From: an uncultured Elusimicrobia bacterium
GTDB taxonomy: Bacteria > Elusimicrobiota > Elusimicrobia > UBA1565 > UBA9628
Reading direction: 5' to 3'
Length of the DNA stretch: 64,000 nt
Assembly: GCA_903830945.1 (NCBI GenBank)
Contig: CAIKVT010000058.1
Coordinates: forward strand, 75,487-139,486
Shown: piece after piece, positions 1 through 64,000 of the stretch
Layout of the letters: the number at the start of each line of letters is the position of its first letter
Position numbering within the stretch: the first letter of the stretch is position 1
Translations under genes and position numbers: made by a program
Notes under the pieces: generated by a model
Databases searched by the model: none
Told to the model about the DNA's origin: nothing
The model's input: only the letters and a program-made list of their open reading frames with translations

Positions 1-1072
1 TGCATTCATCCAGGACTGCCGGTCCCTGGACTTGCTCTGGCCGCCGGAGGTGCTCTGCAAGGCCACTGAGCACATCCCGGAGCAGATCGGGCTCATTCAG
101 AGGTTGGAGGCCAAGGGCCTCATCTATCGTACCTCGGACGGCCTCTACTACGACACGGCCAAGTTCCCCGGTTATAGCCGTCTGGCTGGGGAGAGCCACA
201 TCGCCGGCATCAAGGAAGGCTTTCGCGTGGACGCCAATCCGGAGAAGCGCGGCGCCACGGACTTCGCGGTCTGGAAGTTCTCTCCCAAGGACCAGAAACG
301 GCAGATGGAGTGGGATTCGCCTTGGGGTAAGGGCTTCCCCGGCTGGCACATCGAGTGCAGCGCCATGGCCATGAAGTACCTGGGTGAGAGCTTCGACATC
401 CACTGCGGCGGCGTGGACCACATCCCCATCCATCATTCCAATGAGATCGCCCAGGCCGAAGGGGCCACGGGCAAGCCCTTCGTGCGCATCTGGCTGCATG
501 GCGAGTTCCTGCTCATGAACAACGCCAAGATGGCCAAGTCCGCGGGCGGCTTCGTGACCCTGGCCCATCTCAAGGAGAAAGGCTTCGACCCTCTCGACTA
601 CCGCTATCACTGCTACACCGCGCACTACCGCAAGCAGCTTGACTTTACCTGGGAACTGCTGGAGTCGGGCAAGACCGCGCGCCGTCGTTTGCGCGAGGCG
701 GCCGCCGCGGTCAAGGGCGAGGCCTTGCAGCCCATTACCGCGGAGCTGGACAAGGCTTTCCGCGCTGCGGTCGGGGACGACCTTAACATGCCCGGCGCCG
801 TGGCCGCGGTCTGGGATTGCCTGCGCGGCGGTGCGCCCGCAGGCGCCAAGCGGGCCTTCCTGGAGCAGGCCGAGTCCGTCCTCGCCTTGGGGCTGTTCCG
901 GGATGAGGCCCAGGCTCCTCTGCCGGCGCAGGTGCAGGCCTTGGTCGAGCGCCGCGCCGCGGCGCGCGCGGCCAGGGATTTCAAGCTTTCGGATGAGTTG
1001 CGTAAAGACCTGGAATCGCGGGGCATCCTGGTGGAAGACACCAAACAGGGCCAGCGCTGGCGGAGGAAGTAG
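1..1072 (+). CDS. cysS: cysteinyl-tRNA synthetase, C-terminal part (5' end outside window; track ORF starts at an internal TTG)
   Basis: Frame continuous from window start. HIECSAM...GGVDH...KMAKS (KMSKS-like) class I aaRS motifs and CysRS anticodon-binding region seen in translation. Confidence 0.9.
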   Translation, partial: AFIQDCRSLDLLWPPEVLCKATEHIPEQIGLIQRLEAKGLIYRTSDGLYYDTAKFPGYSRLAGESHIAGIKEGFRVDANPEKRGATDFAVWKFSPKDQKRQMEWDSPWGKGFPGWHIECSAMAMKYLGESFDIHCGGVDHIPIHHSNEIAQAEGATGKPFVRIWLHGEFLLMNNAKMAKSAGGFVTLAHLKEKGFDPLDYRYHCYTAHYRKQLDFTWELLESGKTARRRLREAAAAVKGEALQPITAELDKAFRAAVGDDLNMPGAVAAVWDCLRGGAPAGAKRAFLEQAESVLALGLFRDEAQAPLPAQVQALVERRAAARAARDFKLSDELRKDLESRGILVEDTKQGQRWRRK

Positions 1073-1076
1073 CCTC

Positions 1077-1844
1077 ATGTCCCGCCGTGAACCCCGCAGC
1101 GATGCCCAGTGGTTGAGCGGCTTCCATAGCGTGCTTGAGACCTTGCGCAGCAAGCCGGACAGCGCCAAGGAACTCCTGGTAGCTGCGGGCAGCCAGGGTT
1201 CCGAGATCGAGGAGCTCACAAGTCTGGCCCGGGAGGCGGGGGTGCGCGTGCGCACCGTGGACCGCCGGGAGTTGGATCGGGTCGCCGGCGCGAGCCGCCA
1301 TCAGGGCGTGGCCTTACGCGTTGTCTTGCACGAAGGCGAGTCCTTAAAAGGCCTGCTGGAGCGCTTCCCGCCGGAGTCTCGCAAAGGTCTTGTGCTGGTG
1401 GCGCTCGACGAGATCCAGGACCCGCACAACCTCGGTGCTATCGCGCGCTCCGCGGTCAATCTCGGCGCCAGCGCCCTCATCTTGCCGGAGCGGCGCTCCG
1501 CGCCTGTCACCGGGGCCGTGGTGGCGGCCTCGGCGGGCGCCATTCAGAAGCTTCCCGTGGTCAGCGTGGTCAACCTCGGCCAGGCCCTGGAACGTCTTAA
1601 GGAAGCGGGCTTCTGGGTCTACGGCGCCGATGCCGCGGGCCGTCCGGCTTGGGATACGGTCTTCAACACGCCCCTGGTCCTGGTCATTGGTTCCGAGGGC
1701 TACGGGATGCGTCCTTTGGTGGCCAGCATCTGCGACGAGGTGGTGAGCATCCCGCAGGCGGCCGCCGGAGTCGAGAGCCTCAACGCCTCTTGCGCGGCGA
1801 GCGTGCTCCTCTACGAGGTGGCGCGGCAGGTCAGGACGCCATGA
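1077..1844 (+). CDS. rlmB: TrmH/SpoU-family 23S rRNA 2'-O-methyltransferase (RlmB-like)
   Basis: ATG at 1077 just after the cysS stop. SpoU methylase motifs (LVALDEIQDPHNLGAIARS, VIGSEGYGM). The ORF-track N-terminal extension back to 639 overlaps cysS and is rejected. Confidence 0.8.
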   Translation: MSRREPRSDAQWLSGFHSVLETLRSKPDSAKELLVAAGSQGSEIEELTSLAREAGVRVRTVDRRELDRVAGASRHQGVALRVVLHEGESLKGLLERFPPESRKGLVLVALDEIQDPHNLGAIARSAVNLGASALILPERRSAPVTGAVVAASAGAIQKLPVVSVVNLGQALERLKEAGFWVYGADAAGRPAWDTVFNTPLVLVIGSEGYGMRPLVASICDEVVSIPQAAAGVESLNASCAASVLLYEVARQVRTP

Positions 1845-2782
1845 GCCAGGGGCACGCGCAAGGGCATGCTCACGGTCATGCGCACCACGGCCATCAAGGG
1901 CTCTCCGCGGTCGAGTCTCTGACCTGGGCGCTGGGCCTCACCGCGATCTTTTTTGTAGTCGAGCTTGTGGGCGGATGGTGGACCGGCAGCCTGGCGTTGA
2001 TCTCCGACGCTCTGCATATGGGCTTCGATCTGACCGCCTTGGGGTTGGGTCTCTTCGCGGCCCGGATGGCGCGGCGTCCGGCCGACACAAAGCGGACCTT
2101 CGGCTACCAGCGCGTGGAGGTTCTGGTCGCTTTGCTCAACGGCGTCACCTTGATCCTCATCACCGGCATCATCCTGCGCGAGGCTTACGTGCGGTTCTTC
2201 GCGCCGCAGGATATCAAGGCCAAGGAGATGGTGGTCATTGCGATCATCGGCCTTTTGAGCAACCTGGCTGCCGGAGCTGTGCTCTATCGTTCTAGCCGCG
2301 AGAACATCAACATGAGGGGGGCCTTTTTGCACGTGCTCTCCGACGCTCTGGGCTCCTTGGGCGCGGTCATCGCCGGGGTCATCGTCATGGAGACGGGCTG
2401 GCGTCAGGCGGACCCCGTGGTGAGCCTGCTGATCTGCCTTGGCATCGTCGTGACTTCTTATTGGCTGGTGCGCGATTCGGTGCATATCCTGCTTGAAGGC
2501 ACCCCGTCGCACCTGGAGCTGGCGCAGATCCGCGACGCGCTGAGCGCCTTGCCCGGGGTTCGCTCGGTCCATGATCTGCATCTTTGGTCCGTCACCCGGG
2601 GCACGGAGTCCATGAGCGGGCACGTGGTGGTGAGATCCGACGAGCATACCGCCGCCACCGTGCGCGTCGGGGCCAAGCTGCTTAAGGAGCGCTTCGGCAT
2701 CACGCACGTGACCTTGCAGGTGGAGACTTCGGGGCAACCCGAGTGTGAGGACACGGTCCCGCCGCCGACCGAACCGGAATGA
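1841..2782 (+). CDS. cation diffusion facilitator (CzcD/ZitB-like) metal efflux transporter
   Basis: His-rich N-terminus (HAQGHAHGHAHHGH), CDF TM signature (SDALHMGFD, LHVLSDALGS) and C-terminal cytoplasmic domain. ATGA overlap with the rlmB stop. Confidence 0.85.
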   Translation: MSQGHAQGHAHGHAHHGHQGLSAVESLTWALGLTAIFFVVELVGGWWTGSLALISDALHMGFDLTALGLGLFAARMARRPADTKRTFGYQRVEVLVALLNGVTLILITGIILREAYVRFFAPQDIKAKEMVVIAIIGLLSNLAAGAVLYRSSRENINMRGAFLHVLSDALGSLGAVIAGVIVMETGWRQADPVVSLLICLGIVVTSYWLVRDSVHILLEGTPSHLELAQIRDALSALPGVRSVHDLHLWSVTRGTESMSGHVVVRSDEHTAATVRVGAKLLKERFGITHVTLQVETSGQPECEDTVPPPTEPE

Positions 2783-3417
2783 AGCGAGAGCCTGGCGCGG
2801 CTCTGCTCCTGCTCAACGGGGATGTCTCTGATCCCGCCTTGGTGAGGCGGCTGGCGCGGCGATGCGCTTTGCTGATCTGCGCGGATGGGGGGGCGCGCCA
2901 TGCCGTCCGCCTGGGGCTGCATCCGGACGCGGTCGTGGGCGACATGGATTCGGTACCCAGGCCTTTGCCGCGGTCTTGGCGCGGGACTTCTTTTTTATGC
3001 GACTTTGATGAGGATTCCTCCGATTTCGAGAAGGCCCTGGCCTTCGTCGCGCGCACGGGCTGCTCACGGCTTTATGTGGCGGGGATTATGGGCGGACGGC
3101 TCGACCATGCTTTGGTCAACCTGGCCTTGGCCCGGGCTTGGGGCTGCCGGCGCAGCCTGGTGATGGTAGATTGGGGGCTGGCTGCGATTTTGGGCCCGGG
3201 GCGCTACCGGCTGGGACTTAAGAGGGGGGAACTGCTATCGCTCTTGGCCGCCACGCAGCGGGCCAAGCTGTCCGTCAGCGGTGTGCGCTATCCTCTGCGG
3301 CGAGCCGTCCTGGTTCCTGGAGGCCGGGGTTTGAGCAATGTGGCCCGGGGTGCGGTCTCGTTGACCGTGCATGCGGGCCGGGTCTGGGCCATGGCGCCGC
3401 GCGGTTTTTCCCTGTAG
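2779..3417 (+). CDS. thiN: thiamine pyrophosphokinase
   Basis: Conserved TPK motifs (LICADGGA, GDMDS) and C-terminal thiamine-binding region. ATGA overlap with the upstream stop. Confidence 0.7.
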   Translation: MKREPGAALLLLNGDVSDPALVRRLARRCALLICADGGARHAVRLGLHPDAVVGDMDSVPRPLPRSWRGTSFLCDFDEDSSDFEKALAFVARTGCSRLYVAGIMGGRLDHALVNLALARAWGCRRSLVMVDWGLAAILGPGRYRLGLKRGELLSLLAATQRAKLSVSGVRYPLRRAVLVPGGRGLSNVARGAVSLTVHAGRVWAMAPRGFSL

Positions 3418-3493
3418 CAGGCTTCGGCCCGGATTCCACCATCACCCTCCCTACTCCTCCCACCCCTCCCCAGGGGGGAGAGAAACCTTGCTA

Positions 3494-3524
3494 AATTGGA
3501 TATGCCAATTTGGCATATCCAATT
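3494..3524. promoter_or_regulatory. perfect 15-bp inverted repeat with 1-nt spacer (AATTGGATATGCCAA-T-TTGGCATATCCAATT), candidate operator for a dimeric DNA-binding protein
   Basis: Read directly. Arms at 3494-3508 and 3510-3524 are exact reverse complements. Sits in the non-coding gap at the left edge of the putative island, upstream of the HTH gene. Confidence 0.5.
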
Positions 3525-3570
3525 CCCAAACCGCCGTGCGCGAGTTCATTGCTGAAGACCGCGGCCTGAC

Positions 3571-3650
3571 CTACGCTGGCCAGATGGTCCAAGGCCTCGC
3601 GCAGCCCCGCGTAGCGGGGCTGCAGGCCCTCCTTGGCAATTTTGACAGCG
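3571..3650. repeat. decayed duplicate of the 3' end of the P-loop gene (left boundary repeat of the putative island)
   Basis: 3571-3608 matches 11061-11098 at 35 of 38 nt. Minus-strand translation of 3571-3650 (AVKIAKEGLQPRYAGLREALDHLAS) parallels the true C-terminus of the 11050..12024 gene (AVKAVHEGLREALDHLAG). Confidence 0.6.
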
Positions 3651-3668
3651 CTGTAAATTTATGGTCTT

Positions 3669-3881
3669 ATGGTGAGCACTATGAGCGCTAGGATGATTTC
3701 TACCGAAGAAGTGCTGACTACACCCCAAGTCTGCGGCCTGCTGAAGATCACTCGGCAGACCCTTTACACGTGGATGGAGCAGGGGAGAATCAAGCCCTGG
3801 ATGAAGGCGGGGGGAGCGTCATGGCTCTTCATACGCGACGAGATTATGCAGGCCAAGAATTCGAAATATCAGCGGGCTTGA
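3669..3881 (+). CDS. small HTH DNA-binding protein, AlpA/excisionase-like (HTH_17 type)
   Basis: 70 aa. TTPQVCGLLKITRQTLYTWMEQGRI resembles phage AlpA/Xis-type helix-turn-helix. Start uncertain (3669 or 3681). Confidence 0.6.
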   Translation: MVSTMSARMISTEEVLTTPQVCGLLKITRQTLYTWMEQGRIKPWMKAGGASWLFIRDEIMQAKNSKYQRA

Positions 3882-3916
3882 TATGGCACGAGGCAAGGGC
3901 GCTGCGGCGCAGGACA

Positions 3917-4957
3917 ATGGCCAAGATCCCTGAAGTCCACTTAGAGACCTGGAAGAGCCTTTACGCTGAGGCTCAGCGCTTCTCGCAGTCAAAGCCCTGG
4001 CAGCGCATCGATGAATCTCTCTTCTTCGCTGTTCAAGGCCCAGCCACCGGCCAGATGGGCTACGCCTGCATCCTCGGCTCCTTGGGAGAATTCCTCGCCC
4101 TCTCCGTCTATCGCGGCGCGGAAGGTTTCGGCGCATATCAAGCCATGCTCCTCGACGAGCCCGCGCTCGACGAGGAGTCCGCGTTCAAGCAAGACTGCCT
4201 CATGGCCCAGTTCACGGACAGCAAGTACGTGGAGACAGCCGACCGCAAGGTCATCCGCGCCTTGGGCCTGAAGTTCGAAGGCCACAACGCCTGGCCGCTC
4301 TTCCGCAGCTACCGCCCCGGCTATTTCCCCTGGCACCTGGATCAGCAGGAAGCCGCATTCCTGACCCTCGCATTGCGCTGCGCGTGCGATTGGGTCGAAA
4401 AGCTCTCTTCCAGCACACTCAACTCCGCCGAAGCCCCCGGGCAGATATTCACTTACCTGCCCAAGGCCGGAGGATCTCCGGAACTGTCCGACTACGAGAA
4501 CGCCTGGACGCAGCCGCCCGCTGAAGTCCCGCAGCAGCCGGCAGTGTTGGACCCCGCCCGGCTCGCCAGGCTCCAGGCCAAGCCGCTCAAGAAAGGCGGA
4601 GTCTGGGAAGCGGAAGTCTTCTACCTGCCGATCACGATCGCAGACCAGGACCGGCCCTATCACGCGCGCTTGGTCCTGCTGGTGGACCAGGACTCCGGCT
4701 TCATCCTCCCGGGGGGAGTCATGCCTCCGGGAAAGACCGCGGCCCAGCTCCTGGCGGATGCGGTATTGGGCGCCGTCGAAGAGGTCGGCTGCCTGCCCGA
4801 AGAGATACGGCTGCGCGACAGATCCGTCTTGCCGGCCCTGCAAGCGGCAGGCCAGGCGCTCGGCGTTCACGTGAAGATAGGCCGCTTCCGTTCGCTTCCG
4901 CAGGCCAAGAAGTCCCTGGTGAAAAGATTCGCCAGCCAGGGACGAGGAAACTACTGA
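3917..4957 (+). CDS. hypothetical protein (346 aa), no recognisable domain
   Basis: Long ORF with coding-like composition. Start set at MAKIPEVH (ATG 3917) because the longer track ORF overlaps the HTH gene. No motif recognised by eye. Confidence 0.55.
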   Translation: MAKIPEVHLETWKSLYAEAQRFSQSKPWQRIDESLFFAVQGPATGQMGYACILGSLGEFLALSVYRGAEGFGAYQAMLLDEPALDEESAFKQDCLMAQFTDSKYVETADRKVIRALGLKFEGHNAWPLFRSYRPGYFPWHLDQQEAAFLTLALRCACDWVEKLSSSTLNSAEAPGQIFTYLPKAGGSPELSDYENAWTQPPAEVPQQPAVLDPARLARLQAKPLKKGGVWEAEVFYLPITIADQDRPYHARLVLLVDQDSGFILPGGVMPPGKTAAQLLADAVLGAVEEVGCLPEEIRLRDRSVLPALQAAGQALGVHVKIGRFRSLPQAKKSLVKRFASQGRGNY

Positions 4958-4966
4958 TCTAGGAGA

Positions 4967-5380
4967 ATGAAAATGGCATTAGACCTAAGCAGCCTGCGCA
5001 AAGCCGCCGCCTCTCTCCAGCATGCCCTCAAAATCGCCGCCGCCCAGGCCGGCATGGACAGCGAAGACGTCATCCGCGCCGGCGTCATTAAGAACTTCGA
5101 GTTCACTTACGAGCTCTGCTGGAAGTTCATCAAGCGCTGGCTCGAAAAGAACTCTCCCGAAGCCGACCTCGAAGGCCTAACGCGCAAGGAACTTTTCCGC
5201 ATGGCCGCCGAAAGACACCTCATCAAGGACGTCGAGCCCTGGTTCAGGTACCACGCCGCCCGCAACGAAACCTCCCACACCTACGACTCGGCCAAGGCCG
5301 AAATGATCTTCGCAGCGGCCAAGCTCTTCGCGGCCGACGCCCAGGCGCTGCTCAAGGAACTCGAGAAGCGCAATGATTAA
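4967..5380 (+). CDS. hepT: HepT-like (HI0074 family) nucleotidyltransferase substrate-binding protein, toxin of a type VII TA pair
   Basis: 137 aa. Helical HI0074-type sequence with the NETSHTY region (Rx4HxY-like). AGGAG RBS. The second ATG at 4973 may be the true start. Confidence 0.8.
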   Translation: MKMALDLSSLRKAAASLQHALKIAAAQAGMDSEDVIRAGVIKNFEFTYELCWKFIKRWLEKNSPEADLEGLTRKELFRMAAERHLIKDVEPWFRYHAARNETSHTYDSAKAEMIFAAAKLFAADAQALLKELEKRND

Positions 5381-5684
5381 GGCCACTCCCGCCCAACTGC
5401 GCGCCATCAAGGATATCCTCGCCCGGCATCTGTGCGGGGCCGAGGTCCGGGCCTTCGGCTCCCGCGTCAGCGGCAAGCCCAAGCCATACTCCGACCTAGA
5501 TCTCGCCGTGTTCGCGCTCCAAAAGCTCGACGCGACCAGCCTCGAAGAAACGCGCGAGGCCTTTGCGGAGTCCGACCTTCCCTTCCGGGTCGATATCCTC
5601 GATTGGAACGCGATCTCCGAGGAATTCAAGAAGGTCATCGAAGCCGGCTACGAAGTCCTCCAGAAGTCCGGAGCTTGTAGGTAG
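5373..5684 (+). CDS. mntA: MNT-type minimal nucleotidyltransferase (HI0073 family), antitoxin partner of HepT
   Basis: 103 aa. GSRVSGKPKPYSDLDLAV nucleotidyltransferase motif (GS...DxD). 8-bp overlap (ATGATTAA) with hepT. Confidence 0.8.
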   Translation: MIKATPAQLRAIKDILARHLCGAEVRAFGSRVSGKPKPYSDLDLAVFALQKLDATSLEETREAFAESDLPFRVDILDWNAISEEFKKVIEAGYEVLQKSGACR

Positions 5685-5710
5685 GATAAGCCCGCTTCGG
5701 GCTCGCCGCC
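5673..5710. repeat. 38-bp direct repeat, copy 1 (GCTTGtAGGTAGGATAAGCCCGCTTCGGGCTCGCCGCC); overlaps the last 4 codons and stop of the MNT gene
   Basis: 37 of 38 identical to 9757-9794. Contains the small hairpin GCCCG-CTT-CGGGC. Both copies read ...ACR-stop in frame. Confidence 0.7.
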
Positions 5711-5925
5711 CTTGCCGAAGCCGCCCAGGATCTTCAATTCCTCAATGCGCACAGGCTCCCTCTTCCGCTGCCAGGGGCCCGCAGTCGGTAGGATACAATA
5801 GAAAACCGCCTTCGAGGCGGCCGAGTTCCGGCTCTAGGCAACGGCCAGCCTAGGCGGCTGGTAGGTCATCGTCGCCGGGAGGATTGGTAGACAGATTGGG
5901 TGAAGACGCGACGCTGGGGAGGAGC

Positions 5926-6258
5926 ATGAAACAACTGGATTCATATGAGCAGCTTCGAAAGGCAAAGAGAAAATATCTTTATTTATTATGCGTATTCTTC
6001 ATCACAAATCTCCTATCGCGCATCCTGCCTTGGGAGAAATCGCCGATATTTTCCGGTTTGGTCGGGTTGGTTTTCTTATGCCTGGGGGTATGGTATTTAG
6101 TCTGCACCTACCGCTTCACTAGAGCTTTAGGATACGGCGTCGGCAGCGCAATAGGCTGGTCGGTCCTCTCGATAATCCCCATGACTTATGTCTTCGTCAT
6201 GCTGGCCCTCGTTTGGAAATACAAGAAAATGACGAGTCCTCAGGACAGGACAAGATGA
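5926..6258 (+). CDS. small membrane protein (about 110 aa, 2-3 TM helices), lower GC than flanks
   Basis: Hydrophobic stretches LYLLCVFFITNLL and GLVGLVFLCLGVWYLVC, AT-rich codon usage. Start could be 5884 (track) or 5926 (MKQLD, preceded by GGAGGAG). Confidence 0.45.
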   Translation: MKQLDSYEQLRKAKRKYLYLLCVFFITNLLSRILPWEKSPIFSGLVGLVFLCLGVWYLVCTYRFTRALGYGVGSAIGWSVLSIIPMTYVFVMLALVWKYKKMTSPQDRTR

Positions 6259-6604
6259 ATGCCCTCCGAAGTCGGCCGAGCCCGCCTTCTGCAATTATAA
6301 ATCTGGGTCCCTGGCGGGACAAAGTTAGAACCTGGCTGACCCTGGAAGACACGTCCTGCTTCTCAGCCCGGGTAGATGCCCTCGTCCAGAGGAATCCCTC
6401 CCTGAGCACGATGTTAGCAAATCGGTAAGCGCCGCTGATGGGGTGCCCTGAGGGGGGGCCAAGTACCAGACATTTTTCCCCAGCTCCGTCCGCGCCCTCG
6501 CTCCCTCCGCCCTCGCCGTTGCGCCCAGCCCCCGCTGATGTCATCCTTGACGCCCCCACGATCCCGACGACACTGGCATCCCCCGTGGCTAAACTGTATC
6601 ATAG

Positions 6605-6635
6605 CGACTGCGGGCACCCTCCGGGTGCCCGCAGT
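6605..6635. other. perfect 14-bp-stem / 3-nt-loop GC-rich hairpin (GACTGCGGGCACCC-TCC-GGGTGCCCGCAGTC) in a 580-bp non-coding stretch
   Basis: Read directly. No U-tract on either strand, so not a canonical intrinsic terminator. 5774-5790 shares CCCGCAGTCGG(T/A)AGG with its right half. Confidence 0.5.
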
Positions 6636-6840
6636 CGGAAGGGGGGAGGTCGGAGGGATGATGCTGGCGAGGCGAGGGGCTCGAAGCGGGGTTATTCTAT
6701 CTACAATCATCCGCCCGCATACTCCAGGCGGAGCATAAGGGCGGAAGGGGGGGACTCCAGTGGCAAAAGCGAAGCGTGGCTATCGGCTCAAAGTGCCGTT
6801 ATCCTTACCTACGTGCAAGAAAGAGCGCAACCTATTGCGA

Positions 6841-7386
6841 TTACTTCCAAGCGGAAAAAAATCCCCAGGCGGCAAGGCTTCCTGACGCAAGCTTGGCAAC
6901 AATCGCGTTGGCGCCCAGAGCATGCACCAGCGCATGATGGAGCAGCCAGGCTGCATAAAACGCGTAGGCGCAAAGCCCAACGGCCGAGAGCCAATGGATG
7001 TTCGCCAATTGCGTCATTCGGACCAACACATAGGCCGGTATCAATAATTGCAAATTCGCGGAAACCCGCATCGCCGTCGGAGCGTCGGTCTTGCCGCCGG
7101 AAACGAAAGCCAGCACCCCGAGGATGCCGGCGCCGGCCAAGACCAGGGTCGCCGAATTGATCGCCGCAAAAAGGAAACCCATCGCGTCTGGCCGCCAATG
7201 ACTCTGCAGCCAGTTGCAGAGATCGAAACCAATCTCACCGGCCGTGTTGTAGACCAGCGATCGCAAGAAGGAATCCGCGTATCCGCCTCCGCGCGGCATG
7301 GCAATAAAATATTTCTTAGGTGATAACAGTGCCGTCTTGGTTTCAATCCAATAATTCCACGGAGACGGCTCATGCACCCAAACCAT
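6841..7386 (-). CDS. integral membrane protein, function unknown
   Basis: 181 aa. Strong RBS (GAGGAGGAGAAATC-ATG). Several hydrophobic helices. Lies in the lower-GC nested segment. Confidence 0.55.
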   Translation of the reverse strand: MVWVHEPSPWNYWIETKTALLSPKKYFIAMPRGGGYADSFLRSLVYNTAGEIGFDLCNWLQSHWRPDAMGFLFAAINSATLVLAGAGILGVLAFVSGGKTDAPTAMRVSANLQLLIPAYVLVRMTQLANIHWLSAVGLCAYAFYAAWLLHHALVHALGANAIVAKLASGSLAAWGFFSAWK

Positions 7387-7398
7387 GATTTCTCCTCC

Positions 7399-8370
7399 TC
7401 AATACGACGCCCATTGTTTATGTTTTGAGTCCACGTGAGTGCAGTCCACAAAAATTGTCCCATAACACGGCGCGCCGGGATCCGAAACATAGCCCCAAAA
7501 GCCCGTATCCTTGACCTTGGCCGGATTCACGCCGCCGCCGGAGCAAACCGCGGCGTCGTAATTGGCAGCCTGAAATCTAAAATTCTGGTGCTCCTTAAGC
7601 AGGGGCTCTACTGGCAACTGAAGTTCGGAAAGCTGCTCCGGATATTTGCCGTTCCTATTCTTATATTGGGACACTGTCAGCCGCATGGTTTTGAGAGACA
7701 TTCTGGTCAAGGCTTCTTGCAACCCAACGTGTCCAGGCCGCACGGTCCAAAAGATTATGGCCAGAGGAAGACACAAGAAGATGGCGCCCAGAAGCTCTCC
7801 CAAAGCCTTTCTTCCGGCGCTAGTCATCGGAAGATAGATAACTCTCGTGCCGACCAGATAATCGTGGAGCGCACGCTTTTGTTTGGTGCAACCCACTAAA
7901 ATGCAGCCGGGGTATAGGCATGTCTGGGCGGCCCAGCGGCCCAGACAGCGGAGGTAAGTCAACGAAGAGCCATCGATGCGGACAATGCGGATGCCGACAA
8001 TCATCTTTCCAATTGTCTGCCCCTGGAAAGTCGCCGGCATCCAAACCCAATCGATCAAGAATATCAGCCAGCTAGCCCATCTAATCCAATGGCTGCTGAA
8101 CGGAACCCCAAACAGAAGAAGAACAGCCATAGGGAAAATCCCAACCAGCGCATCGATAAAATAGGCTCCGGCGCGGACGGCAAAGCCAGCGAGAGATCTG
8201 TCAGCCGTTGCGGCAGCCACGTCAGGAGTGACGGCCGGCTGATCCACCTGATTCAATAATCTGGCATTGCATTTCGTGCAGACCCCGCGGCCTTTGCCGA
8301 GCTCCCTGACCGCGCCGCCGCAATCAGGACAATGGGATAGTTCCGACGCTGCATGACGGGATTTGGCCAT
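7399..8370 (-). CDS. chimeric membrane protein: N-terminal zinc ribbon + RDD-family domain + C-terminal prepilin/pseudopilin-like module
   Basis: CPDCGG...CTKCN zinc ribbon. RDD-like core (RAGAYFIDALV...GQTIGKMIVGIRIV...DYLVGTRVI). C-terminal TM followed by QEALTRMSLKTMRLTVSQYKNRNGKYPEQLSELQ, which resembles the pilin alpha-1 helix and GspG-like NG(R/K)YP motif. Confidence 0.6.
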   Translation of the reverse strand: MAKSRHAASELSHCPDCGGAVRELGKGRGVCTKCNARLLNQVDQPAVTPDVAAATADRSLAGFAVRAGAYFIDALVGIFPMAVLLLFGVPFSSHWIRWASWLIFLIDWVWMPATFQGQTIGKMIVGIRIVRIDGSSLTYLRCLGRWAAQTCLYPGCILVGCTKQKRALHDYLVGTRVIYLPMTSAGRKALGELLGAIFLCLPLAIIFWTVRPGHVGLQEALTRMSLKTMRLTVSQYKNRNGKYPEQLSELQLPVEPLLKEHQNFRFQAANYDAAVCSGGGVNPAKVKDTGFWGYVSDPGAPCYGTIFVDCTHVDSKHKQWASY

Positions 8371-8479
8371 ATTTAAGATTATATTTTATTTTATTTATGC
8401 TCGCGATTAGCGGTCTTTGGGTGCACCCACCCCAGATGGACTTGCGCAATTTAATAATCCTATTATTATCTACTACTCC

Positions 8480-9733
8480 ATGCACAACGAATCCCCAAGC
8501 ACCGAAGGCGCAAACATCCAATCGAACAACTTCCATGTCGCCAGCACTTGGGCGAGAGCGGCCGCCTGGTTTATCGATGGATTCGCCTGCTCTCTATTGC
8601 TCAGTCCATTGCTCGTCAGCCCCATAAAGGCTCTCCTGGCAGGTGATTCCGTGGTGCTCTCTCTCCCGAGGATCCTATCAGGGTGGGCCGTCGTATTCGT
8701 TTATGCAGTCGTTTTCAATAAACACAAGAATGCGACGCCCGGAAAGATGCTGTTCGGCCTCAAGATCATCCCCGTCGCGGCGGACCGGCTGGATCTGTCA
8801 TGGACGCAAGTCGTTCTAAGAAGAGCGACTGAGATGCTGTTGGGCCTGCCATTCTCATTAGCCCCTCAGGCGGTTGCGTTCTTCCGTCCCGATCGCAGGC
8901 AACTGGCAGATCTCGTGGCAGGGACACGCGTGGTTCAGGGATCTTCCAGGGGAAAGGATGCCAAGCCTCGCTGGATATTGGGCTCGCTGTGCATCATCTA
9001 TTTTGGGCTGACAGGCATTTCAAAATTTTTGATGACAGCCAGAAATATAACTCCCGACGGCCTTCGCATAACGCGATCGATGAGAGCACTCACGCCTGCC
9101 TCACGGACCGGGACTTCTTATCACTCTCCGGCTGAGGGGGATCCCACCGTCCCAGGCGTCAGCATCCGTCACAATCTTGACGCAGCCAAAGATATGGGCG
9201 AGGCCGCAGAGCTTTCCCGCAAGGCTTGCGACGCGGGAAGTGGTGAAAGCTGTTTCGATCTTGGCGTCATGTACACAAAAGGTCTCGGGGTGAGCAAAGA
9301 CATGGAGAAAGCCATGGACTTCTATCGCAAGGCCTGCGACATGAAGATCGGTCAAGGTTGTTTTAATCTCGGTGTCAAACACGCGATAGGCCCAGGCACA
9401 CCCGAAGACAGGAGGGAAGCCAGGGAGCTCTTCCTCAAGGCCTGCGATCTCGGGGAGGGCAGAAGCTGTATCAATCTGGGCAACCTGCATGAACAAGGAC
9501 AAGGTGTGCCCAAGGATATCGAAAAAGCATTGGTGTTTTATCGCAAAGCCTGCGATTTAGGGATGGCCGAGGGGTGCGACAAGACAAAACTCCTCAGCGG
9601 CAGACAGACGTCCGGCTTGACCAATAGACCGGACAACAGAGAGAGCAGCACCGACGAGATGAACTGCCCAATGGGGATGAAAGCCGTAGCCACCGGTAGT
9701 GCCTTCCAGCCCTGGAAATGCGTCTCTGAATAA
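8480..9733 (+). CDS. chimeric protein: N-terminal RDD-family membrane domain + C-terminal Sel1-like repeats
   Basis: RDD-like region (WARAAAWFIDG...TPGKMLFGLKIIPV...ADLVAGTRVVQ). At least 4 Sel1-type repeats (KACDAGSGESCFDLGVMYTKGLGVSKDMEKAMDFYRKAC and similar). Divergent from the 7399..8370 gene across an AT-rich promoter region. Start 8480 (ATG) preferred over 8417. Confidence 0.6.
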   Translation: MHNESPSTEGANIQSNNFHVASTWARAAAWFIDGFACSLLLSPLLVSPIKALLAGDSVVLSLPRILSGWAVVFVYAVVFNKHKNATPGKMLFGLKIIPVAADRLDLSWTQVVLRRATEMLLGLPFSLAPQAVAFFRPDRRQLADLVAGTRVVQGSSRGKDAKPRWILGSLCIIYFGLTGISKFLMTARNITPDGLRITRSMRALTPASRTGTSYHSPAEGDPTVPGVSIRHNLDAAKDMGEAAELSRKACDAGSGESCFDLGVMYTKGLGVSKDMEKAMDFYRKACDMKIGQGCFNLGVKHAIGPGTPEDRREARELFLKACDLGEGRSCINLGNLHEQGQGVPKDIEKALVFYRKACDLGMAEGCDKTKLLSGRQTSGLTNRPDNRESSTDEMNCPMGMKAVATGSAFQPWKCVSE

Positions 9734-9756
9734 GCCATCCCAATTTTACCCACTTG

Positions 9757-9794
9757 GCTTGCAGGTAGGATAAGCCCGCTTCGGGCTCGCCGCC
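9757..9794. repeat. 38-bp direct repeat, copy 2 (GCTTGcAGGTAGGATAAGCCCGCTTCGGGCTCGCCGCC)
   Basis: 37 of 38 identical to 5673-5710. Lies 23 bp downstream of the RDD-Sel1 gene stop. Confidence 0.7.
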
Positions 9795-9796
9795 TT

Positions 9797-9897
9797 CCCC
9801 TCAACGGCTGCGCCCAGTCGCATGGTATCGCAAAGCCGCCAATCAAGGCAATGCCGAAGCGAAAAACAAAATCGCCGAATTAGAGCGCACCAAATAG
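9797..9897 (+). pseudogene. orphan C-terminal fragment of a Sel1-repeat protein (…PVAWYRKAANQGNAEAKNKIAELERTK-stop), no start codon
   Basis: In-frame translation after repeat copy 2 gives a canonical Sel1 C-terminal repeat. An upstream in-frame TAG lies inside the repeat. Followed by the hairpin GGGTTG-GGCT-CAACCC. Confidence 0.4.
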
Positions 9898-10187
9898 GAC
9901 ACCACTTCCGGGGTTGGGCTCAACCCGAGTCATTTCTGCAGGCTCTTGAGAAAGGCCATCAACCCTGGCCGGTTATGCCAAGAGTGCGCTCTTCCTAAAT
10001 CGTGGACTTCGCAGGAATTTGGGGCCTTAGCTTTCGTCTCGAGGTCTACCCGGCGTAAATGTTTATCGTATCGAGGGAGACAGCCCGAGCCAAGCGCGAA
10101 TTGTATTTATATCGACACGATTGAGAAAAACTCGATCTGAAGCGGCGCGGCCCGCGATACTTGCCCTGCCGCTATTTCAGCGCACCC

Positions 10188-11102
10188 CTACTTGCAGTCT
10201 TCCGGACAGTTGCACTTGTTCTCGAACTTCTCGTCGCAGCCCCCATCGCCGCAGGCCAGGCATATCCCGGCGTAGCCGCCGATCGGCTGACCGCAGGCGG
10301 CCGCCACTGTCCTCTCGACAAGGCCCGCGCAGCATTGCGGGATGGTGTTATACCCCGGGCCGTTCGGCACGGGGGCTTCGCCGAGCTTCTTGCAGTTGGA
10401 GGGGGCCGAGAGGGCGCGCTTCCGGGCGCTCCAGGACTCGAGGACGCGGAATCCGGACTTGAAATCATTCAAGCCCTCGCGGCTCGGAGCCGGTGCAGGC
10501 GCCGGGCCCGCGCGCGGAGCGCTTACGAGCGCCAGGTACGTCGTCGCGTCATGGTCGAAGAGGGCCATGACGATGCCGTCGTAGTCGACCAGGCCCATCG
10601 GCTGTTTGAGGAGCCACGGGGTCCTGGCGAACTGCCGGCCCCAGGACGCGATGTCCTTGTCGTCGCCGAGTTTCTTCGCCAGGCAAGAGCCAGGGCTGCC
10701 CGATTTTAAATCAAGGACCGCGTAGGGCTTGCCCGCGATGAAGGCCCAGGTCTGAAATCGCGAGGCGCCCTTAAGGAGTGCTTTCAGCCCCGCCGGGTCC
10801 TGCGCGGAGAGACGTCTGAACTCATCATCCTGCAGGTGATGTGTGGGCATCGGCACACCTAAGGAGATGTCTCCTTCATCGAGCGAGAGCCTGTCCCGTC
10901 TTGCCCAATCGACGATGCCGGGGCGCATCTTCTCATAGCACTTGCGGGCTTCCTGGGTCGGCGTCGCCGCTGACACGCGCAGCGGCAGTCCGAGCAGGAG
11001 CGCCAAGCCGCAGGTCAGGGCAGCCAAGGCGATGCCTCGAAGCCGCAGCTTAGCGCCTCGCCACGCCGGCCAGATGGTCCAAAGCCTCGCGCAGCCCCTC
11101 AT
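10188..11102 (-). CDS. secreted protein with Cys-rich C-terminus (hypothetical)
   Basis: Signal peptide (RLRGIALAALTCGLALLLGLPLRVSAA). Last 60 aa contain 11 Cys (CCAGL...CGQ...CLACGDGGCDEKFENKCNCPEDCK). The track start at 11102 overlaps the upstream gene by 52 nt. The true start is probably an internal CTG/TTG near 11047 after a GAGG. Confidence 0.5.
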   Translation of the reverse strand: MRGCARLWTIWPAWRGAKLRLRGIALAALTCGLALLLGLPLRVSAATPTQEARKCYEKMRPGIVDWARRDRLSLDEGDISLGVPMPTHHLQDDEFRRLSAQDPAGLKALLKGASRFQTWAFIAGKPYAVLDLKSGSPGSCLAKKLGDDKDIASWGRQFARTPWLLKQPMGLVDYDGIVMALFDHDATTYLALVSAPRAGPAPAPAPSREGLNDFKSGFRVLESWSARKRALSAPSNCKKLGEAPVPNGPGYNTIPQCCAGLVERTVAAACGQPIGGYAGICLACGDGGCDEKFENKCNCPEDCK

Positions 11103-12024
11103 GCACGGCCTTGACCGCCGCCGGCTTCCAGGAGCTCTGGGCCTCGCGCAGGAATGACGTCTTGTCCACCCGGTTGTCGAAGCGCGCCACCGGGAGGTGA
11201 TAGGTCTTGCCGTGCGCCTTGACGGTGACGGTCCCGGGCTGCTCCGAATTCTTGAGCAGCCACTCCATGTCGTCCTGACCGTAGTCGTTGAGCATGACCT
11301 CGATGGGCACGCCGTGGTGTAGGATCGACCCTGGGTCCTTCGGGTTGCTGCGGGCTTGGTTCTTGCGGCGCGATTCCTCGGGAGTCACCCAGATGTAGAG
11401 GATGGCGGCCGTTTCGAGTAGCTTGGGCGAGAGCCGGCCCAGAGAATATCGGTAGCCGAATGGCTCGGCCAGGGGCTGCTGGGCGTTGAGCGGGCCGCCC
11501 CGGGCGAATTCGATGACTAAAGTCTTGCTATCGAAAGTGTCGGGATAGCTCTCCTGCTTCTCCTTGATCATCTTGCTGGCTTCTGTCTCCAGGGAATCAG
11601 CCAGCTTTATCCTGTGGGATTTATCGAGTTGTCCCAGCCGCGCCGGGGCGCCGACTTTGACTGAAGCGCGGTCGAAGCGGTCCAAGAGGTCCAAGGTCGC
11701 GGATTTTGGATTGAGGAATCTCTTGCGCAGCAGGTCCTCGTGGTCCTCATTGATCAGCTCGATCAGTGTGCCCCAATCCAGGGCATTGCGGAAGGGATGC
11801 TCCGGGGATTGGAAGAACACACGTTCATGGCCCATGCTCACCAGTTCGTCGTCGACGCGCCGCATCATGTGCACGTAAGGGAAATCGTCGAGCTGCACGC
11901 TGTTGCCCATGTGGAAGTCCTGGCGCCGCAAGTCCGCGGGCATCAGGTCCAGATAACGACGCACCTCGGATTTTCCCGAGGCGGGCAGGGCGAGCAGCAG
12001 GACGGTGTCGAGGACCTTGTTCAT
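11050..12024 (-). CDS. P-loop NTPase / kinase-like protein (324 aa), function unknown
   Basis: Start ATG 12024 (MNKVLDTV). Walker-A-like LLLALPASGKSE. The track ORF extends to 12468, but that N-terminal 148 aa is antisense of the upstream gene. ATGA-coupled to the 12021..13121 gene. Confidence 0.6.
   Translation of the reverse strand: MNKVLDTVLLLALPASGKSEVRRYLDLMPADLRRQDFHMGNSVQLDDFPYVHMMRRVDDELVSMGHERVFFQSPEHPFRNALDWGTLIELINEDHEDLLRKRFLNPKSATLDLLDRFDRASVKVGAPARLGQLDKSHRIKLADSLETEASKMIKEKQESYPDTFDSKTLVIEFARGGPLNAQQPLAEPFGYRYSLGRLSPKLLETAAILYIWVTPEESRRKNQARSNPKDPGSILHHGVPIEVMLNDYGQDDMEWLLKNSEQPGTVTVKAHGKTYHLPVARFDNRVDKTSFLREAQSSWKPAAVKAVHEGLREALDHLAGVARR
11061..11098. repeat. 38-bp repeat, complete copy at the 3' end of the P-loop gene (partner of 3571-3608)
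   Basis: CCACGCCGGCCAGATGGTCCAAAGCCTCGCGCAGCCCC. On the minus strand it encodes ...HEGLREALDHLAG. Confidence 0.6.
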
Positions 12025-13121
12025 GACTTGACCTCCAGGGGTCGCATTGGGATCTCGTTGGCCTTGGCCAGCTCGAAGACGCGCTTCTTCTCGGCCAGCG
12101 AGAGGAAGCCTACGGCTACCAGGATGAGCGCCAGCGAGCACCAGTCCGCCGGGCTCGGGAACTTGGCGCCGAAGATGAAGAAGGAGAGCAGCGTCGCCGT
12201 GGTGCCGGCTACCAGCGAGGTCAGGCGATTGACCAGGCCGGCGAAGGTGGCCGTGCGGCCTTTGAACATGAAGATGAAGACCGAGAAGAAGGCCACCATG
12301 CCGTAGACAGCGCCCGCGCCGGTGGCGGGAAACCAGCGGGGGTGGATATGTCTCAGGGCGGCGTGGAACTCGAGTACGGGCCGGGCCGAAGACGAGCTGG
12401 TGAATAGGCCGAGCGTGATGAGGGCCATGGCTACGGAGGCCGAGATCTGTTCGATGGAGAAGAACCACTTGTTGTCGAGCGGCGCGCCCTTGGGCCGGGT
12501 GTTCTTGTAGTAGTTCATGATGTAGATGCGCAGCGCGTAGGCGCAGATGTAGCTCGACAGCACGGCCATGGCCGTGCTGTTCTTGAGGAAATCGAAGTCT
12601 TCGCTGCGGGCCAGGAAGACTTGCGTGGCGGCCGCGGCTACGGCGAAGACCACCGCCACATTCTCTTCCCAGTACACCTTTTTATGCAGGATGCCCTGGC
12701 GGATCTGCGCCTCGTCGACCAGGCGGCTGATGACGATGACGCTGGCCCGCATGATGACCATGGCGACCATCACGGACTTGAGCAGCATGTACATCAAGGT
12801 CGTAGTCGGGATGACCACGGCCGTGCACACGCCCGAGGGGATGATGTAGGCGCATTCCGCGGGCAGACGCAGCGGGCCCAGACGCACGAAGCGGTCGGTC
12901 TTGGTGCGGTACCACCCCGCGGCCAGCACCACGATCAGGCAGATGAGCGAGCCGCCCAAGGTGCTCCAGACCAAAAACTCCATGTCCGTCATGGCCGGCG
13001 TCACTATGGCGTAATGGCCTGTGAAGCACTTGGTGGCCACGCCGAAGATGACGTAGAAGAAGTAGTAGGCCAGGCAGAGCTGGACCAGGCGGCCGGTGGA
13101 GCCTTCAGCGGTCTTCCACAT
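12021..13121 (-). CDS. polytopic integral membrane protein (about 10 TM), function unknown
   Basis: 366 aa with many hydrophobic helices. Stop overlaps the P-loop gene start. Start overlaps the fumarase stop (TGATG). Confidence 0.6.
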   Translation of the reverse strand: MWKTAEGSTGRLVQLCLAYYFFYVIFGVATKCFTGHYAIVTPAMTDMEFLVWSTLGGSLICLIVVLAAGWYRTKTDRFVRLGPLRLPAECAYIIPSGVCTAVVIPTTTLMYMLLKSVMVAMVIMRASVIVISRLVDEAQIRQGILHKKVYWEENVAVVFAVAAAATQVFLARSEDFDFLKNSTAMAVLSSYICAYALRIYIMNYYKNTRPKGAPLDNKWFFSIEQISASVAMALITLGLFTSSSSARPVLEFHAALRHIHPRWFPATGAGAVYGMVAFFSVFIFMFKGRTATFAGLVNRLTSLVAGTTATLLSFFIFGAKFPSPADWCSLALILVAVGFLSLAEKKRVFELAKANEIPMRPLEVKS

Positions 13122-14809
13122 CAGGAGCCTCTGGGCGCGGGATGCAGCGGCAGGGGCTTGGCCGCCGCCAGGGGGCAGAGGTTGCGGTAGAAGTCGTTGC
13201 CCTTGTCGTCGATGAGGATGAAGGCCGGGAAGTCGACGACATCTATGGAGTAGACCGCCTCCATGCCCAGCTCAGGGTATTCTAGAAGTTCGACTTTCTT
13301 GATGCATCGCTGTGCCAGTACCGCGGCTGGGCCGCCGATAGTGCCCAGGTAGAAGCCGCCGTGCCTTTTGCAAGCCTCGGTCACGACCGGGCTGCGGTTG
13401 CCCTTAGCGATCATGACAAGAGACGCCCCGTGATCCTGGAAGAGGTCCACGTAGGAGTCCATGCGGCCGGCCGTGGTGGGGCCCAGCGAGCCCGAGGCCT
13501 TGCCCGGAGGTGTCTTGGCCGGGCCGGCGTAGAGCACGGGATGGTCCTTGAGGTATTGCGGCAGGCCCTCGCCGCGGTCGAGGCGTTCCTTGAATTTGGC
13601 GTGGGCGATGTCGCGCGCCACGATGATGCGGCCGCAGAGCGAGAGCCGCGTGGCGACCGGATGCTTGGAGAGCTCGGCCAGGACCTCGGTCATGGGCCGG
13701 TCGAGGTCCACGCGGATCGCTTCATCGGCGCCCTTGCGGCGCTGCGCGGCCGGGATGAGTTTCTCGGGATGGCGCTCCAGGGCCTCGAGCCAGATGCCGG
13801 ACTTGTCGATCTTGGCGAGCATGCTGCGGTCCGCGGAGCAGGAGACGGCCATCCCCACTGGGCAGGACGCGCCGTGCCGGGGCAGGCGGATGACGCGCAC
13901 GTCGTGGGCGAGGTGCTTGCCCCCGAACTGGGCGCCGAAGCCGGACTTACGCGCGGCCTCCAGGAGCTCGTTTTCCAGGCACAGGTCGCGGAAGGCCCGG
14001 CCGTGGCTATCTCCGCTGGCGGGAAGGGCGTCGTAATAGCCGGTCGAGGCGAGTTTGACGGTCTTAAGACAAGCGTCGGCCGAGGTTCCGCCCACGACGA
14101 AAGCGATGTGATACGGCGGGCAGGCGGCGGTGCCCAGGGATCTCATCTTCTCGGTCAGGAACTTCTTCAAGGATGCGGGGTTGAGCAGGGCCTTGGTCTC
14201 CTGATAGAGCACGGTCTTGTTGGCCGAGCCCCCGCCCTTGGCTATGAAGAGGAACTTGTACTCCATGCCCGGCGTAGCGTAGATGTCGATCTGGGCGGGC
14301 AGGTTGTTTCCGGAGTTCTTCTCCTCGTACATGTCCAGGGCTACGGTCTGTGAGTAGCGCAGGTTCTCCTGGGTGTAGGTCTGCCAGACGCCGCGCGTGA
14401 GCCATTCTGCGTCATCGGCCCCGGTCCAGACGTTTTGACCTTTCCATGCCGTGATGGTGGCCGTGCCGGTGTCTTGGCAGAAGGGGAGTTCGAACTCGGC
14501 GGAGATGACGGAGTTCTCCAGCATGGCGAGGGCCACGAACTTGTCGTTGGCCGAGGCTTCGCGATCTTTAAGGATGGCGGCTACTTGGCGCTGGTGCGCG
14601 GGGCGCAGCAGGAAGGAGATGTCGCGCATGGCTTCTTTGGCGAGCTGCGCCAGGGCCTGGGGTTCGACTCTCAAGATGGGTCGGCCTTCGAATTTGGAGA
14701 CGCTGATGCCGGTCTTGGTCAGCAGGCGATACTTGGCGCGGTCCTTACCGAGCGGGAAGGGGGGGTGGTATTCGAATCGAGCCGCCGGAGTGGGCCTCGC
14801 ACGCTTCAT
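13121..14809 (-). CDS. fumA: class I (Fe-S) fumarate hydratase / tartrate dehydratase-like, fused alpha+beta
   Basis: 562 aa. Diagnostic class I fumarase regions ([36 protein letters not shown]). Confidence 0.85.
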
Positions 14810-14930
14810 GATGGGATTCTACAATAAAAATCGGGCCGCCGTTCTCGCCGGCCAGATCGCTCCAAGGAATGGAGCTGGGGATGGTAGGGCGCCGGGTCGT
14901 TCGTCCCGGCCTGAAGCGGCGAAAGTGATG

Positions 14931-17486
14931 TTATTTCCATGATAAACCATGAAAAAAATAGGATAGCGTTCTCGCTTCGATAATTGCGATATCCTTGAGG
15001 AAATCCCAGATCATCCTTAAGGTTACCGGTGATTCCGAGCGGGCTTTCGCCGAGATGAGCCAGCTGGCCCCATGGCTTGCGACATAACCTAAGAATGCCC
15101 CGATATATATCTCATTGGCGGAGACATGTTGCCGTCGGCCTTCGACATCGCGTTTTAGCTGGGTGTTGACGTCTTGGAGTTCCGCCTCGAGGAACATTTT
15201 CGACCGATTGAACAGCAGGAGCTCCCTCGGCACGGGGAATCCGCGGCTGTGGGCCGAGGCGATTAAGTTGGAGACCCTGTCGCTGAGATTCAAGTCGCGC
15301 CGGTAGAGGTCCTGGAGATAATCGGAAAACGATGCCGCGGCGCGCAGCGGCAATATGCCCATGTCCTCAAGGGCCTTCACGGTATGCTCGGTTGAGCGCG
15401 TTGCCGCGCTCAGCATCATCGCCGCCAGTCCACGGCGTAAGGGCAATGTGAAAGAGCCGCAATTGCCGAAATCGATCAAAGTCAGGAGATCGGGCGACTT
15501 GGCGTCGGGGCCGGCTTCCAGGAAAATATTTCCTGGGTGAAGGTCGGCATGGAAGAAACCGCTGCCGAAGATCGCCTCCACGAACCAGATCCTGAGCAGG
15601 CGGGCCAGGGCGTTTTCCAACGCTGGGGTTCTTTCGCTCTTCGCGATCCGGGAGAGTTCCCGGCCCGGCGCCAGCGTGATGACCAGCACGTCCTCTTTGA
15701 CCGGCACGCCTTGAGCCAAGCCGACTGCGTTGATGCCCTGTTCTGGTTTCTGGTAAACCCGGGCTAAGCTCATGTTGGCCGCTTCTCTTCGGAAATCAAT
15801 CTCTGCGGCGAGCACCTCCTTTGTTTCGTCCACTAGGTTGGCGAAGTTTTGGTCTGCCGTGATCTTCCGGAGCAGCGTTATTTCCTTGGCGACTTGACGC
15901 TTGATGCCCGGACGTCGGACCTTCAAAACGACTGGTTCGCCGGTCCCCTTGAGTTTGGCTCGGTGTACTTGCCCTATGGTGCCGGCGGCTAGGGGTTGAT
16001 CGCTGAAATCGAAGAACAGATCGTCGATAGGACGGCCTAGGCTCCGGGTGACCTCTTGCTTCGCGGTTTTGGGATCGAAAGGCTGGACTTGTGACAATAA
16101 CCGGCTCATGACCCGCCGGATATGGGGCGAGGTGGAGCGGCTGCCCGCCAGTTGGAAGAATTTCTGCATGACCGGGCCCATCCTTTGGACGATGGCCGCC
16201 AGCTGCATCTCCGAGGATGAGTCGGGCGGCAGGCGCAGAAGGCACAGGATCATTTCCCGTTTGTCCGTGCAGGACATGTGTCGGAAATACTCCAGTAGGA
16301 TCTTGGCGAGGGTCTGCGCGTTGAGCGCGGGATATTCCGGTATGCTCAGTGAATCCGCTTGGCCGGCCAAGAGGAGCACGATGTCCGTCTCTCCGAGGTC
16401 TAAATCGGCGATCTGCTCGTTGATGCCGTTGGCCAGCTCCGTGAAAGGACGGTCCCCCAGCCAGCCGAGTATCTCCAATCTCTCTCGGGGGGGCGCTTGG
16501 GCGAATTCGTGGGCCATGCCGAGAACGGATTGTTTATACAGTTTGCGCGCAAGCGGCAGCCGGGCGATAGGCGGCATGTGCCACTGGGCCGCCAGCTCAT
16601 CGAGCAACTTCCAAAAGCAGTGATACAGCGAGTCCGTGGATTTGTCGGCGAAAGGGAATGTTTTTTGCAGGTCAGCGTTTTTTGAGAAAGTTTTGGGCGA
16701 CCAGCCCTGGGCGAGTCGGACGAGGACTTCCGGGTATTTGGCGAAAGCTACGCGCATCCCTTGGGCGCGCCTCGCCGGCTCCCGCCCCGAGGCGGACACG
16801 GCCTCTTCGAGAAATGAGCGGATGATCTTCGCGTCATTTTGTCCCTCGGGGCGATTGAAAAGTCCGGCAGCCTTATGTCTGGGCTCGGCGTGATCGCCGG
16901 TCTGAGCCGGGGCGGGTCGTGAAATCCTCGTCGCGTCGGCTGCGGGACGGCCGGTGGCGCCTTCCAAGACGCGTTGGAGTTCGGTGCCGCTCTGGCGCAG
17001 GCTGGTCGCGGATGAATCTCGGCTCGCGACGATATCCAACTGCGGCGCGGCTTGCGCGCTTAAGCCGCTGACCGTGGAAGCCAGCCTGGTCCTGGCCGAG
17101 GGGACCGCCGGTGATCCGGGAATGGCGCTGGTGGGGAGCGCTGCCGGGTTGCTTGGACTGGGGCTTATTTTCGGGACAAGGCCGTCTTGCAATGGAGCGG
17201 CTAAGACTGGCATCTGGCTGATGGGGGAGACCGGCGGGGCGACGCCTATGGACGATGAGTTGGAGAGGCTGGCAGGGGAGAGTCGGGGGCTGCCGGGATT
17301 GGCATGCAGGAAGGACACTTTGGATTTCCCGGTTTTTCCGGCGATCGCGGAGCCGGTGCCCAAGATCGGTATGCTGGCTATTGAGCCGGAGGCTGCGTAG
17401 CACTCCAGGCCGGGAGAAAACAGGATCAGTGCGAGGCTGAGCGCTGAGCTAGTCGATGCTTTGCAGAGTCTTCGGGTCTTAGACAT
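14931..17486 (-). CDS. ABC1/UbiB-family atypical protein kinase with N-terminal signal peptide and about 250-aa Pro/Ser/Ala-rich low-complexity region
   Basis: AAGTIGQVHRAKL...VVLKVRRPGI (ATP-binding Lys), DFRREAAN, HADLHPGNIF, IDFG motifs of the ABC1/ADCK family. N-terminus MSKTRRLCKASTSSALSLALILFSPGLECYAA is signal-like. Confidence 0.8.
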   Translation of the reverse strand: MSKTRRLCKASTSSALSLALILFSPGLECYAASGSIASIPILGTGSAIAGKTGKSKVSFLHANPGSPRLSPASLSNSSSIGVAPPVSPISQMPVLAAPLQDGLVPKISPSPSNPAALPTSAIPGSPAVPSARTRLASTVSGLSAQAAPQLDIVASRDSSATSLRQSGTELQRVLEGATGRPAADATRISRPAPAQTGDHAEPRHKAAGLFNRPEGQNDAKIIRSFLEEAVSASGREPARRAQGMRVAFAKYPEVLVRLAQGWSPKTFSKNADLQKTFPFADKSTDSLYHCFWKLLDELAAQWHMPPIARLPLARKLYKQSVLGMAHEFAQAPPRERLEILGWLGDRPFTELANGINEQIADLDLGETDIVLLLAGQADSLSIPEYPALNAQTLAKILLEYFRHMSCTDKREMILCLLRLPPDSSSEMQLAAIVQRMGPVMQKFFQLAGSRSTSPHIRRVMSRLLSQVQPFDPKTAKQEVTRSLGRPIDDLFFDFSDQPLAAGTIGQVHRAKLKGTGEPVVLKVRRPGIKRQVAKEITLLRKITADQNFANLVDETKEVLAAEIDFRREAANMSLARVYQKPEQGINAVGLAQGVPVKEDVLVITLAPGRELSRIAKSERTPALENALARLLRIWFVEAIFGSGFFHADLHPGNIFLEAGPDAKSPDLLTLIDFGNCGSFTLPLRRGLAAMMLSAATRSTEHTVKALEDMGILPLRAAASFSDYLQDLYRRDLNLSDRVSNLIASAHSRGFPVPRELLLFNRSKMFLEAELQDVNTQLKRDVEGRRQHVSANEIYIGAFLGYVASHGASWLISAKARSESPVTLRMIWDFLKDIAIIEARTLSYFFHGLSWK

Positions 17487-17647
17487 CTTGATTTTTCATG
17501 CCTACAATAATATAGATTCGTGCGCAGGACGATGGTTGGGCCAAGTGGGCCTTTAACTGAAGAAAAATGGCCTATTCCAGACTGGAGCGATTGGCCCGTT
17601 CACCCAGCATCAGACATGCCGGCCGAGTCCTTTTGTAGAATTTCTCC

Positions 17648-20600
17648 GTGCCTACACTGGACCAAGCGGACCGTGACGCCGCGCGCAGCCGTCTCGATTG
17701 CAATGTCGTGGTCGTAGCTGGCGCCGGTACCGGCAAGACCACCCTCCTGACCGACCGGATCCTCTTCAACCTCCTGGGGCGCCAGAGCCCTCTGCCCATC
17801 ACCGCGCTGGTGGCTTTGACCTTCACCGAGAAAGCCGCGGGTGAGATCCGGCTGCGTTTGGCCGAGAGGCTTCTGGAGCTGGTGACGCTGTTAAGCCGCG
17901 GGTCTCTGGGGGAGAAGGCCCGCAAGCGGGCCGAGACTGTCCTTGAGGAGCTGCGCTCTCATTTCGGCAGGACCGATGGGGAAGTCCTGGAGCGCGCGCG
18001 CGCGGCTTTGGAGGACCTTGACAAGGCCCAGATCGGGACCATCCACGCCTTCGCGGCGCATCTCTTGCGACTCTATCCTCTGCAGGCCGGCATGGACCCC
18101 GGGTTCCGGGTCGACGAAGGCTCGCAGTTCGAGGAGCTCTTTGAGACCCGGTGGTCCCAGTGGCTCGACATGGAGTTGGGCGAAGAGGTCTGCGATGGCA
18201 GGAGAGAAGAGTGGCTTGCGGTTCTGCGTTGGGCGCCGCTTGAAGATCTAGAGGAGCTCGCGCGTGGGTTGGCCGGCGCGCCCGTGGACCTCGCTGGTGT
18301 CGGTCGGTCGGACCCGGAGGCGCCGCAGCGCCTGGCGGAACTGGCGCGGGTCTTGCGCCAGGCTCATCAGGGACAGCCTCCTAGCCGCGGCAAGATACTG
18401 GAGGCGCTCTCGGGTCTGGCAGGCCATCTGGAAAGGCTCTCCGAGGCCGCGGCTTGCGATGATCCGCCCTTGGCGCGGCCCCGGACCATGGAACTTCCCC
18501 AGTCTAAATGGCCCGCCGGCTGGGATGGCGCCTGCGCCCCGGCCTACGAGAGCGCTCAGAGGATTGCGGCCGATGCTTCGGCAGAGAGCGAGGCCTTGGT
18601 GCGCCGCGCCGGCCGTCTGGTGGCGCCCTTCGCCGAAGCCTTCCGCCGGAGTTACACGCGCGCGGGGCTGGTGTCTTTCGACGGGCTCCTGCTCAAGGCC
18701 CGGGATCTGGTCCGGGACGACCTTGCCGTGCGCGAGGAACTCAAGGCCAAGTACCAGACCTTCCTGATCGACGAGTTCCAGGACACGGATCCCCTGCAGG
18801 GCGAACTTCTGTTGTTTTTGGCTGAGGTGCGCGGAGGCCGCGCCCGGTGTTGGGATCAAGTGCGGCCCGGGCCGGGGCGCCTTTTCATCGTCGGCGACCC
18901 CAAGCAGTCCATCTACCGCTTCCGGGGCGCGGACATTGCGGCTTATCAGGGCATCACGGAGCATCTGCTCCGGGGCGGGGCGGCGCTCCTCTGCGAACTT
19001 AAGAATAATTTCCGCAGCACGGCCGGCGTCCTGGCCCCGGTCAATGCGATCTTTCCAAAGCTCATGCGCCGCAAGGAAGGTTCACAGCCCGACTATATCC
19101 CTATCTCCGCCAGTGTCGATACAGCAGAGTCCGGCCCTGCCGTTGAACTTGTTATGGTAGGGCCGGCGCGCGAGGGGGGTGAGGAGCCCGACGCCTTGAC
19201 CAGCCATAAGACGCAGGCCGGCTGGATCGCCGGTTGGATCGCCTCACAGTGTTCTGTTCCGGGAGGCCGGCGTTTCAAGGACGTGGCCGTGCTTATGCGA
19301 ACTTCCAGCGCCCTGGCCCCGCTGCTGGAGGCCTTCAAGGCTGCGGATGTTCCTTACGTCGTCGAGATGGAGAAGCTCTTCTACAACAGCCAGGAGGTCA
19401 TCGACTTGTTGAACCTTCTGCGCGTTCTCGATGACCCCGAGGACCGGCTTGCTCTGGCGGGCCTCCTGCGTTCTCCGTTCATGGGATTGGCCGATGAGGA
19501 TCTGCGCCTTTGGGCCGTCGCGGGCAAGCCAGGCTATCAGGAAGATCCACCGGCGTCTTGGCCTGCGGCTGAGAAGCGGCGTCTCAGCGGGCTCTTCGCG
19601 CTCTTGCGCGGCCTGCGTGGTCGCGTGGGCCGCGCGCCATTGGGCGAGCTCGTCTGCGCCGCTCTTGAAGAGACGCCCCTGCTCGTGGCTGCGGCCAGGG
19701 CTTATCACGGTCAGCAGAGCGTCTCCAATCTGCTTAAGTTCTCCCGCCTGGCGGCCGGGGCAGGCGACGAGCGGGGGCTGACCTTGAAGGAGTTCATCGC
19801 CCTGGTGGCTCGGGCCATGGACGAGTCTCGGGCCGAGGGCGAGAGCCCTCTGGCCGACGAGCACTTGGACGCCGTGCGGGTGCTCTCCATCCATAAGGCT
19901 AAGGGCTTGGAATTCTCGGCGGTGCTTGTCTATAACCTTTCGGGCGGCAGCGTCCACGGGGGCGGCGGCCAGGCCGTGCTGACTGATTGGCGCACGGGTC
20001 GAGCCGGCCTGAGTCTGCCGCGCTGCGGAATTTGCGACGCGGCGCGGGCGCTGCTGGAGGACCGGGAGCGGCAGCGCCGGCAAGACGAGACCGTGCGCTT
20101 GCTCTATGTGGCGCTCACGCGCGCCAAAGAGAAGCTGATCCTGTTGGGCGCGCAGAAGGCGGACGCGGGCACCTTGGCCCGGCTTCTGCGCGAGGCAGGG
20201 GCCTGGCCCGCGGCCGACGAGACGATCCTGACGCTCAGCGGCGCCGGCCCGCTGCCGGTGCATGTCATCCCGGCCGATTCGGGCGCGTCCCGTCCCGACC
20301 GGTTGGGCCTTTCAGGGCTTAAGTGCACGCATCTGTTGCCTGACGAAAAGACCTTGGCGCGAGTCCGGGCCGAGAGGCTGGGGCGGCGCGATGAGACAGC
20401 GGCGCGCAGCTGGATCCGGACTGCGACCGGGTATTTGCGGGAGGGCGGCCATGACAGCGCTCGGCAAGCCGGCCCCGCCGGTTTTGGGCTGGGTTCCTTG
20501 GTGGGACAGCTCTGCCATAAGGTCCTGGCGCTCTGGGATTTTGGCAAATCAGTCGACCCGGCTCAAGCCGTGGCCGCGGCCTGCCGCAGTCTGGCAGCCG

Positions 20601-20962
20601 CTCAGCCCGAGGCCGACTGGGCTGCGGCTCGCGGCGAGGCCGAGGACATCTTGAGAGTATTCTTGGGCTCACAGGCCGCCCGGGAGCTGGCTTCAGCCGA
20701 GATCCTGGGGCGGGAACTGCCCTTCGTCTACGGCGAAGGGGGGGCCGTTGTGCGGGGGACCATCGACCTGGTCTTTCGTAAGGACGGGCGCGTAGTGGTG
20801 GCTGATTTCAAGAGCGAAGCCGTGACTGTGCGGAGCCTGAGCGTGTCGCGCGAGAAGTACCGGCGCCAAGGCGAGGATTATCGCGCGGCCGTGGCGCGGG
20901 CCTGGGGGCTCGCGGACGTGGAATTCCGGCTGATCTTCTTGAGAAACCCGGACCTGGCCTGA
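17648..20962 (+). CDS. UvrD/Rep-family superfamily-1 helicase fused to a C-terminal PD-(D/E)xK RecB-like nuclease (AddA-like); no AddB partner nearby
   Basis: GTG start. Walker A AGAGTGKTT, motif II FLIDEFQDTDPLQ, motif VI VALTRAKEKLIL. C-terminal GTIDLVF...VVADFKSE nuclease motif. Confidence 0.85.
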   Translation: MPTLDQADRDAARSRLDCNVVVVAGAGTGKTTLLTDRILFNLLGRQSPLPITALVALTFTEKAAGEIRLRLAERLLELVTLLSRGSLGEKARKRAETVLEELRSHFGRTDGEVLERARAALEDLDKAQIGTIHAFAAHLLRLYPLQAGMDPGFRVDEGSQFEELFETRWSQWLDMELGEEVCDGRREEWLAVLRWAPLEDLEELARGLAGAPVDLAGVGRSDPEAPQRLAELARVLRQAHQGQPPSRGKILEALSGLAGHLERLSEAAACDDPPLARPRTMELPQSKWPAGWDGACAPAYESAQRIAADASAESEALVRRAGRLVAPFAEAFRRSYTRAGLVSFDGLLLKARDLVRDDLAVREELKAKYQTFLIDEFQDTDPLQGELLLFLAEVRGGRARCWDQVRPGPGRLFIVGDPKQSIYRFRGADIAAYQGITEHLLRGGAALLCELKNNFRSTAGVLAPVNAIFPKLMRRKEGSQPDYIPISASVDTAESGPAVELVMVGPAREGGEEPDALTSHKTQAGWIAGWIASQCSVPGGRRFKDVAVLMRTSSALAPLLEAFKAADVPYVVEMEKLFYNSQEVIDLLNLLRVLDDPEDRLALAGLLRSPFMGLADEDLRLWAVAGKPGYQEDPPASWPAAEKRRLSGLFALLRGLRGRVGRAPLGELVCAALEETPLLVAAARAYHGQQSVSNLLKFSRLAAGAGDERGLTLKEFIALVARAMDESRAEGESPLADEHLDAVRVLSIHKAKGLEFSAVLVYNLSGGSVHGGGGQAVLTDWRTGRAGLSLPRCGICDAARALLEDRERQRRQDETVRLLYVALTRAKEKLILLGAQKADAGTLARLLREAGAWPAADETILTLSGAGPLPVHVIPADSGASRPDRLGLSGLKCTHLLPDEKTLARVRAERLGRRDETAARSWIRTATGYLREGGHDSARQAGPAGFGLGSLVGQLCHKVLALWDFGKSVDPAQAVAAACRSLAAAQPEADWAAARGEAEDILRVFLGSQAARELASAEILGRELPFVYGEGGAVVRGTIDLVFRKDGRVVVADFKSEAVTVRSLSVSREKYRRQGEDYRAAVARAWGLADVEFRLIFLRNPDLA

Positions 20963-20975
20963 GCCTACCGCCTGC

Positions 20976-21845
20976 TTATTTGGTGTCCTGCAGGTTGAGG
21001 ATGAGACCTTGGCTCTGAGGCACAACCATGACCTTGAAGTCCTTTTTCTCCAGCATCTCGATGGTGCGCAGTTGCAGGTAGCTCTTGGCCGATGACAGGG
21101 CGTCGTTCTTGATCTTGATGGCCATGGCTTCCTGCTTGGCCTGCTCCACCTCGAACTGCTTGCGCTGGATGGCCTGCTGGGCCGCGACTTTCTCCTCGAT
21201 GGAGTGCTGGTAGGAGGGGGTCAGGTGTACGTCGCGCAGGAAGACACCGTCGCCGTCGAGGACGAAGAACCCGTCGTCGCTGAAGGACTTGGCGATGAGT
21301 TCTTTGATCTTATCCTGGACTTCGGTGCGCTTGGGGCCGTAGAGCTCAGGCGCGGTGTATTTGGCTGTCATGAGGCGCACGGCGTTGCGGATGATGGGCC
21401 GGATGACATGTTCCTCGCACCAGTCTTGGTCTCCTAGCTTGAGATAGACTTTGCCCGCGGTGTCCAAGGGGATGCGGTACCAGACCGTGATGTCGAGGCC
21501 CACGGCGTTGCCGTCCGCGGTCGGTGACCAGTTAGTGTCGGACTGGCCCTGGACCTGGCCCTCATCGGTCCTCATGGACATCGTGTAGTCTTTGCGACGG
21601 CAGTCATAGATGATCACGCTGTTGATGATCGGTACGCGCAGCTGCCAGCCTTGCTTGAGGGTGGTCGTGCTGACTTTGCCGGAGAGCTTATTGAAGAGCA
21701 CGCCTTCGTGTCCGGCCGGAATGAAGACCACGGCCGACCAGAGCAGGACGAGACCGGCTGCGACCAGAACGGCACTGAGCACGGTCCGTGCGTGCCGGGC
21801 CATCATCTCCCGCGGGTCCAAGTCGCCTTCTTCCCATTGTGCCAT
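20976..21845 (-). CDS. SPFH/band-7 (stomatin/prohibitin/HflKC-like) membrane protein
   Basis: N-terminal TM, band-7 core, C-terminal coiled-coil (EEKVAAQQAIQRKQFEVEQAKQEA). AGGAGG RBS. Confidence 0.8.
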   Translation of the reverse strand: MAQWEEGDLDPREMMARHARTVLSAVLVAAGLVLLWSAVVFIPAGHEGVLFNKLSGKVSTTTLKQGWQLRVPIINSVIIYDCRRKDYTMSMRTDEGQVQGQSDTNWSPTADGNAVGLDITVWYRIPLDTAGKVYLKLGDQDWCEEHVIRPIIRNAVRLMTAKYTAPELYGPKRTEVQDKIKELIAKSFSDDGFFVLDGDGVFLRDVHLTPSYQHSIEEKVAAQQAIQRKQFEVEQAKQEAMAIKIKNDALSSAKSYLQLRTIEMLEKKDFKVMVVPQSQGLILNLQDTK

Positions 21846-21967
21846 AGAGCCTCCTGAAAATAGTCCTGCTTACGGTATGGTACAAAAGAGGAATGGGGGA
21901 TGGGGGGCCGTTGACGTTTTTTCGAGGCCCCGGCTGGTCACGCAGCTTTTTGTGAAGTGGCGAATAT

Positions 21968-23821
21968 CTAGCGGAGGATGATGTCGATCCGGGCCTGGCG
22001 GGCCTGCGGGGCGTCCACGACCAGGATGTCATCGACGCAAGAGACCCGGACCGCACGATCTGTAGCCGTGCAGGAGCGCAGTGGGCCGCTGGCCTGGAAG
22101 GACAAAGCCGGACTGCCCGCGGGCAGGTCGAGGCTCAGGACGATCTCTTTGGCGCGCGGCCCCGGGGCGAAGGAGAAGCGCGTCTGCGAGCGGGCCAGCC
22201 AGAATCGCGCCGCAACCCGCATGGTCATCAGCGTGTACTCCCGGGGCAGGCTCGTCAGGACCTGGCGCAGCAGCTCGGTTTGTTCCGGCCGGCCGTCCGG
22301 CGTGAGGGACCAAACGATCCAGCCGTCGTGCTGGGTGATGAGGCGCGCCGTGTCGAGGAGGGCTGATGAGGTGAGGGGTGGTGCGGGCCGGCGGGGTTCC
22401 GCGAAGGTGATGGGCAGCTCGATTAGGTCCGTTTCGCGGGTCATGGCCCGCCAGGACACAAGCCGGAAAGGCAGATGGGTCATCATCCCGTTGGCTGATA
22501 GGCTCGAGTCGTAGGCGTAGCCCGTGCGGGTCAGGGCCCAGTCCAAAGCCGGCGGATAGCTGAAATCAGGGGAACGGAAGCCGGCCACGGCGCCCGAGGA
22601 GAGCGTGCCGTCGAGGATGGCCTTGCTGACCTTGAGTTCGCCGAGTAAAGAGGCGTTGCGTGTAAAGCCTCGGACGTCCACATTGGGCCGGTAGGCGCGC
22701 GGGTCTAAAGGCGCGGGGTTCAAGGGCAGGGATTCGAAATCCGGACTGCAGGCCACGGAATGGCTGCCGATCTCATGGCCGGTCCGCGCTAGCTGTAGGG
22801 CCAGTCCGCGCAGCCGGGCATCGAAGAATTGGCTGGAGGAATCACTGGCCGCGACGCTGGTCTGAAAGAACCATGTGGCCCTGACGAGGCGGGCGGATTC
22901 TAGGGCCGAGAACTCCTCGGCTTGGGACACGCTGGCGCCGGGACCGAAGGAGTGGCTTAAAAGGAAGACGCCGCGGGCCCGGCCCGGGGCCGTGCGCAGG
23001 CGCAGCCAGAAGGGTTGGGCAGCTTCGTACCAGGCTCGGAACATGAGCGGCCAGACGTCAGAGCCCGGCTCGAAGCCGTTGGTGACGCTGCGGTGGGCGT
23101 CGAAGTCCCGCCCGGATTGGGGCCGCACGAAGAGGTCGCGCAGCTGGACGCCGATGGTGTAGACGCGGCCCGCGCCCAGGCGGTGGAGCACCAGGGCGGG
23201 TTCTTTGGTGTTCGTGAAGCTCGCCAGGACCTGGGTATCGGAGCCTGGCGCCGGGAAGAGAGCCGCGCTCCAGGGCCCTTCCCGGACCCGGGACGAGGCC
23301 AGTGGGACCTCCAGCTCTTGGGGCTGGTCGAATAAGGCCGGCCCGGGATCGGTCTTGGCCTGTAAGGTGAGCCCGCGCCGGGCGCGGGAGGCTCGGCTGC
23401 GCACCAGGCCGGTGAGCTCCGGCCAGAGATCGGCGGACGGCATCTGGAGGATGAGGACGCCTCCGTCCGAGACGTACTGTCGCAATGCCTCCCGCCCGGT
23501 GGGCGGCAGGCGCGTGGAACGGTCGTCTAAAGGGATGAAGATCACGCGGTGACGCACCGCAGCCTGGGCGTCCCGGGTCACAGTGAATGGCAGGCCGGCC
23601 GCCTGCAGGACGCGGGCTGCCGCGAAGGCCTGTTGGCTTTGGCTCAGCATGAGCACCGCGACCTGCGCCGGCATGAGGTCAGGATGGTCCTTGATGAGTT
23701 CCTCGTTGGGGGAGGCCAGGGCGTCGGGCGGGACCTCTTGGGTGGAGTGGACGGGCCGGTTAAGCCGCCAGAGGCCCAGCAGGATGATGGACAGGACGAT
23801 GAAGAAGGTCAGTCTTCTCAT
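21968..23821 (-). CDS. secreted polysaccharide deacetylase-like protein (CE4-like core with N-terminal GATase1/ThuA-like domain), paralog of the 27718..29631 gene
   Basis: Signal peptide. HEIGSHS motif (CE4 motif 2-like). N-terminal region parallels the paralog (VIFIPLDD...GGVLILQMP vs VIAVFPDL...GGATLIAVNP). Confidence 0.6.
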   Translation of the reverse strand: MRRLTFFIVLSIILLGLWRLNRPVHSTQEVPPDALASPNEELIKDHPDLMPAQVAVLMLSQSQQAFAAARVLQAAGLPFTVTRDAQAAVRHRVIFIPLDDRSTRLPPTGREALRQYVSDGGVLILQMPSADLWPELTGLVRSRASRARRGLTLQAKTDPGPALFDQPQELEVPLASSRVREGPWSAALFPAPGSDTQVLASFTNTKEPALVLHRLGAGRVYTIGVQLRDLFVRPQSGRDFDAHRSVTNGFEPGSDVWPLMFRAWYEAAQPFWLRLRTAPGRARGVFLLSHSFGPGASVSQAEEFSALESARLVRATWFFQTSVAASDSSSQFFDARLRGLALQLARTGHEIGSHSVACSPDFESLPLNPAPLDPRAYRPNVDVRGFTRNASLLGELKVSKAILDGTLSSGAVAGFRSPDFSYPPALDWALTRTGYAYDSSLSANGMMTHLPFRLVSWRAMTRETDLIELPITFAEPRRPAPPLTSSALLDTARLITQHDGWIVWSLTPDGRPEQTELLRQVLTSLPREYTLMTMRVAARFWLARSQTRFSFAPGPRAKEIVLSLDLPAGSPALSFQASGPLRSCTATDRAVRVSCVDDILVVDAPQARQARIDIILR

Positions 23822-25206
23822 TTTCGTTGAGCCATGCCTCTGCGCTCCATGCGTCCCCAGGAGCCGATGTGGAAGACATAGTCCCAGGTGCCCAGGATGC
23901 GCAGGATCGAGGTGAGCTGTCGGTATCCGAAGTTCTCAAGGCAGGCATAGAGGGTCAGGGCGAGCCACTGCCGGTACTTCGGGTAGGGCCGCGGCGTCAT
24001 CTCGCCGAGCAGCACCCCGGTCAAAGACAGAACCATGCCGCAGAAGAAGGCGGCCGCAAAGAAGGCCAGGGCGAAATCCGTCGAGACGGCCCCGACCCAC
24101 CAGCTCCAGGCGAAGAGGACGTAGCCTAGCAGCTCGATGATCACTCCCCAGCCTTCGAAGAGGAGCAGGAAGGGGTAGGCGAACATCCCCAGCGCGCCGA
24201 AGCGGGGGTTGAGGAACATCTCGTCGTGCTGGCCCAGCACCTCTAGGCAGCCTTTCTGCCAGCGCCGGCGTTGGCGGCTGAGCACGGTGATGTTGGACGG
24301 GACTTCGGTCCAGCAGACCGGGTCGGGGATGAACTGGATGGCGTAGTCGGTGTCGCCCTGCAGGCGCATGTGGGAGTGGAGGCGGGTGACCAGGTCCATG
24401 TCTTCGCCCACTGTCCCGGGTCGGTAGCCGCCGATGGCTATGACCGGGTCCTTCTCGAAAGTGCCGAACGCCCCGGAGATGATCATGAGCGCGTTGAAGC
24501 GGGAGAAACCGGTGCGCCCGCACAGGAAGGCTCGAAAGTACTCGATGACCTGGAAGGCCACCAAGGGGTTGAGACTCATCACCACTTCGACGACGCGGCC
24601 CTTCTCCACGCGGCAGCCGTTGGCTACACGGATGATTCCGCCGACCGCGATGACGCGACGGTCCGACTCCATGATGGGCTGGATGACGCTCTGCAGGGCG
24701 TCCGGCTCCAGGATGACGTCGGCGTCGATGGAGCAGAAGTAGGGGTGCAGCGAGAAATTCAAGCCCGCGTTAAGGGCGTCGGATTTTCCGCCGTTCTCCT
24801 TATCCACCACGGTGAGGTTGTGATGTGTGCGGGACTTGTAGGCCTGGCGTACCAGCCGCGTGGGCAGGCTGCCGACGTCTTCGACTTCGGTGGGGTAGAG
24901 CTGGAAGGCATGCTCCAGCTCGGCGAAGGTCCGGTCTTGGGAGCCGTCGTTGACCACGATGACCTCGTAGCGCATGTAGTCGAGGTGCAGGAGATTGCTG
25001 ACGGTGAGCGCGATGCCGACTTCCTCGTTGTAGGCGGGCACGATGACCGAGATGGGCGGGGTCAGGGGGCTGCGGATGAGCTGCGCGTAGCCGCCGTAGT
25101 TGCGCCGCAGCAGGTGCCGGTACACGGCCTGGAAAGCGAGCAGGGATATGATCAGGTATACGCCGTTGAGGATGAGGAAGTAATAGACCATCACAACATC
25201 CGTCAT
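23818..25206 (-). CDS. family-2 glycosyltransferase, poly-beta-1,6-GlcNAc synthase (PgaC/IcaA)-like processive synthase
   Basis: ATG 25206 (MTDVVMVYY); alternative GTG at 25236 overlaps the upstream stop (GTGA). TM helices flank a GT2 core with VIVPAYNEE, NDGSQD, SIDADV (DxD) and RQRRRWQKG (QxxRW). The track N-terminal 148 aa (Arg/His/Pro-rich) is rejected. Confidence 0.8.
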   Translation of the reverse strand: MTDVVMVYYFLILNGVYLIISLLAFQAVYRHLLRRNYGGYAQLIRSPLTPPISVIVPAYNEEVGIALTVSNLLHLDYMRYEVIVVNDGSQDRTFAELEHAFQLYPTEVEDVGSLPTRLVRQAYKSRTHHNLTVVDKENGGKSDALNAGLNFSLHPYFCSIDADVILEPDALQSVIQPIMESDRRVIAVGGIIRVANGCRVEKGRVVEVVMSLNPLVAFQVIEYFRAFLCGRTGFSRFNALMIISGAFGTFEKDPVIAIGGYRPGTVGEDMDLVTRLHSHMRLQGDTDYAIQFIPDPVCWTEVPSNITVLSRQRRRWQKGCLEVLGQHDEMFLNPRFGALGMFAYPFLLLFEGWGVIIELLGYVLFAWSWWVGAVSTDFALAFFAAAFFCGMVLSLTGVLLGEMTPRPYPKYRQWLALTLYACLENFGYRQLTSILRILGTWDYVFHIGSWGRMERRGMAQRK

Positions 25207-25232
25207 GTAGAGCAGCGCCGGCGCGTATTCGT

Positions 25233-25991
25233 TCACGGCTTCTTCTCCCGGAGGGCGTCCGTTGCGGTCTCCTGGAGCAGCTCCTTCATGACGCGGGGTG
25301 GGAAGGCCAGGCGATGGCGGTCGATGAGTTCTTTGATCCGGGGCCCTGAGGCCGGCCCGAACTCCAGCATGAGGGAGGCTAGGCGCGGCAGCATGGCCGG
25401 GGAGAGCCGGTCCGCGGCCTTCACGAAATAGGGTAAAGTGGCGGGGTTGCCGATGGCGGCCAGGGCGCGCAGGGCCACGAGCTTCATGTCCATGGGCTCG
25501 CGATCGAGGATGGCGAGTATGCCTACCACGGCTTGAGGGGCGCGCATGACGCCCAGGACTTCCATGGCGGTGCCGCGGCGCAGCTTGGCGCGGGATTTGA
25601 GGCCGGCGAGGTTGCGCTCTACGAGTCCCAGCCGATGCGCCGCCGTACACAGGGTCACGAAGGGTGGGCCCTTGAGGTGGCGCATGTTGTCCACCATGAC
25701 CTCCTGGACTACGGATTCATCGCCCCAGCGCCGGGGCCGGAGAGCGGCGATCACGTCTTCCAGGGGTTCTTCCATGAGGACTTTCTCGATGGCGGGGTCG
25801 TAAAGCTTGCGGCGGCCGGCGCGATAGCGGGACTGGAAGTACTGGTAGGTCCGAAATAGGATGGTGAATACGAAGAGGGCGAAGGCGATCCAAAACAGGA
25901 CGATGCTGGTGGCTATGACGAAGTTGAAGCTGAGCCGGCCTTCCGTGGCCTTCAGGGACAGCTTGAGGAATTGCTCGTTCCACTTTTCCAT
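25233..25991 (-). CDS. membrane-anchored HEAT-repeat (PBS-lyase HEAT-like) protein
   Basis: N-terminal TM (IATSIVLFWIAFALFVFTILF) followed by repeated A-L-x-A-L-G-N-P type HEAT-like units. Confidence 0.55.
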   Translation of the reverse strand: MEKWNEQFLKLSLKATEGRLSFNFVIATSIVLFWIAFALFVFTILFRTYQYFQSRYRAGRRKLYDPAIEKVLMEEPLEDVIAALRPRRWGDESVVQEVMVDNMRHLKGPPFVTLCTAAHRLGLVERNLAGLKSRAKLRRGTAMEVLGVMRAPQAVVGILAILDREPMDMKLVALRALAAIGNPATLPYFVKAADRLSPAMLPRLASLMLEFGPASGPRIKELIDRHRLAFPPRVMKELLQETATDALREKKP

Positions 25992-25999
25992 GGGGATTC

Positions 26000-26359
26000 T
26001 CAGGGGCGCCTAATCAGGGGGGCGATGGCCGCTTCGAGCTGGGCGGCGTTGAAGGGTTTGATAAGGTAGGCGTCGCCCCCGGCCTGGCGCGCGAATCGCT
26101 CATCCTCGGCGTAAGCTTTGGCAGTTAAGAATACGATGGGGATCTTGACGCCGGCCTGGCGCAGATCGATGCAGGCTTCTATGCCGCTTTTGCCGGGCAT
26201 CATGATATCCATGAGGATGAGGTCGGGGAGGTGCTTCTGGACCAGAGGGACCGCGTCCACACCATCGTCGGCTAGGTGCACATCAAAGCCGCGTTTTTTA
26301 AAGAAGTATTTGAGTAAAATTTGGATGTTGGGGTTATCTTCGAAGATGCAGACTTTCAT
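26000..26359 (-). CDS. stand-alone response-regulator receiver (CheY-like) protein
   Basis: 119 aa. Acidic pocket DD...DLILMDIMMPG with phospho-acceptor Asp, T/K motifs (LTAK, IKPF). Confidence 0.8.
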   Translation of the reverse strand: MKVCIFEDNPNIQILLKYFFKKRGFDVHLADDGVDAVPLVQKHLPDLILMDIMMPGKSGIEACIDLRQAGVKIPIVFLTAKAYAEDERFARQAGGDAYLIKPFNAAQLEAAIAPLIRRP

Positions 26360-26464
26360 GGACGTTAGAGATTATATTTTTTTTCATAGTGAGCGGTCCA
26401 GGACCGAAAAAATGTAATATCGTTTTGACCTCCTGGTCGGGAGGGACCAATTCAGGACTGAAGA

Positions 26465-27715
26465 ATGGATAAGGATGCTTTGCTGCAGAATTCAGCGGGC
26501 GGCGCTCTGGCGCGCAGCCAGGCTGAGCAGGCCTGCGAACGCAGGAGGATGGAGGAGTCCCTGCGCGCCAGCGAGCTCAGGCTGCGCACCGTGGTCGACA
26601 AGCTGCCGGTGGGCGTGTGGCTGACCGACGTGCAGGGCAAGATCGTCTTGTGCAATCAGGCCGGGGAGGGCATTTGGGGAGGGGTCCGTTTCTCCGGCAT
26701 CGAGCAGTACGGCCAATACCCGGGCTGGTGGCACGACACGGGACGGCGTATCCAGCCTCATGAATGGGCGTCTGTGCGGGCCCTCTCGCGCGGTGAGACT
26801 TACGTCAACGAGGTTATCGACATCGAGACCTCGGACGGACGGCGCAAGACCATTTCCCATTCCGCCATCCCGGTGCGCGACGACGCCAACCAGATCACCG
26901 GCATCGTGGTCATCAACGAGGACATCACCGAGCGCAAGCGCGCCGAGTCGCGGCTGCGCGAGAGCGAGGAGCGCCACCGCCGCATCACCCAGGCTCTCTC
27001 CGACTACGTGTATACGGTCCATGTTCAGGATGGCCGGGCCGTGGCCACGGAGCACGGCGCGGCCTGCGAGGCGGTCACCGGCTATACTCGCGACGATTTT
27101 TCCTCCAACCCCTACCTCTGGCTGCGCATGGTGGTGGAGGCCGATAAGGCCGCGGTGCTCGAGCAGGGCCGGCGCCTGCTGGCCGGGGCTAAGCTGGGTC
27201 CCTTCGAGCACCGCATCGTACGCAAGGACGGCCAGACGCGTTGGGTGTGCAATACTTCGGTGTCCCATTTCGACGCGCAGGGACGGATGCTTTATTATGA
27301 CGGTGTCATTCAGGACATCACGGATCGTAAGGAAGTGGAGGACGCTTTGCGTTTGACTCAGTTCGCCATGGACCATTGCGCCATCCCGGTGCTCTGGATA
27401 GGACCTTCTGGACGCTTCCTTTACGTCAACGAGGCCGCAGCGGAGTCTTTGGGTTATCCCCGCGAACAACTCCTTTATCTCGGCGTGCCCGATATCAACC
27501 CGGACGTCCCGATCGGCCGCTGGTCAGTGCATTGGGCGGAGCTCAAGCGCGAGAAAATATTGCGTTGGGAAGGGCGTCACCGCCGTCAGGACGGCCGGGT
27601 CTTTCCGGTCGAGATCACGGCTAACTACCTGGAGTTTAAAGGCCGCGAGTACGGTTTCAACTTCGTGCGCGACATCACGGAGCGCAAGCGCTCCGCAGAG
27701 CCTCCGGGCAGTTGA
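26465..27715 (+). CDS. multi-PAS sensor protein (3 PAS/PAC units) with no output domain
   Basis: Three repeats of the PAS pattern separated by ERK(R/E) linkers. Ends ...TERKRSAEPPGS exactly where the HisKA dimerisation helix of a histidine kinase would start. Confidence 0.8.
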   Translation: MDKDALLQNSAGGALARSQAEQACERRRMEESLRASELRLRTVVDKLPVGVWLTDVQGKIVLCNQAGEGIWGGVRFSGIEQYGQYPGWWHDTGRRIQPHEWASVRALSRGETYVNEVIDIETSDGRRKTISHSAIPVRDDANQITGIVVINEDITERKRAESRLRESEERHRRITQALSDYVYTVHVQDGRAVATEHGAACEAVTGYTRDDFSSNPYLWLRMVVEADKAAVLEQGRRLLAGAKLGPFEHRIVRKDGQTRWVCNTSVSHFDAQGRMLYYDGVIQDITDRKEVEDALRLTQFAMDHCAIPVLWIGPSGRFLYVNEAAAESLGYPREQLLYLGVPDINPDVPIGRWSVHWAELKREKILRWEGRHRRQDGRVFPVEITANYLEFKGREYGFNFVRDITERKRSAEPPGS

Positions 27716-27717
27716 AT

Positions 27718-29631
27718 CTATAGAAAATGCAGCGTGTGAGTGCCGCGCAGGCGGCGCAATAGCAGGCCGTCGGGGGCCTGCTCGGCCGCGGCGTCGGACG
27801 GCTCGATGCGGTCGAACTTCCATCCCGTCGGCGCGCGCAGCAGGAGACCGTCGATCGGTTTCATTGCGGAGACGGTCACCGTCTTGGCGGCGGCGTTCGC
27901 GTCTACCTCGACTGCGTCACGCGCCGCCCACCAGGCGCCCATCTGGGACAGCGTGCCGAACCAGGCGCGCTCCTTCCACGTCGTGATGAAGCCTTTCTCG
28001 AAGTCGAGCTTGCCCTTGATGACGTCCGGATGGATCAGGATGACGAACAGGCCCCCGTAGCCGGACAGCGTTTCGGCCAACGCGAGCGCCTGCGGCAGGC
28101 GGTCGCTCAGGACCGGCGACGCCTCGTCCTCGATCGTGACCGGAAACTCATATAGGGGCGTCTCGACGCGTGACTCGCGTGACTCGGTCAGGCGGTAGGG
28201 CAGATGAGTCAGCGAGTTATTCGCCGTGGACGCCGAGCTGTATAGGTAGCCCGCCGCGCGCAGGGCCTGCGGCAGACAATAGGGGTCCGATAGATGGCCT
28301 GGGCGGAACGAGACGATCGGCGGGACGCCCAGCAGGGCCTCGAGCAGGAATTTGCTGACGCGCAATTCGCCGAGGATGGTGCCGCCCTCGGTGATGGTCT
28401 TGTTCATGACGCGCGGCTGGTACGAGGGATACCTTTCCTGTCCGCTTCCCATCGGGAACTTTGCAAACTGCCGAGAGTGCGCCACCGAGTGGCTTGCCAG
28501 TTCGGGAGCGGCCGCGGCGATCTGGCGCATCAGCGCCAAGTTTCTTGGGATGAAAAAGGCCGCATCGCTGAAGTCGGTCATGTGCTTCGTCTGTAGGAAA
28601 TAAGTCGCCGGAATGCCCGCCTGACGCTCGTAGTCTTCGTAGGCCGTGGAGTTCCCCACGGAGGGCAGATAGTCGATGTCATGTGTCACAAGCACGGACA
28701 GCGCCTTGCCCATCGGGACCGTGCCGAGCGTCGCCGCGGCGGGTTCGCCGCGGCGGTAGAGTTCCGCGATCAGGCGCATGAACACGTCGGCGGCGGGTTC
28801 ATAGTCGTTTGTGTACGAACGCTCGATCTGTTCATCGCGCAAGCTGTGGCTGACGTGCATGAGTTGTCCAAGGTCCAGGCCAATCGCGTAGGCCGTCCCA
28901 CGACCGAGATGTCGACGGAGCATCGCGGCGGAGCCGCCGTCGAAATCGGCCAGGGGCGGTTCGGCTGTGCCAGAATAGCCGACGGTGTCCAGGTCGCGTC
29001 CTCCCGTCAGCCATGTCAGCGGCACCGTCGTCTCCTTCGGGTGCGTCAACGGCGCCAGTTCGCGGATCGCGGGCCGGAAGCGCCATGTACCGCGCGCGCG
29101 GGAGGATTTGGCTTCTCGATATCCGAAGATATCCTTCCATGACGCGGCCGATGGGTTTACGGCGATCAGGGTCGCGCCGCCGCGCACGGCAGTCTCGAGC
29201 CCTGCCCGCGCCTCGGCGGGCAATCCGGCGTCCGTCAGGTCTGGGAAGACCGCGATGACGCGATGCGCGGCAGCCGCGCGCCAGTCCCGCGTCAGCATGA
29301 ATGGTACGCCCCAGCTCTTGAGGGCGTGCGCGAACGCCAGCCAACCCCAGCCTTTATCGGTGCGCGTCAGTAGGACCGCCAGGCGCGAGCGGCCGCCATT
29401 CGCGTACGTCTCGATAGGCGTTGGCGCGCCCTCAACGACGATACTGTGCTCCTGCGGCCCTGAGACACCGAGCGAGTCGGTCCGACCGACAGGCGTCGCT
29501 GTTTCCTCGATGACGTCGTGTTCCCGCGGCCCCCAGACACCGAATGAGCCGGTCCGATCCCAAAGGAAGACCGCCGCGATGAGGAGAGCGGCTGCCACCG
29601 TCGTGGCGCTCGCGACGAGTCGAGTCTTCAT
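27718..29631 (-). CDS. secreted CE4 polysaccharide deacetylase (PgaB/IcaB-like core) with N-terminal GATase1/ThuA-like domain
   Basis: Signal/TM at N-terminus. LVTHDIDY (motif 1, DD) and ELASHSVAHS (motif 2, HSxxH) of CE4. Confidence 0.7.
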   Translation of the reverse strand: MKTRLVASATTVAAALLIAAVFLWDRTGSFGVWGPREHDVIEETATPVGRTDSLGVSGPQEHSIVVEGAPTPIETYANGGRSRLAVLLTRTDKGWGWLAFAHALKSWGVPFMLTRDWRAAAAHRVIAVFPDLTDAGLPAEARAGLETAVRGGATLIAVNPSAASWKDIFGYREAKSSRARGTWRFRPAIRELAPLTHPKETTVPLTWLTGGRDLDTVGYSGTAEPPLADFDGGSAAMLRRHLGRGTAYAIGLDLGQLMHVSHSLRDEQIERSYTNDYEPAADVFMRLIAELYRRGEPAAATLGTVPMGKALSVLVTHDIDYLPSVGNSTAYEDYERQAGIPATYFLQTKHMTDFSDAAFFIPRNLALMRQIAAAAPELASHSVAHSRQFAKFPMGSGQERYPSYQPRVMNKTITEGGTILGELRVSKFLLEALLGVPPIVSFRPGHLSDPYCLPQALRAAGYLYSSASTANNSLTHLPYRLTESRESRVETPLYEFPVTIEDEASPVLSDRLPQALALAETLSGYGGLFVILIHPDVIKGKLDFEKGFITTWKERAWFGTLSQMGAWWAARDAVEVDANAAAKTVTVSAMKPIDGLLLRAPTGWKFDRIEPSDAAAEQAPDGLLLRRLRGTHTLHFL

Positions 29632-32123
29632 CAGGGCTGGAAGCGGTAGAAGGCGTTCAATGCGTCGATGTGGCGCAGGATGGCCGCATTGCCGGCCTGC
29701 TCCCGCTCGGGTGTGACTAGGTTCCGCTCTCCGGCCGGGTCGCGCTCCAGGTCGAAGAAATAGGACGCGAAGTTCATCCCATCGGCGATGTAGAGGCGGC
29801 GGCCGTCATCCTGGAGCAGGCCGTAGACCGGGGCGTAGCTGGAGACTACGGGCCTCTCGGCGCGCGCGGTGCGCGCGAGCTCCTCGTGGCTGGAGGCTAA
29901 CAGCGGTCGTCCCAGGACCTCCCCGTCCGTCTGAGGAGAGCGGCCGAGCAGGGCATAGAGGGTGGGAGTGATGTCCGTCAGGAAGGCCGCGGAATCCGTG
30001 TCCCAGACCAGGCTGCGGCGCAGGCGCTCCGGGACGTGCATGATGAGCGGCACGCGCAGGATCTCTGGGAAGATGGTGTAGGCGTGCCCTCTGCGGCCGC
30101 CTTCGCCTAGAGAGTCGCCATGGTCCGCGGCTAGGACCAGGATGCTGTCCTCATAGAGACCGGCTTTCTTCAGTTTGGCGAGGAAGCGTCCGAAACAGGC
30201 GTCGAGCCGGGCCACGCGGCTGGCATAGGGCGCATCGAAGCCGGGGTAGCCCTTTCCATCCACGGCGCGCTGCCCTTCCCGGTCGATGACCGAGACGTGC
30301 AGGTCCTGCGTCTGCAGGTAGGAGAACACGGGGCCCGGCCCCCGCAGGGCCAGCTTGTCGGAGAGCTCCGCCAAAGTCGGACAGGTCGTGGGCAGGGCGA
30401 CGGGGGGTGGGCCGCCCAGAGGAGTCAGAGCCGGGGAACGCTCGAGCAGCTCCCAAAGGATCGGATCGACCGCGACCAGGCTCCGATAGCCCTCCTCCTT
30501 GGTGAGGCGTTCTAGACAGTTCATGGGCGCGAAAGGCGTCACGTACTGTTTGTGCGGGAGTCGGGCGCCGGCCCAGATGGAGGGCTCGGAGAGGCCTGTG
30601 GCACCGTAGGAGGTGAAAGCCCGGCGCCAGACCAAGGAATCTTTGGCGAAGGCGTCGATGGCGGGGGTGAAGTCCGCCTTGGGATTGTAGGTTCCGAGAT
30701 AGTCCGGCCGGAGGCTGTCGATGACGATGATGAAGATATTGGGTTTGCGTGTCAACGCTCCCGGAGGCGCGCCCGCCATGCCGATGTCACGGGGAGCGAT
30801 CGGGGTCTGGCGGGATATGTTGGTGTTGGCGTTCAGGACACCATAGAAATTCCCCGCCGCGCTCCGGTGCCGGAAGAGCCGCCGCGCGGCTCGTGCGGAC
30901 AATTCCTCTTCCGCGAGCTTGCGCACCGCCGGAGCGACCGCCTTACCGGCCAGCCGGAGCTGAGGGGATGCGTAGGTCAAGGCCGCGTCCGCGCTCCAGG
31001 CCAAGAGGATGCAGACCGAGACGGCCGCCAGGTCCCGCATCCCAGGGTCGGCCGCGGGGCCGGGGCGCCGGCGCATCCATCCGTGGAAGAAGACGAAGGC
31101 CGCGGCCCAGATGGCTAGAACGCCGAAGGTGGCGATGACGCGGTCCCAATCCACGCTGATGGCGAAGCGGAGGACCCAAGGGGAGGCGGCCAGCAGCAAG
31201 AGGCCGGCCAGCCGGCCCGGTAGGCTCTTCCAGGCCGGGCGCCAGAGAGACGCCAGGGGGGCGGTTAGGAAGTCCAAGGCGTCTACCATAGGATCCGGGC
31301 GAGCCGTCGCTAGGTCGCTGGCTTGGCCAAGGAGCGCTAGGACCGTGGCTCCGGTCCCTGCCGCGGCCCAGATCCAGGCCGCCGGGCCGGAGAAGGAGAG
31401 TGAGCTCAGAAGCAGGGAGTCGAGGGCCCAGAAGATGAAGGCGCCGAGCCCGGTTAGGAGCAGCAGCGCTTCGCTGCGGACCCTGCTGCCGGGCAGAATC
31501 CTTGCCGCGGTCCGGGCCAGGTCGCAGCAGATGAACAGGGCCAGGAAGGTGAGGAGGTGGGAGAGCAGGCTTTCTCCCAGCGCGAGTGCCGCGATCCAGC
31601 GCACGGAGCCGGCCCAGGCCGTGCCGTGTGCCAGCAGGTGCGCGGTCGTGAAGGCCGTAAAAATAAGACCCGCGGCCAGGAGCGCGGCGGGCAGGCGCGC
31701 GCGCAGCGCGGCCGCATCGGGCTCATCCGCCCAGGTCAGCCGTCGTTGCCTTGCGAGCAACCGGAGGGTCTCCCAGGATATCAGAGGCAGCCAGCAGAGC
31801 GCGCTCAGGAGCAGGCTCCAACCGTTGTTGCCGACCTGTCCGGACATAAGCGGCCAGGACACGGCAAGCGCCATTGTGCCGGTCGCCAAGGCGAAGGCCT
31901 GACGCCACCTGGAGAGCGTTAGCGCCGCGAGCGCCAGCGCGGCGCCCAGGAAGATGGCGTGAACTCTTAAGAAGAAGCCGACCCAAAGGGGATAATGATG
32001 GTCCTGGATGAAATTTTTCCAGGAGAACGGGATGTAGCAGAGCAGACAGTAGAGAGAGGTGGCCGCGGCGACGGAGAAAAGGGCCCACCGGGCTAGGGCC
32101 GCGAGCCGCAGGGAGTTTTTCAT
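29631..32123 (-). CDS. polytopic membrane protein with C-terminal periplasmic sulfatase/alkaline-phosphatase-superfamily domain (LtaS/EptA/BcsG-like transferase)
   Basis: About 11 N-terminal TM helices. C-terminal PNIFIIVIDSLRPDYLG...AADHGDSLGE...H matches the sulfatase-family metal-site pattern. Confidence 0.75.
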   Translation of the reverse strand: MKNSLRLAALARWALFSVAAATSLYCLLCYIPFSWKNFIQDHHYPLWVGFFLRVHAIFLGAALALAALTLSRWRQAFALATGTMALAVSWPLMSGQVGNNGWSLLLSALCWLPLISWETLRLLARQRRLTWADEPDAAALRARLPAALLAAGLIFTAFTTAHLLAHGTAWAGSVRWIAALALGESLLSHLLTFLALFICCDLARTAARILPGSRVRSEALLLLTGLGAFIFWALDSLLLSSLSFSGPAAWIWAAAGTGATVLALLGQASDLATARPDPMVDALDFLTAPLASLWRPAWKSLPGRLAGLLLLAASPWVLRFAISVDWDRVIATFGVLAIWAAAFVFFHGWMRRRPGPAADPGMRDLAAVSVCILLAWSADAALTYASPQLRLAGKAVAPAVRKLAEEELSARAARRLFRHRSAAGNFYGVLNANTNISRQTPIAPRDIGMAGAPPGALTRKPNIFIIVIDSLRPDYLGTYNPKADFTPAIDAFAKDSLVWRRAFTSYGATGLSEPSIWAGARLPHKQYVTPFAPMNCLERLTKEEGYRSLVAVDPILWELLERSPALTPLGGPPPVALPTTCPTLAELSDKLALRGPGPVFSYLQTQDLHVSVIDREGQRAVDGKGYPGFDAPYASRVARLDACFGRFLAKLKKAGLYEDSILVLAADHGDSLGEGGRRGHAYTIFPEILRVPLIMHVPERLRRSLVWDTDSAAFLTDITPTLYALLGRSPQTDGEVLGRPLLASSHEELARTARAERPVVSSYAPVYGLLQDDGRRLYIADGMNFASYFFDLERDPAGERNLVTPEREQAGNAAILRHIDALNAFYRFQP

Positions 32124-32956
32124 TTGGACCCTTCTCGCTTCAATTGAGCTAGGGTGGCATGGGCCCGCAGGGCACAGGCGCGGTCGTCCAGTTTGTCGCA
32201 GACCCGCGCGAGTATGCGGTAGAGGTCCGCGTAGGAAGGGGACTGGCTCACGGCAGTGCGCAGCAGAGCCTGGGCGCGGGCGAACTGTCCCATCGCCTCG
32301 GCCAGCTGAGCTCCGGCCAAGAGCGCATCGACGTTTTTGGGATGGGCCTTGAGCACTTCATCTACGAGGCGCTGAGCCTGCGCGCGATCGCCTTCCTCGC
32401 GCAGGATGCGCGCCAGCCCCAGTTTGGCGTCGCTGTAGTCGGGAGTGGTCCTTAGGATGGAGGAATAGAGTGTTTTGGCTTCCTGGCTTTGGCCGGCCTG
32501 TTCCAAGGGCAGGGCCAGGAATAAGGCCAAGTCAGGTTGGGAAGGGTCAAGTGCCAGGCAGCGGCGGTGGGCGGCTATGGCTTGGTCGGTCCGGCCTAGT
32601 TTCTCGTAGGCTTGGCCTAACTGGGGACAGGCGTCCGTGGGCGTGGGTGTGACCGTGATGAAGAGTTCCCAGGAGGCCGCTTCCTTTGGAAAATCATTGA
32701 GCTGGGCATAAGCTCGGGCTTGGGCGGATAGGTATATAGGATTGTTCGGAGCGCCGCGTAGGAGCTTTTGGACGAGTCCCAGGGTTCGTGCGGGTTCGCC
32801 CTCGTCGCTGGCCTCCTGGACCTGGGCCCAGAGTGCTTTGGCTTTTTCCGGGGATAGGCGTGCGGGCCGGTCGCCGGTCGCGCTGCCAGCGGTCCAGAAG
32901 AGAACCGCGGCCATGAGGATCCTCCCTGCGAGCGGCTGCAGGGCCCGAGCATCCAT
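32120..32956 (-). CDS. secreted TPR-repeat protein
   Basis: Start set at ATG 32956 (MDARALQPLAGRILMAAVLFWTAGSATG, signal-like). At least 5 TPR-like units. The track N-terminal extension lies inside the upstream gene and is rejected. Confidence 0.6.
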   Translation of the reverse strand: MDARALQPLAGRILMAAVLFWTAGSATGDRPARLSPEKAKALWAQVQEASDEGEPARTLGLVQKLLRGAPNNPIYLSAQARAYAQLNDFPKEAASWELFITVTPTPTDACPQLGQAYEKLGRTDQAIAAHRRCLALDPSQPDLALFLALPLEQAGQSQEAKTLYSSILRTTPDYSDAKLGLARILREEGDRAQAQRLVDEVLKAHPKNVDALLAGAQLAEAMGQFARAQALLRTAVSQSPSYADLYRILARVCDKLDDRACALRAHATLAQLKREGSK

Positions 32957-34848
32957 CAGAAGTTGTAGCGGGCCTGGAGGCCGAGTGAGTAGGACTGGTC
33001 GCGCACCGTTGTCGTGGACACTCGCCCCAGGGCCTTGAGCGCGAGGTTCTCCCGTTGGTACCATTCTAGCTCGCCTATATAGGCGTTGCCCTCGTAGTGG
33101 CTCCGGATCGCATCCCAGATGAAGCCGTGTTCGTAGCCCACCATGCTCCAGAGCCCACCGAAGCGTCGGGGGTGGATTCCTTCCCCGCCCCGGCAGCCCC
33201 AACAGCAGGGGCAGGCCTGGTTCCAACCGTGTCGCCAGTAGGCTCCCATCCAATGGTCTTGCTCGCTGGTTGATAGGTAGTTGCCTGCCGGCAGCAGGTA
33301 TTGGAGCGTGGAGAGCCGATAGCTGCCGGAGAATTCCTTGCACCAGGGCAGCCAGCCCGTGGCTTCGGCGTTGAAATCATCGGTGTGGTTGGCATCGGTG
33401 AAGAAGGTCCGGCCGTAAGAGAGGGAGAGGAGGTACTTGTCTTCTTGGAGCCGGCGCGCCATGATGCTGATGCGGTCCATGTCGACATAGCCCAGGCGGT
33501 TATCCGGGGTGGCTCCGTAGAACTCCTGGGGACTGCGCGAATAGCGCGCCTGGAGAAGGTTGTTGCCTGATTCTTTCGTGGCTAGGAGCGACCAGGTCTT
33601 GTATGTCGTGTGCTCGGAGTAGTTGTTGAGTCCGGCGCGACCTAGCAGGCCTAAGCCGAGGATGTAGGTCTCGAATTCGCCCTGCATGGAATCCTCGCGC
33701 AGCAGGGCTAAGTACGTGCTGCTTCCTGCGCCGCGCAAGTATGTCGGGGACCGGGTCAAGGTGAGTCGGGCGTTTCCTGCCTGGGTGTGCCACTCCCCAT
33801 AGAGTCGCGCCCGGGAGAACTGGGTGCGGCCCAAGCCCGCGCCGTGGATGTCATTGAGCAGGGATTGGCCGTACTCGCCCTCGAGTCTCACATTGCGCGT
33901 GGGGTCGGTCTCCATGCCGAGGGAATAGCGCTGGTCGAGAATGTTGTAATACGTGAAGCCTTGTGTGTCGTTGCGCTGCGCCTCCTGTCCGTATTCGGCG
34001 CCTCCGATGAAAGCAAGCTTGGCTGAGGACCGGTAGCGGGCCCGCAGCCCGCCGGAACGGCCTTCGTAGATGATGCGCTGGGGGCTGGCCGTGTTGAGAC
34101 CTTCTTGAGAAAGAGACTTGTAGATGCGGCCGGTAGGGAATATCCCGCTGGACCAGGACCTTTTTGAATCATCGAGTCTGCGCCAAGCGGCCGGGTCGCA
34201 GGGATCCGCTTGCGTCATTCCCTCCAGGGCGACCTGGACGCCTGGGTTGTCTCGCAGTCCTTTCCGGGCGCGGGCCATGAGGCCTAGGATGTAGGCGCTG
34301 TGCGGGGACTGGGCATCCCATCTTTGGAGGTAGCCGAGGGCCTCCTGGTACTCATCCAGGGAGAGGCAGACCAAAGAGAGCCCCTCGAAGGCGCCGCCGC
34401 TCTTGGGATCGAGCTTCAGCATTTTAAGGAAAATGGTCTTGGCCTTGGTGAGGTCGTCGCGTTGGAGCGCGGCCATGCCTTCGTCGTAAGATGGCGCGGC
34501 GGGCGCGGGGGCGGCATTCCCTGTCGGTAAAAGGCCCTCGCGGGCGCGGGCCATGAGGCCGAGGATGTAAGCACTGTGCGGGGATTGGGCGTCCCATCGC
34601 TGGAGGTAGCCGAGGGCTTCCGCGTATTGCTCTAGGGAGAGGTAGACCGATGAGAGTCCTTCCAAGGCGCCGCGACTTTCGGGGTCGCGCTCCAGCAGTT
34701 TTAGGAAGATGGCTTTGGCCCCTTGGAGGTCGCCGTGTTGGAGCGTGGCTATGCCCTCCTCGTAAGATGGCGCGGCGGCCTCGGCCGGCGCGGCGCGCAA
34801 GGGGGCGGCGGCTAAGGAGGCCAGCAGGAGTAAGGAGGCGCCGGTCAT
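32956..34848 (-). CDS. outer-membrane exopolysaccharide export porin, PgaA/BcsC-like (N-terminal TPR region + C-terminal beta-barrel)
   Basis: Signal peptide. TPR units carrying an internal tandem duplication. C-terminal half rich in alternating amphipathic strands and ending ...LGLQARYNF (OMP C-terminal Phe). Confidence 0.6.
   Translation of the reverse strand: MTGASLLLLASLAAAPLRAAPAEAAAPSYEEGIATLQHGDLQGAKAIFLKLLERDPESRGALEGLSSVYLSLEQYAEALGYLQRWDAQSPHSAYILGLMARAREGLLPTGNAAPAPAAPSYDEGMAALQRDDLTKAKTIFLKMLKLDPKSGGAFEGLSLVCLSLDEYQEALGYLQRWDAQSPHSAYILGLMARARKGLRDNPGVQVALEGMTQADPCDPAAWRRLDDSKRSWSSGIFPTGRIYKSLSQEGLNTASPQRIIYEGRSGGLRARYRSSAKLAFIGGAEYGQEAQRNDTQGFTYYNILDQRYSLGMETDPTRNVRLEGEYGQSLLNDIHGAGLGRTQFSRARLYGEWHTQAGNARLTLTRSPTYLRGAGSSTYLALLREDSMQGEFETYILGLGLLGRAGLNNYSEHTTYKTWSLLATKESGNNLLQARYSRSPQEFYGATPDNRLGYVDMDRISIMARRLQEDKYLLSLSYGRTFFTDANHTDDFNAEATGWLPWCKEFSGSYRLSTLQYLLPAGNYLSTSEQDHWMGAYWRHGWNQACPCCWGCRGGEGIHPRRFGGLWSMVGYEHGFIWDAIRSHYEGNAYIGELEWYQRENLALKALGRVSTTTVRDQSYSLGLQARYNF
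34220..34775. repeat. intragenic tandem duplication (2 x 276 bp, about 85% identical) inside the PgaA-like gene
   Basis: Protein repeats APSYEEGIATLQHGDLQGAKAIFLKLLERDP... and APSYDEGMAALQRDDLTKAKTIFLKMLKLDP..., both ending ...GYLQRWDAQSPHSAYILGLMARAR. Nucleotide period 276 (e.g. 34286 vs 34562). Confidence 0.6.
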
Positions 34849-35231
34849 TTTCCTGCGGTGACCTTGGCGATGACGGCCCGAAGGTCCTTCGGGTCGAAGG
34901 GCTTCTCGAAGAAGACCGCCACCGAGGGGATGGCCTCGAAGAGGTGGCGCATGTCGCCTTTGGCCGTGACGACGACGATGGGCAAGGCCGCGGTGCGCGG
35001 GCAGTTCCGGATGGCGAGGGCCGCAGTATAGCCATCCATGATGGGCATCATCACATCCAGGATCATGAGGTCGGGCAGGACCAAGGCCTCGTCCGAGGGA
35101 TCGACACCCAACACGCGCAGGGCTTCTTGGCCGTTGCCGGCGGAGGAAACGTTATGCCCGGATTTTTCCAGGATGAAGCGCATCAGGGCGACGATGTGTT
35201 CTTCGTCGTCGACGATGAGTATTTTTGCCAT
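34845..35231 (-). CDS. stand-alone response-regulator receiver (CheY-like) protein
   Basis: 128 aa. MAKILIVDDEE...DLMILDVMMP...VVVTAK...EKPF receiver motifs. Confidence 0.8.
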   Translation of the reverse strand: MAKILIVDDEEHIVALMRFILEKSGHNVSSAGNGQEALRVLGVDPSDEALVLPDLMILDVMMPIMDGYTAALAIRNCPRTAALPIVVVTAKGDMRHLFEAIPSVAVFFEKPFDPKDLRAVIAKVTAGK

Positions 35232-35233
35232 GA

Positions 35234-35248
35234 GATATAATTTATATC
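35234..35248. promoter_or_regulatory. 15-bp AT-rich palindrome GATATAA-T-TTATATC inside the 33-bp divergent intergenic region
   Basis: Read directly. Contains a TATAAT-like hexamer. Sits between the receiver gene (minus strand) and the YgjP-like gene (plus strand). Confidence 0.35.
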
Positions 35249-35264
35249 ATATTCATCGGCACTT

Positions 35265-35777
35265 ATGGGAATCGAGGGGGCGGTCATCCTTTTGAGGGAG
35301 GTCCGGGTATTCCTGTCCGGGCTGCGTCGAGAGCTCCCGGAAATTTTTCTTAGGCCGACGTTTTTTTCCGCAGTTCCGCCCGCGGTCCCTGTCCCGGTCC
35401 GGGTGCGTCGTGCCGGTCCGAAAGATGCCGTCCGTGAGCTCTTTGAGTCCCGCGTGAAGCACTGGAGCGTACTGATGGGGTTCGCGCCCAAACGCGTGTT
35501 CCTTAAGAATCAGAGGACGCTATGGGGCAGCTGTTCTACGCGCGGCAACCTTAACTTCAACCGGGCCCTGGCGGATGCTCCGGCCGAGATCGTGGACTAC
35601 GTGGTTATCCACGAGCTGGCCCATCTCAAGGAGATGAACCATTCCCGTCGCTTCTGGGCCGTGGTCGAAGCTTGGTGCCCGCAGCAGAAGCAGCGCCGTC
35701 TCTGGCTGCGCCGGAACGTCTCCTTGTTGAAGCATCTCGCCTCGTCGAGCAGGAGCAGGACCCCAGTCGTCTCATAA
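35265..35777 (+). CDS. YgjP/DUF45-family (M48-like HExxH) metal-dependent hydrolase, apparently N-terminally short
   Basis: WGSCS...NLNFN...VDYVVIHELAHL..HS..FW is the YgjP signature. Only 170 aa versus about 230 typical. Confidence 0.65.
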   Translation: MGIEGAVILLREVRVFLSGLRRELPEIFLRPTFFSAVPPAVPVPVRVRRAGPKDAVRELFESRVKHWSVLMGFAPKRVFLKNQRTLWGSCSTRGNLNFNRALADAPAEIVDYVVIHELAHLKEMNHSRRFWAVVEAWCPQQKQRRLWLRRNVSLLKHLASSSRSRTPVVS

Positions 35778-35791
35778 TTTTGTAGAACAGA

Positions 35792-37093
35792 GTGGCCATG
35801 CCGGGCTACACCAGCAACTTCACCTACCTCTCCTACATCATCGGCATCCCGGTGATCGACTCCGTTAGCGGTCGCGTGGTGGGACGCGTCGTCGACATGG
35901 CCGCGGGCCTGCGCGAGATGTATCCGCGCATCTCCGGAGCCATGATCGCGCGCGGCGGCTGGAACGGGCCGCGGGCCTATCTGCCGTGGAAGAGTGTCAA
36001 GTCTCTGGAACTGCGCAAGGCGCTGGTCGTCGAGGGCGCGGCCGAGGCTTTTGCTCAGGAGCCCAAGTTGGGCGACAACGAAATTCTTATTAAGGAAACC
36101 TTTTGGGATAAACAGATCGTGGACATTCATGGCTCCAAGGTCGTGCGGGTCAATGACCTGCACCTGCTGCGCGAGGACCCGAACTTGTGGGTCGTGCACA
36201 TGGACGTAGGCATCCCCGGCCTCTTGCGCCGGTTGGGCTGCTTTGGCACGTGCGACTGGCTCTTCAAGCTGGTTTTCTCTGTCGAGATTCGTGAGAAGTT
36301 CATCTCCTGGAAGTTCGTCCAGCCTATCACTTCCACCATCGGCAGCGACGCTTTGGCCCTGAAGGTGCACCACTCCAAGCTCTCAGAGCTCCATCCCGCG
36401 GATTTGGCTGAGATCTTCATCGACTTAGGCATTGACGAGCGGTTGCTTATCCTGCAGTCCTTGGACGATGCCACGGCCGCGCAAGCCTTCCAGGAGATGC
36501 CCCTGCCCGCGCGCGTGCAGATGGCTGAGACCATCCCGGAGGCGCGCTTGGCGGGCCTGGTCGATGGCATGGCCATGGATGAGGTCGTGGACCTCGTGGC
36601 ACAGCTTCCCAAGAAGAAGAAGGGCGCTCTTTTGCGCCGTCTGCCTCAGGATAAGGTCTTGCAAGTGATCAGTCTGCTGGAGGTCTCCCGGCGCGTGGCC
36701 GGCAGCATCATGAACACGACGTTCCTTTCCGTGAGGCGCGATGCCACCGCGACTCAGGTCCTAGATAAGGTCAAGGCCGAGGCTAAGCGCGTGGAGTCGA
36801 TCTATCATACCTACGTGGTCGATGAGAACGACGAGCTGGTGGGCGTGGTCACCTTGCGCCAGTTGCTGACCGCTCCCGGGGAGGCGCCGGTGGCGGGGTT
36901 CATGCGCAAGCGCGTGGTCCGGGTCAAGGTGGACACCAATATCAAGGACGTGGCGGATATCTTCCTGAAGTACGACTTCACAGTCCTGCCGGTTGTGGAC
37001 CGACGCAGCCGTGTCCAGGGCACTATCACCATGAAGGACGCGGTGGAAGCCGTGTTCCGGCAGGTGCGTAGCGAAGCGGAGACGGTGAAATGA
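35792..37093 (+). CDS. soluble MgtE-N domain + tandem CBS-domain protein (MgtE cytoplasmic module without the TM domain), N-terminal PRC-barrel-like region
   Basis: MgtE_N-like helical region (LAEIFIDLGIDERL...DEVVDLVAQLP). Two CBS motifs (TFLSVRRDAT..., DELVGVVTLRQLL / FTVLPVVD). No hydrophobic helices. GTG 35792 or ATG 35798 start. Confidence 0.7.
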   Translation: MAMPGYTSNFTYLSYIIGIPVIDSVSGRVVGRVVDMAAGLREMYPRISGAMIARGGWNGPRAYLPWKSVKSLELRKALVVEGAAEAFAQEPKLGDNEILIKETFWDKQIVDIHGSKVVRVNDLHLLREDPNLWVVHMDVGIPGLLRRLGCFGTCDWLFKLVFSVEIREKFISWKFVQPITSTIGSDALALKVHHSKLSELHPADLAEIFIDLGIDERLLILQSLDDATAAQAFQEMPLPARVQMAETIPEARLAGLVDGMAMDEVVDLVAQLPKKKKGALLRRLPQDKVLQVISLLEVSRRVAGSIMNTTFLSVRRDATATQVLDKVKAEAKRVESIYHTYVVDENDELVGVVTLRQLLTAPGEAPVAGFMRKRVVRVKVDTNIKDVADIFLKYDFTVLPVVDRRSRVQGTITMKDAVEAVFRQVRSEAETVK

Positions 37094-38394
37094 GCGAAGC
37101 CGCGACGGCCGGCTTGTCAAAGGGCTTCTTCGAGAGGCTCAAGGAGCGTCCTGCCCTGCGTAACTTTTTCATCTTCCTGAGCATACTCGGCCCGGGGATC
37201 ATCACGGGCAGCGTGGACAACGACGCGGGCGGCATCACCACCTATTCCGTAGCCGGCGCCTTGTACGGCTACAACCTGCTCTGGACCCTTATTCCATCAT
37301 TTGTGGCCCTGGCCGTGGTCCAGGAGATGAACGCGCGCATGGGCATTGTGACGGGTAAGGGTCTGGCGGACCTCATCCGCGAGAACTTCGGGGTCAAGAT
37401 CACTTTCTTCATCTTCGTGGGCCTGTTGATCGCCGACATCGGAAATACGGCCACCGAGTTCGCGGGCGTGGCCGGCAGCCTGAGCATATTCGGCGTGAGC
37501 AAGTACCTTTCCGTCCCCTTGGCCGCGGTGGGGGTCTGGATATTGGTGGTCAAGGGCGACTATAAGATCGCGGAGCGTATCTTCCTGGTCTTCAGCGTGT
37601 GCCTCTTTTCCTATATCATTTCCGCTGTGCTGGCCAAGCCGGACTGGCATGCGGTGGGGAAGGGTTTCGTGCGTCCGGAGATGCATTTTGACAGTGACTA
37701 CCTGAGTATGGTCCTCGGCCTCATCGGCACCACCATTGCGCCCTGGATGCAGTTCTACATGCAGTCTTCGGTGATTGAAAAGCGTCTGAAGATCGACGAG
37801 TATCGGTTTGTGATCTGGGACGTGCTGCTGGGTTGCGTGGCGACCGTGGTGGTGGCCTTCTTCATCATCGTGGCCTGCGCATCCACCTTGCATGTCAACG
37901 GTGTGGTTATTAAGGAGGCCGCGGACGCGGCCATGTCGCTTAAGCCCTTCGCCGGGCCTTTCGCCTCGGAACTCTTTGCCTTCGGGCTTTTCGTGGCCTC
38001 GGTCTTTTCGGCCACCATCCTGCCCCTGGCTACGGCTTTCTATGTCTGTGAGGCCTTTGGCTTCGAGGCCGGCATCAATAAGAAGATCGATGAGGCTCCA
38101 CAGTTCTATGCCCTTTTCACCTTCATCATGGCCGTGGCCGTGGGCATCATCCTCCTACCCGGGGCGCCTCTTATCGCCATTACCATCTGGACCCAGGTCA
38201 TCAACGCGATGCTCCTGCCCGTGGTTCTCATTTCCATGATCCTTATGGTTAACGACCGCAAGATCATGGGCGAGTATGTGAATAATCGTTTCCAGAACGT
38301 GGTGGGCTGGGCCACCACCGCGACACTCATCGTGCTGACCGGTTTACTGCTCGTCCAACCGGTGGTTCCCTTGTTTCGGAAGCTCTTTGGATAG
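37090..38394 (+). CDS. NRAMP/SLC11-family divalent cation transporter with non-canonical metal-site residues (NRMT-like)
   Basis: 11-12 TM helices. TM1 GPGIITGSVDNDAGG where canonical NRAMP has DPGN. TM6 TIAPWMQFYMQS where canonical has AxMPHN. ATGA overlap with the upstream gene. Confidence 0.8.
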   Translation: MSEAATAGLSKGFFERLKERPALRNFFIFLSILGPGIITGSVDNDAGGITTYSVAGALYGYNLLWTLIPSFVALAVVQEMNARMGIVTGKGLADLIRENFGVKITFFIFVGLLIADIGNTATEFAGVAGSLSIFGVSKYLSVPLAAVGVWILVVKGDYKIAERIFLVFSVCLFSYIISAVLAKPDWHAVGKGFVRPEMHFDSDYLSMVLGLIGTTIAPWMQFYMQSSVIEKRLKIDEYRFVIWDVLLGCVATVVVAFFIIVACASTLHVNGVVIKEAADAAMSLKPFAGPFASELFAFGLFVASVFSATILPLATAFYVCEAFGFEAGINKKIDEAPQFYALFTFIMAVAVGIILLPGAPLIAITIWTQVINAMLLPVVLISMILMVNDRKIMGEYVNNRFQNVVGWATTATLIVLTGLLLVQPVVPLFRKLFG

Positions 38395-38458
38395 CAGCTG
38401 AGTTCAAGGATAGGTATTTGGATCCAGCAGCCGAGCGGGGGGCGCGATTTTATTCTAA

Positions 38459-41056
38459 CTAGTTCGCGCTGGCAGGACCCAGCCGGCCTTGGGGCTCAGG
38501 AAACGGCATAGCCATTTCAAGGCCTTCGGTCCAGGCTGTTCGCATGAGGGCTAGAGTCTGCTCCGGGCTGCGCTGCGGATTGAAGTAGAGGAGGCCCAGA
38601 GCGCTGTGCAGTCCCCAGGGATTCTGCAACATGATCCCCACTCCGATATTGACCGCATTGCGGTATGTCATGGGGCGAAGGGTCCGGTCTTGGCTTAACT
38701 GAGTTTCGTACCAGTTCAAGAACGCAATGAATTGTGCGATGTGTTCCTTAATCGGCTCCCCGGTTATGGCCCGCGTGCTCTTGCTGGGCAGGGCCGCGAT
38801 CTCCGACAAGACGGATTCGACCAGCGTGTAGTCGCGCTTGTTGAGGGCATCGATCATCTTCGCGGCGTAGCTCAGCATGCCGTCATCCTGCATCAGGTGG
38901 TGCGTGAAATGGCCCAGCCAGGCAGCCACTACGGCATGGTCGAGATCCACGGCATATTCCGGCTCGGCTTTGACGACTTCTTTGATACTGTCCTCGAATT
39001 CCTTGGCCAGCCGGGAATCGGGAAGCAGACGGTACAGGTCTTGCCTTTCCAGGCTTTGGAAGTGGGCGCTGTTGTTGAAGCTGCCTGTGAAGACGTATGT
39101 CCACCTTTGCATGGTTCCGGTTTCCGGATCTTTTTCTAGGACCTTGAAAATATTGGTCTTGTCATGCCACAGGTGGATGCCGCTTGGCACGCCATCCGGA
39201 TCCACGCTGGACGTCCCGGACAGAAGGCGGATATAGCCGAAGAGCTTCATCATCGGTCGGAATTCGGAGGCGAAGGGGAAGAAGTCCATGCCATGCGGAG
39301 GCTGGATCAGAAAGCCCGCCAAAGCGGCCGCCAAGCCGTAGCCATTCGGAGAAATGAATTGCTGGTCGAAGATCCCGTAGATCGTGAGGCGTTTTTGGAA
39401 GTCATCGGGGTAGAAATCCTTTAGGGCCTTGAGATAATTACGCAGAGCGTCCACCTCGGGCCGATAGGTGAGGACAAAATCGCTGAAATCGATTTCGGTG
39501 ATTTCAAATTCGGGCCGGATGTCTGCGGTCGGATCCTTGGCCCTGCGGGCCTTGGCGTCGGTGAGGGCTTGGGTGGCCCGGTCAATCATGATCGTCTTGC
39601 GGCTGTTGGGATTCTGCTTGCCGTTGGTGTGGGCGATTTCCCAGAATTCGCCGGTCTTGAAATTGAGACGTTGAGGGATATTGAGGGATGCGGGCAGACC
39701 TTTGGCGGAAAGCCGTTGGTCGTAAGCGTGGATCTCGATCATCGCCTGATCCAGAACGATCTGGTTTGCCGTCAAGTCTCTGGAGCGCATTTCTCGATTG
39801 AAGCGTCCTCCGAAATCAGGCAAGGGGCCTTGAGTCGTGGCTTCGATGGCATTGAGATTCGCGGTCCCGTATTCGGAGAATTTATAGGCATGGCCTCTCG
39901 GTCCGGTGGCGCAGAAGCCTTTTTCATGCATCAAAGGATTCTCGCTGGAACCGTTGGCGTCGAAGATCGGCTCGCCGCTCAAGACCGTGAGCGGGCCTGC
40001 GCCGTAATGCAGCTTGAAGCCGAGGGTTTCGCGCAGGTACTGGAGAGCCCGGCCTGGTCCGTCATCCTTATAAACGGCGTGTTCGAAATCCGTGGTGGAC
40101 CTTTTGCCTTTGGCAAAAACGCCGGTCATGGCCGTGTTGAAATCCGTGATGATGGTGACTTTGATGCCGGCTTGGACGAGCCTTTTGATCGCTTGGATAA
40201 CGGGGGCATGGCCGGGCGGGGGGGCGTTATCACCGATCTCGTAGTATTTCAAGATGAAGTGCTTCTCCGAATCGGGCATGCCGGCAAAGGCGATGTATTC
40301 GTCGATGCCTTGGGCGACCATCCCCTCGATACTGACCCCGATATGGCCCGGATAAGAATGTGACGCGTGCATCTTGATGGCGGCGTCCATGCTGGGCAGG
40401 GACGAATCTATTTCGTGGGGAGTGGGAATCGGCCTGGTGGGGTCGATCTCTTTCCGCGAGGGAGTCAAGATCGGATTGCCGGCATGGATCCTGGCCGCAT
40501 GCCCCTCATCCAGGGCGTTTGCGGGCACAGTCTCATTTCTGCCAGACCATTGATAATCAAAGCTGCGTTGCGCAAAATCTTTATCTCCCCGCAGGTCGCC
40601 GGCTGCGGGTTTCGGATCCGGTAGGTTTTGGGCAAGACGTTGCAAAACGGTGCGGCCTGGGTTCGCCCGATGCGGATTAATAAAGGAAGTTGCAGGGGAC
40701 GCTTCGAGAGCGGCGGAGTCTGAGGTGAGGGGGGCGGACATGACCGGGGTAGGCTCCGGACTCCGCGAGGTGATGTTTGAAACGTTAGGCTGGATCAGAG
40801 AGGCCGGCATCGGTTCCAGAGCAGCCGCGGTCAGGACGGACGGGGCTTGTATCCTGGGGGTCAGCTGTGGGCTTTGCGAGGCGAGGTTGAAAACGCTAGG
40901 TTGGATCAAAGAGGCGGGCTGCAGCCCGAGTGGAGCGGCGGTCAAGCCTGGCGCAACGGCCTGAACGTGGGATGAAGCCGTAATGGGAGCGACTTGGATG
41001 CTGGCCGTCCAGCCTATGTCCAAGAAGGCCGCTAGAAGTAATATCAGGGTGTTCAT
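38459..41056 (-). CDS. large secreted protein with two PLD-like HKD-type motifs and N-terminal Pro/Ala/Ser-rich low-complexity region
   Basis: Signal peptide (MNTLILLLAAFLDIGWTAS; ATG 41056 preferred over the track GTG 41080). LMHEKGFCATGPRGHAYKFSEYGTANLN and LWHDKTNIF...TGSFNNS resemble HxK...GSxN. Confidence 0.5.
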   Translation of the reverse strand: MNTLILLLAAFLDIGWTASIQVAPITASSHVQAVAPGLTAAPLGLQPASLIQPSVFNLASQSPQLTPRIQAPSVLTAAALEPMPASLIQPNVSNITSRSPEPTPVMSAPLTSDSAALEASPATSFINPHRANPGRTVLQRLAQNLPDPKPAAGDLRGDKDFAQRSFDYQWSGRNETVPANALDEGHAARIHAGNPILTPSRKEIDPTRPIPTPHEIDSSLPSMDAAIKMHASHSYPGHIGVSIEGMVAQGIDEYIAFAGMPDSEKHFILKYYEIGDNAPPPGHAPVIQAIKRLVQAGIKVTIITDFNTAMTGVFAKGKRSTTDFEHAVYKDDGPGRALQYLRETLGFKLHYGAGPLTVLSGEPIFDANGSSENPLMHEKGFCATGPRGHAYKFSEYGTANLNAIEATTQGPLPDFGGRFNREMRSRDLTANQIVLDQAMIEIHAYDQRLSAKGLPASLNIPQRLNFKTGEFWEIAHTNGKQNPNSRKTIMIDRATQALTDAKARRAKDPTADIRPEFEITEIDFSDFVLTYRPEVDALRNYLKALKDFYPDDFQKRLTIYGIFDQQFISPNGYGLAAALAGFLIQPPHGMDFFPFASEFRPMMKLFGYIRLLSGTSSVDPDGVPSGIHLWHDKTNIFKVLEKDPETGTMQRWTYVFTGSFNNSAHFQSLERQDLYRLLPDSRLAKEFEDSIKEVVKAEPEYAVDLDHAVVAAWLGHFTHHLMQDDGMLSYAAKMIDALNKRDYTLVESVLSEIAALPSKSTRAITGEPIKEHIAQFIAFLNWYETQLSQDRTLRPMTYRNAVNIGVGIMLQNPWGLHSALGLLYFNPQRSPEQTLALMRTAWTEGLEMAMPFPEPQGRLGPASAN

Positions 41057-41279
41057 CTTCTTTGAGGATATCACAGGCACTGTAGAATCGTCAGCGGCGG
41101 AAGGCCTAGTCGGCTGAGGTTATGCGGCCTATGTGCCCCTAGGCTTTAGGGCCTAAAGCGGCAGAGCCCGGGAGGCTGGGAACGATAGGTCTAAAGATTC
41201 GTCGGTCTGGGGCTGCGGACCCATGCGGGCGCAGGATGACCCTGATATCATAGAACCAGTCCCGCAGAAGGGCTAAATA

Positions 41280-42650
41280 ATGTTTGAAATGATATCCCGC
41301 CCTAAGAGCGCTTCTTTCATAATCGGATCGGCTTGCTTCTTTGGGGTCTCTGGCTATTGCGCGGGAGCAACCATTTCTACAGTCTTGCCTGCTGCTTGCG
41401 AAGCCGCAATACGAGTCCCCGGTCCGATGGTCGGCGCGGCTGTGGAGATGAGCCAAGCGCATCTTGGAGCCCTCAAGCCGGGAGATCTTTTTGTCCTTGT
41501 GCCCCGACCTCTTGCGAACTTGCCGGGAGCCCCAAGCGTTTCGGGAGTCTTCTCTGCTGCTCCCGCAGTCGCGGCACGAGCTCTGGGCCCTATCGCGCTG
41601 AGACCTCTTGCGAATGTGCCGGATGTCCCTGGTATCTTGGTCCAGTTTCCCGCTGCTCCCGTCCGGATAAGCGTCCCTTATAATGGAGAGAACAGATTGG
41701 CCGTTGCGGCTAGCCGCATCAGTTTAAATGCTGCGCGAACGATCGAGGCCTTGTTTCCGGGAAAGCCGTCGGTCGACTGGCCTGGCGCAGCCGCCTCCTT
41801 GCCGGCCGCCGCAGAGGGTGAAAACAGCGCGTTGGCCGGGAATTTTATTGGCAGCCTGCTTCGATACCACCGTATCGATGGCCGCAATGACGGTAGCGGA
41901 CTCTCCGGAGTTCAGTACCCTCCGCTGGCGGGCGTTTCGCCGGGAGACGACGCTGCTCTTAAGGCCGCAATCAATCAGATGGCTTCTTTTTTGGCTAGTC
42001 AGCCGGGGATCGAATATAAACCAGCCCCTTCCGATCCTCAGGCGCGCGAGGTTTTCCGCCAACAACTGGCCCAGCAGGCTGCCGAGGAGATCGAGCAGCA
42101 TGCGGCTGAGGAAATGAACGTATTGGTTGCGAGCCTGCCGGAAGGGCCGATGAAGATCTTTCTGCAAAAGGCCTTGCTGAAAGCCCAGCCGGAATTCTGG
42201 CGCGCTCCGTCAAGCTCAACAGGCAGATTCCATCCTGCGGACGAGATTAATTATGGTGGCTTGCTGGTTCATTCCATACGCGTCGCTCTGGTCGGGAGGA
42301 TGCTGTCCGAATATTTCGGATTCGACCGTCCTGACCGCATGATGGCGGCGCTCCTTATCCACGATATCCAAAAAGGCGGGATCCCCTGGAGGCACACTAG
42401 CAAGCCAGGCGGCGCTCCGGATTCCGGATATGTCGCGGATCACGGCCCCGTCGCAGCCGAGTGGCTGAAAGGATTCAAAGATGAATGCGGTTTTGATTGC
42501 GAAGCGATCATCGACGATGTGGGCATCCACATGGCGCAATGGAACCAGCCTCGACCCACGCCGCCGCAGACACTGGAAGAGCAGATAGTTTCTTATGCGG
42601 ATTATCTGGCTTCACGGGATGAGATTTACGTGCGGTGGAGAAATCCATGA
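41280..42650 (+). CDS. HD-domain metal-dependent phosphohydrolase with N-terminal signal peptide and Pro/Ala-rich low-complexity region
   Basis: C-terminal HD core (LLVHSIRVALVG...LIHDIQK...YADYLASRD). N-terminus MFEMISRPKSASFIIGSACFFGVSGYCAG is signal-like. Confidence 0.6.
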   Translation: MFEMISRPKSASFIIGSACFFGVSGYCAGATISTVLPAACEAAIRVPGPMVGAAVEMSQAHLGALKPGDLFVLVPRPLANLPGAPSVSGVFSAAPAVAARALGPIALRPLANVPDVPGILVQFPAAPVRISVPYNGENRLAVAASRISLNAARTIEALFPGKPSVDWPGAAASLPAAAEGENSALAGNFIGSLLRYHRIDGRNDGSGLSGVQYPPLAGVSPGDDAALKAAINQMASFLASQPGIEYKPAPSDPQAREVFRQQLAQQAAEEIEQHAAEEMNVLVASLPEGPMKIFLQKALLKAQPEFWRAPSSSTGRFHPADEINYGGLLVHSIRVALVGRMLSEYFGFDRPDRMMAALLIHDIQKGGIPWRHTSKPGGAPDSGYVADHGPVAAEWLKGFKDECGFDCEAIIDDVGIHMAQWNQPRPTPPQTLEEQIVSYADYLASRDEIYVRWRNP

Positions 42651-44935
42651 AGCAATTGCAGGCCGCCGGGCGCCGTCTGTTGAGCGTCGTCATCGTCGCC
42701 GCACTGGTGCTCTTAAGTCCGGGTCTGGGCTGTTACGAGGCCGTGGCCCATGTCGTATGCGGCCAGAGCGTTACGGCCGGAGCTTCGTCACGGGCTGTCG
42801 CGCCGATCCGCGTCGTCCTCTCTGCAGACCTGGATATTCCGCGCCCGGACTCTATCGGAGCCGCTCTTTTTACGCAGCGCTTGCCTTCTATCCAGGCCCC
42901 GGCTCTGCGCGAGCAAGCCATCCCCGCAGCTGTTTCTTTCAGAGCCGCTCTTTCTGCGCAGCGATTGCCTTTGACTCAGACTCCGGTTCTGCGTGAGCAA
43001 GCCATCTCCGATGCTGTTGCCTCGGTCGCCCACCTCGCGGCTGAGACTGGTCGCGCCGCGCCGGTCGTGTCGCCAGTTCTCTTGCCGAACCAGCTTTCGC
43101 TGGCCACGACCGAGGAGCATCTGCGGGGCGGCATGGAACAGCTTGCTCAAGCGAAAACGCCCATCGCTCAGCGGCAGGTCTTGGATGGCATCTATAGCCA
43201 TCCTTCAGCGCGGCCGGATCGAGATCCCGCGGTTTCTGCGCCGGAATCAGTCCGGTTTTTCGGCCCTTCTCTTCCTGCCGTCCAGTCTCCGGCTGTACGC
43301 TCCCCTCCGACAGCTGTCCCTGGCCTGACCTCGGCTGCGGCGGACACACTGGACAAGAAGGCGATGGTCGGGATGTTCGCACAAAGAACCTTAAGCCTGA
43401 TCGGCTTCATTCTAGTCGGGATGATTTTTTCTCACCTCGCCATCGCAGCGGTGGGTAATGCCGGTTACGGCATGCTCTTGGTCTTGGGCCAAGTGGTCGC
43501 CACGGCCAGCAGCCCGTTGAATGGCCTGCTTGCTAAGAAATTCTCCGCTCGCAAATTCATGATTTTCACTACGGCGGTGCGCAGCATCGTCATCTTGGCT
43601 ATCCCGGTTTTCTGTGGATTCGGGGTTATGCACTTCGTGCCGTTGTTGATCTACTCTCTTCTCAGCGGATGGATCAGCTCAGCCATCATGACCAGCGAAG
43701 GCATCTATTTCAAACGCTATTCCGGTTCGCTTTTGGGCAAGCTCAACGCGTTGGCTTCGGTCAATTATATGTCCATGCAGGTGGGGCTGGGGCTGATCTT
43801 GAAGATGGGTCATGTCGTCGATAGATTCCCGATGCTGCCGTTTTATCTTACGGCCATGCTGGGCCTTATCGGCATCATTCCTATCGTTTGGAAGATGATC
43901 CCCGATGAAGGGGCTGAGTCTACCAAAGTGCGCGCCATCGCGCTTGCCGTGCGGATGCGAGAACAGTGCGGCCAGGCTTTGACCTCAGTCAGGACCCATT
44001 GGAAAGAGGCATTTATTAAGGCGGGCGACTTTTTAAAGACCCATTGGAAGGAGACGGCGATTTCCGCCGTCGGTCTAGGATTGTATTTGCTCACGCAATC
44101 ACGCCTGCCGATCGCGGGCGCCCTGCTTTTTTGTATTTTCCGGACCTCTGGATTCAAGAGCTTCTGGTCCAATCGGACGCTGCGCGGAGGTTTAGTCTTC
44201 ATGATGCTTGCCGCCGTGGTGGGAGACCCCCTGCAATATCTCATCATGCCGCTTATGGCCGGGTCCTTGGCGGGAGCGGCCGGGAAGTCCGAGCTTTTGG
44301 GTATGTTGATGGGCGCGTTTTTCTTCGGCCGGCTTATCGCCAATGCCAGTCAAGCCAAGCTTGGCGATATTCGGTTGCCTCTGGTCGGAAAGGTCAGCGG
44401 ACAGCTCCTGCTCCAACTGGGGGTCCTGGGTTTCGTCGCGCTTTGGTCGTGGCTGAGTCTTTTTCCGGGCAATTGGCTGGCTTTAGCCGGCGCTCTGGCC
44501 GTGGCCGGCCTGCTCATGGCGTTGAGCAGCCGGGTGACCGACGCGGGGTGGATCACGTTCCTGGGCGTGGGCCTTGCCTTCATCGCTCTTCCGCTGTTGG
44601 TCTGGGGCAATATCCCGCTCTTGTTCACGAGCGTCTTGATGATGGGACTGTTTTTTGGACCGGCCAGCACGGCGCTCATGGGGTACCTGCTTAAGAATAT
44701 CCCTCAAGCGGAGCAAGAGAAGATGTTCGGCATCGTGCAGGCGGCGTACAACGCCGCGGTGGCCTTGGGCTACGGACTATTCGGCTTATTCCCAGCCGCC
44801 TTCCCGGGAATGCTTTTGCCCATCGCGCTCGTCTTCGTCCTAATCGGGGGAATTTGCATGTTTGCTAAGAAGTTCATGCCCGGGCTGCCGGATAAATATT
44901 TCCAGGGCCGAGACGATTCCTCCCCGAAGCCCTAG
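42647..44935 (+). CDS. MFS transporter with about 230-aa N-terminal Pro/Ala/Ser-rich extension
   Basis: ATG 42647 overlaps the HD gene stop (ATGA); track start is the GTG at 42635. 12 TM helices in the C-terminal 520 aa. N-terminal region has imperfect repeats (FTQRLPSIQAPALREQAIPAAV / SAQRLPLTQTPVLREQAISDAV). Confidence 0.7.
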   Translation: MKQLQAAGRRLLSVVIVAALVLLSPGLGCYEAVAHVVCGQSVTAGASSRAVAPIRVVLSADLDIPRPDSIGAALFTQRLPSIQAPALREQAIPAAVSFRAALSAQRLPLTQTPVLREQAISDAVASVAHLAAETGRAAPVVSPVLLPNQLSLATTEEHLRGGMEQLAQAKTPIAQRQVLDGIYSHPSARPDRDPAVSAPESVRFFGPSLPAVQSPAVRSPPTAVPGLTSAAADTLDKKAMVGMFAQRTLSLIGFILVGMIFSHLAIAAVGNAGYGMLLVLGQVVATASSPLNGLLAKKFSARKFMIFTTAVRSIVILAIPVFCGFGVMHFVPLLIYSLLSGWISSAIMTSEGIYFKRYSGSLLGKLNALASVNYMSMQVGLGLILKMGHVVDRFPMLPFYLTAMLGLIGIIPIVWKMIPDEGAESTKVRAIALAVRMREQCGQALTSVRTHWKEAFIKAGDFLKTHWKETAISAVGLGLYLLTQSRLPIAGALLFCIFRTSGFKSFWSNRTLRGGLVFMMLAAVVGDPLQYLIMPLMAGSLAGAAGKSELLGMLMGAFFFGRLIANASQAKLGDIRLPLVGKVSGQLLLQLGVLGFVALWSWLSLFPGNWLALAGALAVAGLLMALSSRVTDAGWITFLGVGLAFIALPLLVWGNIPLLFTSVLMMGLFFGPASTALMGYLLKNIPQAEQEKMFGIVQAAYNAAVALGYGLFGLFPAAFPGMLLPIALVFVLIGGICMFAKKFMPGLPDKYFQGRDDSSPKP

Positions 44936-45792
44936 TTCTGACCGCCCAACGGCTTGATGTCCGCCTTGTGGCGCAACTCCTGGAGATAGTCGGGCAGCAC
45001 AGCCTTCATCTTCTGTTCTAGGAGCAGGTCGCGCAGGTCCTCCTTGACGGACTGGTACTGCGCGGGTTGGGCGGGCTTTGTCCCCGAGACCTTGAGGACG
45101 AAGTATCCCTGCGGGGAAGAGACGGTGCGGATCTCGCCGTCCTTCATGGCGAAAACGATGGCGCCGATCTCCTCCGGCAGCATAGCGCGGGGCACAAAAC
45201 CGTAGTCCCCGCCGTACTGCCCAGTGGGGGCCAGGGACCTGGCGCGGGCCAGGGCCGCGAAGTCAGCCCCATCTTTGAGCTTGGCCGCCACATCCTTGGC
45301 CTCGGCCTCAGTCTTGACGAAGATCTGGTGCAGGTGTACGGTCGCGGGCGCGGCGAGTTTGGCGCGCTGCTCCTGGAAGGCCTTACGCGACTCCTCGTCA
45401 GTGACGGAGAGCTTGTGGGTTGAGACGATGAGCTTGCGCAGGCGGATCTGGTCCGCGATGTCGGCCCGGAGCTTACCTTCCGAGCTGCCGTCCCGCTTGA
45501 GCTGGTTCTCGAAGAGGGCGGGGTTGTTGAACTGCTCCTTGACCCGGCCGAAGCGCTTTTCGATCTCGGTCCCATCGGCCTTGATTCCTTGCGTCTGGAC
45601 GGTCTGGCGCAGGAGGAGCTCGTCTACCATCTCGTCGAGAGTCGCCGGACCGAAGCGTTTCCAGAGCCGATCCATGACCTCAGACTGCCGGATGACCGTC
45701 CCGTTGACCGAGACGATGTCCCTATCGGCTTCCGCCCACGCCGGAACCGAGAGCAGGCCGGCCACGGCGCAGATCCAGGCGAGGTTCTTCAT
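44932..45792 (-). CDS. secreted parvulin-type peptidyl-prolyl cis-trans isomerase (SurA/PrsA-like)
   Basis: AGGAGG RBS 5 nt before ATG 45792. Signal peptide (MKNLAWICAVAGLLSVPAWA). SurA N-domain and parvulin core (HLHQIFV...GGDYGFV...GYFVLKV). The 760-aa track ORF is a read-through artefact. Confidence 0.8.
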   Translation of the reverse strand: MKNLAWICAVAGLLSVPAWAEADRDIVSVNGTVIRQSEVMDRLWKRFGPATLDEMVDELLLRQTVQTQGIKADGTEIEKRFGRVKEQFNNPALFENQLKRDGSSEGKLRADIADQIRLRKLIVSTHKLSVTDEESRKAFQEQRAKLAAPATVHLHQIFVKTEAEAKDVAAKLKDGADFAALARARSLAPTGQYGGDYGFVPRAMLPEEIGAIVFAMKDGEIRTVSSPQGYFVLKVSGTKPAQPAQYQSVKEDLRDLLLEQKMKAVLPDYLQELRHKADIKPLGGQN

Positions 45793-45861
45793 TAGTCCTC
45801 CTAATAGAAAGGCAAATGATATAATAACCTGGGCGTTGTAAGGAAGCCCACGGCCCATTAT

Positions 45862-47247
45862 ATGGAAAAATCCTGGAAGACCATCATTGAGCCGTTCCGC
45901 ATCAAGACCGTGGAGCCGCTGGGCTTCACGACCGAGGCCGAGCGCGAAGCTATCCTGCGCGAAGCCTGCTATAACGTCTTCGCCATTCCGGCCGACAAAG
46001 TCCTCATCGATTTCCTCACGGACTCGGGGACCGGCGCCATGTCCGCGGAGCAATGGGCCGCGATCATGCGCGGCGACGAGTCCTACGCCGGGGCCCGCAG
46101 CTTCTTCGTTTTCGAGAAAGCCGTTCGCGCTCTGACCGGCTACCGCTACATCCTGCCCGTGCACCAGGGCCGCGCCGCGGAGCGCATCCTGATGGGCGTG
46201 ACCTGCGGACCGGGCAAGACCGTCTTGTCCAATTCCCATTTCGACACCACCCGCGCCAACGTCGAGGCTTCCGGCGCCGCGGCCTTGGACCTGCCCGTCC
46301 CCGAAGCCCTGGATTTCGACGTTTCCGGTCTCTTCAAGGGGGACATGGACGTGCGGGCCCTGGAGTCCAAGGTCCGCGAGATCGGTCCCGAGCACATCCC
46401 CATGGTCATCATGACTTTGACCAATAACTCCTTGGGGGGCCAGCCGGTCTCCATGCGCAACCTGCGCGAGGTCTCCCAGGTTTGCCGGAATTACCGCATT
46501 CCGCTCATCCTGGACGTGGCGCGCTTCGCTGAGAACGCCTTCTTCATCAAGCTGCGCGAGCCCGGCTACGCGAGCCGCTCGGCCGCCGACATCGCCCGGG
46601 AGATCTTCTCCCATGCTCAGGGCTGCATGATGAGCGCCAAGAAGGACGCCCTGGTCAACATCGGGGGATTCCTGGCTTTGAATGATCCCGAGTGGGTGGC
46701 CCGCTGCCGCGAGGCGCTCATCCTCACCGAGGGCTTCCCGACCTACGGCGGCTTGGCGGGCCGAGACCTCGAGGCCATGGCCCAGGGCCTCGTCGAGGTC
46801 CTCGATGAGCAGTATCTGGCCTATCGCCTGCGCTCCGTGGAGTACCTGGGAGATGGTCTGCGTCGCCTGGGCGTCCCCATCGTCGAGCCTCCCGGCGGGC
46901 ATGCCGTTTACATAAACGCCAAGAAGTTCCTGCCGCACATCCCGCCTTCCGGCTATCCCGGACAGGCTTTGGTCTGCGAGCTCTACCGGGCTGCCGGCAT
47001 CCGTTCTGTGGAGATCGGCTCGCTCATGTTTGGCCGCCGGCAGGATGGGGCTTTCGTGCCGGCCCCTATGGAGCTGGTGCGCCTGGCCATACCGCGTCGG
47101 GTCTATACCCAGAGCCACATCGATTTCGTCATCGAGGTATTCGCGGACATCGCCCGGCGCGCCCCGACCTTGCGGGCCTTGCGCCTGTTGGAGAGTCCGT
47201 CGCGCCTGGCCCACTTCACCGCGAAACTCATGCCGGAGCCCGTCTGA
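45862..47247 (+). CDS. tnaA: tryptophanase / tyrosine phenol-lyase family beta-eliminating PLP lyase
   Basis: 461 aa, with the PLP-lysine region SAKKDALVNIGG. Confidence 0.85.
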   Translation: MEKSWKTIIEPFRIKTVEPLGFTTEAEREAILREACYNVFAIPADKVLIDFLTDSGTGAMSAEQWAAIMRGDESYAGARSFFVFEKAVRALTGYRYILPVHQGRAAERILMGVTCGPGKTVLSNSHFDTTRANVEASGAAALDLPVPEALDFDVSGLFKGDMDVRALESKVREIGPEHIPMVIMTLTNNSLGGQPVSMRNLREVSQVCRNYRIPLILDVARFAENAFFIKLREPGYASRSAADIAREIFSHAQGCMMSAKKDALVNIGGFLALNDPEWVARCREALILTEGFPTYGGLAGRDLEAMAQGLVEVLDEQYLAYRLRSVEYLGDGLRRLGVPIVEPPGGHAVYINAKKFLPHIPPSGYPGQALVCELYRAAGIRSVEIGSLMFGRRQDGAFVPAPMELVRLAIPRRVYTQSHIDFVIEVFADIARRAPTLRALRLLESPSRLAHFTAKLMPEPV

Positions 47248-49433
47248 TGGCCGAGGACCGTGGGTTCATTCTTCTGATCACTGCTGACCGGGCGCTCTAT
47301 CAGGATATGGCGCCTGCCGCTGCGAGTCGGGGGCTGAAACTCGTCGCGGTCGCGACTGTGCCTGAGGCTGCGGCGCAGTTGACCTCTGCCGCTGGTGCGA
47401 TCGCGGCCCTGGTCGTGGATTTCGGTCGAGTGCCGGTCAGCGAGCGTGAGGCTCTGTTGGCCTTGCGCCAACAGGCCCCGCAAGTTCCGTTCGTGTTTTT
47501 GGAGACCAACGCCAGCATCGCTCCGGATATGTCGGCGCCGCTGAGGCGCCTGCCCTGGCCCCTGCCTGTTGGCTTCGCGGACCAGGTCCGGGCCACGGAC
47601 CGGCCTGTGGTCATGCTCACCGACAAGACTCTTTTCTCAACCGCCGCCTTACCCCTGGCCTTGCAGCAGGCCGGGGTCCAGATTGTGTCGCTGGAATCGA
47701 CCACTGGATTAGTCGAATTCATGCATGAGCAGCAGCAGGCGCGCGCGCCCAGGCCCAAGCCGATCGGCTTGAAGCGCTTCTGGAGTCGCCTGAGCGGCGG
47801 CGAGGAGGTTGAGCCGATGCAGGTGCTGGGACGCATCGTGGTGGCGATGTTCTCCGGATCCATGGCGGACGCCGAAGGGCTGGACCGGCGCATCCGCGAA
47901 GTGGTCTCGGAGGCGGTCTGCTACCACATCTCCAGCTTGGATGCGGGCCGCGCCGCTTCCGTCGCGCTCAAGGAGAGGCAGCTCGTTTCGCTGTTGCGCG
48001 AGCAGGCGGGGCGCCTTCCGGAATATCTGACCACCAGCGGTGAGAACGATAAGACCCAGTCCCGGGGCGGCGGCCGCATCCTTCTGGTGGACAACTTCAA
48101 GCCTACCTTGGCCGCCCTGGGCCAGGCCCTTATGGGCGCGGGTTATGAGGTCTTTACGGCGGAGAGCGGCGATGAGGTCCTGCAGCAATTTCAGGCCGGC
48201 GCCTATCACCTGGCTGTCATCGGTACGGCCATCGCCTACGCCCAGCATCCCGGAGCGGAGTTCGCCCAGAAGCTGCGCGAGCGCGACCGGGACCTGCGCA
48301 TCATTTTCATGGTGGACCGCTACCCCATGCAGGCGGCGCTTCAAGGGGTGAGTCAGGTCGTGGAGTTGGGCCTCGATGATGCCTTGCTCAAGCCCGTCGA
48401 ATCCTCGCGCCTCATCTTCTCGGTGCAGCGGGCACTGGAGCGGCGCTTTTTGCTCCTGGAGAACACCCGGCTTTTGAAGGAGATTCAGGAGTCTAACCGC
48501 CAGCTCGCGCAGCTTAATGAGTTTCAGAAGAAGTTCTTTGCCATGGTCGCCCATGACATCAAGAACCCCCTGACTGCTATCATGGGCTATTCCGAGGTCC
48601 TGGGTATGCGCCTGAAATCCAGCCCCGGCGAGCTCAAGTACACTTCGCACATCCATTCTGCGGCCAAGACCCTCAATACCTTGATCTCGGACCTCGTGGA
48701 CTTGGCTGCCATCGAGTCGGGCAAGCTGCGCGTGGAGATCGGCCCCCTCGACTTGCTGGCCGTTATCACCGAGGTCCGTGTGCGCATCGAGATCGTGGCG
48801 GGTAAGCGTAAGATCAACTTCACAGTGGAGACGCCCGTCGATCTTCCGCTTTTGGCAGGGGACCCGGCCCGACTGGGGCAGGTCATCCAGAACCTTTGCA
48901 CCAACGCCATCCAATACACCAAGGAGGGCGGCAAGGTCATCGTGCGCGTAGAAGCCTTCCCCGGGAAGGTCGTGGTCAGTGTCCTCGACACGGGCATCGG
49001 CATCGCGGCGGAGGATCTGCCGCGTATCTGGGAGCGCTACTTCCAGACCGAGGAAGCCAAGAATATGCGCAGGGCCGGCTTCGGCCTGGGACTTAAGATC
49101 GCGCGCGAGGTCGTGCAAATGCATGGCGGCGAGATGGGCATCGAGTCGCAGGTGGGCGTGGGCTCGAGGTTCTTCTTCTCCCTGCCTGTGCCGACGGTGC
49201 CTATGGCCGCGGTTCCCGCGGCCTCACCCAAGCCGTTGTCGTCGTTGACGGGGCCTCTTCGCTCCATACCTGAGCCAATGCCGACTGGCGCTCTTCCAAC
49301 TGCGCCGGACCGTCAGGGCGGCGGCGTTGCCGCACCGCCGCCGACGCTGCGACCCGCGTCGCCGCCGGCCGCGCCGTCCGGAGGCACGGGCATGCTTCCG
49401 CCGCTGACGGATCCTCCGGAAAGAGAGATGTAG
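47247..49433 (+). CDS. hybrid sensor histidine kinase (N-terminal receiver-like domains, HisKA, HATPase_c)
   Basis: H-box FFAMVAHDIKNPL, N-box QVIQNLCTNAIQYT, G-boxes DTGIGI, GFGLGL. Two or three receiver-fold units upstream. TGATG overlap with tnaA. Confidence 0.8.
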   Translation: MAEDRGFILLITADRALYQDMAPAAASRGLKLVAVATVPEAAAQLTSAAGAIAALVVDFGRVPVSEREALLALRQQAPQVPFVFLETNASIAPDMSAPLRRLPWPLPVGFADQVRATDRPVVMLTDKTLFSTAALPLALQQAGVQIVSLESTTGLVEFMHEQQQARAPRPKPIGLKRFWSRLSGGEEVEPMQVLGRIVVAMFSGSMADAEGLDRRIREVVSEAVCYHISSLDAGRAASVALKERQLVSLLREQAGRLPEYLTTSGENDKTQSRGGGRILLVDNFKPTLAALGQALMGAGYEVFTAESGDEVLQQFQAGAYHLAVIGTAIAYAQHPGAEFAQKLRERDRDLRIIFMVDRYPMQAALQGVSQVVELGLDDALLKPVESSRLIFSVQRALERRFLLLENTRLLKEIQESNRQLAQLNEFQKKFFAMVAHDIKNPLTAIMGYSEVLGMRLKSSPGELKYTSHIHSAAKTLNTLISDLVDLAAIESGKLRVEIGPLDLLAVITEVRVRIEIVAGKRKINFTVETPVDLPLLAGDPARLGQVIQNLCTNAIQYTKEGGKVIVRVEAFPGKVVVSVLDTGIGIAAEDLPRIWERYFQTEEAKNMRRAGFGLGLKIAREVVQMHGGEMGIESQVGVGSRFFFSLPVPTVPMAAVPAASPKPLSSLTGPLRSIPEPMPTGALPTAPDRQGGGVAAPPPTLRPASPPAAPSGGTGMLPPLTDPPEREM

Positions 49434-49476
49434 CTCAGCCCGGTCGTAGGGCTCCTACCACGGCGCTGGCCGCGAC

Positions 49477-51528
49477 ATGACGAAACAAGACATCGCGCTT
49501 TTGAGAGGCAGCCTGCCGTTTGGTGCTCTTTTGACCGGCGAGGCGCAGCTCGTCGTCTATTCCTACGACGGGGCATCCGCGCGCGGCCGGCCCGAGGCCG
49601 TGGCCCTGCCGGGCAGTGCCGACGAGGTCCGTCGGACCGTGGCGCTTTGCTGCCAGCGACGAATCCCATACGTGGCGAGGGGCGCGGGAACCAACCTCTC
49701 CGGCGGCAGCGTGCCTCTCCGCGGCGGCGTGGTCATTTCCTTGGCGCGCCTCAACCGCATCCTGGCGGTGGACACCGCGACTTTGATGGCGGTGGTGGAG
49801 CCGGGCGTGGTCAACCTCAAACTCCAGGAGGAGCTTGAGCGCACCGGCCATTATTACGCCCCGGACCCGTCGAGCTTCCGCGTCTCCACCATCGGCGGAA
49901 ATATCGCGGAGAATGCCGGCGGGCCGCGCTGCCTCAAGTACGGCGTTACGACCGATCACGTGCTGGCCCTGGAGGCGGTGATGCCGGACGGGACGCTTGA
50001 GCGCTTCTCGGGCGAGGATGCCGGACCGGAGCTCATGAGCCTGATGGTCGGCTCGGAGGGGACGCTGGGCGTGGTCATCAAGGCCTGGCTGCGCATCCTG
50101 CCGCAGCCTGCGGCCGTGCGCACGGTGCTGGCGGGATTTCCTTCGGTTGAGGCCGCGGTACGCTGCGTCTCGGCTGTCATTGCGGCCGGGGTCGTGCCCC
50201 GGGCGCTGGAAGCCCTGGACCGCGTCACGGTGGAGACCGTGGAGGCCTATCGCCGAGCCGGTTATCCGGCCACCGAGGCGGTCCTCTTGATCGAGATGGA
50301 CGGCACTCTCGAATCGGTCGCGCGTGAGACGGCGGCGGTGGAGAGGCTGGTCAGCGAGCACGGAGCCTCAGAGGTACGCTTGGCGCAGCGGGCCGAGGAC
50401 CGTGAGCGGCTATGGGAGGGTCGTCGCGGCGCCTACGCGGCCTGCGCGCGCCTGGCGCCCAACGTCCTGGTCGAGGACGGCGTGGTGCCGCGCGACCGTC
50501 TGCCTGAGGCGGTGCGCCGCATCCGGGAGATTTCGGCGCGCCACGGGATCAAGCCGGCTCTGCTCTTCCATGCGGGCGACGGCAACATCCACCCGAATAT
50601 CTCCTACGACGAGCGCGACCTCGAGGAGACCGGGCGGGTCAAGGCCGCGGGCCAGGATATCCTGCGCGCCTGCGTGGAGCTGGGCGGGTCGCTTTCCGGC
50701 GAGCACGGCATAGGCACGGAGAAGCGCGAGGCCATGCGCTGGCTCCATTCGATTAGGGTTTTGAGGCTCTTTCGGGACCTCAAGGGAGCCTTCGATCCGG
50801 TCGGACTGGCCAACCCGGACAAGATGTTCCCGGATGAGGGTGGGGGGGCCGAGGACGGCCTCGTGAGGCCCGAGCGGCCTTTGAGCGCCCAGGCTAGGCT
50901 CCTGGTCGAGAAGGTCAAGGCCTATGCCGGTCAGAGAAGGCCTATGGTGGTGGTGGGTAGCGGTTCGCGTTGGAAGGGGGTGCCGCCGGACTGCGCGGAG
51001 CTGCTGACCACGGGCATGAACGCGATACTCGATTGGGACAAGGGCAACTTCACCATAACGGTGGAGGCCGGGGTCTTGGCCCGGTCTCTGCGTACGGAGC
51101 TCGCCAGCCAGGGTTTCTACCTGCGCTGGCCCGACCTGGGAGGGACCTTGGGCGGGATATTGGCGAGCAAGGCCTGGTCGGGCCTGCGTCAGGATGTACT
51201 GGGCCTGAGGCTTATCCTGCCCGACGGCGCGGTGGCGGACCTGGGCGGCAAGGTGGTCAAGAACGTGGCGGGCTACGATTTGCCGCGCCTGGTGCTGGGT
51301 TCCTGGGGCACACTGGGCGTCATTGCGGATGTGACCTTCAGGCTCCATTCCTCGGCGAGGGACATCCCCGCCTGTGGCGAGCCCAAGCCTTTCGCGGCTG
51401 GGATCTGGCAGAAGCGCGTCAAACAGGTTTTTGACCCCGGGAATCTCATGAACCCCTGGTTCCATCCGACGGGCTTAAGCCCGTCATCTCCGAAGGGCAG
51501 CCGTCCTCCTTTTCCGGAGCGGGCATGA
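49477..51528 (+). CDS. glcD: FAD-linked oxidase, fused GlcD-GlcE-like glycolate oxidase subunits
   Basis: Two FAD-binding PCMH-type domains (GAGTNLSGGSVP..., second at 50880-51400). Confidence 0.8.
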   Translation: MTKQDIALLRGSLPFGALLTGEAQLVVYSYDGASARGRPEAVALPGSADEVRRTVALCCQRRIPYVARGAGTNLSGGSVPLRGGVVISLARLNRILAVDTATLMAVVEPGVVNLKLQEELERTGHYYAPDPSSFRVSTIGGNIAENAGGPRCLKYGVTTDHVLALEAVMPDGTLERFSGEDAGPELMSLMVGSEGTLGVVIKAWLRILPQPAAVRTVLAGFPSVEAAVRCVSAVIAAGVVPRALEALDRVTVETVEAYRRAGYPATEAVLLIEMDGTLESVARETAAVERLVSEHGASEVRLAQRAEDRERLWEGRRGAYAACARLAPNVLVEDGVVPRDRLPEAVRRIREISARHGIKPALLFHAGDGNIHPNISYDERDLEETGRVKAAGQDILRACVELGGSLSGEHGIGTEKREAMRWLHSIRVLRLFRDLKGAFDPVGLANPDKMFPDEGGGAEDGLVRPERPLSAQARLLVEKVKAYAGQRRPMVVVGSGSRWKGVPPDCAELLTTGMNAILDWDKGNFTITVEAGVLARSLRTELASQGFYLRWPDLGGTLGGILASKAWSGLRQDVLGLRLILPDGAVADLGGKVVKNVAGYDLPRLVLGSWGTLGVIADVTFRLHSSARDIPACGEPKPFAAGIWQKRVKQVFDPGNLMNPWFHPTGLSPSSPKGSRPPFPERA

Positions 51529-52835
51529 GCCTGCAACTGTCGCGTCTGCTCACCGACCTGGGCGAGAAATCGTCCTACGACGCGGCCAGCCAGTGCTGCC
51601 GCTGCGGCTACTGCGAAGCTGCCTGCCCTACATACGTGGTCACGGGCGACGAGACCTGCTCCGCACGCGGCCGCAACCAGCTGGTACGCTCGCTCATCGA
51701 ACATAAGCTTTACGAGCCGGCCAGCGCTCACGACGCCCTGCATACCTGCCTCCTCTGCGGGGCCTGCACTGCGGCATGCTATGCTCGTGTGGCGACCGCG
51801 GATATCGTTCTGGAGGGCCGGCGCATGCTCGACGCCAAGACTCACTGGCTGGCGCATCTTCTGAGCCGGCTCATGGCCGAGCATCGTGGCTGGCTGGCCT
51901 TCATGCTCAAGGCGGTGAACGTCGCCAAGCGTCTGGGCCTGACGACATTGGCCCGGCCTATCCTGCGCGTTATTGGGCTGCCTGGTTTGGCCTTGGCTGA
52001 GGAGCACGTGCAGGAGGCTCCCTTGACCTTCCTCTATGAGGTTCTGCGCCGGCGGCCTTGGGCCGCGCAGCCGCATTGGCTTTACTTCGCCCCTTGCGGC
52101 CCCAATTTCCTCTATCCGCGCGTAGGCAAAGCCACGGTGGCCGTGCTGGAGGCCTTGCGCGGCGGCGGCAATTTTTTGGACAACGATTGCTGCGGCCTGC
52201 TCGCCTACAACTACGGCGATGTGGATGACGCGCGGGTTTTGGCGCGGCGCAACATCGCGCGCTTCGAGGCTGCGGGCGGGACGGGCCCCTTGGTGGGGGA
52301 CTGTTCCTCCTGCGTGGCTTTCCTTAAATCCTATCCTCAACTCTTCCTCTCCGAGCCGGACTGGAAGATGCGCGCCGAGCGCTTTGCTGCGGTCGTGCGG
52401 GACGTCCCTGAGGTGCTGTCAGACGCGTCTTTGCCGGAGGCGGATCTGCCGACGACGACTTATCATGATTCCTGTCGAGCCTGCCACGGCCAAGGATTGA
52501 AGGAAGGTGCGCACACCGCTATACGGCGTCTGGCCGGCGCGTCTTATCGGGAACTGCCGGAGTCGGACATGTGTTGCGGTGGGGCTGGGGCCTACGCTTT
52601 CCGCAATCCGGGGATCTCGGATGACCTCATCAAGCGCAAGGTCGGGCGCATCGCCGCGACCGGGGCTCGGCTGGTGGCGACCAGCGGAACCTCATGCCTC
52701 ATCCAGCTTGCCCAGGGCTTGAAGAAATACTATCCTGAATGCGAAGTACTTCATCTCTCCGAATTAGCCGCGCGGGCCGTCGCGTCAGGGCGCGCCGTCC
52801 AAGGAGCCAAGGATGGGACGCAGGCAGGAGCTTGA
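51525..52835 (+). CDS. glcF: glycolate oxidase Fe-S subunit GlcF-like (2 x 4Fe-4S ferredoxin motifs + CCG domains)
   Basis: CCRCGYCEAACP and CLLCGACTAACYA cluster motifs. Cys-rich CCG repeats (DSCRAC, CCGGAG). Confidence 0.8.
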   Translation: MSLQLSRLLTDLGEKSSYDAASQCCRCGYCEAACPTYVVTGDETCSARGRNQLVRSLIEHKLYEPASAHDALHTCLLCGACTAACYARVATADIVLEGRRMLDAKTHWLAHLLSRLMAEHRGWLAFMLKAVNVAKRLGLTTLARPILRVIGLPGLALAEEHVQEAPLTFLYEVLRRRPWAAQPHWLYFAPCGPNFLYPRVGKATVAVLEALRGGGNFLDNDCCGLLAYNYGDVDDARVLARRNIARFEAAGGTGPLVGDCSSCVAFLKSYPQLFLSEPDWKMRAERFAAVVRDVPEVLSDASLPEADLPTTTYHDSCRACHGQGLKEGAHTAIRRLAGASYRELPESDMCCGGAGAYAFRNPGISDDLIKRKVGRIAATGARLVATSGTSCLIQLAQGLKKYYPECEVLHLSELAARAVASGRAVQGAKDGTQAGA

Positions 52836-53994
52836 GAAAAGGCAGACCTTGCTCTCGCGCTTCGGCCGCCTCATCGCGACCGAGAGCCGGCTCGAATCGC
52901 TGCTGACCATCATCGCGGAAGAAGTCCGCAATATCCTCGACGCGGACCGCTGTTCGGTCTTCCTGGTGGACGCCTACAAGGGCGAGTTGTGGACCAAGAT
53001 CGCTCTGGGTATGGAGGAGAAGATCCTGCGCATGCCTCTGGGACAGGGTATCGCGGGCTTCGTGGCCAGGACCGGCAGCGCCGTCAACATCCGCGAGGCC
53101 TACCGCGACACGCGTTTCACTCAGGACCTCGACCGCATCACCGGTTACCAGACCCGCACCGTGCTGGCCGTGCCGCTCAAGGGCCGCGACGGCCAGGTCC
53201 TGGGCGTCTTCGAGGTTCTTAACAAGAGCAAGGGCTCCTTTACTGATGAGGATGAGGGACTGCTGCGTGTTCTGGGCACCATGGCCGCCTCATTCATCGA
53301 GAACGCCAGTCTCTACGACGACCTGCGCCGCTCGCACCTGGAGACCATCTACCGCATGGCTCTGGTCGCTGAGTTCCGCGACCAGAAGGACACCGGCAAG
53401 CATCTGCGCCGAATGAGTCGCCTTTCCGGGATACTGGCCTCGGCCATGGGCATGAGCTACCAGGAATCCGAGGATATCCGCTATGCCAGCCCTCTGCACG
53501 ACATCGGTAAGGTGGCCATCCCGGACGTCATCCTGCGCAAGCCGGAGAAGCTCAGCGTCGAGGAATATGAGGAGATGAAGCGGCACACCATCTACGGCAG
53601 CCAGATGCTCATCAACGCGGAGAGCCGTCTTCTGCGCCTGGCGGCGCTCATCGCCATCGCCCACCATGAGAGCTACGACGGCACGGGTTATCCTTATGGG
53701 CTTAAGGGTGAGGCCATCCCCATCGAGGCGCGCATCGTCTCGGTGGCGGACGTCTTCGACGCCCTGATCTCCAAACGGGTCTATAAGGGGGCTTGGACCC
53801 TCGAAGATGCTTTGGCTCATATCAAATCTCTCAGCGGCAAGCAGTTCGACGGGGCCGTAGTTGAGCGCTTGGAGCAGTGCTTCGATGACGTTGTCGCGGC
53901 CCTGGAGGAGGAGGACCGCCGCTCTGCCGTCGAGGAGGCCGTCCTGCTCTTCCAGCCGACCGGCCAGAGCGTGAACCGGCCTGCCCAAGCCTGA
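52813..53994 (+). CDS. GAF + HD-GYP domain protein (putative c-di-GMP phosphodiesterase)
   Basis: AGGAG RBS. GAF region (RCSVFLVD...) then HD-GYP (HDIGKVAIPD...HHESYDGTGYPYGL). Confidence 0.8.
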   Translation: MGRRQELEKRQTLLSRFGRLIATESRLESLLTIIAEEVRNILDADRCSVFLVDAYKGELWTKIALGMEEKILRMPLGQGIAGFVARTGSAVNIREAYRDTRFTQDLDRITGYQTRTVLAVPLKGRDGQVLGVFEVLNKSKGSFTDEDEGLLRVLGTMAASFIENASLYDDLRRSHLETIYRMALVAEFRDQKDTGKHLRRMSRLSGILASAMGMSYQESEDIRYASPLHDIGKVAIPDVILRKPEKLSVEEYEEMKRHTIYGSQMLINAESRLLRLAALIAIAHHESYDGTGYPYGLKGEAIPIEARIVSVADVFDALISKRVYKGAWTLEDALAHIKSLSGKQFDGAVVERLEQCFDDVVAALEEEDRRSAVEEAVLLFQPTGQSVNRPAQA

Positions 53995-54007
53995 GCGGGC
54001 CGGTTTT
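53975..54007. terminator. weak candidate bidirectional terminator between convergent genes (stem ACCGGCC/GGCCGGT, 16-nt loop, TTTT)
   Basis: Read directly. The loop is large, so this is low confidence. Confidence 0.25.
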
Positions 54008-54010
54008 ACT

Positions 54011-56251
54011 CTATCGGCGGCGCCACCACTTCCGGATCCAGCCCCACATCCCGCCCGGATGCAGGGGGCACTCCGCGGTCGGCTCTGTGCCGGCCAAGAA
54101 GACCTCGTCCTGTCGTTGTGGACAGCCGGCCCGGGCGCGTAGGCCGGAAGCCGGGTCGAGGGTCACGGTCACCAAGCCTTGCGGCTGCGCAAACATCGTC
54201 GTCGGTCCTTCCGAGGCCGTTTTCATGAACGCGGCCCAGACCGGCAAGGCGTCTTTGGCCCCGGTGAGCTTGAGCGGTCGATTGCGGTCGTCGCCGACCC
54301 AGACTCCGGCTAGAAGCTGCGGCGTGTAGCCCACGAACCAGGCATCGCGGCCGTTCTCGGTGGTTCCCGTCTTGCCTGCGCAAGGGCGCGTAAAGCCCAG
54401 ATGTGAAAGGTCCTTGGCCGTTCCGTCCTGCACTACGCTTTCCAGCAGGGATGTGAGCAGGTAGGCCCGGGCTGGGGCCAGCACGTTTTGGCGTTCGCCG
54501 CGGTCGAATTCCAGGACGTCGCCTTGCGCGTCGGTGACCATGTCGATGAGGCGCGGTTCCACCCGGAAGCCCCCGTTGTCGAAGGGGGCGTAGGCCGCTG
54601 TCAGCTCCAGGAGGGTGACCTCGGAAGTTCCCAATGCCAGGGCCAGACTGCCTTCCAGCGGGCTTTTGACGCCCATACGGCGGGCGAATTCGGCCGCTGC
54701 GGCGGGCCCGATCTGGTTGGCCAGGTCCAAGGAGGCTGCATTGAGGGAGTGGGCCAGGGCATGGCGCAGCGTCGTTGTTCCTAAATAGATCCCGTCGTAG
54801 TTCCGCGGCCTCCAGGGGCCGGCCGCCCCCGGGTATGTCTTCGCCTGGTCGTCGAGCAAAGAGGCCGGGGTATAGCCCTTTTCCAGGGCCGCGCCGTAGA
54901 GGAACGGCTTGAACGCCGAGCCGGGCTGGCGGCGGGCCTGGGTCGCGCGGTTGAACTGGCTTTCGGCGAACTCCCGGCCGCCGACTAGCGCCAGTACGCG
55001 GCCGTCCTCCGGCGAGAGGGCCACCAGAGCGGCCTGCGCGCTCAGGCGGCGCACGGCGTTTTCCGCCGCGGTCTGCGCCATAGGGTCCATGGTCGTGTAA
55101 AGGCTTAGACCTTCTCGGAAGAGTGATTCCTCTCCGTAGCGGGGCAGTGCCTGCCGGACGGTCTCGGCGACGAAATACGACGGGCCCCGTCGCTCTCGCG
55201 AGAGTCGGGTGGTCACGGCCAGGGATTCGGCCAGCGCGCTGCTTAGGCGCGCGGCCGTGATGAAGCCTTCATCGCGCATGCGGCGCAGCACAAAATCGCG
55301 GCGCTCTACCGCGGCTTGCGGGTCGCGGCGTGGATTGTAGCGGTAGGGGGAGCGGATGATCCCGGCGAGCAGAGCACACTCCTCCAGACTCAAGCGGCCT
55401 AGGTCCTTGTCGAAATAGAAATGGGCCGCGGCCTTGACCCCGGCAACGGCCACGGGTCCGTCCTGGCCCATGTATATCTCGTTGAGGTAGAGGGTGAGTA
55501 TGCGCTCCTTGTTCAGCCGGGCTTCCAAATATAGGGCGAAGGCGGCCTCGGCGATCTTGCGGCGCAGGGTCCGACGAGAGTTGAGGAATAGGTTCTTGGC
55601 GAGTTGTTGGGTGATGGTGCTGCCGCCCTGTACGGCGCCACCCTTGAGGTCGTTGAAACCGGAACGCACCAGCGCCCGCGGATCCAGTCCCCAATGGCTG
55701 AAAAAACGCTTATCCTCGGTGGCGACCACGGCGTCTTTGAGCGCCTGTGGGATGTCTTCGGAGGCGGCCGGTTCGCGCCGTACCTTTTTGGCGCCGGAGA
55801 GTTCGGCGACAAGTTCCGGCTCGACCCATATTCGGGGCACGGCCGAACCTGAGGCGTCGATGATCTTGGCCGCGTCGCCTACTTCGGGGAAGGTTGCGCT
55901 GAAGAGCCCGGGGTTTTGCGCCGGCAGAGGCGCGGAGAAGCCCCGGAGGAAGACCGCGAGGACCGGAGCTTTCCATGAGTATTCGCCCGGCGTCCGGGGC
56001 TCGCGGACGCGTAGATAGCCCAGACGGTCCAGGCGTGCCATGAGGTGTTGCGGGTCGCGCGGGGCGCCCGCGCCTATCGCGGCTGGGGAGGCGAAGACCC
56101 GTGTGGAGAAGCTCTTACCCAGGCCGCCCAGAACGAGGCGGGAGAGTTGGGTCTCGGCGCGGTAAACCAGGACTGCCGCAGCTGCGGCCAGGACTAAGGC
56201 GCATAAGATCGGAAGCCGGAACCAGAAGGTCTTGCGGCGAGCACGCCCCAT
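54011..56251 (-). CDS. mrcA: class A penicillin-binding protein 1A (transglycosylase + transpeptidase)
   Basis: GT51 motifs (EDKRFFSHWGLD, GGSTITQQLAKN). Transpeptidase motifs SAFK, SLN, KTGT. Confidence 0.85.
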   Translation of the reverse strand: MGRARRKTFWFRLPILCALVLAAAAAVLVYRAETQLSRLVLGGLGKSFSTRVFASPAAIGAGAPRDPQHLMARLDRLGYLRVREPRTPGEYSWKAPVLAVFLRGFSAPLPAQNPGLFSATFPEVGDAAKIIDASGSAVPRIWVEPELVAELSGAKKVRREPAASEDIPQALKDAVVATEDKRFFSHWGLDPRALVRSGFNDLKGGAVQGGSTITQQLAKNLFLNSRRTLRRKIAEAAFALYLEARLNKERILTLYLNEIYMGQDGPVAVAGVKAAAHFYFDKDLGRLSLEECALLAGIIRSPYRYNPRRDPQAAVERRDFVLRRMRDEGFITAARLSSALAESLAVTTRLSRERRGPSYFVAETVRQALPRYGEESLFREGLSLYTTMDPMAQTAAENAVRRLSAQAALVALSPEDGRVLALVGGREFAESQFNRATQARRQPGSAFKPFLYGAALEKGYTPASLLDDQAKTYPGAAGPWRPRNYDGIYLGTTTLRHALAHSLNAASLDLANQIGPAAAAEFARRMGVKSPLEGSLALALGTSEVTLLELTAAYAPFDNGGFRVEPRLIDMVTDAQGDVLEFDRGERQNVLAPARAYLLTSLLESVVQDGTAKDLSHLGFTRPCAGKTGTTENGRDAWFVGYTPQLLAGVWVGDDRNRPLKLTGAKDALPVWAAFMKTASEGPTTMFAQPQGLVTVTLDPASGLRARAGCPQRQDEVFLAGTEPTAECPLHPGGMWGWIRKWWRRR

Positions 56252-56259
56252 GGCGGCCT

Positions 56260-57207
56260 TTAGAATGCCGCGCCGAAGGTGACGTGGTGCGTGTTGGTCA
56301 CGTCGGCGCGGCCGATGCCGAGGGCGTAATCCAGCCTCCAGCGGCCTTCCCGGAAGCCCACGCCGAAGGTGAAGTTGCTGATGTCCCGAGAAAAAAGGTA
56401 GCCGAAGCGCAGCGCGCCGTAGCCGTCTTCACCGAGCCCCATCCCCATCTCCAGGCCCGTGGTCGGCAGCAGGTCCTTCTGGTCGCGTAGTTTGATCGCA
56501 TCGGCCGTTACGAGGAAGCGGGATATCCCGAATCCTCCTTCTTGGATCCAGTGGTATTTGGCTAGGCTGAAGTCGTAGGCTGCGCCGAGGCGCGTGGTCA
56601 TCGGTAAGGGGTCTCCGGCCTGCTCGAACTTGACGTCCGGACCGAGGTTCTGCAATGAGGCTCCGATGTTGAGTCCTTTCCAGGGCGTATGCCATAGGGC
56701 TCCCAGGTCGCCCGCGAAACCGGAGGCCCTGGCTTCTTGGGCGAGTTCAAAGCGGTAGAATTTGGCCGTGCCGCCGGCGCAGAGGCCCCAGCCCAGTGGG
56801 ATTCCTGCGCTCAGGAGCCCGACCATGTCCTGTTGGGCCGTGCGCGTCTCGCTGGTTCCGTCTGAGAGATTGATATTGACGGCTCCCGCGTTGTAGTAGA
56901 CCAGGCCACCGGTAATGGTCCCGAAAGGGAGCGGATGCGCATAGCCGAGGAAGCCGAAGTCGTCGCCGGCGATGCCGTGGATATAGCTGGTCTCCAACTC
57001 CGCTCGATCGAGGCGGGCGGTTCCTGCGGGGTTGTATCCGAGCGAGTCCAGCCCTCCATCTACGGCGGAGAAGGCCTCACCCATGCCCACGGGGCGCGCT
57101 GTCAGCGGCTGCTGGAGCGTGGAAGCGGCGGTCAGCCCCGGCTCCGCCTGGAGGCGGGGCGCGGTCAGAATCAAGGCCGTGATTGCGAAGGCCGACTGCA
57201 AGGTCAC
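56260..57207 (-). CDS. outer-membrane beta-barrel protein, possibly PorP/SprF-like (T9SS cargo-associated) or another small OMP
   Basis: Signal peptide. Alternating amphipathic strands. C-terminal ...HHVTFGAAF. 4-nt overlap with the upstream cargo gene. Confidence 0.55.
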   Translation of the reverse strand: MTLQSAFAITALILTAPRLQAEPGLTAASTLQQPLTARPVGMGEAFSAVDGGLDSLGYNPAGTARLDRAELETSYIHGIAGDDFGFLGYAHPLPFGTITGGLVYYNAGAVNINLSDGTSETRTAQQDMVGLLSAGIPLGWGLCAGGTAKFYRFELAQEARASGFAGDLGALWHTPWKGLNIGASLQNLGPDVKFEQAGDPLPMTTRLGAAYDFSLAKYHWIQEGGFGISRFLVTADAIKLRDQKDLLPTTGLEMGMGLGEDGYGALRFGYLFSRDISNFTFGVGFREGRWRLDYALGIGRADVTNTHHVTFGAAF

Positions 57208-58718
57208 TTGATCACCACGATCTTGTCGCTGGTTGAGATCTTCTGCCCAACCGTGCGCAGGAGGTAAACGCCGCTGGCGACCGTGTGGCCCAGGCCTGTT
57301 CTTCCGTCCCAGAAGAGGGTGGTGGTGCCTTCGGGCGCGTAGTCGTCATAGAGCGTCTTGACCAATCCGCCGTTTAGGGTGTAGAGCTTCACGGCCAAGT
57401 GGCCGGCGTTGAAGGTCATGGCATCGATCTTGGTCTGCGTGCCGTTGCGCGGGCGTATCAGGTTGTCCGTGAGGCGAACCGTGCCGGGGGAGAAGTCGAC
57501 CTTGAGAGCATTGGCCAAAGTGCCGCTGTAGCCGTTGTCGTTGACGACGGTGAGATTCCATAGGCCCAGGGGTTGTCCGGTCATGGTGAAGCTGGCCGAT
57601 AGGGTTTGGTCGTCGGTGCGGGTCACTACTCCCGTGGGCGCGATACTGGTCCCGCCCTGGCTGAGCAGGAGCGTGGGCACGCCGCTTGAGAAGTTGTCTC
57701 CGGTTATGGTGAACGGGGTGGCGCCGGCTGTGCGCAGTACGGTGCGCGGGCTCATGGCCTCGGGATTCGGAGCATAAGCGGAGGCTGAGAAGACGTCGGC
57801 CGTGCTGACGCCGGCTGCGAAGGGGGTGTAGTTGTAGTAGAGTTTCCAGCGCCAAGTGTCCGTGGAACGCAGGACGAATGGGGAACTGAGGAAGCCGGAG
57901 GCTGAAGTCGTTGCCAGGCGCATGCCGGTTTCGGAGAGGAATACGGCCCCGTCAACGTCTCCCGGGGAGCTGAGCGCGCTCAAGAGGGTGGAGTTGGTGG
58001 TCTCATTCGTTAAGGGCGCCGTGTAGAAAATGCGGATGCGGTTGTCCGTGCGCTTGATTGCCGCCACTTCTCCAACCTGGCCGTTCAGGTTTGCCAGTTG
58101 GCTGCCGGCGGCGAAGTCGCGTCCCTGGTTGTTGGATAGGGCGGAGAAGATGCGGTAGTTGGACGGGGTGTTGGCTCCCGAGTTCTGGACGTAGTAGAGG
58201 CGCCATTGGCCGGTGCCCAGCTTTATTAGGGAGGGGGAGCCTAGGAAGTCGCTCCCGCCGCTGATTCGCGTGCCGGTGTCATTGGCCCAAGCCAGGCCGT
58301 CCGCCGAGGTCGCGCTGAACACGCTGTAAAAATTTCCGGTAGGGCTGGTCGATACGGCTGTGTAGACCATGCGGTAGCCTCCGCCGGGGACAGGGTTGAG
58401 GGGCAGGACGGAGAGTGCGGTGATGGAGGTGATGTCCACGCGTGGTGCGGTGACCGAGGAGAGCCGGACGCCGGGGTCATCAACGAAGCTCTGCCCTTCG
58501 TCATTGGTGAAGGCCGAATGGACCGAGGTGCTGCCGCGGATGTAGTAGAAGCGGGTGATACCGTCGGCGATCTGCAGCGGATTATTGTGGTCCGGGGGGA
58601 TATTGACTGCGCCCAGCAGAACGGCGGAGGAAAGCCGTATGCCTGCCTCTTTGATGAGCACGGGGGCTGCCTGCGCCGGAGCCCCCAACGCCAGAAACAG
58701 CAGGACGCTCTTGAGCAT
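57204..58718 (-). CDS. secreted beta-propeller (BNR/sialidase- or GH-like) protein with type-A T9SS C-terminal sorting domain (Por_Secre_tail-like)
   Basis: Signal peptide MLKSVLLFLALGAPAQA. C-terminal LAVKLYTLNGGLVKTLYDDYAPEGTTTLFWDGRTGLGHTVASGVYLLRTVG...KIVVIK matches the CTD pattern. Confidence 0.6.
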   Translation of the reverse strand: MLKSVLLFLALGAPAQAAPVLIKEAGIRLSSAVLLGAVNIPPDHNNPLQIADGITRFYYIRGSTSVHSAFTNDEGQSFVDDPGVRLSSVTAPRVDITSITALSVLPLNPVPGGGYRMVYTAVSTSPTGNFYSVFSATSADGLAWANDTGTRISGGSDFLGSPSLIKLGTGQWRLYYVQNSGANTPSNYRIFSALSNNQGRDFAAGSQLANLNGQVGEVAAIKRTDNRIRIFYTAPLTNETTNSTLLSALSSPGDVDGAVFLSETGMRLATTSASGFLSSPFVLRSTDTWRWKLYYNYTPFAAGVSTADVFSASAYAPNPEAMSPRTVLRTAGATPFTITGDNFSSGVPTLLLSQGGTSIAPTGVVTRTDDQTLSASFTMTGQPLGLWNLTVVNDNGYSGTLANALKVDFSPGTVRLTDNLIRPRNGTQTKIDAMTFNAGHLAVKLYTLNGGLVKTLYDDYAPEGTTTLFWDGRTGLGHTVASGVYLLRTVGQKISTSDKIVVIK

Positions 58719-59068
58719 TACTTTGCTATTTTCGCTCTTTTCGCCGGTGAAATCAATCGCGGCCGCCGGCCCTTACCGACGAGAATTTCTTTTTTTGGCT
58801 TGGGCAGGGATTTGATGCCTGCCTCCCGGATGAGGGCTTCGGAGCGGGTGAGCCCGTCTTCCCGGTAGAGCAGGCGGACCGGCCGCCGCGTGCGGGTGTA
58901 TGCCGCCCCGCGTCCGGAGTTGTGCTTAGCGACGCGTTCCTCGACTTCTTTGGCCACGCCCGTATAGAGCGAGCCGTCGCCGCAGCGCACCATGTACACG
59001 GACCAGTTGCGGTCCGCATCCGGAGTTTCCCGGAGGCCGCGGATCATCTGAAGATACTTTCGTTTCAT
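58718..59068 (-). CDS. GIY-YIG nuclease-domain protein (UPF0213-like)
   Basis: WSVYMVRCGDGSLYTGVAKEVEERVAKHNSGRGAAYTR is the GIY-YIG core. Confidence 0.7.
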   Translation of the reverse strand: MKRKYLQMIRGLRETPDADRNWSVYMVRCGDGSLYTGVAKEVEERVAKHNSGRGAAYTRTRRPVRLLYREDGLTRSEALIREAGIKSLPKPKKEILVGKGRRPRLISPAKRAKIAK

Positions 59069-59201
59069 CCCCTCTCATCCTAGCGGTATGGGAGGGGTTT
59101 GGCAAGGATGGGCCGGTGGCCTCAGTGAGGGTTTCGCGGAGGAGGTCACGGTCCTTCAGGCCGCCTCGTGCTGAGCGCCGCTGTTGTGCCGGGAATGTCT
59201 C

Positions 59202-60851
59202 CTAGCCCTGAGGCCCCGTGGCCGATACTCTCAAGCGACCTGCCAGCGTGTTTTTGCAGGCGAGCAGAAGAGCGGCCAAGAAAGCCGCCAAGCCCAGGTA
59301 GTAGCCGATATCGCCCAGGCGGACATAAGGGGTCGGCTCGTTGCGCATGACAGCTTCAACCGCCAGGCTGGTTTTCTGATTCATTGGCGCCCGGGCGAGG
59401 ACCCGGCCGGCCGGATCGATGACGGCGCTGATTCCGCCGTTGATGGCCCGGATGAGGAATCTGCGGGTCTCTATTGCCCGCGGGATGGTCAGACGCAGGA
59501 ACAATTCCCGGGCCCGAAAATCATCGAACCACACATCGCTGCTCAGTTGGATGAGTATCCCAGCGCCTTTGTCCGCCAATGAACGGGTGGAATCGGCGAA
59601 AAGGGCGTCGTAGCATATGGTGGTTCCCAGCTTCCCCATACCCGGGAGCGTCAAGGGCTCTAGGAGTTCTCCCGGGGTCAGGCGCCGGACCATGGACGCG
59701 CGTCGCTGGTAGATCACTTCGGGCACAAGGGATCCCACGACGGGGATGGTGTCCGCGAAGGGGTCCATATGTTTTTTCTCGGCCACTCCGAGGACCGTTT
59801 TTTCAGCGTCGATCAGATAAGCGCTGATGAAGCGTCTGATTTTTCCTCCGGCCGCGCTTTGCCCGCGACCGCTGACGATCATGGGGATGGGAAACGGCAG
59901 GTCCTGTCCGAGGACGACCTGCGCTTTTTGGCCGTCGATGCGGAAGTCGCGAGCCGCGCTCCCGCTGTTCTCGTATTTTAGGATCCGTTCGTAGGAGGGC
60001 CAGATGATCAGGGCCGGAGACTGAGTCGCGAGGAACTCCGTTGTCAGTCTCCGATTGTCGTCGAGATTGAGCGCGAACCATTCGGGCCGCAGTTCGCGGG
60101 ACACCGGGATGGCGTTTTGGATGACGACAAGCCTGACCGTTTGTCCGGCCCGGGCTTCCCGGGCCAGGATTTCCGATAACTGGGCCAGGCGCGCCCGCCC
60201 CCACCAGTCATTGGCGGCGACGATCGCGGCCAAGCCCGCGAGGAACGCCCAGCGCCGCTTTCTGCCCGGCGACCGCAGGGCCAGATAAAGGGCTGTGTTG
60301 AAAGCCATGATAAGCCAGGCCGGCCCGGCTGAGCCGAAGAACTCCATCATCTGCAAGGCCGGCAGATGGGACGTCTGTGAGTCGGCGAGATGGACCGGAT
60401 AGGCTTGCGGGAAGAAGCCGTCGAGTGCGACCATCCACGAGACTGAGACCCAAGCCAGGGCCAAGCCCGGCCGGTCGCCCAAAGCTTGCGCGAGTCTCGG
60501 CGTCAGCAGGCGCACTCCCCCGGCCCATAGTGCGAAGAAAAAGCCTTGGTAGGCGCAGACGAAGAGAAAAGGCGCGTAGGCAGCCAGCGTCGGGACGCAC
60601 AGGAATCGCGCCATGATGGGCGGAAACCAGCAGACGACTAAGGCCCAAGCGAGGCCGCCGAAGAACCATCCGGAGAGCAACGCTTTGGAAGGACCTGCGG
60701 TCTCAATCACCCAGAGCAAAAGCGCGAAGGTCAACCAAGCCGGCCAGGAGGGGCCTCCGACCGCATGGCATGCGGCGAATGCCGCGGCGCAGGTGGCGGT
60801 CACGGCTAGCCGCAACAGGAGAGCCGTTTTATTGTCGCAGGGTCGGATCAT
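59202..60851 (-). CDS. lnt: apolipoprotein N-acyltransferase (N-terminal TM region + CN-hydrolase domain)
   Basis: Start set at ATG 60851 (MIRPCDNKTALL...). 6-7 TM helices then a nitrilase-fold domain (VRLVVIQNAIPVS...GTTICYD...). Confidence 0.8.
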   Translation of the reverse strand: MIRPCDNKTALLLRLAVTATCAAAFAACHAVGGPSWPAWLTFALLLWVIETAGPSKALLSGWFFGGLAWALVVCWFPPIMARFLCVPTLAAYAPFLFVCAYQGFFFALWAGGVRLLTPRLAQALGDRPGLALAWVSVSWMVALDGFFPQAYPVHLADSQTSHLPALQMMEFFGSAGPAWLIMAFNTALYLALRSPGRKRRWAFLAGLAAIVAANDWWGRARLAQLSEILAREARAGQTVRLVVIQNAIPVSRELRPEWFALNLDDNRRLTTEFLATQSPALIIWPSYERILKYENSGSAARDFRIDGQKAQVVLGQDLPFPIPMIVSGRGQSAAGGKIRRFISAYLIDAEKTVLGVAEKKHMDPFADTIPVVGSLVPEVIYQRRASMVRRLTPGELLEPLTLPGMGKLGTTICYDALFADSTRSLADKGAGILIQLSSDVWFDDFRARELFLRLTIPRAIETRRFLIRAINGGISAVIDPAGRVLARAPMNQKTSLAVEAVMRNEPTPYVRLGDIGYYLGLAAFLAALLLACKNTLAGRLRVSATGPQG

Positions 60852-61000
60852 GCCGTCACCAGAAAGGCGGTTGGTCTTATTGCGAAATAGCAGAGAAATC
60901 CCCGCTCCGCGAAGTTCATGGCAACTCATTAGAGAATACGTTTTATATAAACACTTTTCCATTGACGGGCGGCTTTGCCGATGCTATCGTTAAGGTCGCC

Positions 61001-62158
61001 ATGGGGTGGCTCGATTTGATGCTGCTGGTGACGGGATTGGGGACGGCGCAATTCTTCTTCACCTTGCTTTTTTTTCTCAAGCTGAGACGGGAAGTATCCC
61101 TGGAAGGAGCCCCCTATACTCCGTCGGTGTCGGTCATCGTTCCGTGCCGCGAAGCCGCAGGTAGTTTCTCGGCCAGCGTTCAGGCCTTGCTGGCGCAGAA
61201 ATACGAAGGACGCAGGGAATTCATCTTTGTCGTGGCCGATGCCGCGGACCCGGCTTACCGGCGTTTGCGGGAGATCTTGCCCGAGGATCCAGGCTGGCGC
61301 GTCCAACTGGTGGTCTCCCAGATCAAGCCGATGCGGTGTGCCGCGAAACTGGCCAATCTCTTGGGGGCTCTGCCGCATGTCGCCGCGGATAGCGAGGCGC
61401 TGCTTTTTGCGGATTCAGATCTGATCGTGTCCGCGGATTGGATGCAGCGGATGATATCACCGCTGCAAGACCCCGCCGTGGGAGCGTCAAGTTCCGCCAT
61501 GATCTATCTTCCGTGCGGCGGCTTCTGGGGCTTCCTGCGTTCGGTGTGGATGGCAGCCGGAGTGGTTTATTGCAGTTTCATGGAGCGCGTCACAGGGCAC
61601 TCCTTGGCTCTGAGGCGCCGTGATTTCGAGGCTTGGGGCGTAGCCCGTGTATGGGAGGCATCGTTGCTGGAGGATATGCCTGTGACCACCTTGGTGCGCA
61701 GGCAGGGCAAGAGAGCGGCATTCGTTTCCGCGATCATGCCGTACTCCTCGGACGGCTGCGACGCGCGCAGTTTTTTCTCGGTTTTCAATCGCTGGATCGT
61801 GTGTTTCAGGGTTTATGACCCGCAGATCTGGCTGCTGGGCCTTTTCGTCACGCTGATGAAGTGTTGGATAGTGCTGCGCAGCACTTGGCTAATGACTTAT
61901 GCACCAGCGCTCTATCTTTATGGCGTGGATGCGGTGAACCTCGGTCTGATTTTCGTCATCCTGCACGCCCGTTTCCCGGAGCGATTTGCTGTCGTACCCA
62001 CGCGATTGCGCTATTTCCCGGTCTTGGCCGCGGCCTGTGCGCCGCTACTTTTGGCCGTTTACGCAGTCAACTTCTTCAATTCTATTTTTTGCAGCACCGT
62101 CGTCTGGGCAGGAAGGAGATATCGCATCCGCGGCCCGCAGGAGGTGCAGATTTGTTGA
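61001..62158 (+). CDS. membrane-anchored GT2-superfamily glycosyltransferase (GT21/HpnI- or ceramide-glucosyltransferase-like)
   Basis: ATG 61001 (MGWLDLMLLV) after AAGG. The track ORF start at 60770 overlaps the lnt promoter region. N-terminal TM, VSVIVPCREAA, FADSDL (DxD), FSVFNRWIVCFR (NRW), C-terminal TM helices. Confidence 0.55.
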   Translation: MGWLDLMLLVTGLGTAQFFFTLLFFLKLRREVSLEGAPYTPSVSVIVPCREAAGSFSASVQALLAQKYEGRREFIFVVADAADPAYRRLREILPEDPGWRVQLVVSQIKPMRCAAKLANLLGALPHVAADSEALLFADSDLIVSADWMQRMISPLQDPAVGASSSAMIYLPCGGFWGFLRSVWMAAGVVYCSFMERVTGHSLALRRRDFEAWGVARVWEASLLEDMPVTTLVRRQGKRAAFVSAIMPYSSDGCDARSFFSVFNRWIVCFRVYDPQIWLLGLFVTLMKCWIVLRSTWLMTYAPALYLYGVDAVNLGLIFVILHARFPERFAVVPTRLRYFPVLAAACAPLLLAVYAVNFFNSIFCSTVVWAGRRYRIRGPQEVQIC

Positions 62159-62213
62159 ACCGCTCAAGCATGGGTGCGGCTGCGCTTCTACCAGCAGCTT
62201 GGTCGAGGGTATA

Positions 62214-64000
62214 ATGCGCCCGCCGGCTGAGATGACGATCATCCAGATCGATATCACCAATGCCTGTCCGAGGCGGTGCGCCAATTGCTCGCGTTTCTGT
62301 GGGCACCATGCCAAGCCCTTTATGATGGATTTTCAGACATTCAAGAAGGCCGTCGATTCGCTCAGGGACTTTCCAGGGATCGTCGGAATTTCGGGCGGCG
62401 AGCCTACCCTGCATCCGGAATTCGAGAAATTCGTCCGCTATTATCGTTCGGTCATCGGGTTCGATGTGGACAGCTCCGAATCGTATCGACCGCAGTCTGA
62501 TTTTTTGGGTTATCTGATAGCCGATCGCATGGATATCCTGAGCCACAATCATCGAGGGATCGTGACATCCATCGGAGAAAAATACTACGAGCATTTCGAG
62601 CTCATACAGGACACTTTCGGGGTTCAGCTTGTCAATGATCATAGTCATTCGAGCCGGCATTCCACTTTGTTGATCACCCGCGCGGAACTGGGGATTCCCG
62701 ATGAAGAGTGGATAGGCCTAAGGGACGCTTGTTGGCTCCAGAAATATTGGAGCGCTTCCGTCACGCCAAAAGGGGCTTTTTTTTGTGAAGTCGCCGCGGC
62801 ATTGGACGTTTTGTTGGGCGGTCCGGGGGGATGGCCGATCGAGCCCGGTTGGTGGAAGCGCACCCCGGCGGACTTCGCAGACCAGCTCAAGTGGTGCGAG
62901 ATGTGCAGCGCCGCTTTGCCGACACCGTCACGGGATGCCAATGATGAGATCGACGAAGTCTCGCCGCTGTGGAAAAAGAAATTGGATGGAATCCGTTCGC
63001 CTAAAGCCCTGGCGGGCCTGGTAAGAGAGATGGATGTGGCCGGATATGCCAAAGGAAAGTATGAGATTGGGGACTCCCCCGAGCCATACATTAATGAAGA
63101 GGGAATGCGGATGGCAAAGGGGCAGGCCGCTTTAGTCCCGCAGGCGGTGACCGCCTTCATTCTGGCGCCCGGCGATTCGGCCGGCCCGGCGCTCCTGAAT
63201 GTGGTCGGCTTGAATGACCCCGGTATCAGGATCCATGCCGTCGTCATGGGGGCCAAGTCGGAAGGCGGAGAATCCGTGGGCGATATCCCAATATTCTCTC
63301 TTGGCGATGGGGCGCATGATATTTCCGCTCAAGTCCTGGCCGGAGCCCAGGCGCGGGACTGGGTCCTGGTTCTGCAAGGGACCGCGATCTCCGAGGATTT
63401 GGAGGCCATGTTGAGATCGCACGTCTTCAATCCCGGCTGCCTATATCATCTCAGGAATTCTCCTGGGCGAAGGCCGATCCAGGCAGCCTTTTTCAATCTA
63501 CGGGCCTGGCCGGATCGGTCCGGACTAAGCTTATTCGATGTCGCGCGGGCATACCCCGAGTCCAAGCAGATTCATGTGAAGGTGCCGGCAATCTCCGGCC
63601 CATGGGCGGCCATCGGTCTTGTGTCGAGGCATGCTCGGCATGTCGTGCAAAAGGTCCGCGGCTGTGCGCAATACCTCGAGTCCTTGTGGTCCGTCACTCT
63701 AACTCGGCCCGACGATGCGGCGCTGCTGTGGCATGTGCTGCTGGGCAAACTCAGCCGGGCGCGATTTGCGAGCTGGATGTCTCCATGGCAGTCATGCTGG
63801 CGCCTCGGCGCGGGAATCGTGCGAAGAGGATTTAAAAATGTGCCGTATCCCGTGCGCAGGGCCGTCTGGGTCGCTGCGTGGCTGGTCTTTGTGTTGTTGA
63901 TGCAGCTTTGCGTCTATTGGCATACGGCCAACGGACTGCAGATTTCCGGGCGCGTCCGGGCGATTTTGGCCACCTCCTTTATTCTTGCGGCTTTTTCGAT
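62214..64000 (+). CDS. radical-SAM domain protein (N-terminal CxxxCxxC), 3' end beyond window; absent from the ORF track because there is no in-frame stop before 64000
   Basis: ATG 62214. Translation MRPPAEMTIIQIDITNACPRRCANCSRFC...GISGGEPTLHPEF (radical-SAM cluster motif plus GGE SAM-binding motif). Frame 0 stays open for 595 codons by manual translation. Hydrophobic C-terminal stretch near the window end. Confidence 0.55.
   Translation, partial: MRPPAEMTIIQIDITNACPRRCANCSRFCGHHAKPFMMDFQTFKKAVDSLRDFPGIVGISGGEPTLHPEFEKFVRYYRSVIGFDVDSSESYRPQSDFLGYLIADRMDILSHNHRGIVTSIGEKYYEHFELIQDTFGVQLVNDHSHSSRHSTLLITRAELGIPDEEWIGLRDACWLQKYWSASVTPKGAFFCEVAAALDVLLGGPGGWPIEPGWWKRTPADFADQLKWCEMCSAALPTPSRDANDEIDEVSPLWKKKLDGIRSPKALAGLVREMDVAGYAKGKYEIGDSPEPYINEEGMRMAKGQAALVPQAVTAFILAPGDSAGPALLNVVGLNDPGIRIHAVVMGAKSEGGESVGDIPIFSLGDGAHDISAQVLAGAQARDWVLVLQGTAISEDLEAMLRSHVFNPGCLYHLRNSPGRRPIQAAFFNLRAWPDRSGLSLFDVARAYPESKQIHVKVPAISGPWAAIGLVSRHARHVVQKVRGCAQYLESLWSVTLTRPDDAALLWHVLLGKLSRARFASWMSPWQSCWRLGAGIVRRGFKNVPYPVRRAVWVAAWLVFVLLMQLCVYWHTANGLQISGRVRAILATSFILAAFS

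Follow-up and report, generated by a model that had tools for sequence, protein, structure and literature searches.

A worn-out mosaic island with a duplicated gene end in an insertion hotspot of an uncultured Elusimicrobia bacterium

Integrase islands show a known pattern of a regenerated target gene accompanied by a displaced fragment of it (PMC4383910). CIMEs are relics in which the att sites have been kept and the integration genes lost (PMC5704250), while IMEX elements are integrated at dif by the host XerCD (PMC5357621). The locus described here was found in a window of 64 kb (the whole stretch of DNA that was analysed, 64,000 nt) from an uncultured Elusimicrobia bacterium and lies between a P-loop gene and thiN. 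It most resembled these three systems and the HGT hotspots between core genes (Oliveira et al. 2017, PMC5635113), and the island that it holds is a member of an already known kind, with low novelty.

Conserved flanks with differing cargo in each sister lineage, the lack of recognisable mobility genes and signs of recombination in the flanking core genes were shared with the HGT hotspots; the difference was a 36-nt duplication of the end of a flanking gene, which is unlike the product of pure double homologous recombination. Direct repeats containing a protein-coding target's 3' end, a decayed mosaic structure, stable inheritance and the absence of an integrase and of all other integration and transfer genes were shared with CIMEs, but the repeats did not lie exactly at the junctions, there was no homology to conjugative or mobilisable elements, and no cognate ICE or IME was found at the site among about 170 homologous loci or in viral contigs. 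Islander-type integrase islands (PMC4383910) also have a regenerated target, a displaced fragment in direct orientation and an unoccupied site in a relative; here, in contrast, no tyrosine or serine integrase was encoded, the displaced fragment lacked the last 6 codons of the gene, and the regenerated end was indistinguishable from native sequence. As in IMEX elements, there was no recombinase of its own and the direct repeats were about 30 bp long, whereas the repeat lay in a coding region, had no dif-like arrangement of two inverted 11-bp arms around a 6-8-bp spacer, and was off any GC-skew switch (the skew was positive throughout the 64 kb without a sign switch, hence no terminus or dif region). 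A DDE transposon or IS did not fit, with no TIRs seen at the ends on inspection, a repeat of 36 nt and no transposase. The positions of the features are shown in Table 1.

Table 1 Features of the island and its flanks, in window coordinates
Feature	Position	Strand	Basis or remark
thiN-type thiamine pyrophosphokinase gene	2779..3417	+	TPK_catalytic (Pfam), synteny; convergent conserved neighbour
Lineage-specific DNA (true accessory extent)	3405..11037	.	Against closest relative L180, about 87% nt identity in flanks
Perfect 31-bp palindrome (15+1+15)	3494..3524	.	Between thiN and distal repeat
Distal repeat copy	3573..3608	-	Non-coding, 34/36
Fold-back hairpin	3593..3628	.	Perfect 10-bp arms 3601-3610 / 3614-3623 and 5 outer pairs
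Type I R-M operon relic	3638..5672	+	blastn against L174: 78.2% over 275 nt, 77.4% over 1785 nt
HTH_17 gene	3693..3881	+	Pfam HTH_17 5.8e-12; mad1 matches; leader regulator of former R-M operon
DUF7309+DUF6930 protein, 346 aa	3917..4957	+	Two RNase H-like domains; integrase/transposase-core-like fold
HepT-like / MNT toxin-antitoxin pair	4967..5684	+	HepT-like (NTase_sub_bind) 4967-5380, MNT 5373-5684
Lower-GC block (0.52-0.58)	5673..10187	.	Composition, Pfam; membrane genes
Inner 38-nt repeat, copy A	5673..5710	+	Supplies last 4 codons of MNT
Small membrane gene	5884-6258	+	In lower-GC block
Inner repeat, diverged inverted copy	6670-6706		
Small membrane gene	6841-7386	-	In lower-GC block
RDD gene	7399-8370	-	Pfam; in lower-GC block
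RDD+Sel1 gene	8417-9733	+	Pfam; in lower-GC block
Inner 38-nt repeat, copy C	9757..9794	+	37/38 to copy A
Sel1 C-terminal remnant	within 9769-9897	+	In lower-GC block
Cys-rich secreted protein gene	10188..11027	-	279 aa, 13 Cys, host-like GC 0.68; immediately downstream of P-loop gene
P-loop gene, 324 aa	11050..12024	-	No Pfam/NCBIfam family; target gene with repeated 3' end
Proximal repeat copy	11063..11098	-	Inside P-loop gene; encodes (E)GLREALDHLAG(V)

Homologs of the P-loop gene (55-100% identity) were present on >1000 contigs of Elusimicrobia, Myxococcota and Bdellovibrionota, usually preceded by a 366-aa membrane gene, and a sequence search of the protein against the PDB gave no significant match. 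Five sister Elusimicrobia lineages retain FumA, the membrane gene and the P-loop gene in an order convergent with thiN. Between the two convergent 3' ends, however, the content differed, and this interval is a hypervariable insertion hotspot in which close relatives have the same conserved flanks and different accessory genes. Five different states were seen. The sister lineages had one empty site and four alternative shorter fillings; they carried nothing (6 nt), a methyltransferase (L180), an ankyrin protein with BrnT/BrnA, or hcp with a ferredoxin. The empty site that had been predicted was found in L005, where the P-loop and thiN stop codons are 6 nt apart, and the insertion relative to relatives was thereby borne out, four other lineages being filled differently. 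In blastn, positions 5-2194 of L180 corresponded to 13212-11038 of the window and 2909-6341 to 3404-2, with similar limits (11051 and 3390) against L184. No remnant of the L180 methyltransferase was detected in the window. The island was present in all 9 of 9 contigs with an identical P-loop protein, with no empty-site variant of the same population among them, and was collinear at 99.7% in another strain, and is therefore old. The 7.6-kb segment is an ordinary worn-out genomic island that is no longer self-mobile.

The 3' end of the P-loop gene is genuinely duplicated in the 36-nt repeat. Its two copies are direct and identical at 34 of 36 nt without gaps (40 of 45 nt with one gap), the local alignment score was 63 against 19.0 ± 2.8 in shuffled sequence, and a 31-nt pattern of the repeat occurred in the whole 64 kb only twice, at the two copies (chance expectation 0). 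The proximal copy corresponds to the last 4-16 codons of the P-loop gene. The earlier note had described a repeat of 40-80 nt with protein-level similarity extending further (AVKIAKEGL vs AVKAVHEGL); the core is real and unique in the window, while the extension was not significant. The flanks beyond the core showed no excess likeness over shuffles (p=0.53 after the core, p=0.75 before it), and the best ungapped match of the 21-mer upstream was 11/21 (p=0.3). The repeat had no dyad symmetry of a dif-like or lox-like kind beyond chance (p=0.97), and no tRNA, tmRNA or Rfam RNA was found at the site.

Both flanks of the proximal copy were native. The residues GVARR* matched the sister lineages, and in the comparison with L180 native sequence continued through the repeat, the last codons (GVARR*) and 12 nt beyond the stop, to 11038, with 20 of the 25 nt past the repeat identical (p=0.004). 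Because this homology runs through the repeat and past the stop, the present gene end looks native and is not visibly a replacement supplied by an element. Nor do the copies mark the limits of the inserted segment, as had been proposed: beyond the proximal copy there are another 25 nt of native DNA, and 168 nt of lineage-specific DNA separate the distal copy from the junction on the thiN side. At one codon, GCC was found in the distal copy and in all sister lineages, and GCT in the proximal copy. Decay of a displaced original had been suggested, but the distal copy has 2 mismatches in its 36-nt core followed by an abrupt loss of significant similarity, which is not uniform decay. It is then followed by GCCG(C)GGTCTTC, like the native post-stop sequence of L180 (p about 0.05-0.16); this would fit a displaced original gene end and is only suggestive. 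The inner flank of the distal copy is an inverted copy of the first ~18 nt of the repeat itself, with a predicted DNA fold of -19 kcal/mol (z=-4.76; 0 of 200 shuffles as stable). It is thus a fold-back of the repeat and not an independent attP arm. In the sister lineages no second copy was found, their inserts having no repeats. A third, decayed gene-end copy beside thiN, predicted by an accretion model, was not significant (p=0.18-0.95), and an apparent alignment there was rejected, being carried by thiN itself.

The genes listed in the earlier note (HTH, 346-aa protein, HepT/MNT, lower-GC block and Cys-rich protein) were all present, but they do not form a single 7.5-kb element. At least three pieces differing in composition and origin were recognised, and the island is a mosaic in which a type I R-M operon, now collapsed, is joined to a low-GC RDD/Sel1 membrane block and to the gene of a Cys-rich secreted protein. 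The first piece has the gene order HTH_17, DUF7309/DUF6930, HepT, MNT of the intact type I R-M operon of L174, at 77-78% nt identity. The two differ in that the island retains the leader regulator and passenger genes only: hsdM, hsdS, AAA_21, DUF4276 and DUF5131 are missing at a junction at about 3908-3912 (the absent hsdM-to-DUF5131 block measures 5.4 kb in L174), and hsdR is missing at a break at 5672. The HTH_17 protein had been read as AlpA/Xis-like; it is the mad1-like leader of the R-M operon and not an excisionase, with 74% aa identity to the HTH_17 protein that opens the L174 operon, promoter DNA conserved from 3638 and a TTGACA -35 box at 3642-3647. The 346-aa DUF7309+DUF6930 protein travels as a passenger in R-M and defence operons. 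Its sequence gave no significant match in the PDB, and no papers on DUF6930/DUF7309 were found in the literature. The HepT-like and MNT genes are adjacent with an 8-nt overlap, as in type VII toxin-antitoxin pairs, and their products are 83% and 81% identical in amino acids to the pair preceding hsdR in L174. The HepT-like protein scored 4.6e-37 for NTase_sub_bind and 4.5e-23 for the HI0074 family, and MNT scored about 1e-9 for Polbeta/NTP_transf_2 and 6.9e-10 for MntA, the latter below the cut-off of that model. Copy A of the inner repeat begins exactly at the end of the R-M operon homology. The Cys-rich protein belonged to no Pfam or NCBIfam family and had no homolog in about 170 related loci.

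The lack of a recognisable recombinase or transposase was confirmed by profile searches. No integrase or transposase domain was found in any island ORF (Pfam, NCBIfam), no recombinase relic in six-frame translations of the four non-coding gaps (Pfam), and no integrase in the window with an HMM seeded on lambda Int and XerC, a search of limited sensitivity. Over 6810 ORFs of the window and about 165 loci, the same HMM found one XerC-like gene, in L071 and far from the site. The only RNase H-fold protein in the island is the R-M operon passenger. Viral contigs contained neither P-loop homologs nor the repeat core, and no integrase-bearing element was found at this site in them or in about 170 loci of the gene family.

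A second repeat at the same gene end was present in L047 (60% aa identity). The 33-nt repeat there is perfect, begins no more than 3 nt from the same Leu codon and encloses unrelated cargo; measured from the first base of the homologous Leu codon, the well-preserved block stops after exactly 32 nt in L047 and in the window alike. The two islands have no genes in common, that of L047 also lacking an integrase, and its second copy is oriented differently relative to the neighbouring genes than in the window. The L047 repeat had no dyad symmetry beyond chance (p=0.24), and no empty-site relative was found for it. Among about 170 homologous loci scanned, the only further candidate was a weak 15-nt repeat in L033, which is probably due to chance. 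Since two distant lineages show a repeat at the same gene end, an insertion process not recognised so far may specifically target the 3' end of this widespread P-loop gene, duplicating the block from the conserved ...EG|L(R/K)EAL... codons and delivering unrelated cargo without a recombinase of its own, though this is improbable. Such cargo would comprise toxin-antitoxin modules, secreted repeat proteins and defence genes, and the process would depend on a trans recombinase or a host-driven mechanism.

The reading tentatively preferred, with a probability of roughly 0.4, is that the repeat is the scar of an integrase-mediated insertion at the P-loop 3' end whose recombination genes have since been lost. 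Integration would have rebuilt the gene end and moved the original aside, leaving the order gene body, intact end, insert, second copy and DNA next to thiN, as tyrosine-integrase islands do. Loss of the recombination module would then have produced a CIME-like relic, with the cargo reshuffled by deletions and one further insertion, and a single later complex mutation is inferred to have corrupted the tail of the distal copy. The real and unique repeat, the states of the hotspot, the age of the island, the lack of any recombinase or relic of one, the R-M operon relic, the ancestral GCC in the distal copy, the L047 case and the published architectures of integrase islands and CIMEs speak for such a scar. 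Against it, the element must have carried a near-perfect mimic of the gene end plus 12 nt more, the distal copy ends abruptly, the repeat lacks dyad symmetry, sister inserts lack repeats, L047 shares no genes, and no integrase-bearing element was found at the site in the gene-family loci and viral contigs searched. A duplicated gene end beside foreign DNA suggests integrase activity and does not prove it; a recombinase-free origin fits almost as well because the proximal flank is native and the distal flank is a fold-back, as is seen more typically after illegitimate end-joining than at an attP arm. A recombinase-independent duplication-insertion in the hotspot is nearly as likely as the integrase scar. 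Foreign DNA would have entered by illegitimate or one-ended homologous recombination, through unequal sister exchange or homology-facilitated illegitimate recombination anchored in thiN, and two P-loop 3' ends would have been left. Because the two convergent genes almost abut, as in L005, only end-duplicating events leave the P-loop gene intact. The many different fillings without mobility genes, a hairpin placed precisely where the distal copy meets its inner flank, the lack of both recombinase and dyad symmetry, and the mosaicism of the flanks (L003 FumA 81% identical with neighbouring genes at 100%; L002 mem366 97%) agree with this route. It requires two illegitimate joints and a later complex mutation of the distal tail, however; long duplications around inserts are classic integrase products, and the independent L047 duplication near the same codon hints at site specificity.

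Mobilisation in trans, with the repeats as functional att sites and a recombinase encoded elsewhere (satellite- or IMEX-like), is unlikely. Two integrase-less islands at a homologous gene position in distant lineages, the perfect repeat of L047 and the conserved distal core between unrelated flanks would be in keeping with it, and recombinase-less integrative elements are known in the form of IMEXs (PMC5357621); fixation in the population, repeats off the junctions of lineage-specific DNA, the unswitched GC skew, the lack of dif-like symmetry and the empty lambda Int/XerC search of the window, with its limited sensitivity, argue the other way. That the DUF7309/DUF6930 protein, with its retroviral-integrase-like RNase H fold, is the missing recombinase and acts with the HTH_17 protein is very improbable. 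About 300 nt separate its gene from the distal repeat, and it has conserved acidic residues (D/E33, D101 and E145) at positions like those of a DDE core, but this triad is just 86-100% conserved, the island has no terminal inverted repeats, and no homolog was present in the L047 island. Moreover, a homolog of 65% aa identity sits mid-operon between DUF5131 and HepT in the intact L174 system, and other homologs are single, among housekeeping or defence genes, and without flanking repeats. There is likewise very little chance that the repeat is unrelated to the insertion, either as an old local duplication or as a sequence retained for another function such as antisense pairing, in which the 5' leader of the HTH_17 operon would pair with the P-loop/Cys-rich mRNA. 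The sharp repeat boundaries and the place of the distal copy just upstream of the conserved HTH_17 promoter, on the strand opposite to the P-loop gene, would suit this. The distal copy is upstream of the -35 box, however, and so is unlikely to be part of the operon transcript, a second copy is missing from every sister lineage, and the orientation of the L047 copy differs.

The locus is a worked example of a hotspot in the uncultured phylum Elusimicrobia, illustrating defence and surface gene turnover between two abutting convergent core genes and the decay of a type I R-M operon to its passenger genes. Two side findings may deserve more attention than the island, namely the DUF7309/DUF6930 family, with an integrase-like fold and riding in R-M operons, and the duplication of this gene end that recurs in L047.

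A 15-bp inverted repeat had been placed just inside the left boundary of the segment. It exists and is perfect, but it lies on the thiN side, outside the repeat-bounded segment. This palindrome is unique in the window, its single occurrence leading to the rejection of a repeated MITE, and it is absent from L005, L180, L184 and L178, its position still falling within the DNA missing from relatives.

Comparison showed that sister lineages have conserved the convergence of the FumA, membrane and P-loop genes on thiN, CDF, SpoU and CysS, and that they differed in what lay between. The gap was empty in L005 (P-loop protein 85% identical in amino acids), where the P-loop and thiN stops were 6 nt apart (TAG CCGGAT TCA); an empty site of this kind had been predicted in the earlier note. 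One Methyltransf_23 gene occupied the gap in L180/P0247 (P-loop at least 90%, flanks about 87% at the nucleotide level, same samples), an ankyrin-like 156-aa protein with BrnT/BrnA in L184/P0246 (at least 90%), and ferredoxin, hybrid-cluster protein and an 82-aa ORF in L178/L090 (85%), while L177 (87%) carried sulfatase genes with no thiN nearby. Homology with L180 extended up to 11038 and from 3404, and the lineage-specific DNA was therefore delimited to 3405-11037. The segment is accessory as proposed. Many hotspots of horizontal gene transfer lie between core genes without mobility genes and with recombination at their flanks (PMC5635113), and the variable content between the P-loop gene and thiN follows the same pattern. 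The FumA C-terminus of L003 (2-178) was 81% identical next to genes at 100%, and the 366-aa membrane protein gene of L002 (22-1119) was 97% identical next to a P-loop gene at 100%; such mosaicism of flanking core genes between strains would fit either recombination beside the hotspot or chimeric assembly. The L180 and L002 sister populations co-occurred in sample ERZ27313068 (about 87% nucleotide identity around the locus), with a single methyltransferase gene (L180) versus the 7.6-kb island (L002) at the same spot.

An identical P-loop protein was found on 9 metagenome contigs with the same island in all (9/9), and strain L002 was collinear with the window at 99.7% across the entire region. 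The population has thus fixed the island, which is no assembly artefact. The P-loop protein (324 aa) has hundreds of homologs, foremost in Elusimicrobia MAGs, and forms a conserved gene pair with the upstream 366-aa membrane protein (11050-13121, minus strand), often with a 4-nt overlap. The pair occurred in Elusimicrobia, Myxococcota, Bdellovibrionota and others, neither protein had a sequence match in Pfam, NCBIfam or PDB, and the pair is uncharacterised.

The island genes were assigned to families with Pfam and NCBIfam and are listed in the table with the other features. Neither the island ORFs nor the four non-coding gaps, translated in all six frames, contained an integrase, transposase or relaxase domain, in keeping with the earlier report of no recognisable integrase. 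There was no tRNA in the window and no Rfam match in its first 20 kb.

Features of the island and their coordinates in the window
Feature	Position	Strand	Remarks
Perfect 31-bp AT-rich palindrome	3494-3524		AATTGGATATGCCAA T TTGGCATATCCAATT; between thiN and distal repeat
HTH_17	3693-3881		Pfam/NCBIfam
DUF7309+DUF6930 protein	3917-4957		346 aa; Pfam/NCBIfam
HepT-like NTase_sub_bind protein	4967-5380		Pfam/NCBIfam
MNT	5373-5684		Pfam/NCBIfam
38-nt repeat, copy A	5673-5710		first 38 nt of low-GC block
Two small membrane proteins			between MNT and RDD gene
38-nt repeat, copy B	6670-6706		inverted and diverged, 81%
RDD protein	7399-8370	minus	Pfam/NCBIfam
RDD+Sel1 protein	8417-9733		Pfam/NCBIfam
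38-nt repeat, copy C	9757-9794		direct, 37/38
Sel1-repeat protein C-terminal remnant	9769-9897	plus	ends ...VAWYRKAANQGNAEAKNKIAELERTK*; directly after and in frame with copy C
Cys-rich secreted protein	10188-11027	minus	279 aa; no family

Rather than one element with recognisable ends, the segment is a mosaic of a restriction-modification (R-M) relic, a low-GC block and a Cys-rich gene. Positions 3638-3912 and 3908-5672 matched 338-608 and 6066-7812 of L174, a JGI contig, at 78% and 77% nucleotide identity. L174 carries, in this order, HTH_17, hsdM, hsdS, AAA_21, DUF4276, DUF5131, DUF7309/DUF6930, HepT, MNT and hsdR, and because of this order and the homology the left module was identified as the remainder of a type I R-M operon after loss of hsdM to DUF5131 (hsdM, hsdS, AAA_21, DUF4276, DUF5131) and of hsdR, with leader regulator and passenger genes intact. 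The gene formerly described as AlpA/Xis-like is, by this homology, the mad1-like leader HTH of the operon, and its promoter is conserved (TTGACA at 3642-3647). The homology with L174 ended at 5672 and the lower-GC block began at 5673. Copy A of the 38-nt repeat, which contains a GC hairpin (AGCCCG CTT CGGGCT), starts exactly at this breakpoint and provides the last four MNT codons. Since low GC reaches 10187, the 38-nt repeats look internal to the block rather than its att sites. Together with a second block (5774-5797 and 6595-6618), copies A and B make up imperfect inverted repeats, about 125 nt long, on either side of the 124-aa membrane gene. The Sel1 remnant is a pseudogene fragment. The Cys-rich gene had host-like GC and no homolog among about 170 related loci.

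The direct repeat claimed for the end of the P-loop gene is real: 3573-3608 and 11063-11098 were identical at 34 of 36 nt without gaps (40 of 45 with one gap), the local alignment score was 63 against 19.0 +/- 2.8 in shuffled sequence, and a 31-nt repeat pattern occurred only at these two sites in 64 kb. The proximal copy (11063-11098) codes for (E)GLREALDHLAG(V) close to the end of the P-loop gene (11050-12024, minus strand), whose product ends ...AAVKAVHEGLREALDHLAGVARR*; the minus-strand sequence of the distal copy is ...AVKIAKEGLQPRYAGLREALDHLASVGQ.... The likeness did not extend to 40-80 nt or further at the protein level as had been suggested, the flanking 70-nt stretches being indistinguishable from shuffles (p=0.53 after the core, p=0.75 before it) and the upstream 21-mer matching at no more than 11/21 without gaps (p=0.3). 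The order along the locus was gene body, copy, insert, copy and DNA adjoining thiN, and the end of the gene was not duplicated in any of the five sister lineages (L005, L180, L184, L178/L090, L177). The perfect inverted repeat reported earlier also exists and is unique in the window, but its position is between thiN and the distal repeat, outside the repeat-bounded segment; this palindrome was missing from all sister lineages and may be an operator.

A comparable arrangement was found in a distant lineage, L047 (JACQOF010000031, a groundwater 'bacterium' MAG), whose P-loop homolog (60% amino acid identity) has its last codons, stop and 5 nt more within a perfect 33-nt direct repeat (10449-10481 and 14001-14033). 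This repeat starts at most 3 nt from the Leu codon where the window repeat begins, and its two copies flank unrelated cargo of 3.5 kb, which comprises a TPR protein of 984 aa, two TA-like ORFs and no integrase. In L033, an exact 15-nt direct match to the extreme end of the P-loop homolog (10954-10968 and 12260-12274) recurred immediately beyond one caspase-like (Peptidase_C14) gene that is inserted downstream; it could be another such repeat, though short, or a coincidence.

Integrase islands show the architecture gene body, copy, insert, copy (PMC4383910), and CIMEs are their decayed, integrase-less derivatives (PMC5704250); the locus has the same architecture. The site-specific integration at the P-loop 3' end put forward in the earlier note is plausible. 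An integrase origin is supported by the ancestral GCC codon retained in the distal copy, which is the state in every sister lineage, and by the L047 repeat at the same codon; the GCCG(C)GGTCTTC after the distal copy is similar to the sequence that natively follows the stop in L180 (p about 0.05-0.16), which is only suggestive. Against it, the flanks of the proximal copy are native on both sides, with 25 nt beyond the core matching L180 at 20/25 (p=0.004); an element would have needed to import a near-perfect mimic of that sequence. The resemblance of the distal copy to the P-loop gene ends abruptly, the core lacks dyad symmetry, the region has no GC-skew switch, and neither the loci examined nor viral contigs had an integrase-bearing element at the P-loop site. 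The inner flank of the distal copy is an inverted copy of the repeat's own start, with which it pairs in a strong hairpin (3593-3628; 10 perfect base pairs plus 5 outer ones; -19 kcal/mol, z -4.8). This looks like a fold-back junction, typical of illegitimate joining, and counts against an integrase. All models need the distal tail to have been altered later by one complex mutation. On this balance, a CIME-like integrase scar is therefore tentatively preferred (probability about 0.42), and duplication-insertion without a recombinase is a possible but somewhat less probable origin. The segment itself is a worn mosaic that has become fixed at a hotspot.

The 346-aa protein as recombinase is very improbable. 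Its AlphaFold model (pLDDT 90.3) has two RNase H-like domains, with conserved acidic residues 33, 101 and 145 positioned as in a DDE core; its homologs, however, lie within R-M operons or singly among defence or housekeeping genes without flanking repeats, and the L047 island has none. We treat it as a defence-operon passenger and not as the recombinase of the island. Mobilisation of the island in trans is unlikely, causes beyond those listed are rather more so, and a repeat with an unrelated function is as improbable as the recombinase role of the 346-aa protein.

The DUF7309/DUF6930 gene was also seen in L087, an Elusimicrobia contig, where 3800-11500 contains tandem cassettes of a 163-aa ORF, PRiA4_ORF3, a variable gene (Fic in one, Schlafen/AlbA_2 in the other) and DUF7309/DUF6930. 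The DNA of its two DUF7309 copies was 83% identical, including about 400 nt of non-coding sequence downstream.

Follow-up and report, generated by a model that had tools for sequence, protein, structure and literature searches.

The HTH_17 gene, the gene for a 346-residue DUF7309/DUF6930 protein and the genes for a HEPN toxin and an MNT antitoxin in the window (the whole 64 kb stretch of DNA that was analysed) probably form a four-gene operon that is a stripped-down accessory array linked to type I restriction–modification (R-M), in which the 346-residue protein is cargo other than a recombinase. An R-M-linked array of the kind found at locus L098 would have lost the stretch from hsdM to the DUF5131 gene as well as hsdR, its HTH head being joined to its DUF–HEPN–MNT tail. 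The HTH_17 protein would regulate the cargo operon as its leader gene. The 346-residue protein, predicted to be a nucleic-acid binder other than a recombinase and possibly a non-canonical nuclease, may have an accessory function in conflict-type gene arrays, be it as a sensor, an adaptor or an effector. An earlier, sequence-only reading had described an AlpA/excisionase-like HTH gene and a 346-residue protein gene at positions 3669–4957 as a candidate regulatory or recombination module; both open reading frames (ORFs) were confirmed with Pfam support. Of the two proposed roles, the regulatory one is plausible for the HTH protein, but the 346-residue protein is a poor candidate for a recombinase or replication factor.

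Operon organization and comparison with L098

The operon occupies positions 3642–5684, with all four genes on the plus strand, separated by gaps of 35 and 9 nt and then by an overlap of 8 nt. The third gene (4967–5380) encodes a HEPN-type toxin (NTase_sub_bind, HI0074 family; Pfam E = 4.6e-37) that scored 81.6 bits against TIGR01987 (cutoff 55.8) and is 73% identical to its counterpart at L095 and 86% identical to that at L098. The fourth gene (5373–5684) encodes the antitoxin partner, an MNT-type nucleotidyltransferase matching Pfam Polbeta/NTP_transf_2 (33.8 bits against NTP_transf_2, cutoff 21) and the PADLOC model PDC-S09; against the MntA equivalog it reached just 38.8 bits (cutoff 60). 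The two genes adjoin through the 8 nt overlap and were assigned to the HEPN–MNT (type VII) toxin–antitoxin systems.

The window was compared with the locus of a 65%-identical relative, L098, in which the gene order is HTH–hsdM–hsdS–AAA_21–DUF4276–DUF5131–DUF–HEPN–MNT–hsdR. Two collinear blastn matches of 77–78% identity were obtained, pairing L098 338–608 with window 3638–3912 and L098 6066–7812 with window 3908–5672; the window matches both ends of the L098 array, namely its promoter/HTH head and its DUF–HEPN–MNT tail. The junction is marked by a plus-strand relic of the 5' end of hsdM, the type I R-M methyltransferase gene (3883–3912), which was recognized by blastn against L098 and from the translations. 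ATGGCACGAGGCAAGGGCGCTGCGGCG (3883–3909) encodes MARGKGAAA, corresponding to the first nine hsdM codons in L098, and a similar hsdM relic, MARGKSA, is carried by L095. Searching the 64 kb window by tblastn with the HsdM, HsdS and HsdR proteins of L098 gave zero matches, and the 30 nt relic is all that remains of a type I R-M system. The nine hsdM codons that persist between the HTH and DUF genes mark their adjacency as the scar of a deletion in a type I R-M-linked operon, and not as a functional pair of Xis and recombinase. The hsdM relic also suggests the direction of the change, i.e. deletion in the window as opposed to insertion in L098.

The 346-residue gene is an independently shuffled cargo gene, because its homology to other loci begins and ends at ORF boundaries. 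L004 has just the DUF ORF in common with the window. Alternatively, the DUF protein could be an accessory third component of HEPN–MNT (e.g. a toxin sensor or modulator), with DUF–HEPN–MNT as the functional unit. The three genes are contiguous and tightly spaced in both the window and L098, with protein identities of 65–86%, and MNT-type nucleotidyltransferases were found near DUF fusions in three archaeal loci. We nevertheless regard such a unit as unlikely: L095 has an orthologous HTH–HEPN–MNT arrangement without the DUF gene, a relative of the window's MNT was detectable in one of 80 GTDB loci and a relative of its HEPN protein in none, and HEPN–MNT pairs are plentiful in such genomes anyway.

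HTH_17 gene and upstream motif

The first gene (3669–3881, plus strand) was identified as encoding an HTH_17/excisionase-family DNA-binding protein from Pfam and NCBIfam matches and from its homologs and their contexts. The longest ORF comprises 70 residues (the product being given as 62–70 residues overall); the true start is likely to be the ATG at 3681, giving 66 residues, because the closest homologs are 66 residues long and begin MSA. The ORF belongs to Pfam HTH_17 (PF12728; E = 5.8e-12, 46.1 bits, cutoff 27) and to TIGR01764 'excise' (30.4 bits, cutoff 28.8), and 21 homologs were found at E ≤ 1e-5. At E ≤ 0.1 the only Pfam families matched were HTH_17, HTH_23, MerR, HTH_Tnp_1_2 and HTH_28. 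'AlpA-like' in the earlier description holds only loosely, in the sense of a MerR-type winged HTH, because no AlpA-named Pfam family was matched at this threshold.

The protein resembles AlpA and phage Xis in being a small winged-HTH protein of the broad MerR-like class, and PHROG excisionase families were matched with E values of 1e-5 to 1e-8. It differs from them in its lack of an integrase partner: the integrase that would normally accompany such a protein was found neither between the direct repeats at 3571 and 11 101 (Pfam and other scans) nor adjoining the close HTH_17 homologs at the five loci examined. Homologs of 67–84% identity head different operons, containing YhcG, HEPN–MNT (L095), TerB–BrxC/D–helicase–RhuM or hsdM. 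As with MAD1 of MADS, a small HTH_17 protein leads a defence-type operon and has homologs directly upstream of hsdM. The window protein matches mad1 models weakly (30.7 bits in NCBIfam and 26.4 in PADLOC), far short of the MAD1 (NF047737) equivalog cutoff of 80, and unlike in HTH_17–hsdM operons the methyltransferase gene is reduced to the relic. We infer that the protein is a leader transcriptional regulator of cargo operons and not an excisionase.

Upstream of the gene lies the conserved motif TTGACAGCGCTGTAAATTTATGGTCT (3642–3667, plus strand), which includes TTGACA, resembling a −35 element, and the palindrome ACAGCGCTGT. The motif occurs once in the window, and its DNA sequence is kept ahead of HTH homologs with differing cargo (L095, L096 and L098). 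This conservation, the basis of the assignment, suggests that the HTH-led operon has its promoter/operator here; the −10 element is non-canonical, and the motif was not called in the promoter scan. The HTH_17 protein probably autoregulates through the palindrome beside the TTGACA box.

Family, fold and acidic residues of the 346-residue protein

An AGGA ribosome-binding site lies 4 nt ahead of the second gene (3917–4957, plus strand). The gene is real, since a word-index search found 273 homologs and 5,750 cluster representatives were recovered at E ≤ 1e-3. Its product, previously taken to be of unknown family, matches two Pfam families: DUF7309 (PF23988; residues 12–173, nt 3950–4435, E = 3.7e-48, 163.5 bits, cutoff 27) at the N-terminus and DUF6930 (PF22007; residues 215–333, nt 4559–4915, E = 4.1e-21, 75.9 bits, cutoff 27) at the C-terminus. 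The N-terminal domain carries the strongly conserved basic/aromatic motif FEDR...D...LGLKFRG...WPLFRS. The DUF7309/DUF6930 family comprises about 5,750 sequence clusters from uncultivated bacteria and archaea and is absent from PADLOC; a literature search with the names DUF6930 and DUF7309 returned zero papers, and both families are functionally uncharacterized. Tyrosine and serine recombinase profiles in Pfam, NCBIfam and PHROGs gave no match to the protein.

The AlphaFold model and structure search proposed in the sequence-only reading were carried out. The AF2 model had a pLDDT of 90.9. In Foldseek the C-terminal (DUF6930) domain matched the HIV, HTLV and BIV integrase cores and TnsB with E values of 1e-4 to 3e-3, target-normalized TM scores of 0.5–0.62, approximately 110–130 aligned columns and 16–19% identity. 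The predicted fold of this domain is a retroviral-integrase/TnsB-like RNase H fold, and the C-terminal half of the protein looks like a degenerate integrase core. For the N-terminal domain modelled alone, the PDB held no significant structural neighbour. Searching the PDB by sequence profile returned noise only (a nucleoporin, E = 0.3) and no integrase.

Two further assignments were rejected. The order of secondary-structure elements had raised the suspicion of two RNase H-like domains in tandem or of an ATPase of the actin-like (ASKHA) type; both were discarded because the N-terminal domain had no PDB neighbour, hhalign showed no similarity between the N- and C-terminal domains and no phosphate-binding motifs were present. 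For a canonical DDE site in the N-terminal domain (D33/D101/E145), D33 lies in a loop ahead of β1, E145 is Gln in about 22% of sequences and the fold is unsupported.

Integrase positions were placed on the protein by eye, without three-dimensional superposition; in this alignment E233 corresponds to integrase D64 and D301 to integrase D116, and both are kept in the window's own clade. Among 248 aligned family sequences, an acidic residue occupies position 233 in 88%, position 328 in 72% and position 301 in 12%, the last being Arg or Lys in 63%. In the window protein E233 and D301 are present, but with P328/Q329 the third acidic residue is missing. As judged from the alignment, the family has no invariant DDE triad. 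Residues E231, D/E233, D/E257 and E288 are 83–98% conserved and may form a non-canonical active site.

These observations bear on the proposal of a novel recombinase or transposase of the DDE-like (RNase H-fold) type, under which the 346-residue protein, together with the Xis-like HTH protein, integrated or excises the 7.5 kb repeat-bounded island. It shares its C-terminal fold with the retroviral integrase core and with TnsB/Mu-type DDE transposases, the related DUF1092 has been placed in an RNase H-like clade alongside transposases and integrases (PMC3985635), the island holds no other recombinase, and the clade of the window retains the acidic residues at the D64 and D116 positions. It differs from these enzymes in lacking the invariant D-D-E, similarity at the sequence level and the flanking DNA-binding/tetramerization domains, and its gene lacks transposon ends and a multicopy distribution: homologs are single-copy and lie away from element ends, and a repeat scan, made for the window gene, revealed no terminal inverted repeats around it. 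The DUF gene is found mid-operon in R-M arrays, its adjacency to the HTH gene is accounted for by the deletion, and its recurrent neighbours, the plasmid and phage collections and the left repeat, all described below, likewise speak against the proposal. We consider a recombinase very improbable, and the earlier nomination of this protein for that role in the island is not supported.

The C-terminal domain is related to Tab2-like_N (PF06485, formerly DUF1092), the family of Tab2/ATAB2, which binds RNA and acts in translation in chloroplasts and cyanobacteria. The window protein gave no match to Tab2-like_N at E ≤ 0.1; relatives of 33–37% identity do match, many carry PF06485 in precomputed annotations and the DUF6930 relative P0026 scored 32.2 bits (gathering threshold 25). 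The RNase H-like assignment of DUF1092 agrees with the fold matches. A WExDF...RP...D..SG pattern is presumably common to Tab2 and the DUF6930 domains. Unlike Tab2, the 346-residue protein has a DUF7309 N-terminal domain, comes from bacteria and archaea that are not photosynthetic and is encoded in a defence/toxin–antitoxin-type operon.

Genomic neighbourhoods of the family

Approximately 75 homologous loci were surveyed, the sequence-only reading having suggested that AlpA-like genes be sought beside the homologs; the loci had no partner gene in common, contained neither integrase nor transposase genes and were essentially free of HTH_17 genes. Neighbours of the DUF gene span 173 families, and the recurrent ones include no integrase, transposase or HTH_17. 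Clustering of 384 neighbours combined with Pfam and PADLOC scans of 140 immediate neighbours gave no conserved partner gene, and PADLOC models matched few of the 140 across the family. Collections of 72,556 plasmids and 50,697 phages contained no homolog of the protein. The family is distributed patchily over bacteria and archaea, and its neighbourhoods are highly variable.

A strong association with defence is confined to the Elusimicrobia clade. In the clade of the window all contexts are of a defence-like or mobile kind, with type I R-M in two cases and otherwise YhcG, Fic/SLFN/PRiA4_ORF3 and a plasmid-like contig. Like accessory genes in type I R-M operons, the DUF gene of L098 and L010 is placed between hsdS and hsdR, with Abi_C, AAA_21/DUF4276, YhcG and HEPN–MNT as neighbours; the YhcG of L004 matches PADLOC PDC-S02, as the window's MNT matches PDC-S09. 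Unlike such R-M-embedded genes, the window locus is without R-M genes and the DUF7309/DUF6930 family is without a PADLOC entry. L007 carries tandem paralogs of the DUF gene. Modules of the PRiA4_ORF3, TPR and SEC-C types are often linked to the family as fusion partners or neighbours, PRiA4_ORF3 being fused to or adjoining the DUF gene in six of the 80 GTDB loci; in the literature PRiA4_ORF3 appears in a transposon-passenger context only.

In Anaerolineae and Caldilineaceae the DUF gene occupies syntenic housekeeping contexts (aminotransferase, pantothenate kinase, amine oxidase). A conserved housekeeping setting, which the earlier reading held to be at odds with a part in mobile elements, is found in Anaerolineae, but not in the clade of the window. 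These contexts would suit a Tab2-like cellular factor that binds RNA or is associated with translation and whose presence in the operon is incidental, as would the homology of DUF6930 to Tab2-like_N, the absence of plasmid or phage copies and the fusions to SEC-C motifs. SEC-C motifs in SecA bind SecB and ribosomes. The patchy distribution, the widely varying neighbourhoods, the defence-like or mobile contexts of the window's clade and the tandem paralogs of L007 argue against such a factor, which we hold to be improbable.

A more specific role for the cargo protein can be put forward as speculation, and we rate it as possible yet doubtful: DUF7309/DUF6930 proteins would be domesticated integrase-like (RNase H-fold), nucleic-acid-targeting components of conflict systems, forming a new sensor or effector class that rides in arrays linked to type I R-M and to PRiA4_ORF3 and that combines a non-canonical acidic site (E231/D233/D257/E288) with a novel N-terminal fold.

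Repeats and the 7.5 kb segment

Direct repeats of 38–41 nt at 3571–3611 and 11 061–11 101 bracket 7.5 kb. The right copy lies within the intact 3' end of a 324-residue P-loop-like gene (11 050–12 024, minus strand, 3' end at 11 050), and the left copy partly duplicates the 3' coding end (GLREALDHLA) of this gene, with approximately 35 of 38 nt identical to 11 061–11 098 (zero such matches expected in shuffled sequences). The left copy is without the native ...AGVARR stop context; the native end sits on the copy beside the intact gene, and the left repeat therefore departs from what textbook 3'-end integration would leave. Orthologs of the P-loop gene are all 324 residues long and end AGVARR-like; in those of 76–87% identity the upstream fumarase synteny is kept and the downstream genes differ. 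The thiamin pyrophosphokinase (TPK) gene, which lies just left of the left repeat in the window, is beside the P-loop gene in no ortholog. No empty site was found in relatives carrying the P-loop gene and no tRNA gene in the window. Because a direct repeat brackets 7.5 kb without an integrase, a fixed mosaic island is plausible, and the earlier suggestion that the integrase was lost and the element fixed is reasonable.

The right-hand breakpoint of the operon coincides with a second repeat. Homology to L098 ends at 5672, and a 38 nt repeat begins at 5673 (5673–5710, plus strand), so that the final 12 nt of the MNT gene fall within it. A second direct copy, 97% identical, was found at 9757–9794 (plus strand), the two bracketing a 4.1 kb low-GC segment, and an inverted, 81%-complementary copy lies at 6671–6706. 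As a structured terminator the repeat was rejected, its folding being no better than that of shuffled sequence (z = 0.72).

Significance

A tempting false lead is removed by this analysis: a small Xis-like HTH gene next to a gene for an unknown protein does not amount to a new recombinase, and such a pairing can come from the decay of an R-M-linked defence operon. A first structural and contextual description is given for a large uncharacterized family. The conserved promoter-plus-HTH_17 head in front of interchangeable cargo is useful as a marker for accessory or defence cassettes in Elusimicrobia-type genomes.

Gene content and putative regulator

The left end of the window carries the housekeeping genes for the cysS C-terminus, a SpoU methyltransferase, a CDF transporter and thiamin pyrophosphokinase (TPK), the last of which ends at 3417. 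Downstream of TPK, four genes lie on one strand: an HTH_17 gene (3669-3881; Pfam E 5.8e-12, TIGR01764 score above the cutoff), the gene of a 346 aa protein (3917-4957), a HEPN gene (NTase_sub_bind, HI0074 family; 4967-5380) and an MNT nucleotidyltransferase gene (5373-5684). The sequence-only reading, which took the first two for a candidate recombination or regulatory module, had their coordinates and ORFs right. The protein that it described as of unknown family matches Pfam DUF7309 (aa 12-173, E 3.7e-48) and DUF6930 (aa 215-333, E 4.1e-21); no match was obtained in NCBIfam, PADLOC or PHROGs.

Every one of the closest homologs of the HTH gene (67-84% identity) heads its operon, with a different cargo each time: YhcG, HEPN-MNT, TerB-BrxC/D-DEAD helicase-RhuM or hsdM. 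No integrase was found near them. A conserved DNA motif, TTGACAGCGCTGTAAATTTATGGTCT (window 3642-3667), is located approximately 30 nt upstream of the HTH homolog genes and is made up of a -35-like box and the palindrome ACAGCGCTGT. From this we infer a putative promoter/operator and autoregulation of the operon by the HTH protein; the assignment is kept as putative because a consensus promoter scan called no site at 3642-3667. In that case the putative -10 would overlap the ATG at 3669, and the start of translation would be at 3681, giving 66 aa as in the homologs.

Comparison with related operons

The homologous locus L098 encodes a protein 65% identical to the 346 aa protein in the order HTH_17-hsdM-hsdS-AAA_21-DUF4276-DUF5131-DUF7309/DUF6930-HEPN-MNT-hsdR. 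Two collinear blocks were aligned using blastn: window 3638-3912 with L098 338-608 (78%) and window 3908-5672 with L098 6066-7812 (77%). The 35-nt spacer between the HTH and DUF7309/DUF6930 (DUF) genes of the window opens with ATGGCACGAGGCAAGGGCGCTGCGGCG, which encodes MARGKGAAA, exactly codons 1-9 of the L098 hsdM, and HsdM, HsdS and HsdR coding sequence is absent from the whole window. Together, these results point to the window operon being the head and tail of an array linked to type I restriction-modification (R-M), with about 5.5 kb gone between them.

A second locus, L095, lacks the DUF gene and has orthologs of the HTH (77%), HEPN (73%) and MNT (67%) genes, and a similar hsdM relic (MARGKSA...) follows its HTH gene. 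Locus L004 has only the DUF ORF in common with the window; the shared part opens at the start codon and ends 27 nt short of the stop. By these comparisons the DUF gene behaves as a self-contained cargo module. A short piece was also observed directly after the HTH gene of other HTH_17-led cassettes (L095 1237-1314, L096 7204-7323 and the contigs of P0244): either an ORF of 39-40 aa or an hsdM-like start (MARGKSA..., MAQTKK...). Cargo exchange may recur just inside the first gene downstream of HTH.

Repeats and strain variation

Copies of a direct repeat lie at 3571-3611 and 11061-11101, with about 35 of 38 core nt in agreement; the repeat is a partial duplication of the 3' end of a conserved gene. 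This gene (11050-12024, minus strand) encodes a 324 aa P-loop-like protein with an LPASGKSE motif and no Pfam match. The protein is very strongly conserved (3,703 matches at E <= 1e-10 among 8,000 candidates scored), its closest checked orthologs are also 324 aa in length and relatives show synteny with fumarase; it seems to belong to an uncharacterised family with an apparent housekeeping role. The repeat copy inside the intact gene leads into the native ...AGVARR stop common to the orthologs. Since this stop follows the intact-gene copy and not the distal copy, the polarity of the repeat differs from the textbook one.

No integrase is present in the 7.5 kb between the repeat copies, no tRNA in the window and no empty site among the relatives, whose downstream contexts vary. 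The alternative offered in the sequence-only reading, that the integrase was lost and the element fixed, is a fair description in so far as this is a fixed remnant without an integrase.

The GC content is 54-58% at 6-10 kb versus 63-67% in the flanks. The homology to L098 ends at 5672, exactly at the start of a 38-nt repeat with direct copies at 5673-5710 (overlapping the MNT stop) and 9757-9794 and a third, inverted copy at 6671-6706. The direct copies flank 4.1 kb of low GC content (54-58%) with membrane, RDD and RDD+Sel1 genes. Among 98 loci the repeat was found only in contigs of this species, and it has no notable structure. After position 6552 the window diverges from same-species contigs whose DUF protein is identical, making the right part of the island variable between strains; one variant contig (L002 11678-11796) carries a GerE-family gene in this part. 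Taken with the repeat copies around the low-GC genes and the L098 break at 5672, this divergence makes the region a mosaic, strain-variable locus.

At 3494-3524, 77 nt past the TPK stop, a perfect palindrome of 15+15 nt was observed, AATTGGATATGCCAA T TTGGCATATCCAATT. It lies just before the left copy of the direct repeat, is rich in A and T by the standard of this genome and occurs once in the window. It may serve as an operator or a recombination site, or may belong to the displaced fragment of the gene end. A 67 aa ORF present in public gene calls (3488-3691, plus strand) is probably spurious because it is antisense to the duplicated fragment of the gene end and crosses the conserved promoter motif.

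Structure prediction and conserved residues

The 346 aa ORF is clearly a real gene, to judge from its 273 homologs in a word-index search and 5,750 cluster representatives in an exhaustive HMM search (2,106 at E <= 1e-30). Most family members are 340-350 aa in length with the two-domain architecture unchanged, and their hosts are uncultivated Elusimicrobia, Chloroflexi, Omnitrophota, Atribacterota, Desulfobacterota and several archaeal lineages.

The protein was modelled confidently by AlphaFold2 on a 50-sequence alignment (pLDDT 90.9, pTM 0.87). Nearly all Foldseek matches of the model (PDB and viral models) were retroviral integrase catalytic cores (HIV-1, HTLV-2, BIV, RSV) and TnsB, with E of 1e-4 to 3e-3, target-normalised TM of 0.5-0.62 and 110-130 aligned columns. 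When the N-terminal 175 residues (window 3917-4441) were modelled on their own (pLDDT 86.9), Foldseek found nothing significant in the PDB (best, Atp11, E 0.18), which places the predicted integrase-like RNase H fold in the C-terminal DUF6930 domain; DUF7309 may have a fold without a solved representative. No relationship was detectable between the two halves. In many relatives the DUF6930 domain scores above the Pfam threshold for Tab2-like_N (formerly DUF1092), a family placed in a clade of the RNase H-like superfamily with transposases and integrases (Majorek et al., PMC3985635). The fold and profile results agree, and the resemblance of the predicted C-terminal fold to integrases is real and unexpected.

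The integrase catalytic residues were mapped from sequence and secondary structure only. Across 248 family members, conservation of acidic residues is highest at E231 (98%), D/E233 (88%), D/E257 (88%) and E288 (83%). Residue 301, the by-eye counterpart of integrase D116, is Arg or Lys in 63% and acidic in only 12%; residue 328, at a helix position comparable to E152, is acidic in 72% and Pro in the window protein. E/D233 and D301 are both present in the window's own clade, where the third residue is missing; in the larger clade the pattern is the opposite. On this mapping the catalytic signature of integrases appears to be absent from the family, and a profile search of PDB sequences with the protein found no integrase. 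The most strongly conserved motif is in the N-domain (FEDR..L.K.D..VIK.LGLKFRG...WPLFRSY.PGY.PW); its many Arg, Lys and aromatic residues suggest a ligand-binding or nucleic-acid-binding surface.

Gene context of the family

The survey covered 80 loci from GTDB species representatives and the contigs of individual homologs. Clustering of 384 neighbouring ORFs gave no conserved partner gene. A Pfam scan of the immediate neighbours (n = 140) gave 173 different families, the commonest being aminotransferases (5-6), FAD oxidoreductases (3) and pantothenate kinase (2), with no HTH_17, integrases or transposases among the recurrent ones; few neighbours matched PADLOC models. A standing partnership with the HTH gene did not emerge, just one of the 80 GTDB loci having relatives of the window's HTH at a distance of up to 6 kb from the DUF gene. 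No homologs were found by tblastn in 72,556 plasmids or 50,697 phages, and in Anaerolineae and Caldilineaceae the gene has syntenic housekeeping surroundings.

The most recurrent link, in six of the 80 GTDB loci, is PRiA4_ORF3, either fused via TPR repeats (L021, L049 and L051, archaea) or adjoining (L007 (= L013), L033 and L036). TPR/ST7-like repeats and a SEC-C motif are fused to other relatives (L014, L015, L085 and P0018); in these longer members SEC-C was observed C-terminally after the ST7-like TPR or N-terminally. The fusions to TPR with PRiA4_ORF3 or SEC-C are candidate Rosetta-stone links.

In the window's own clade (41-67% identity) all contexts are of accessory or conflict type. The DUF gene follows a YhcG/DUF1016 nuclease in L004, is on a plasmid-like contig with ParA, RepC and PolB in L008 and lies inside type I R-M operons in L010 and L098. 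L007 has two DUF7309/DUF6930 paralogs within 4 kb (2192-3235 and 6001-7044), interleaved with two PRiA4_ORF3 genes, one Fic gene and one SLFN/AlbA_2-HATPase gene, and resembles an accessory gene array.

With the catalytic signature missing and no integrase near the HTH homologs, the HTH gene and the 346 aa protein are not supported as a recombination module. The locus is best described as a decayed R-M-linked accessory operon with an HTH_17 regulator first and a DUF7309/DUF6930 cargo protein. This protein, a member newly placed in catalogued but uncharacterised families, is most likely to be a nucleic-acid binder and not a recombinase.

Follow-up and report, generated by a model that had tools for sequence, protein, structure and literature searches.

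The pdif (Xer) modules of Acinetobacter plasmids and IMEX are gene modules separated by short sites of alternating orientation. They have no recombinase of their own, and toxin-antitoxin and Sel1-type genes are typical cargo. Recombinase in trio (RIT) elements (Van Houdt 2009; Ricker 2013; PMC3414803; PMC10214605) have terminal inverted repeats of about 34-37 bp and are driven by tyrosine recombinases, so a target duplication is not expected for them (PMC3414803; PMC10214605). Cis-mobilizable elements (CIMEs) and their tandem accretion have also been described (Pavlovic 2004; Bellanger 2011; reviewed in PMC5704250), and HEPN-MNT is a toxin-antitoxin system (PMC4621449).

Here, we compare these systems with a locus in a 64,000-nucleotide stretch of DNA, the window, from a member of the Elusimicrobia from a lake (Table 1). 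In the closest relative (L036; 85% amino acid identity in p324), the stops of the convergent p324 and TPK genes are 27 nucleotides apart, so the segment between these stops in the window represents an insertion and L036 the empty site. The initial annotation had described nested insertion events, and the absence of the outer 7.6-kb segment from L036 bears this out: the alignments indicate that the outer insertion between p324 and TPK in the Elusimicrobia host is genuine. The two copies of the outer repeat match at 34 of 36 positions. Read on the minus strand, the distal copy gives GLREALDHLA without the native GVARR-stop; the p324 genes of relatives likewise end in G(V/L)(V/A)RR-stop.

Table 1. 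Features of the outer island and the lower-GC mosaic, in window coordinates.
Feature	Positions	Strand	Remarks
Outer inserted island	3418-11049		Between the stops of TPK and p324 (324-aa gene)
Outer repeat, distal copy	3573-3608	+	Partial copy (36 nt) of p324 3' end
HTH_17 (excisionase/AlpA-like) gene	3693-3881	+	Left end of island; Pfam PF12728, 5.8e-12
DUF7309/DUF6930 gene	3917-4957	+	Pfam; synteny with HEPN-MNT in L028 and L032
HEPN-type toxin (NTase_sub_bind)	4973-5380	+	Pfam PF08780, 4.6e-37; coordinates from gene call in L001
MNT antitoxin gene	5373-5684	+	Pfam PF18765/PF01909; last 12 nt (ACR-stop) supplied by A1
Repeat copy A1	5673-5710	+	Left edge is breakpoint with MNT
Motif B1	5774-5797	+	Shares GGTAGGATA with A; 88% complementary to 6595-6618
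110-aa membrane ORF, ORFan	5926-6258	+	46% GC
Population variant junction	6539-6552		In some samples joined to other DNA starting with a GerE/LuxR HTH 3' fragment
Motifs B2 (6595-6618, inverted) and B3 (6621-6642, direct)	6595-6642		Joint perfect 15-bp hairpin at 6605-6637
Repeat copy A3	6671-6708	-	Inverted, diverged (30/38); left boundary as in A1 and A2
181-aa membrane protein, distant Yip1-like	6841-7386	-	Best homologues ≤38% identity, with Pfam Yip1
323-aa protein: zinc ribbon, RDD domain, pseudopilin-like C-terminus	7399-8370	-	Pfam RDD
RDD-Sel1 fusion protein	8480-9733	+	Pfam RDD and Sel1
Repeat copy A2	9757-9794	+	23 nt past RDD-Sel1 stop, outside every ORF
Possible degenerate B motif after A2	9805-9827	+	Best local alignment of A2 flank; not significant alone (p about 0.1)
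Sel1-repeat gene 3' fragment (AWYRKAANQGNAEAKNKIAELERTK-stop)	9818-9897	+	Translation; 75% DNA identity to Sel1 repeat unit
RitC-type tyrosine recombinase pseudogene fragment	9939-10116	-	Last 60 codons, in three reading frames
279-aa secreted Cys-rich protein gene	10188-11027	-	Gene calls; last gene within outer island
Outer repeat, native copy	11063-11098	+	Within 3' end of p324 (minus-strand gene, 11050-12024)

The HTH_17 gene is homologous to the one that opens the type I restriction-modification (R-M) island L028, and positions 3638-5672 are collinear with both ends of this island (HTH_17-hsdM-hsdS-AAA_21-DUF4276-DUF5131-DUF7309/6930-HEPN-MNT-hsdR) at 77% DNA identity. However, hsdM, hsdS, and hsdR, as well as the inner defence genes (the AAA_21/DUF4276 pair and DUF5131), are all absent from the window, which has a lower-GC mosaic on the hsdR side instead. 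The outer island is a cut-down relative of type I R-M/toxin-antitoxin defence islands with embedded HEPN-MNT, with HTH_17, DUF7309/6930, and HEPN-MNT as its left part. The gene for the 279-aa protein, which has no match in Pfam or PADLOC, is host-like in composition (GC 65.6%, GC3 0.82).

The mosaic begins within the MNT gene. In the homologous loci L028, L029/L030, and L033 (77-91% DNA identity), the alignment to the window ends at positions 5670-5672, beyond which they share AGCCGC(G/A)C(A/C)TGA, while the window contains the first 12 nucleotides of a repeat, here called A; SRA or SRT precedes the stop in the homologous proteins. The start of hsdR overlaps the end of MNT in L028 and L033. 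Since three independent loci retain the native end, the repeat is foreign and overwrote it, such that A1 replaced rather than duplicated the end of MNT and gives the antitoxin three codons and a stop. The claim of the initial annotation that the repeat duplicates the 3' end of MNT is thus contradicted, and the overlap with the gene is three codons plus stop instead of four. The junction near MNT codon 100 is recurrent in other lineages: the tails of L032 and P0001 differ, and the homology to L029 stops there too.

The direct repeat pair, GCTTG(T/C)AGGTAGGATAAGCCCGCTTCGGGCTCGCCGCC, is real, with 37 of 38 positions identical between A1 and A2, and a 23-nucleotide core of A with up to three mismatches matches only these two copies in the window (0 expected, 100 shuffles). 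However, the inverted copy A3 and motif B had been overlooked, and a simple target duplication cannot explain them. A is a discrete short unit, as the homology between A2 and A3 starts at the exact base of the MNT|A1 junction, with unrelated flanks on both sides. The sequences flanking A1 and A2 on either side, four in total, also show no relation to one another. Motif B is located 51-63 nucleotides after both A1 and A3, with 21 of 24 positions identical and a local alignment above 300 of 300 shuffles. As A1 and A3 are inverted and each is followed by B, positions 5673-6708 have inverted ends of about 125 nucleotides. The B2/B3 hairpin has a predicted RNA folding energy of -36 kcal/mol (z = -5.5), and the hairpin after B1 at 5804-5822 was classified as a terminator on the minus strand in a terminator scan. 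Repeat A has a GTAG-type head and, after it, a small hairpin that is weak (z about 0) and lacks a T-run. The copies A1, A2, and A3 are located downstream of the MNT, RDD-Sel1, and 181-aa genes, respectively, in the same orientation as the gene. Both members of the direct pair had been read as gene termini; ACR-stop can be read in A2, but there is a stop eight codons upstream and no ORF, and A2 is thus not a gene terminus.

The GC content between A1 and A2 is 55.3% versus 62.4% in the whole window, the third lowest among 1200 4-kb windows, and the interval shows the largest tetranucleotide distance, in agreement with the AT-richer insert described initially. The suggestion that the repeats bound this insert holds for the lower GC between the copies, but the right edge is not clean, as low GC continues for about 400 nucleotides past A2, to about 10187. 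The four insert genes are in mixed orientations, with GC3 values of 0.58-0.66 versus 0.76-0.90 in neighbouring and host genes. Their homologs are distant proteins from Elusimicrobia, or none. Among the inserted membrane proteins, Pfam searches identified RDD domains in the 323-aa and RDD-Sel1 proteins, the 181-aa protein is Yip1-like through its homologs, and the 110-aa ORFan matched only itself among 5.8 billion proteins. The homologs of the 323-aa protein (≤45% identity, JGI annotation RDD/PulG) are mainly from Elusimicrobia, in ordinary chromosomal contexts. Pfam domain annotation corroborated that there is no mobility gene between A1 and A2.

Outside this interval, A2 directly adjoins a 5'-truncated Sel1 gene fragment, for which the Pfam Sel1 match is weak (E = 0.046). 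The RitC-type fragment, which the initial annotation had overlooked, is located 145 nucleotides beyond A2, with its 3' end toward A2. It matches the third gene of recombinase trios in a blastn search against plasmids, shows 27/33 identity to residues 272-303 in BLASTP, and spans residues 272-331 in tblastn. In the window lineage, everything from 12 nucleotides before the MNT stop has been replaced by a lower-GC mosaic (5673-10187), which contains A units in the orientations +, -, +, four membrane-protein genes, and the Sel1 and RitC-type fragments.

Independent assemblies from several samples (L001, L012, and L018 among others) span both A1 and A2, which rules out an assembly artefact. The insert is fixed, with hardly any differences between the population contigs, and a search for variants lacking 5711-9794 revealed no empty-site or excised form among about 25 of them. 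Searches for further copies of A were negative in the other 60 kb of the window, in 1.0 Mb of additional loci including relatives, in GTDB species genomes, in IMG/VR, and in JGI metagenome contigs, where the scan was non-exhaustive and missed the motif-bearing contig L019.

The A copies belong to the imported lower-GC DNA. We tentatively favour the reading that they are relics of recombination sites or of element ends, within a mosaic formed from the debris of mobile elements. Repeat A, with B, would once have been acted on by a tyrosine recombinase that has since been degraded or lost. A1-B1 and B2-A3 would form the two inverted termini of a non-autonomous unit of 1.04 kb (5673-6708), and A2 would be a solo end in like orientation or an att-type partner. 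The direct A1/A2 pair would then mark old recombination junctions, not a target-site duplication around a single 4-kb element, and selection for a functional antitoxin may explain why the left junction lies within the last MNT codons. The degraded tyrosine recombinase gene so close to A2 points to ordinary, now dead, recombinase-driven elements rather than to an unrecognised mechanism, and nothing points to present-day mobility. As in RIT elements, the C-terminal 60 residues of RitC are represented, and the 38 nucleotides of A are close to the length of the terminal repeats. However, there is only a frameshifted 178-nucleotide piece of one gene, with no ritA or ritB, and the terminal repeats of the closest RITs are GTTATGTTGCGGC sub-repeats, 62-67 nucleotides past the ritC stop, which are unrelated to A and unrecognisable here. 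This dissimilarity to the proteobacterial RIT elements with the closest RitC counts against the proposal, as do the lack of a target-site duplication around 5673-6708, the lack of statistical support for B after A2, and the failure to find a second full copy of the unit or an intact recombinase with A-like ends anywhere searched.

A possible but unlikely alternative is site-specific, Campbell-type integration of a circular 4.08-kb segment (5711-9794) into an A site that was already there. In that case, A1 and A2 would be the attL and attR of a cargo-only, CIME-like element, with an integrase acting in trans or encoded by a tandem neighbour now reduced to the RitC fragment, through tandem accretion and later decay. 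Near-perfect direct repeats of 38 nucleotides have the typical size of an att core, their four flanks are unrelated, the recombinase relic faces A2 with its 3' end, and CIMEs and accretion have precedents (PMC5704250). Likewise, the outer island at this locus lacks an integrase and has a direct repeat of 36 nucleotides that involves a gene 3' end. Similar to CIMEs and accreted islands, the segments lie between direct repeats without an integrase of their own and are nested or in tandem at one locus, the outer repeat involves the 3' end of a protein gene, an excisionase-like HTH_17 gene lies at one end, and a relative has the empty site of the outer island. However, the implied attB is a solo A flanked by truncated MNT and Sel1 genes and not native MNT sequence, low GC runs beyond A2, the inverted A3 and the B motifs are left unexplained, and no contig has the empty or excised form. 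In contrast to CIMEs, the flanking target gene does not include the inner repeat, the right copy of this repeat is embedded in foreign DNA, a third copy is inverted, a functional partner ICE or IME is not known, and the native-looking gene end of the outer island adjoins the proximal copy, not the distal.

We consider it improbable that A, together with B, represents a short 3'-flank element, REP-like or associated with terminators, of a lower-GC donor from which the whole block 5673-10187 was imported by illegitimate recombination, and that the direct pair is unrelated to insertion boundaries. The three copies, in both orientations and each 3' of a co-oriented gene, fit this explanation, as do the GTAG-type head and small hairpin, the extension of the low-GC block past A2, and the recurrent junction near MNT codon 100. 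Similar to REP/BIME/REPINs, A is short (about 38 nucleotides), extragenic, and clustered after gene 3' ends. However, the MNT junction falls on the exact base of the left boundary of A that was determined independently by comparing A2 with A3, which is improbable for a random breakpoint. Furthermore, A2 adjoins a truncated gene, the hairpin is weak without a T-run, no RAYT-type gene was seen in the window, and the GTDB species genomes, JGI metagenome contigs, and IMG/VR contain no other detected copy. Unlike REP/BIME/REPINs, A has only three copies, which are confined to 4.1 kb of foreign DNA with no copy in the rest of the window (60 kb), and one of them extends into the end of a coding sequence, at a proven breakpoint. 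The location of all A copies 3' of genes in the same orientation, which is also compatible with a 3'-flank or REP-like repeat, counts against the favoured reading.

The initial suggestion of an unrecognised integrative element or integron/IMEX-like capture system that targets and duplicates the MNT 3' end would account for a lower-GC segment between direct repeats with ACR-stop readable in both, but it is highly improbable, as the repeat is not native MNT sequence, A2 lies outside any ORF, no IntI gene was found, inspection of A revealed neither attC R''/R' boxes nor a dif-like 11-6-11 dyad, the inner genes are in mixed orientations, and the population contigs show no insert polymorphism. None of the data support an integron-like, IMEX-like, or novel capture mechanism. 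As in pdif modules and IMEX, the sites alternate in orientation (+, -, +) and the modules lack a recombinase. However, A lacks the XerC/XerD-like 11-6-11 architecture and the conserved TTATG-type arm, and the locus is chromosomal, in Elusimicrobia, with no module exchange observed.

Some differences were seen among the contigs. An indel at 8638 shifts the called start of RDD-Sel1, and at the variant junction, L002 departs after 6552 while L027, from the same sample, ends at 6539, with which the gene tables of further contigs agree.

The 38-nt sequence GCTTG(T/C)AGGTAGGATAAGCCCGCTTCGGGCTCGCCGCC, found by sequence inspection and by a repeat search, lies in direct orientation at both ends of the inner 4-kb segment. 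The two copies (A1 and A2 of a unit here called A) differ at one position (37/38) and share an identical stretch of 32 nt, while the chance expectation for such repeats is zero. With up to three mismatches allowed, the 23-nt core of the unit occurs at just these two places in the 64-kb window and has no match in shuffled sequences. Independent assemblies of several lake metagenomes run across the A1/A2 structure, so that it is no assembly artefact. The GC content of the intervening 4,046 nt is 55.3%, compared with 62.4% for the window, and the segment is among the three lowest in GC of 1200 4-kb windows, with the largest tetranucleotide distance. The GC3 values of the four enclosed genes are 0.58-0.66, versus 0.76-0.90 in neighbouring genes. 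The near-perfect repeats and the AT-richness described in the initial annotation were thus borne out by the repeat search and the quantitative profile, but the repeats do not cleanly bound the low-GC DNA on the right, where the low GC content (54% at 9795-10187) continues past A2.

Features of the locus, with positions in window coordinates
Feature	Position	Orientation	Remark
Outer island	3418-11049		between the TPK and p324 (324-aa gene) stops
31-nt palindrome	3494-3524		in the outer island
Outer 36-nt repeat	3573-3608 / 11063-11098		34/36
Segments collinear with L028	3638-3912; 3908-5672		two ends of the L028 array
HEPN toxin gene	4973-5380
MNT antitoxin gene	5373-5684
Low-GC block	5673-10187
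1.04-kb unit	5673-6708		A and B inverted at its ends
A1	5673-5710		copy 1
B1	5774-5797		63 nt past A1
B2	6595-6618	inverted	51 nt past A3
B3	6621-6642	direct
A3	6671-6708	inverted	30/38
A2	9757-9794	direct to A1	copy 2
110-aa ORFan			insert gene
Distant Yip1-like membrane protein (181 aa)			insert gene
RDD/pseudopilin-like protein (323 aa)			insert gene; homologues at most 45% identical
RDD-Sel1 fusion			insert gene
RitC 3' fragment	9939-10116	-	145 nt outside A2
279-aa gene	10188-11027	-	right of the low-GC block
SNP clusters	12531-13214		in the 366-aa membrane protein gene
Second lower-GC stretch	36000-44000		56-60% GC
873-aa protein	38459-41080		no Pfam match

The repeats had been thought to duplicate the 3' end of the MNT gene, a view that the homologues contradict. 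For the MNT protein there are 1415 homologues; many of those with a name come from Elusimicrobia, and the closest are likewise 103 amino acids long, with the C-terminus SRA or SRT rather than ACR. The alignment with the window stops at 5672 in loci L028 (77% DNA identity) and L033 (91%) and at 5670 in L029 and L030 (91%), and past this point all four read AGCCGC(G/A)C(A/C)TGA, with the start of hsdR overlapping the MNT stop in L028 and L033. Another locus, L032 (80%), departs from the window at 5666 into a yet different tail. That the homologues cease to align at 5670-5672 and then share a native end marks a true breakpoint at 5672|5673, where the window lineage has lost the native last three MNT codons and the stop, which A1 now supplies. 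Nor does each copy look like a gene terminus: A2 reads ACR-stop because it is the same sequence as A1, it lies in no ORF, and there is a stop eight codons upstream. A2 was rejected as the remnant of a second MNT gene, as the coding-like sharing covers just 12 nt and the upstream similarity is below random, and, given the stops in the frames upstream of A2 and A3, we also rejected that A forms the shared 3' terminus of some gene family.

Both partners of the HEPN-MNT module have Pfam hits (NTase_sub_bind/HEPN and minimal nucleotidyltransferase), their genes overlap by 8 nt, and the pairing is kept in L028, L029 and L032. With adjacent, overlapping genes, the pair fits a predicted type II toxin-antitoxin module. 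Close homologues of the antitoxin (P0001-P0010, and L032 at 2070-2104) are near-identical as far as residue 100 or so, beyond which each has a short tail unrelated to the others (SRA, SRT, NDGPS, RRSRA or ACR), and a cassette boundary seems to fall repeatedly within the last codons of this gene. In the JGI contig L004, 16 differences are concentrated in the HEPN gene (window 5173-5359) and the downstream insert is identical, a pattern that suggests allelic exchange of the toxin gene.

A third, diverged A unit (A3), absent from the initial annotation, lies inverted within the segment. A second motif, B (GGGGCCCGCAGTCGGTAGGATACA), follows A1 as B1 and, inverted, A3 as B2; the local alignment of the two (21/24) was better than 300 of 300 shuffles. 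A direct copy, B3, gives a perfect 15-bp hairpin (z = -5.5), and past A2 there is a weak B-like stretch only (p about 0.1). Because A and B both recur inverted, 5673-6708 can be described as a 1.04-kb unit with imperfect inverted ends of about 125 nt and the 110-aa ORFan inside. Like a MITE-like element, it has terminal inverted repeats (A1/A3, with B1/B2 subterminal). There is no target-site duplication, the flanks GTCCGGA and TCATCCG being unrelated, and a fuzzy search of the fetched loci and a scan of the JGI metagenome contigs found no second copy of the unit. The sole dyad in A consists of 6 bp, a 3-nt loop and 6 bp (AGCCCG CTT CGGGCT). A structured RNA was rejected, as the 38-mer folds no better than shuffles and Rfam gave no match at E up to 1 across 3-12 kb, and so was a tRNA target, as ARAGORN found no tRNA or tmRNA.

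Two further fragments, also absent from the initial annotation, lie on the right side. The 3' fragment of a Sel1-repeat gene directly follows A2, and beyond it a tyrosine recombinase gene is represented by its last 60 codons, broken over three frames (VDINTIRAWLG, VSLDTINIYA and VDLETKAKA...LMAFLKSL) and corresponding to RitC residues 272-331 only. No RitA or RitB was matched at the relic by tblastn. The fragment surfaced solely through blastn against plasmids; Pfam searches of ORFs revealed no hidden recombinase remnants in the non-coding stretches and no recombinase gene between A1 and A2, and the large ORFs, covered as far as about 61 kb into the window, contain no integrase or transposase domain. 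The absence of a mobility gene noted earlier holds between the repeats, and the RitC pseudogene fragment lies outside them. A restoration of the Sel1 gene by cutting out the 287 nt that separate two TATCGCAAAGCC 12-mers was rejected, because this stretch keeps to the Cys-rich repeat pattern seen in the native gene. The end of the 279-aa gene (GACTGCAAGTAGG; GAC TGC AAG TAG G at 10188-10200) matches the head of the 38-mer (GCT TGY AGG TAG G) at 10/13 positions in inverted orientation, precisely where the low-GC block ends on the right, and in mirror image of the MNT/A1 junction. By our own estimate, a window should contain about 16 matches of this kind, and the end was rejected as A-like, the likeness probably being due to chance.

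A2 and A3 start to be similar at the very base where A1 adjoins the cut MNT gene, and the right edge of A2 meets the cut Sel1 gene. A is a discrete unit whose shared boundaries are unlikely to stem from random breakpoints, and the coincidence of its edges with truncated-gene junctions argues that it is, or was, a recombination site or an element end. The reading we favour, at a little short of even probability, is that A and B are leftovers of the sites or ends of small elements driven by tyrosine recombinases. Such relics fit better than would one 4-kb element with a target duplication at its ends, because the A-B ends at 5673-6708 are inverted, there are no target duplications, and a RitC fragment is nearby. 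The low-GC block as a whole looks like a mosaic of cargo and mobile-element debris that took the place of the hsdR side of a defence island, and the left junction would lie in the last MNT codons because the antitoxin had to stay functional.

A CIME-like att relic arising by accretion (PMC5704250) is a possible but clearly less probable origin. Like an att-bounded element or a CIME, the inner segment has direct repeats (37/38) at both ends. Such elements have a recombinase gene inside or beside them, though a CIME may lack it; here none lies between the repeats, and the RitC 3' pseudogene fragment lies outside A2. Unlike in an att-bounded element, however, neither inner copy is native target sequence, and a contig-level search of the population contigs and relatives found no empty site or excised form of the inner segment. 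A loss of 5711-9794 would give the junction MNT...CCGGA followed by A and TTCCCCTCAACGG, and a circle would give CCCACTTG followed by A and CTTGCCGAAG. Every contig with the MNT, 110-aa, 181-aa or 279-aa gene has the same arrangement with the insert present. The Logan contigs break at 5708, 5681 and 9792, which is precisely where the exact repeat of 32 nt limits the unitigs at k=31; the breaks are an assembler effect and therefore uninformative on circles. One of these contigs, L017, spans 5681-9792 with overlapping ends and was rejected as a circular form for this reason.

It is somewhat less likely still that A is a donor-derived REP-like or 3'-flank repeat. REP and BIME sequences have many dispersed extragenic copies per genome and an associated RAYT gene. 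A has three copies within 4.1 kb, and a fuzzy search covering the remaining 60 kb of the window and about 1.0 Mb from 88 unrelated loci gave no other. Degenerate 21-23-mer scans found no A core in GTDB species genomes or in IMG/VR, and the scan of JGI metagenome contigs returned this locus only; the latter is not exhaustive, because it missed contig Ga0212088_10097056 (L019), which contains A1 and A3. Within these sequences, A does not look like a dispersed repeat. As for known mobile elements, the 4.5-kb block had no phage match and no plasmid match besides the RitC fragment, and plasmid matches to A-B were noise.

We consider it improbable that A and B are ends of small, non-autonomous Elusimicrobia elements of an undescribed family, moved in trans by RIT-type or other tyrosine recombinases, in which like-oriented ends capture and move the membrane-protein genes between them (in a composite or pdif-like manner) and the antitoxin fusion anchors the array through addiction. 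RITs have three adjacent, overlapping tyrosine recombinase genes, ritA, ritB and ritC, and here there is a RitC piece alone. The terminal inverted repeats of about 34-37 bp near the ends of the trio have no counterpart beside the fragment, and A is unrelated in sequence to the terminal repeats of the RITs with the closest RitC. Active A/B ends would represent a small-element family for a phylum with almost no described mobile DNA, which the current evidence does not support.

An integron has an IntI integrase close to attI, attC sites that bear R'' (RYYYAAC) and R' (GTTRRRY) boxes, and mostly co-oriented cassettes. In contrast, the large ORFs of the window have no integrase-family match, the insert genes are oriented +, -, -, +, and inspection of the 38-mer found no R''/R' boxes. 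The dif and pdif sites of IMEX/Xer systems are 28 bp long, with two 11-bp arms of partial dyad symmetry and a 6-8-bp centre; this architecture is absent from A, as judged by inspection against the general dif form. The integron- or IMEX-like capture mechanism proposed earlier is therefore very unlikely, also because the repeat is not the native MNT end. The feature is a known sort of thing, a decayed, nested genomic island with leftover repeat scars, and nothing here requires a new mechanism. A signature as tidy as this one, in which direct repeats coincide with the 3' end of a gene and with a drop in GC, can be misleading: here the repeat overwrote the gene end.

The two nested insertion-like events proposed earlier stand for the outer island, and not for the inner segment as a duplication of the MNT end. 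In the closest relative found (L036, Elusimicrobia MAG STD1_184; p324 85% identical), the p324 and TPK stops are just 27 nt apart, so that 3418-11049 as a whole is an insertion. The outer 36-nt repeat copies part of the p324 3' end, so that, as at att sites, an empty site in a relative goes together with a direct repeat including the 3' end of the target gene; there is, however, no integrase, and the gene end at the proximal repeat copy is native-like. No duplicated p324 ends were found in ten relatives. In a phylum that has been little studied, p324/TPK is thus an integration site for which a clean empty form is seen. A perfect palindrome (AATTGGATATGCCAA-A-TTGGCATATCCAATT, where A is the base) between the TPK terminator and the distal p324 3'-end copy could be an operator or a recombination site.

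Locus L028 (JGI 3300038466, Ga0394676_09910) contains a type I R-M operon at 377-10886, with the gene order HTH_17-hsdM-hsdS-AAA_21-DUF4276-DUF5131-DUF7309/6930-HEPN-MNT-hsdR. Embedded between hsdS and hsdR are AAA_21 and DUF4276, which we take to be a PARIS-like pair, DUF5131, DUF7309/DUF6930 and HEPN-MNT. The collinearity of the window with the two ends of this array indicates that it holds a cut-down L028-type island without any R-M gene. In PADLOC, a type I specificity-subunit model picked up the MNT domain, and a MADS component was weakly linked to HTH_17. DUF7309/6930 accompanies HEPN-MNT in the window and also in L028 and L032, which are independent loci, and may be its functional partner. 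The locus resembles a graveyard with layers of debris from the island, from defence genes and from recombinases, in which the antitoxin gene of a reduced type I R-M/HEPN-MNT island survived a junction in its last codons.

Homologues of the 323-aa protein lie in ordinary Elusimicrobia chromosomal neighbourhoods, with no mobile context, and no homologue of the 110-aa protein was found. Variation within the insert comprises an indel at 8638 and one SNP, besides a variant at 6539-6552. The single-base indel shifts the called start of RDD-Sel1 between population contigs (360 versus 417 aa), and gene calling in one 124-kb contig yields short fragments for both RDD genes, which suggests pseudogenisation in some strains. 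At 6539-6552, three samples join other DNA that starts with the 3' fragment of a GerE/LuxR HTH gene; the GerE fragment (L002, 11181-11299) reuses the ATG at 6538, and 14 nt are shared between the contigs to the left and to the right. The 366-aa membrane protein gene contains dense SNP clusters between the otherwise near-identical contigs L001, L012 and L013, in which its flanking genes are invariant, suggesting recombination tracts or diversifying selection. In the second lower-GC stretch, the gene for the 873-aa protein lies beside Nramp, HD-domain and MFS genes.
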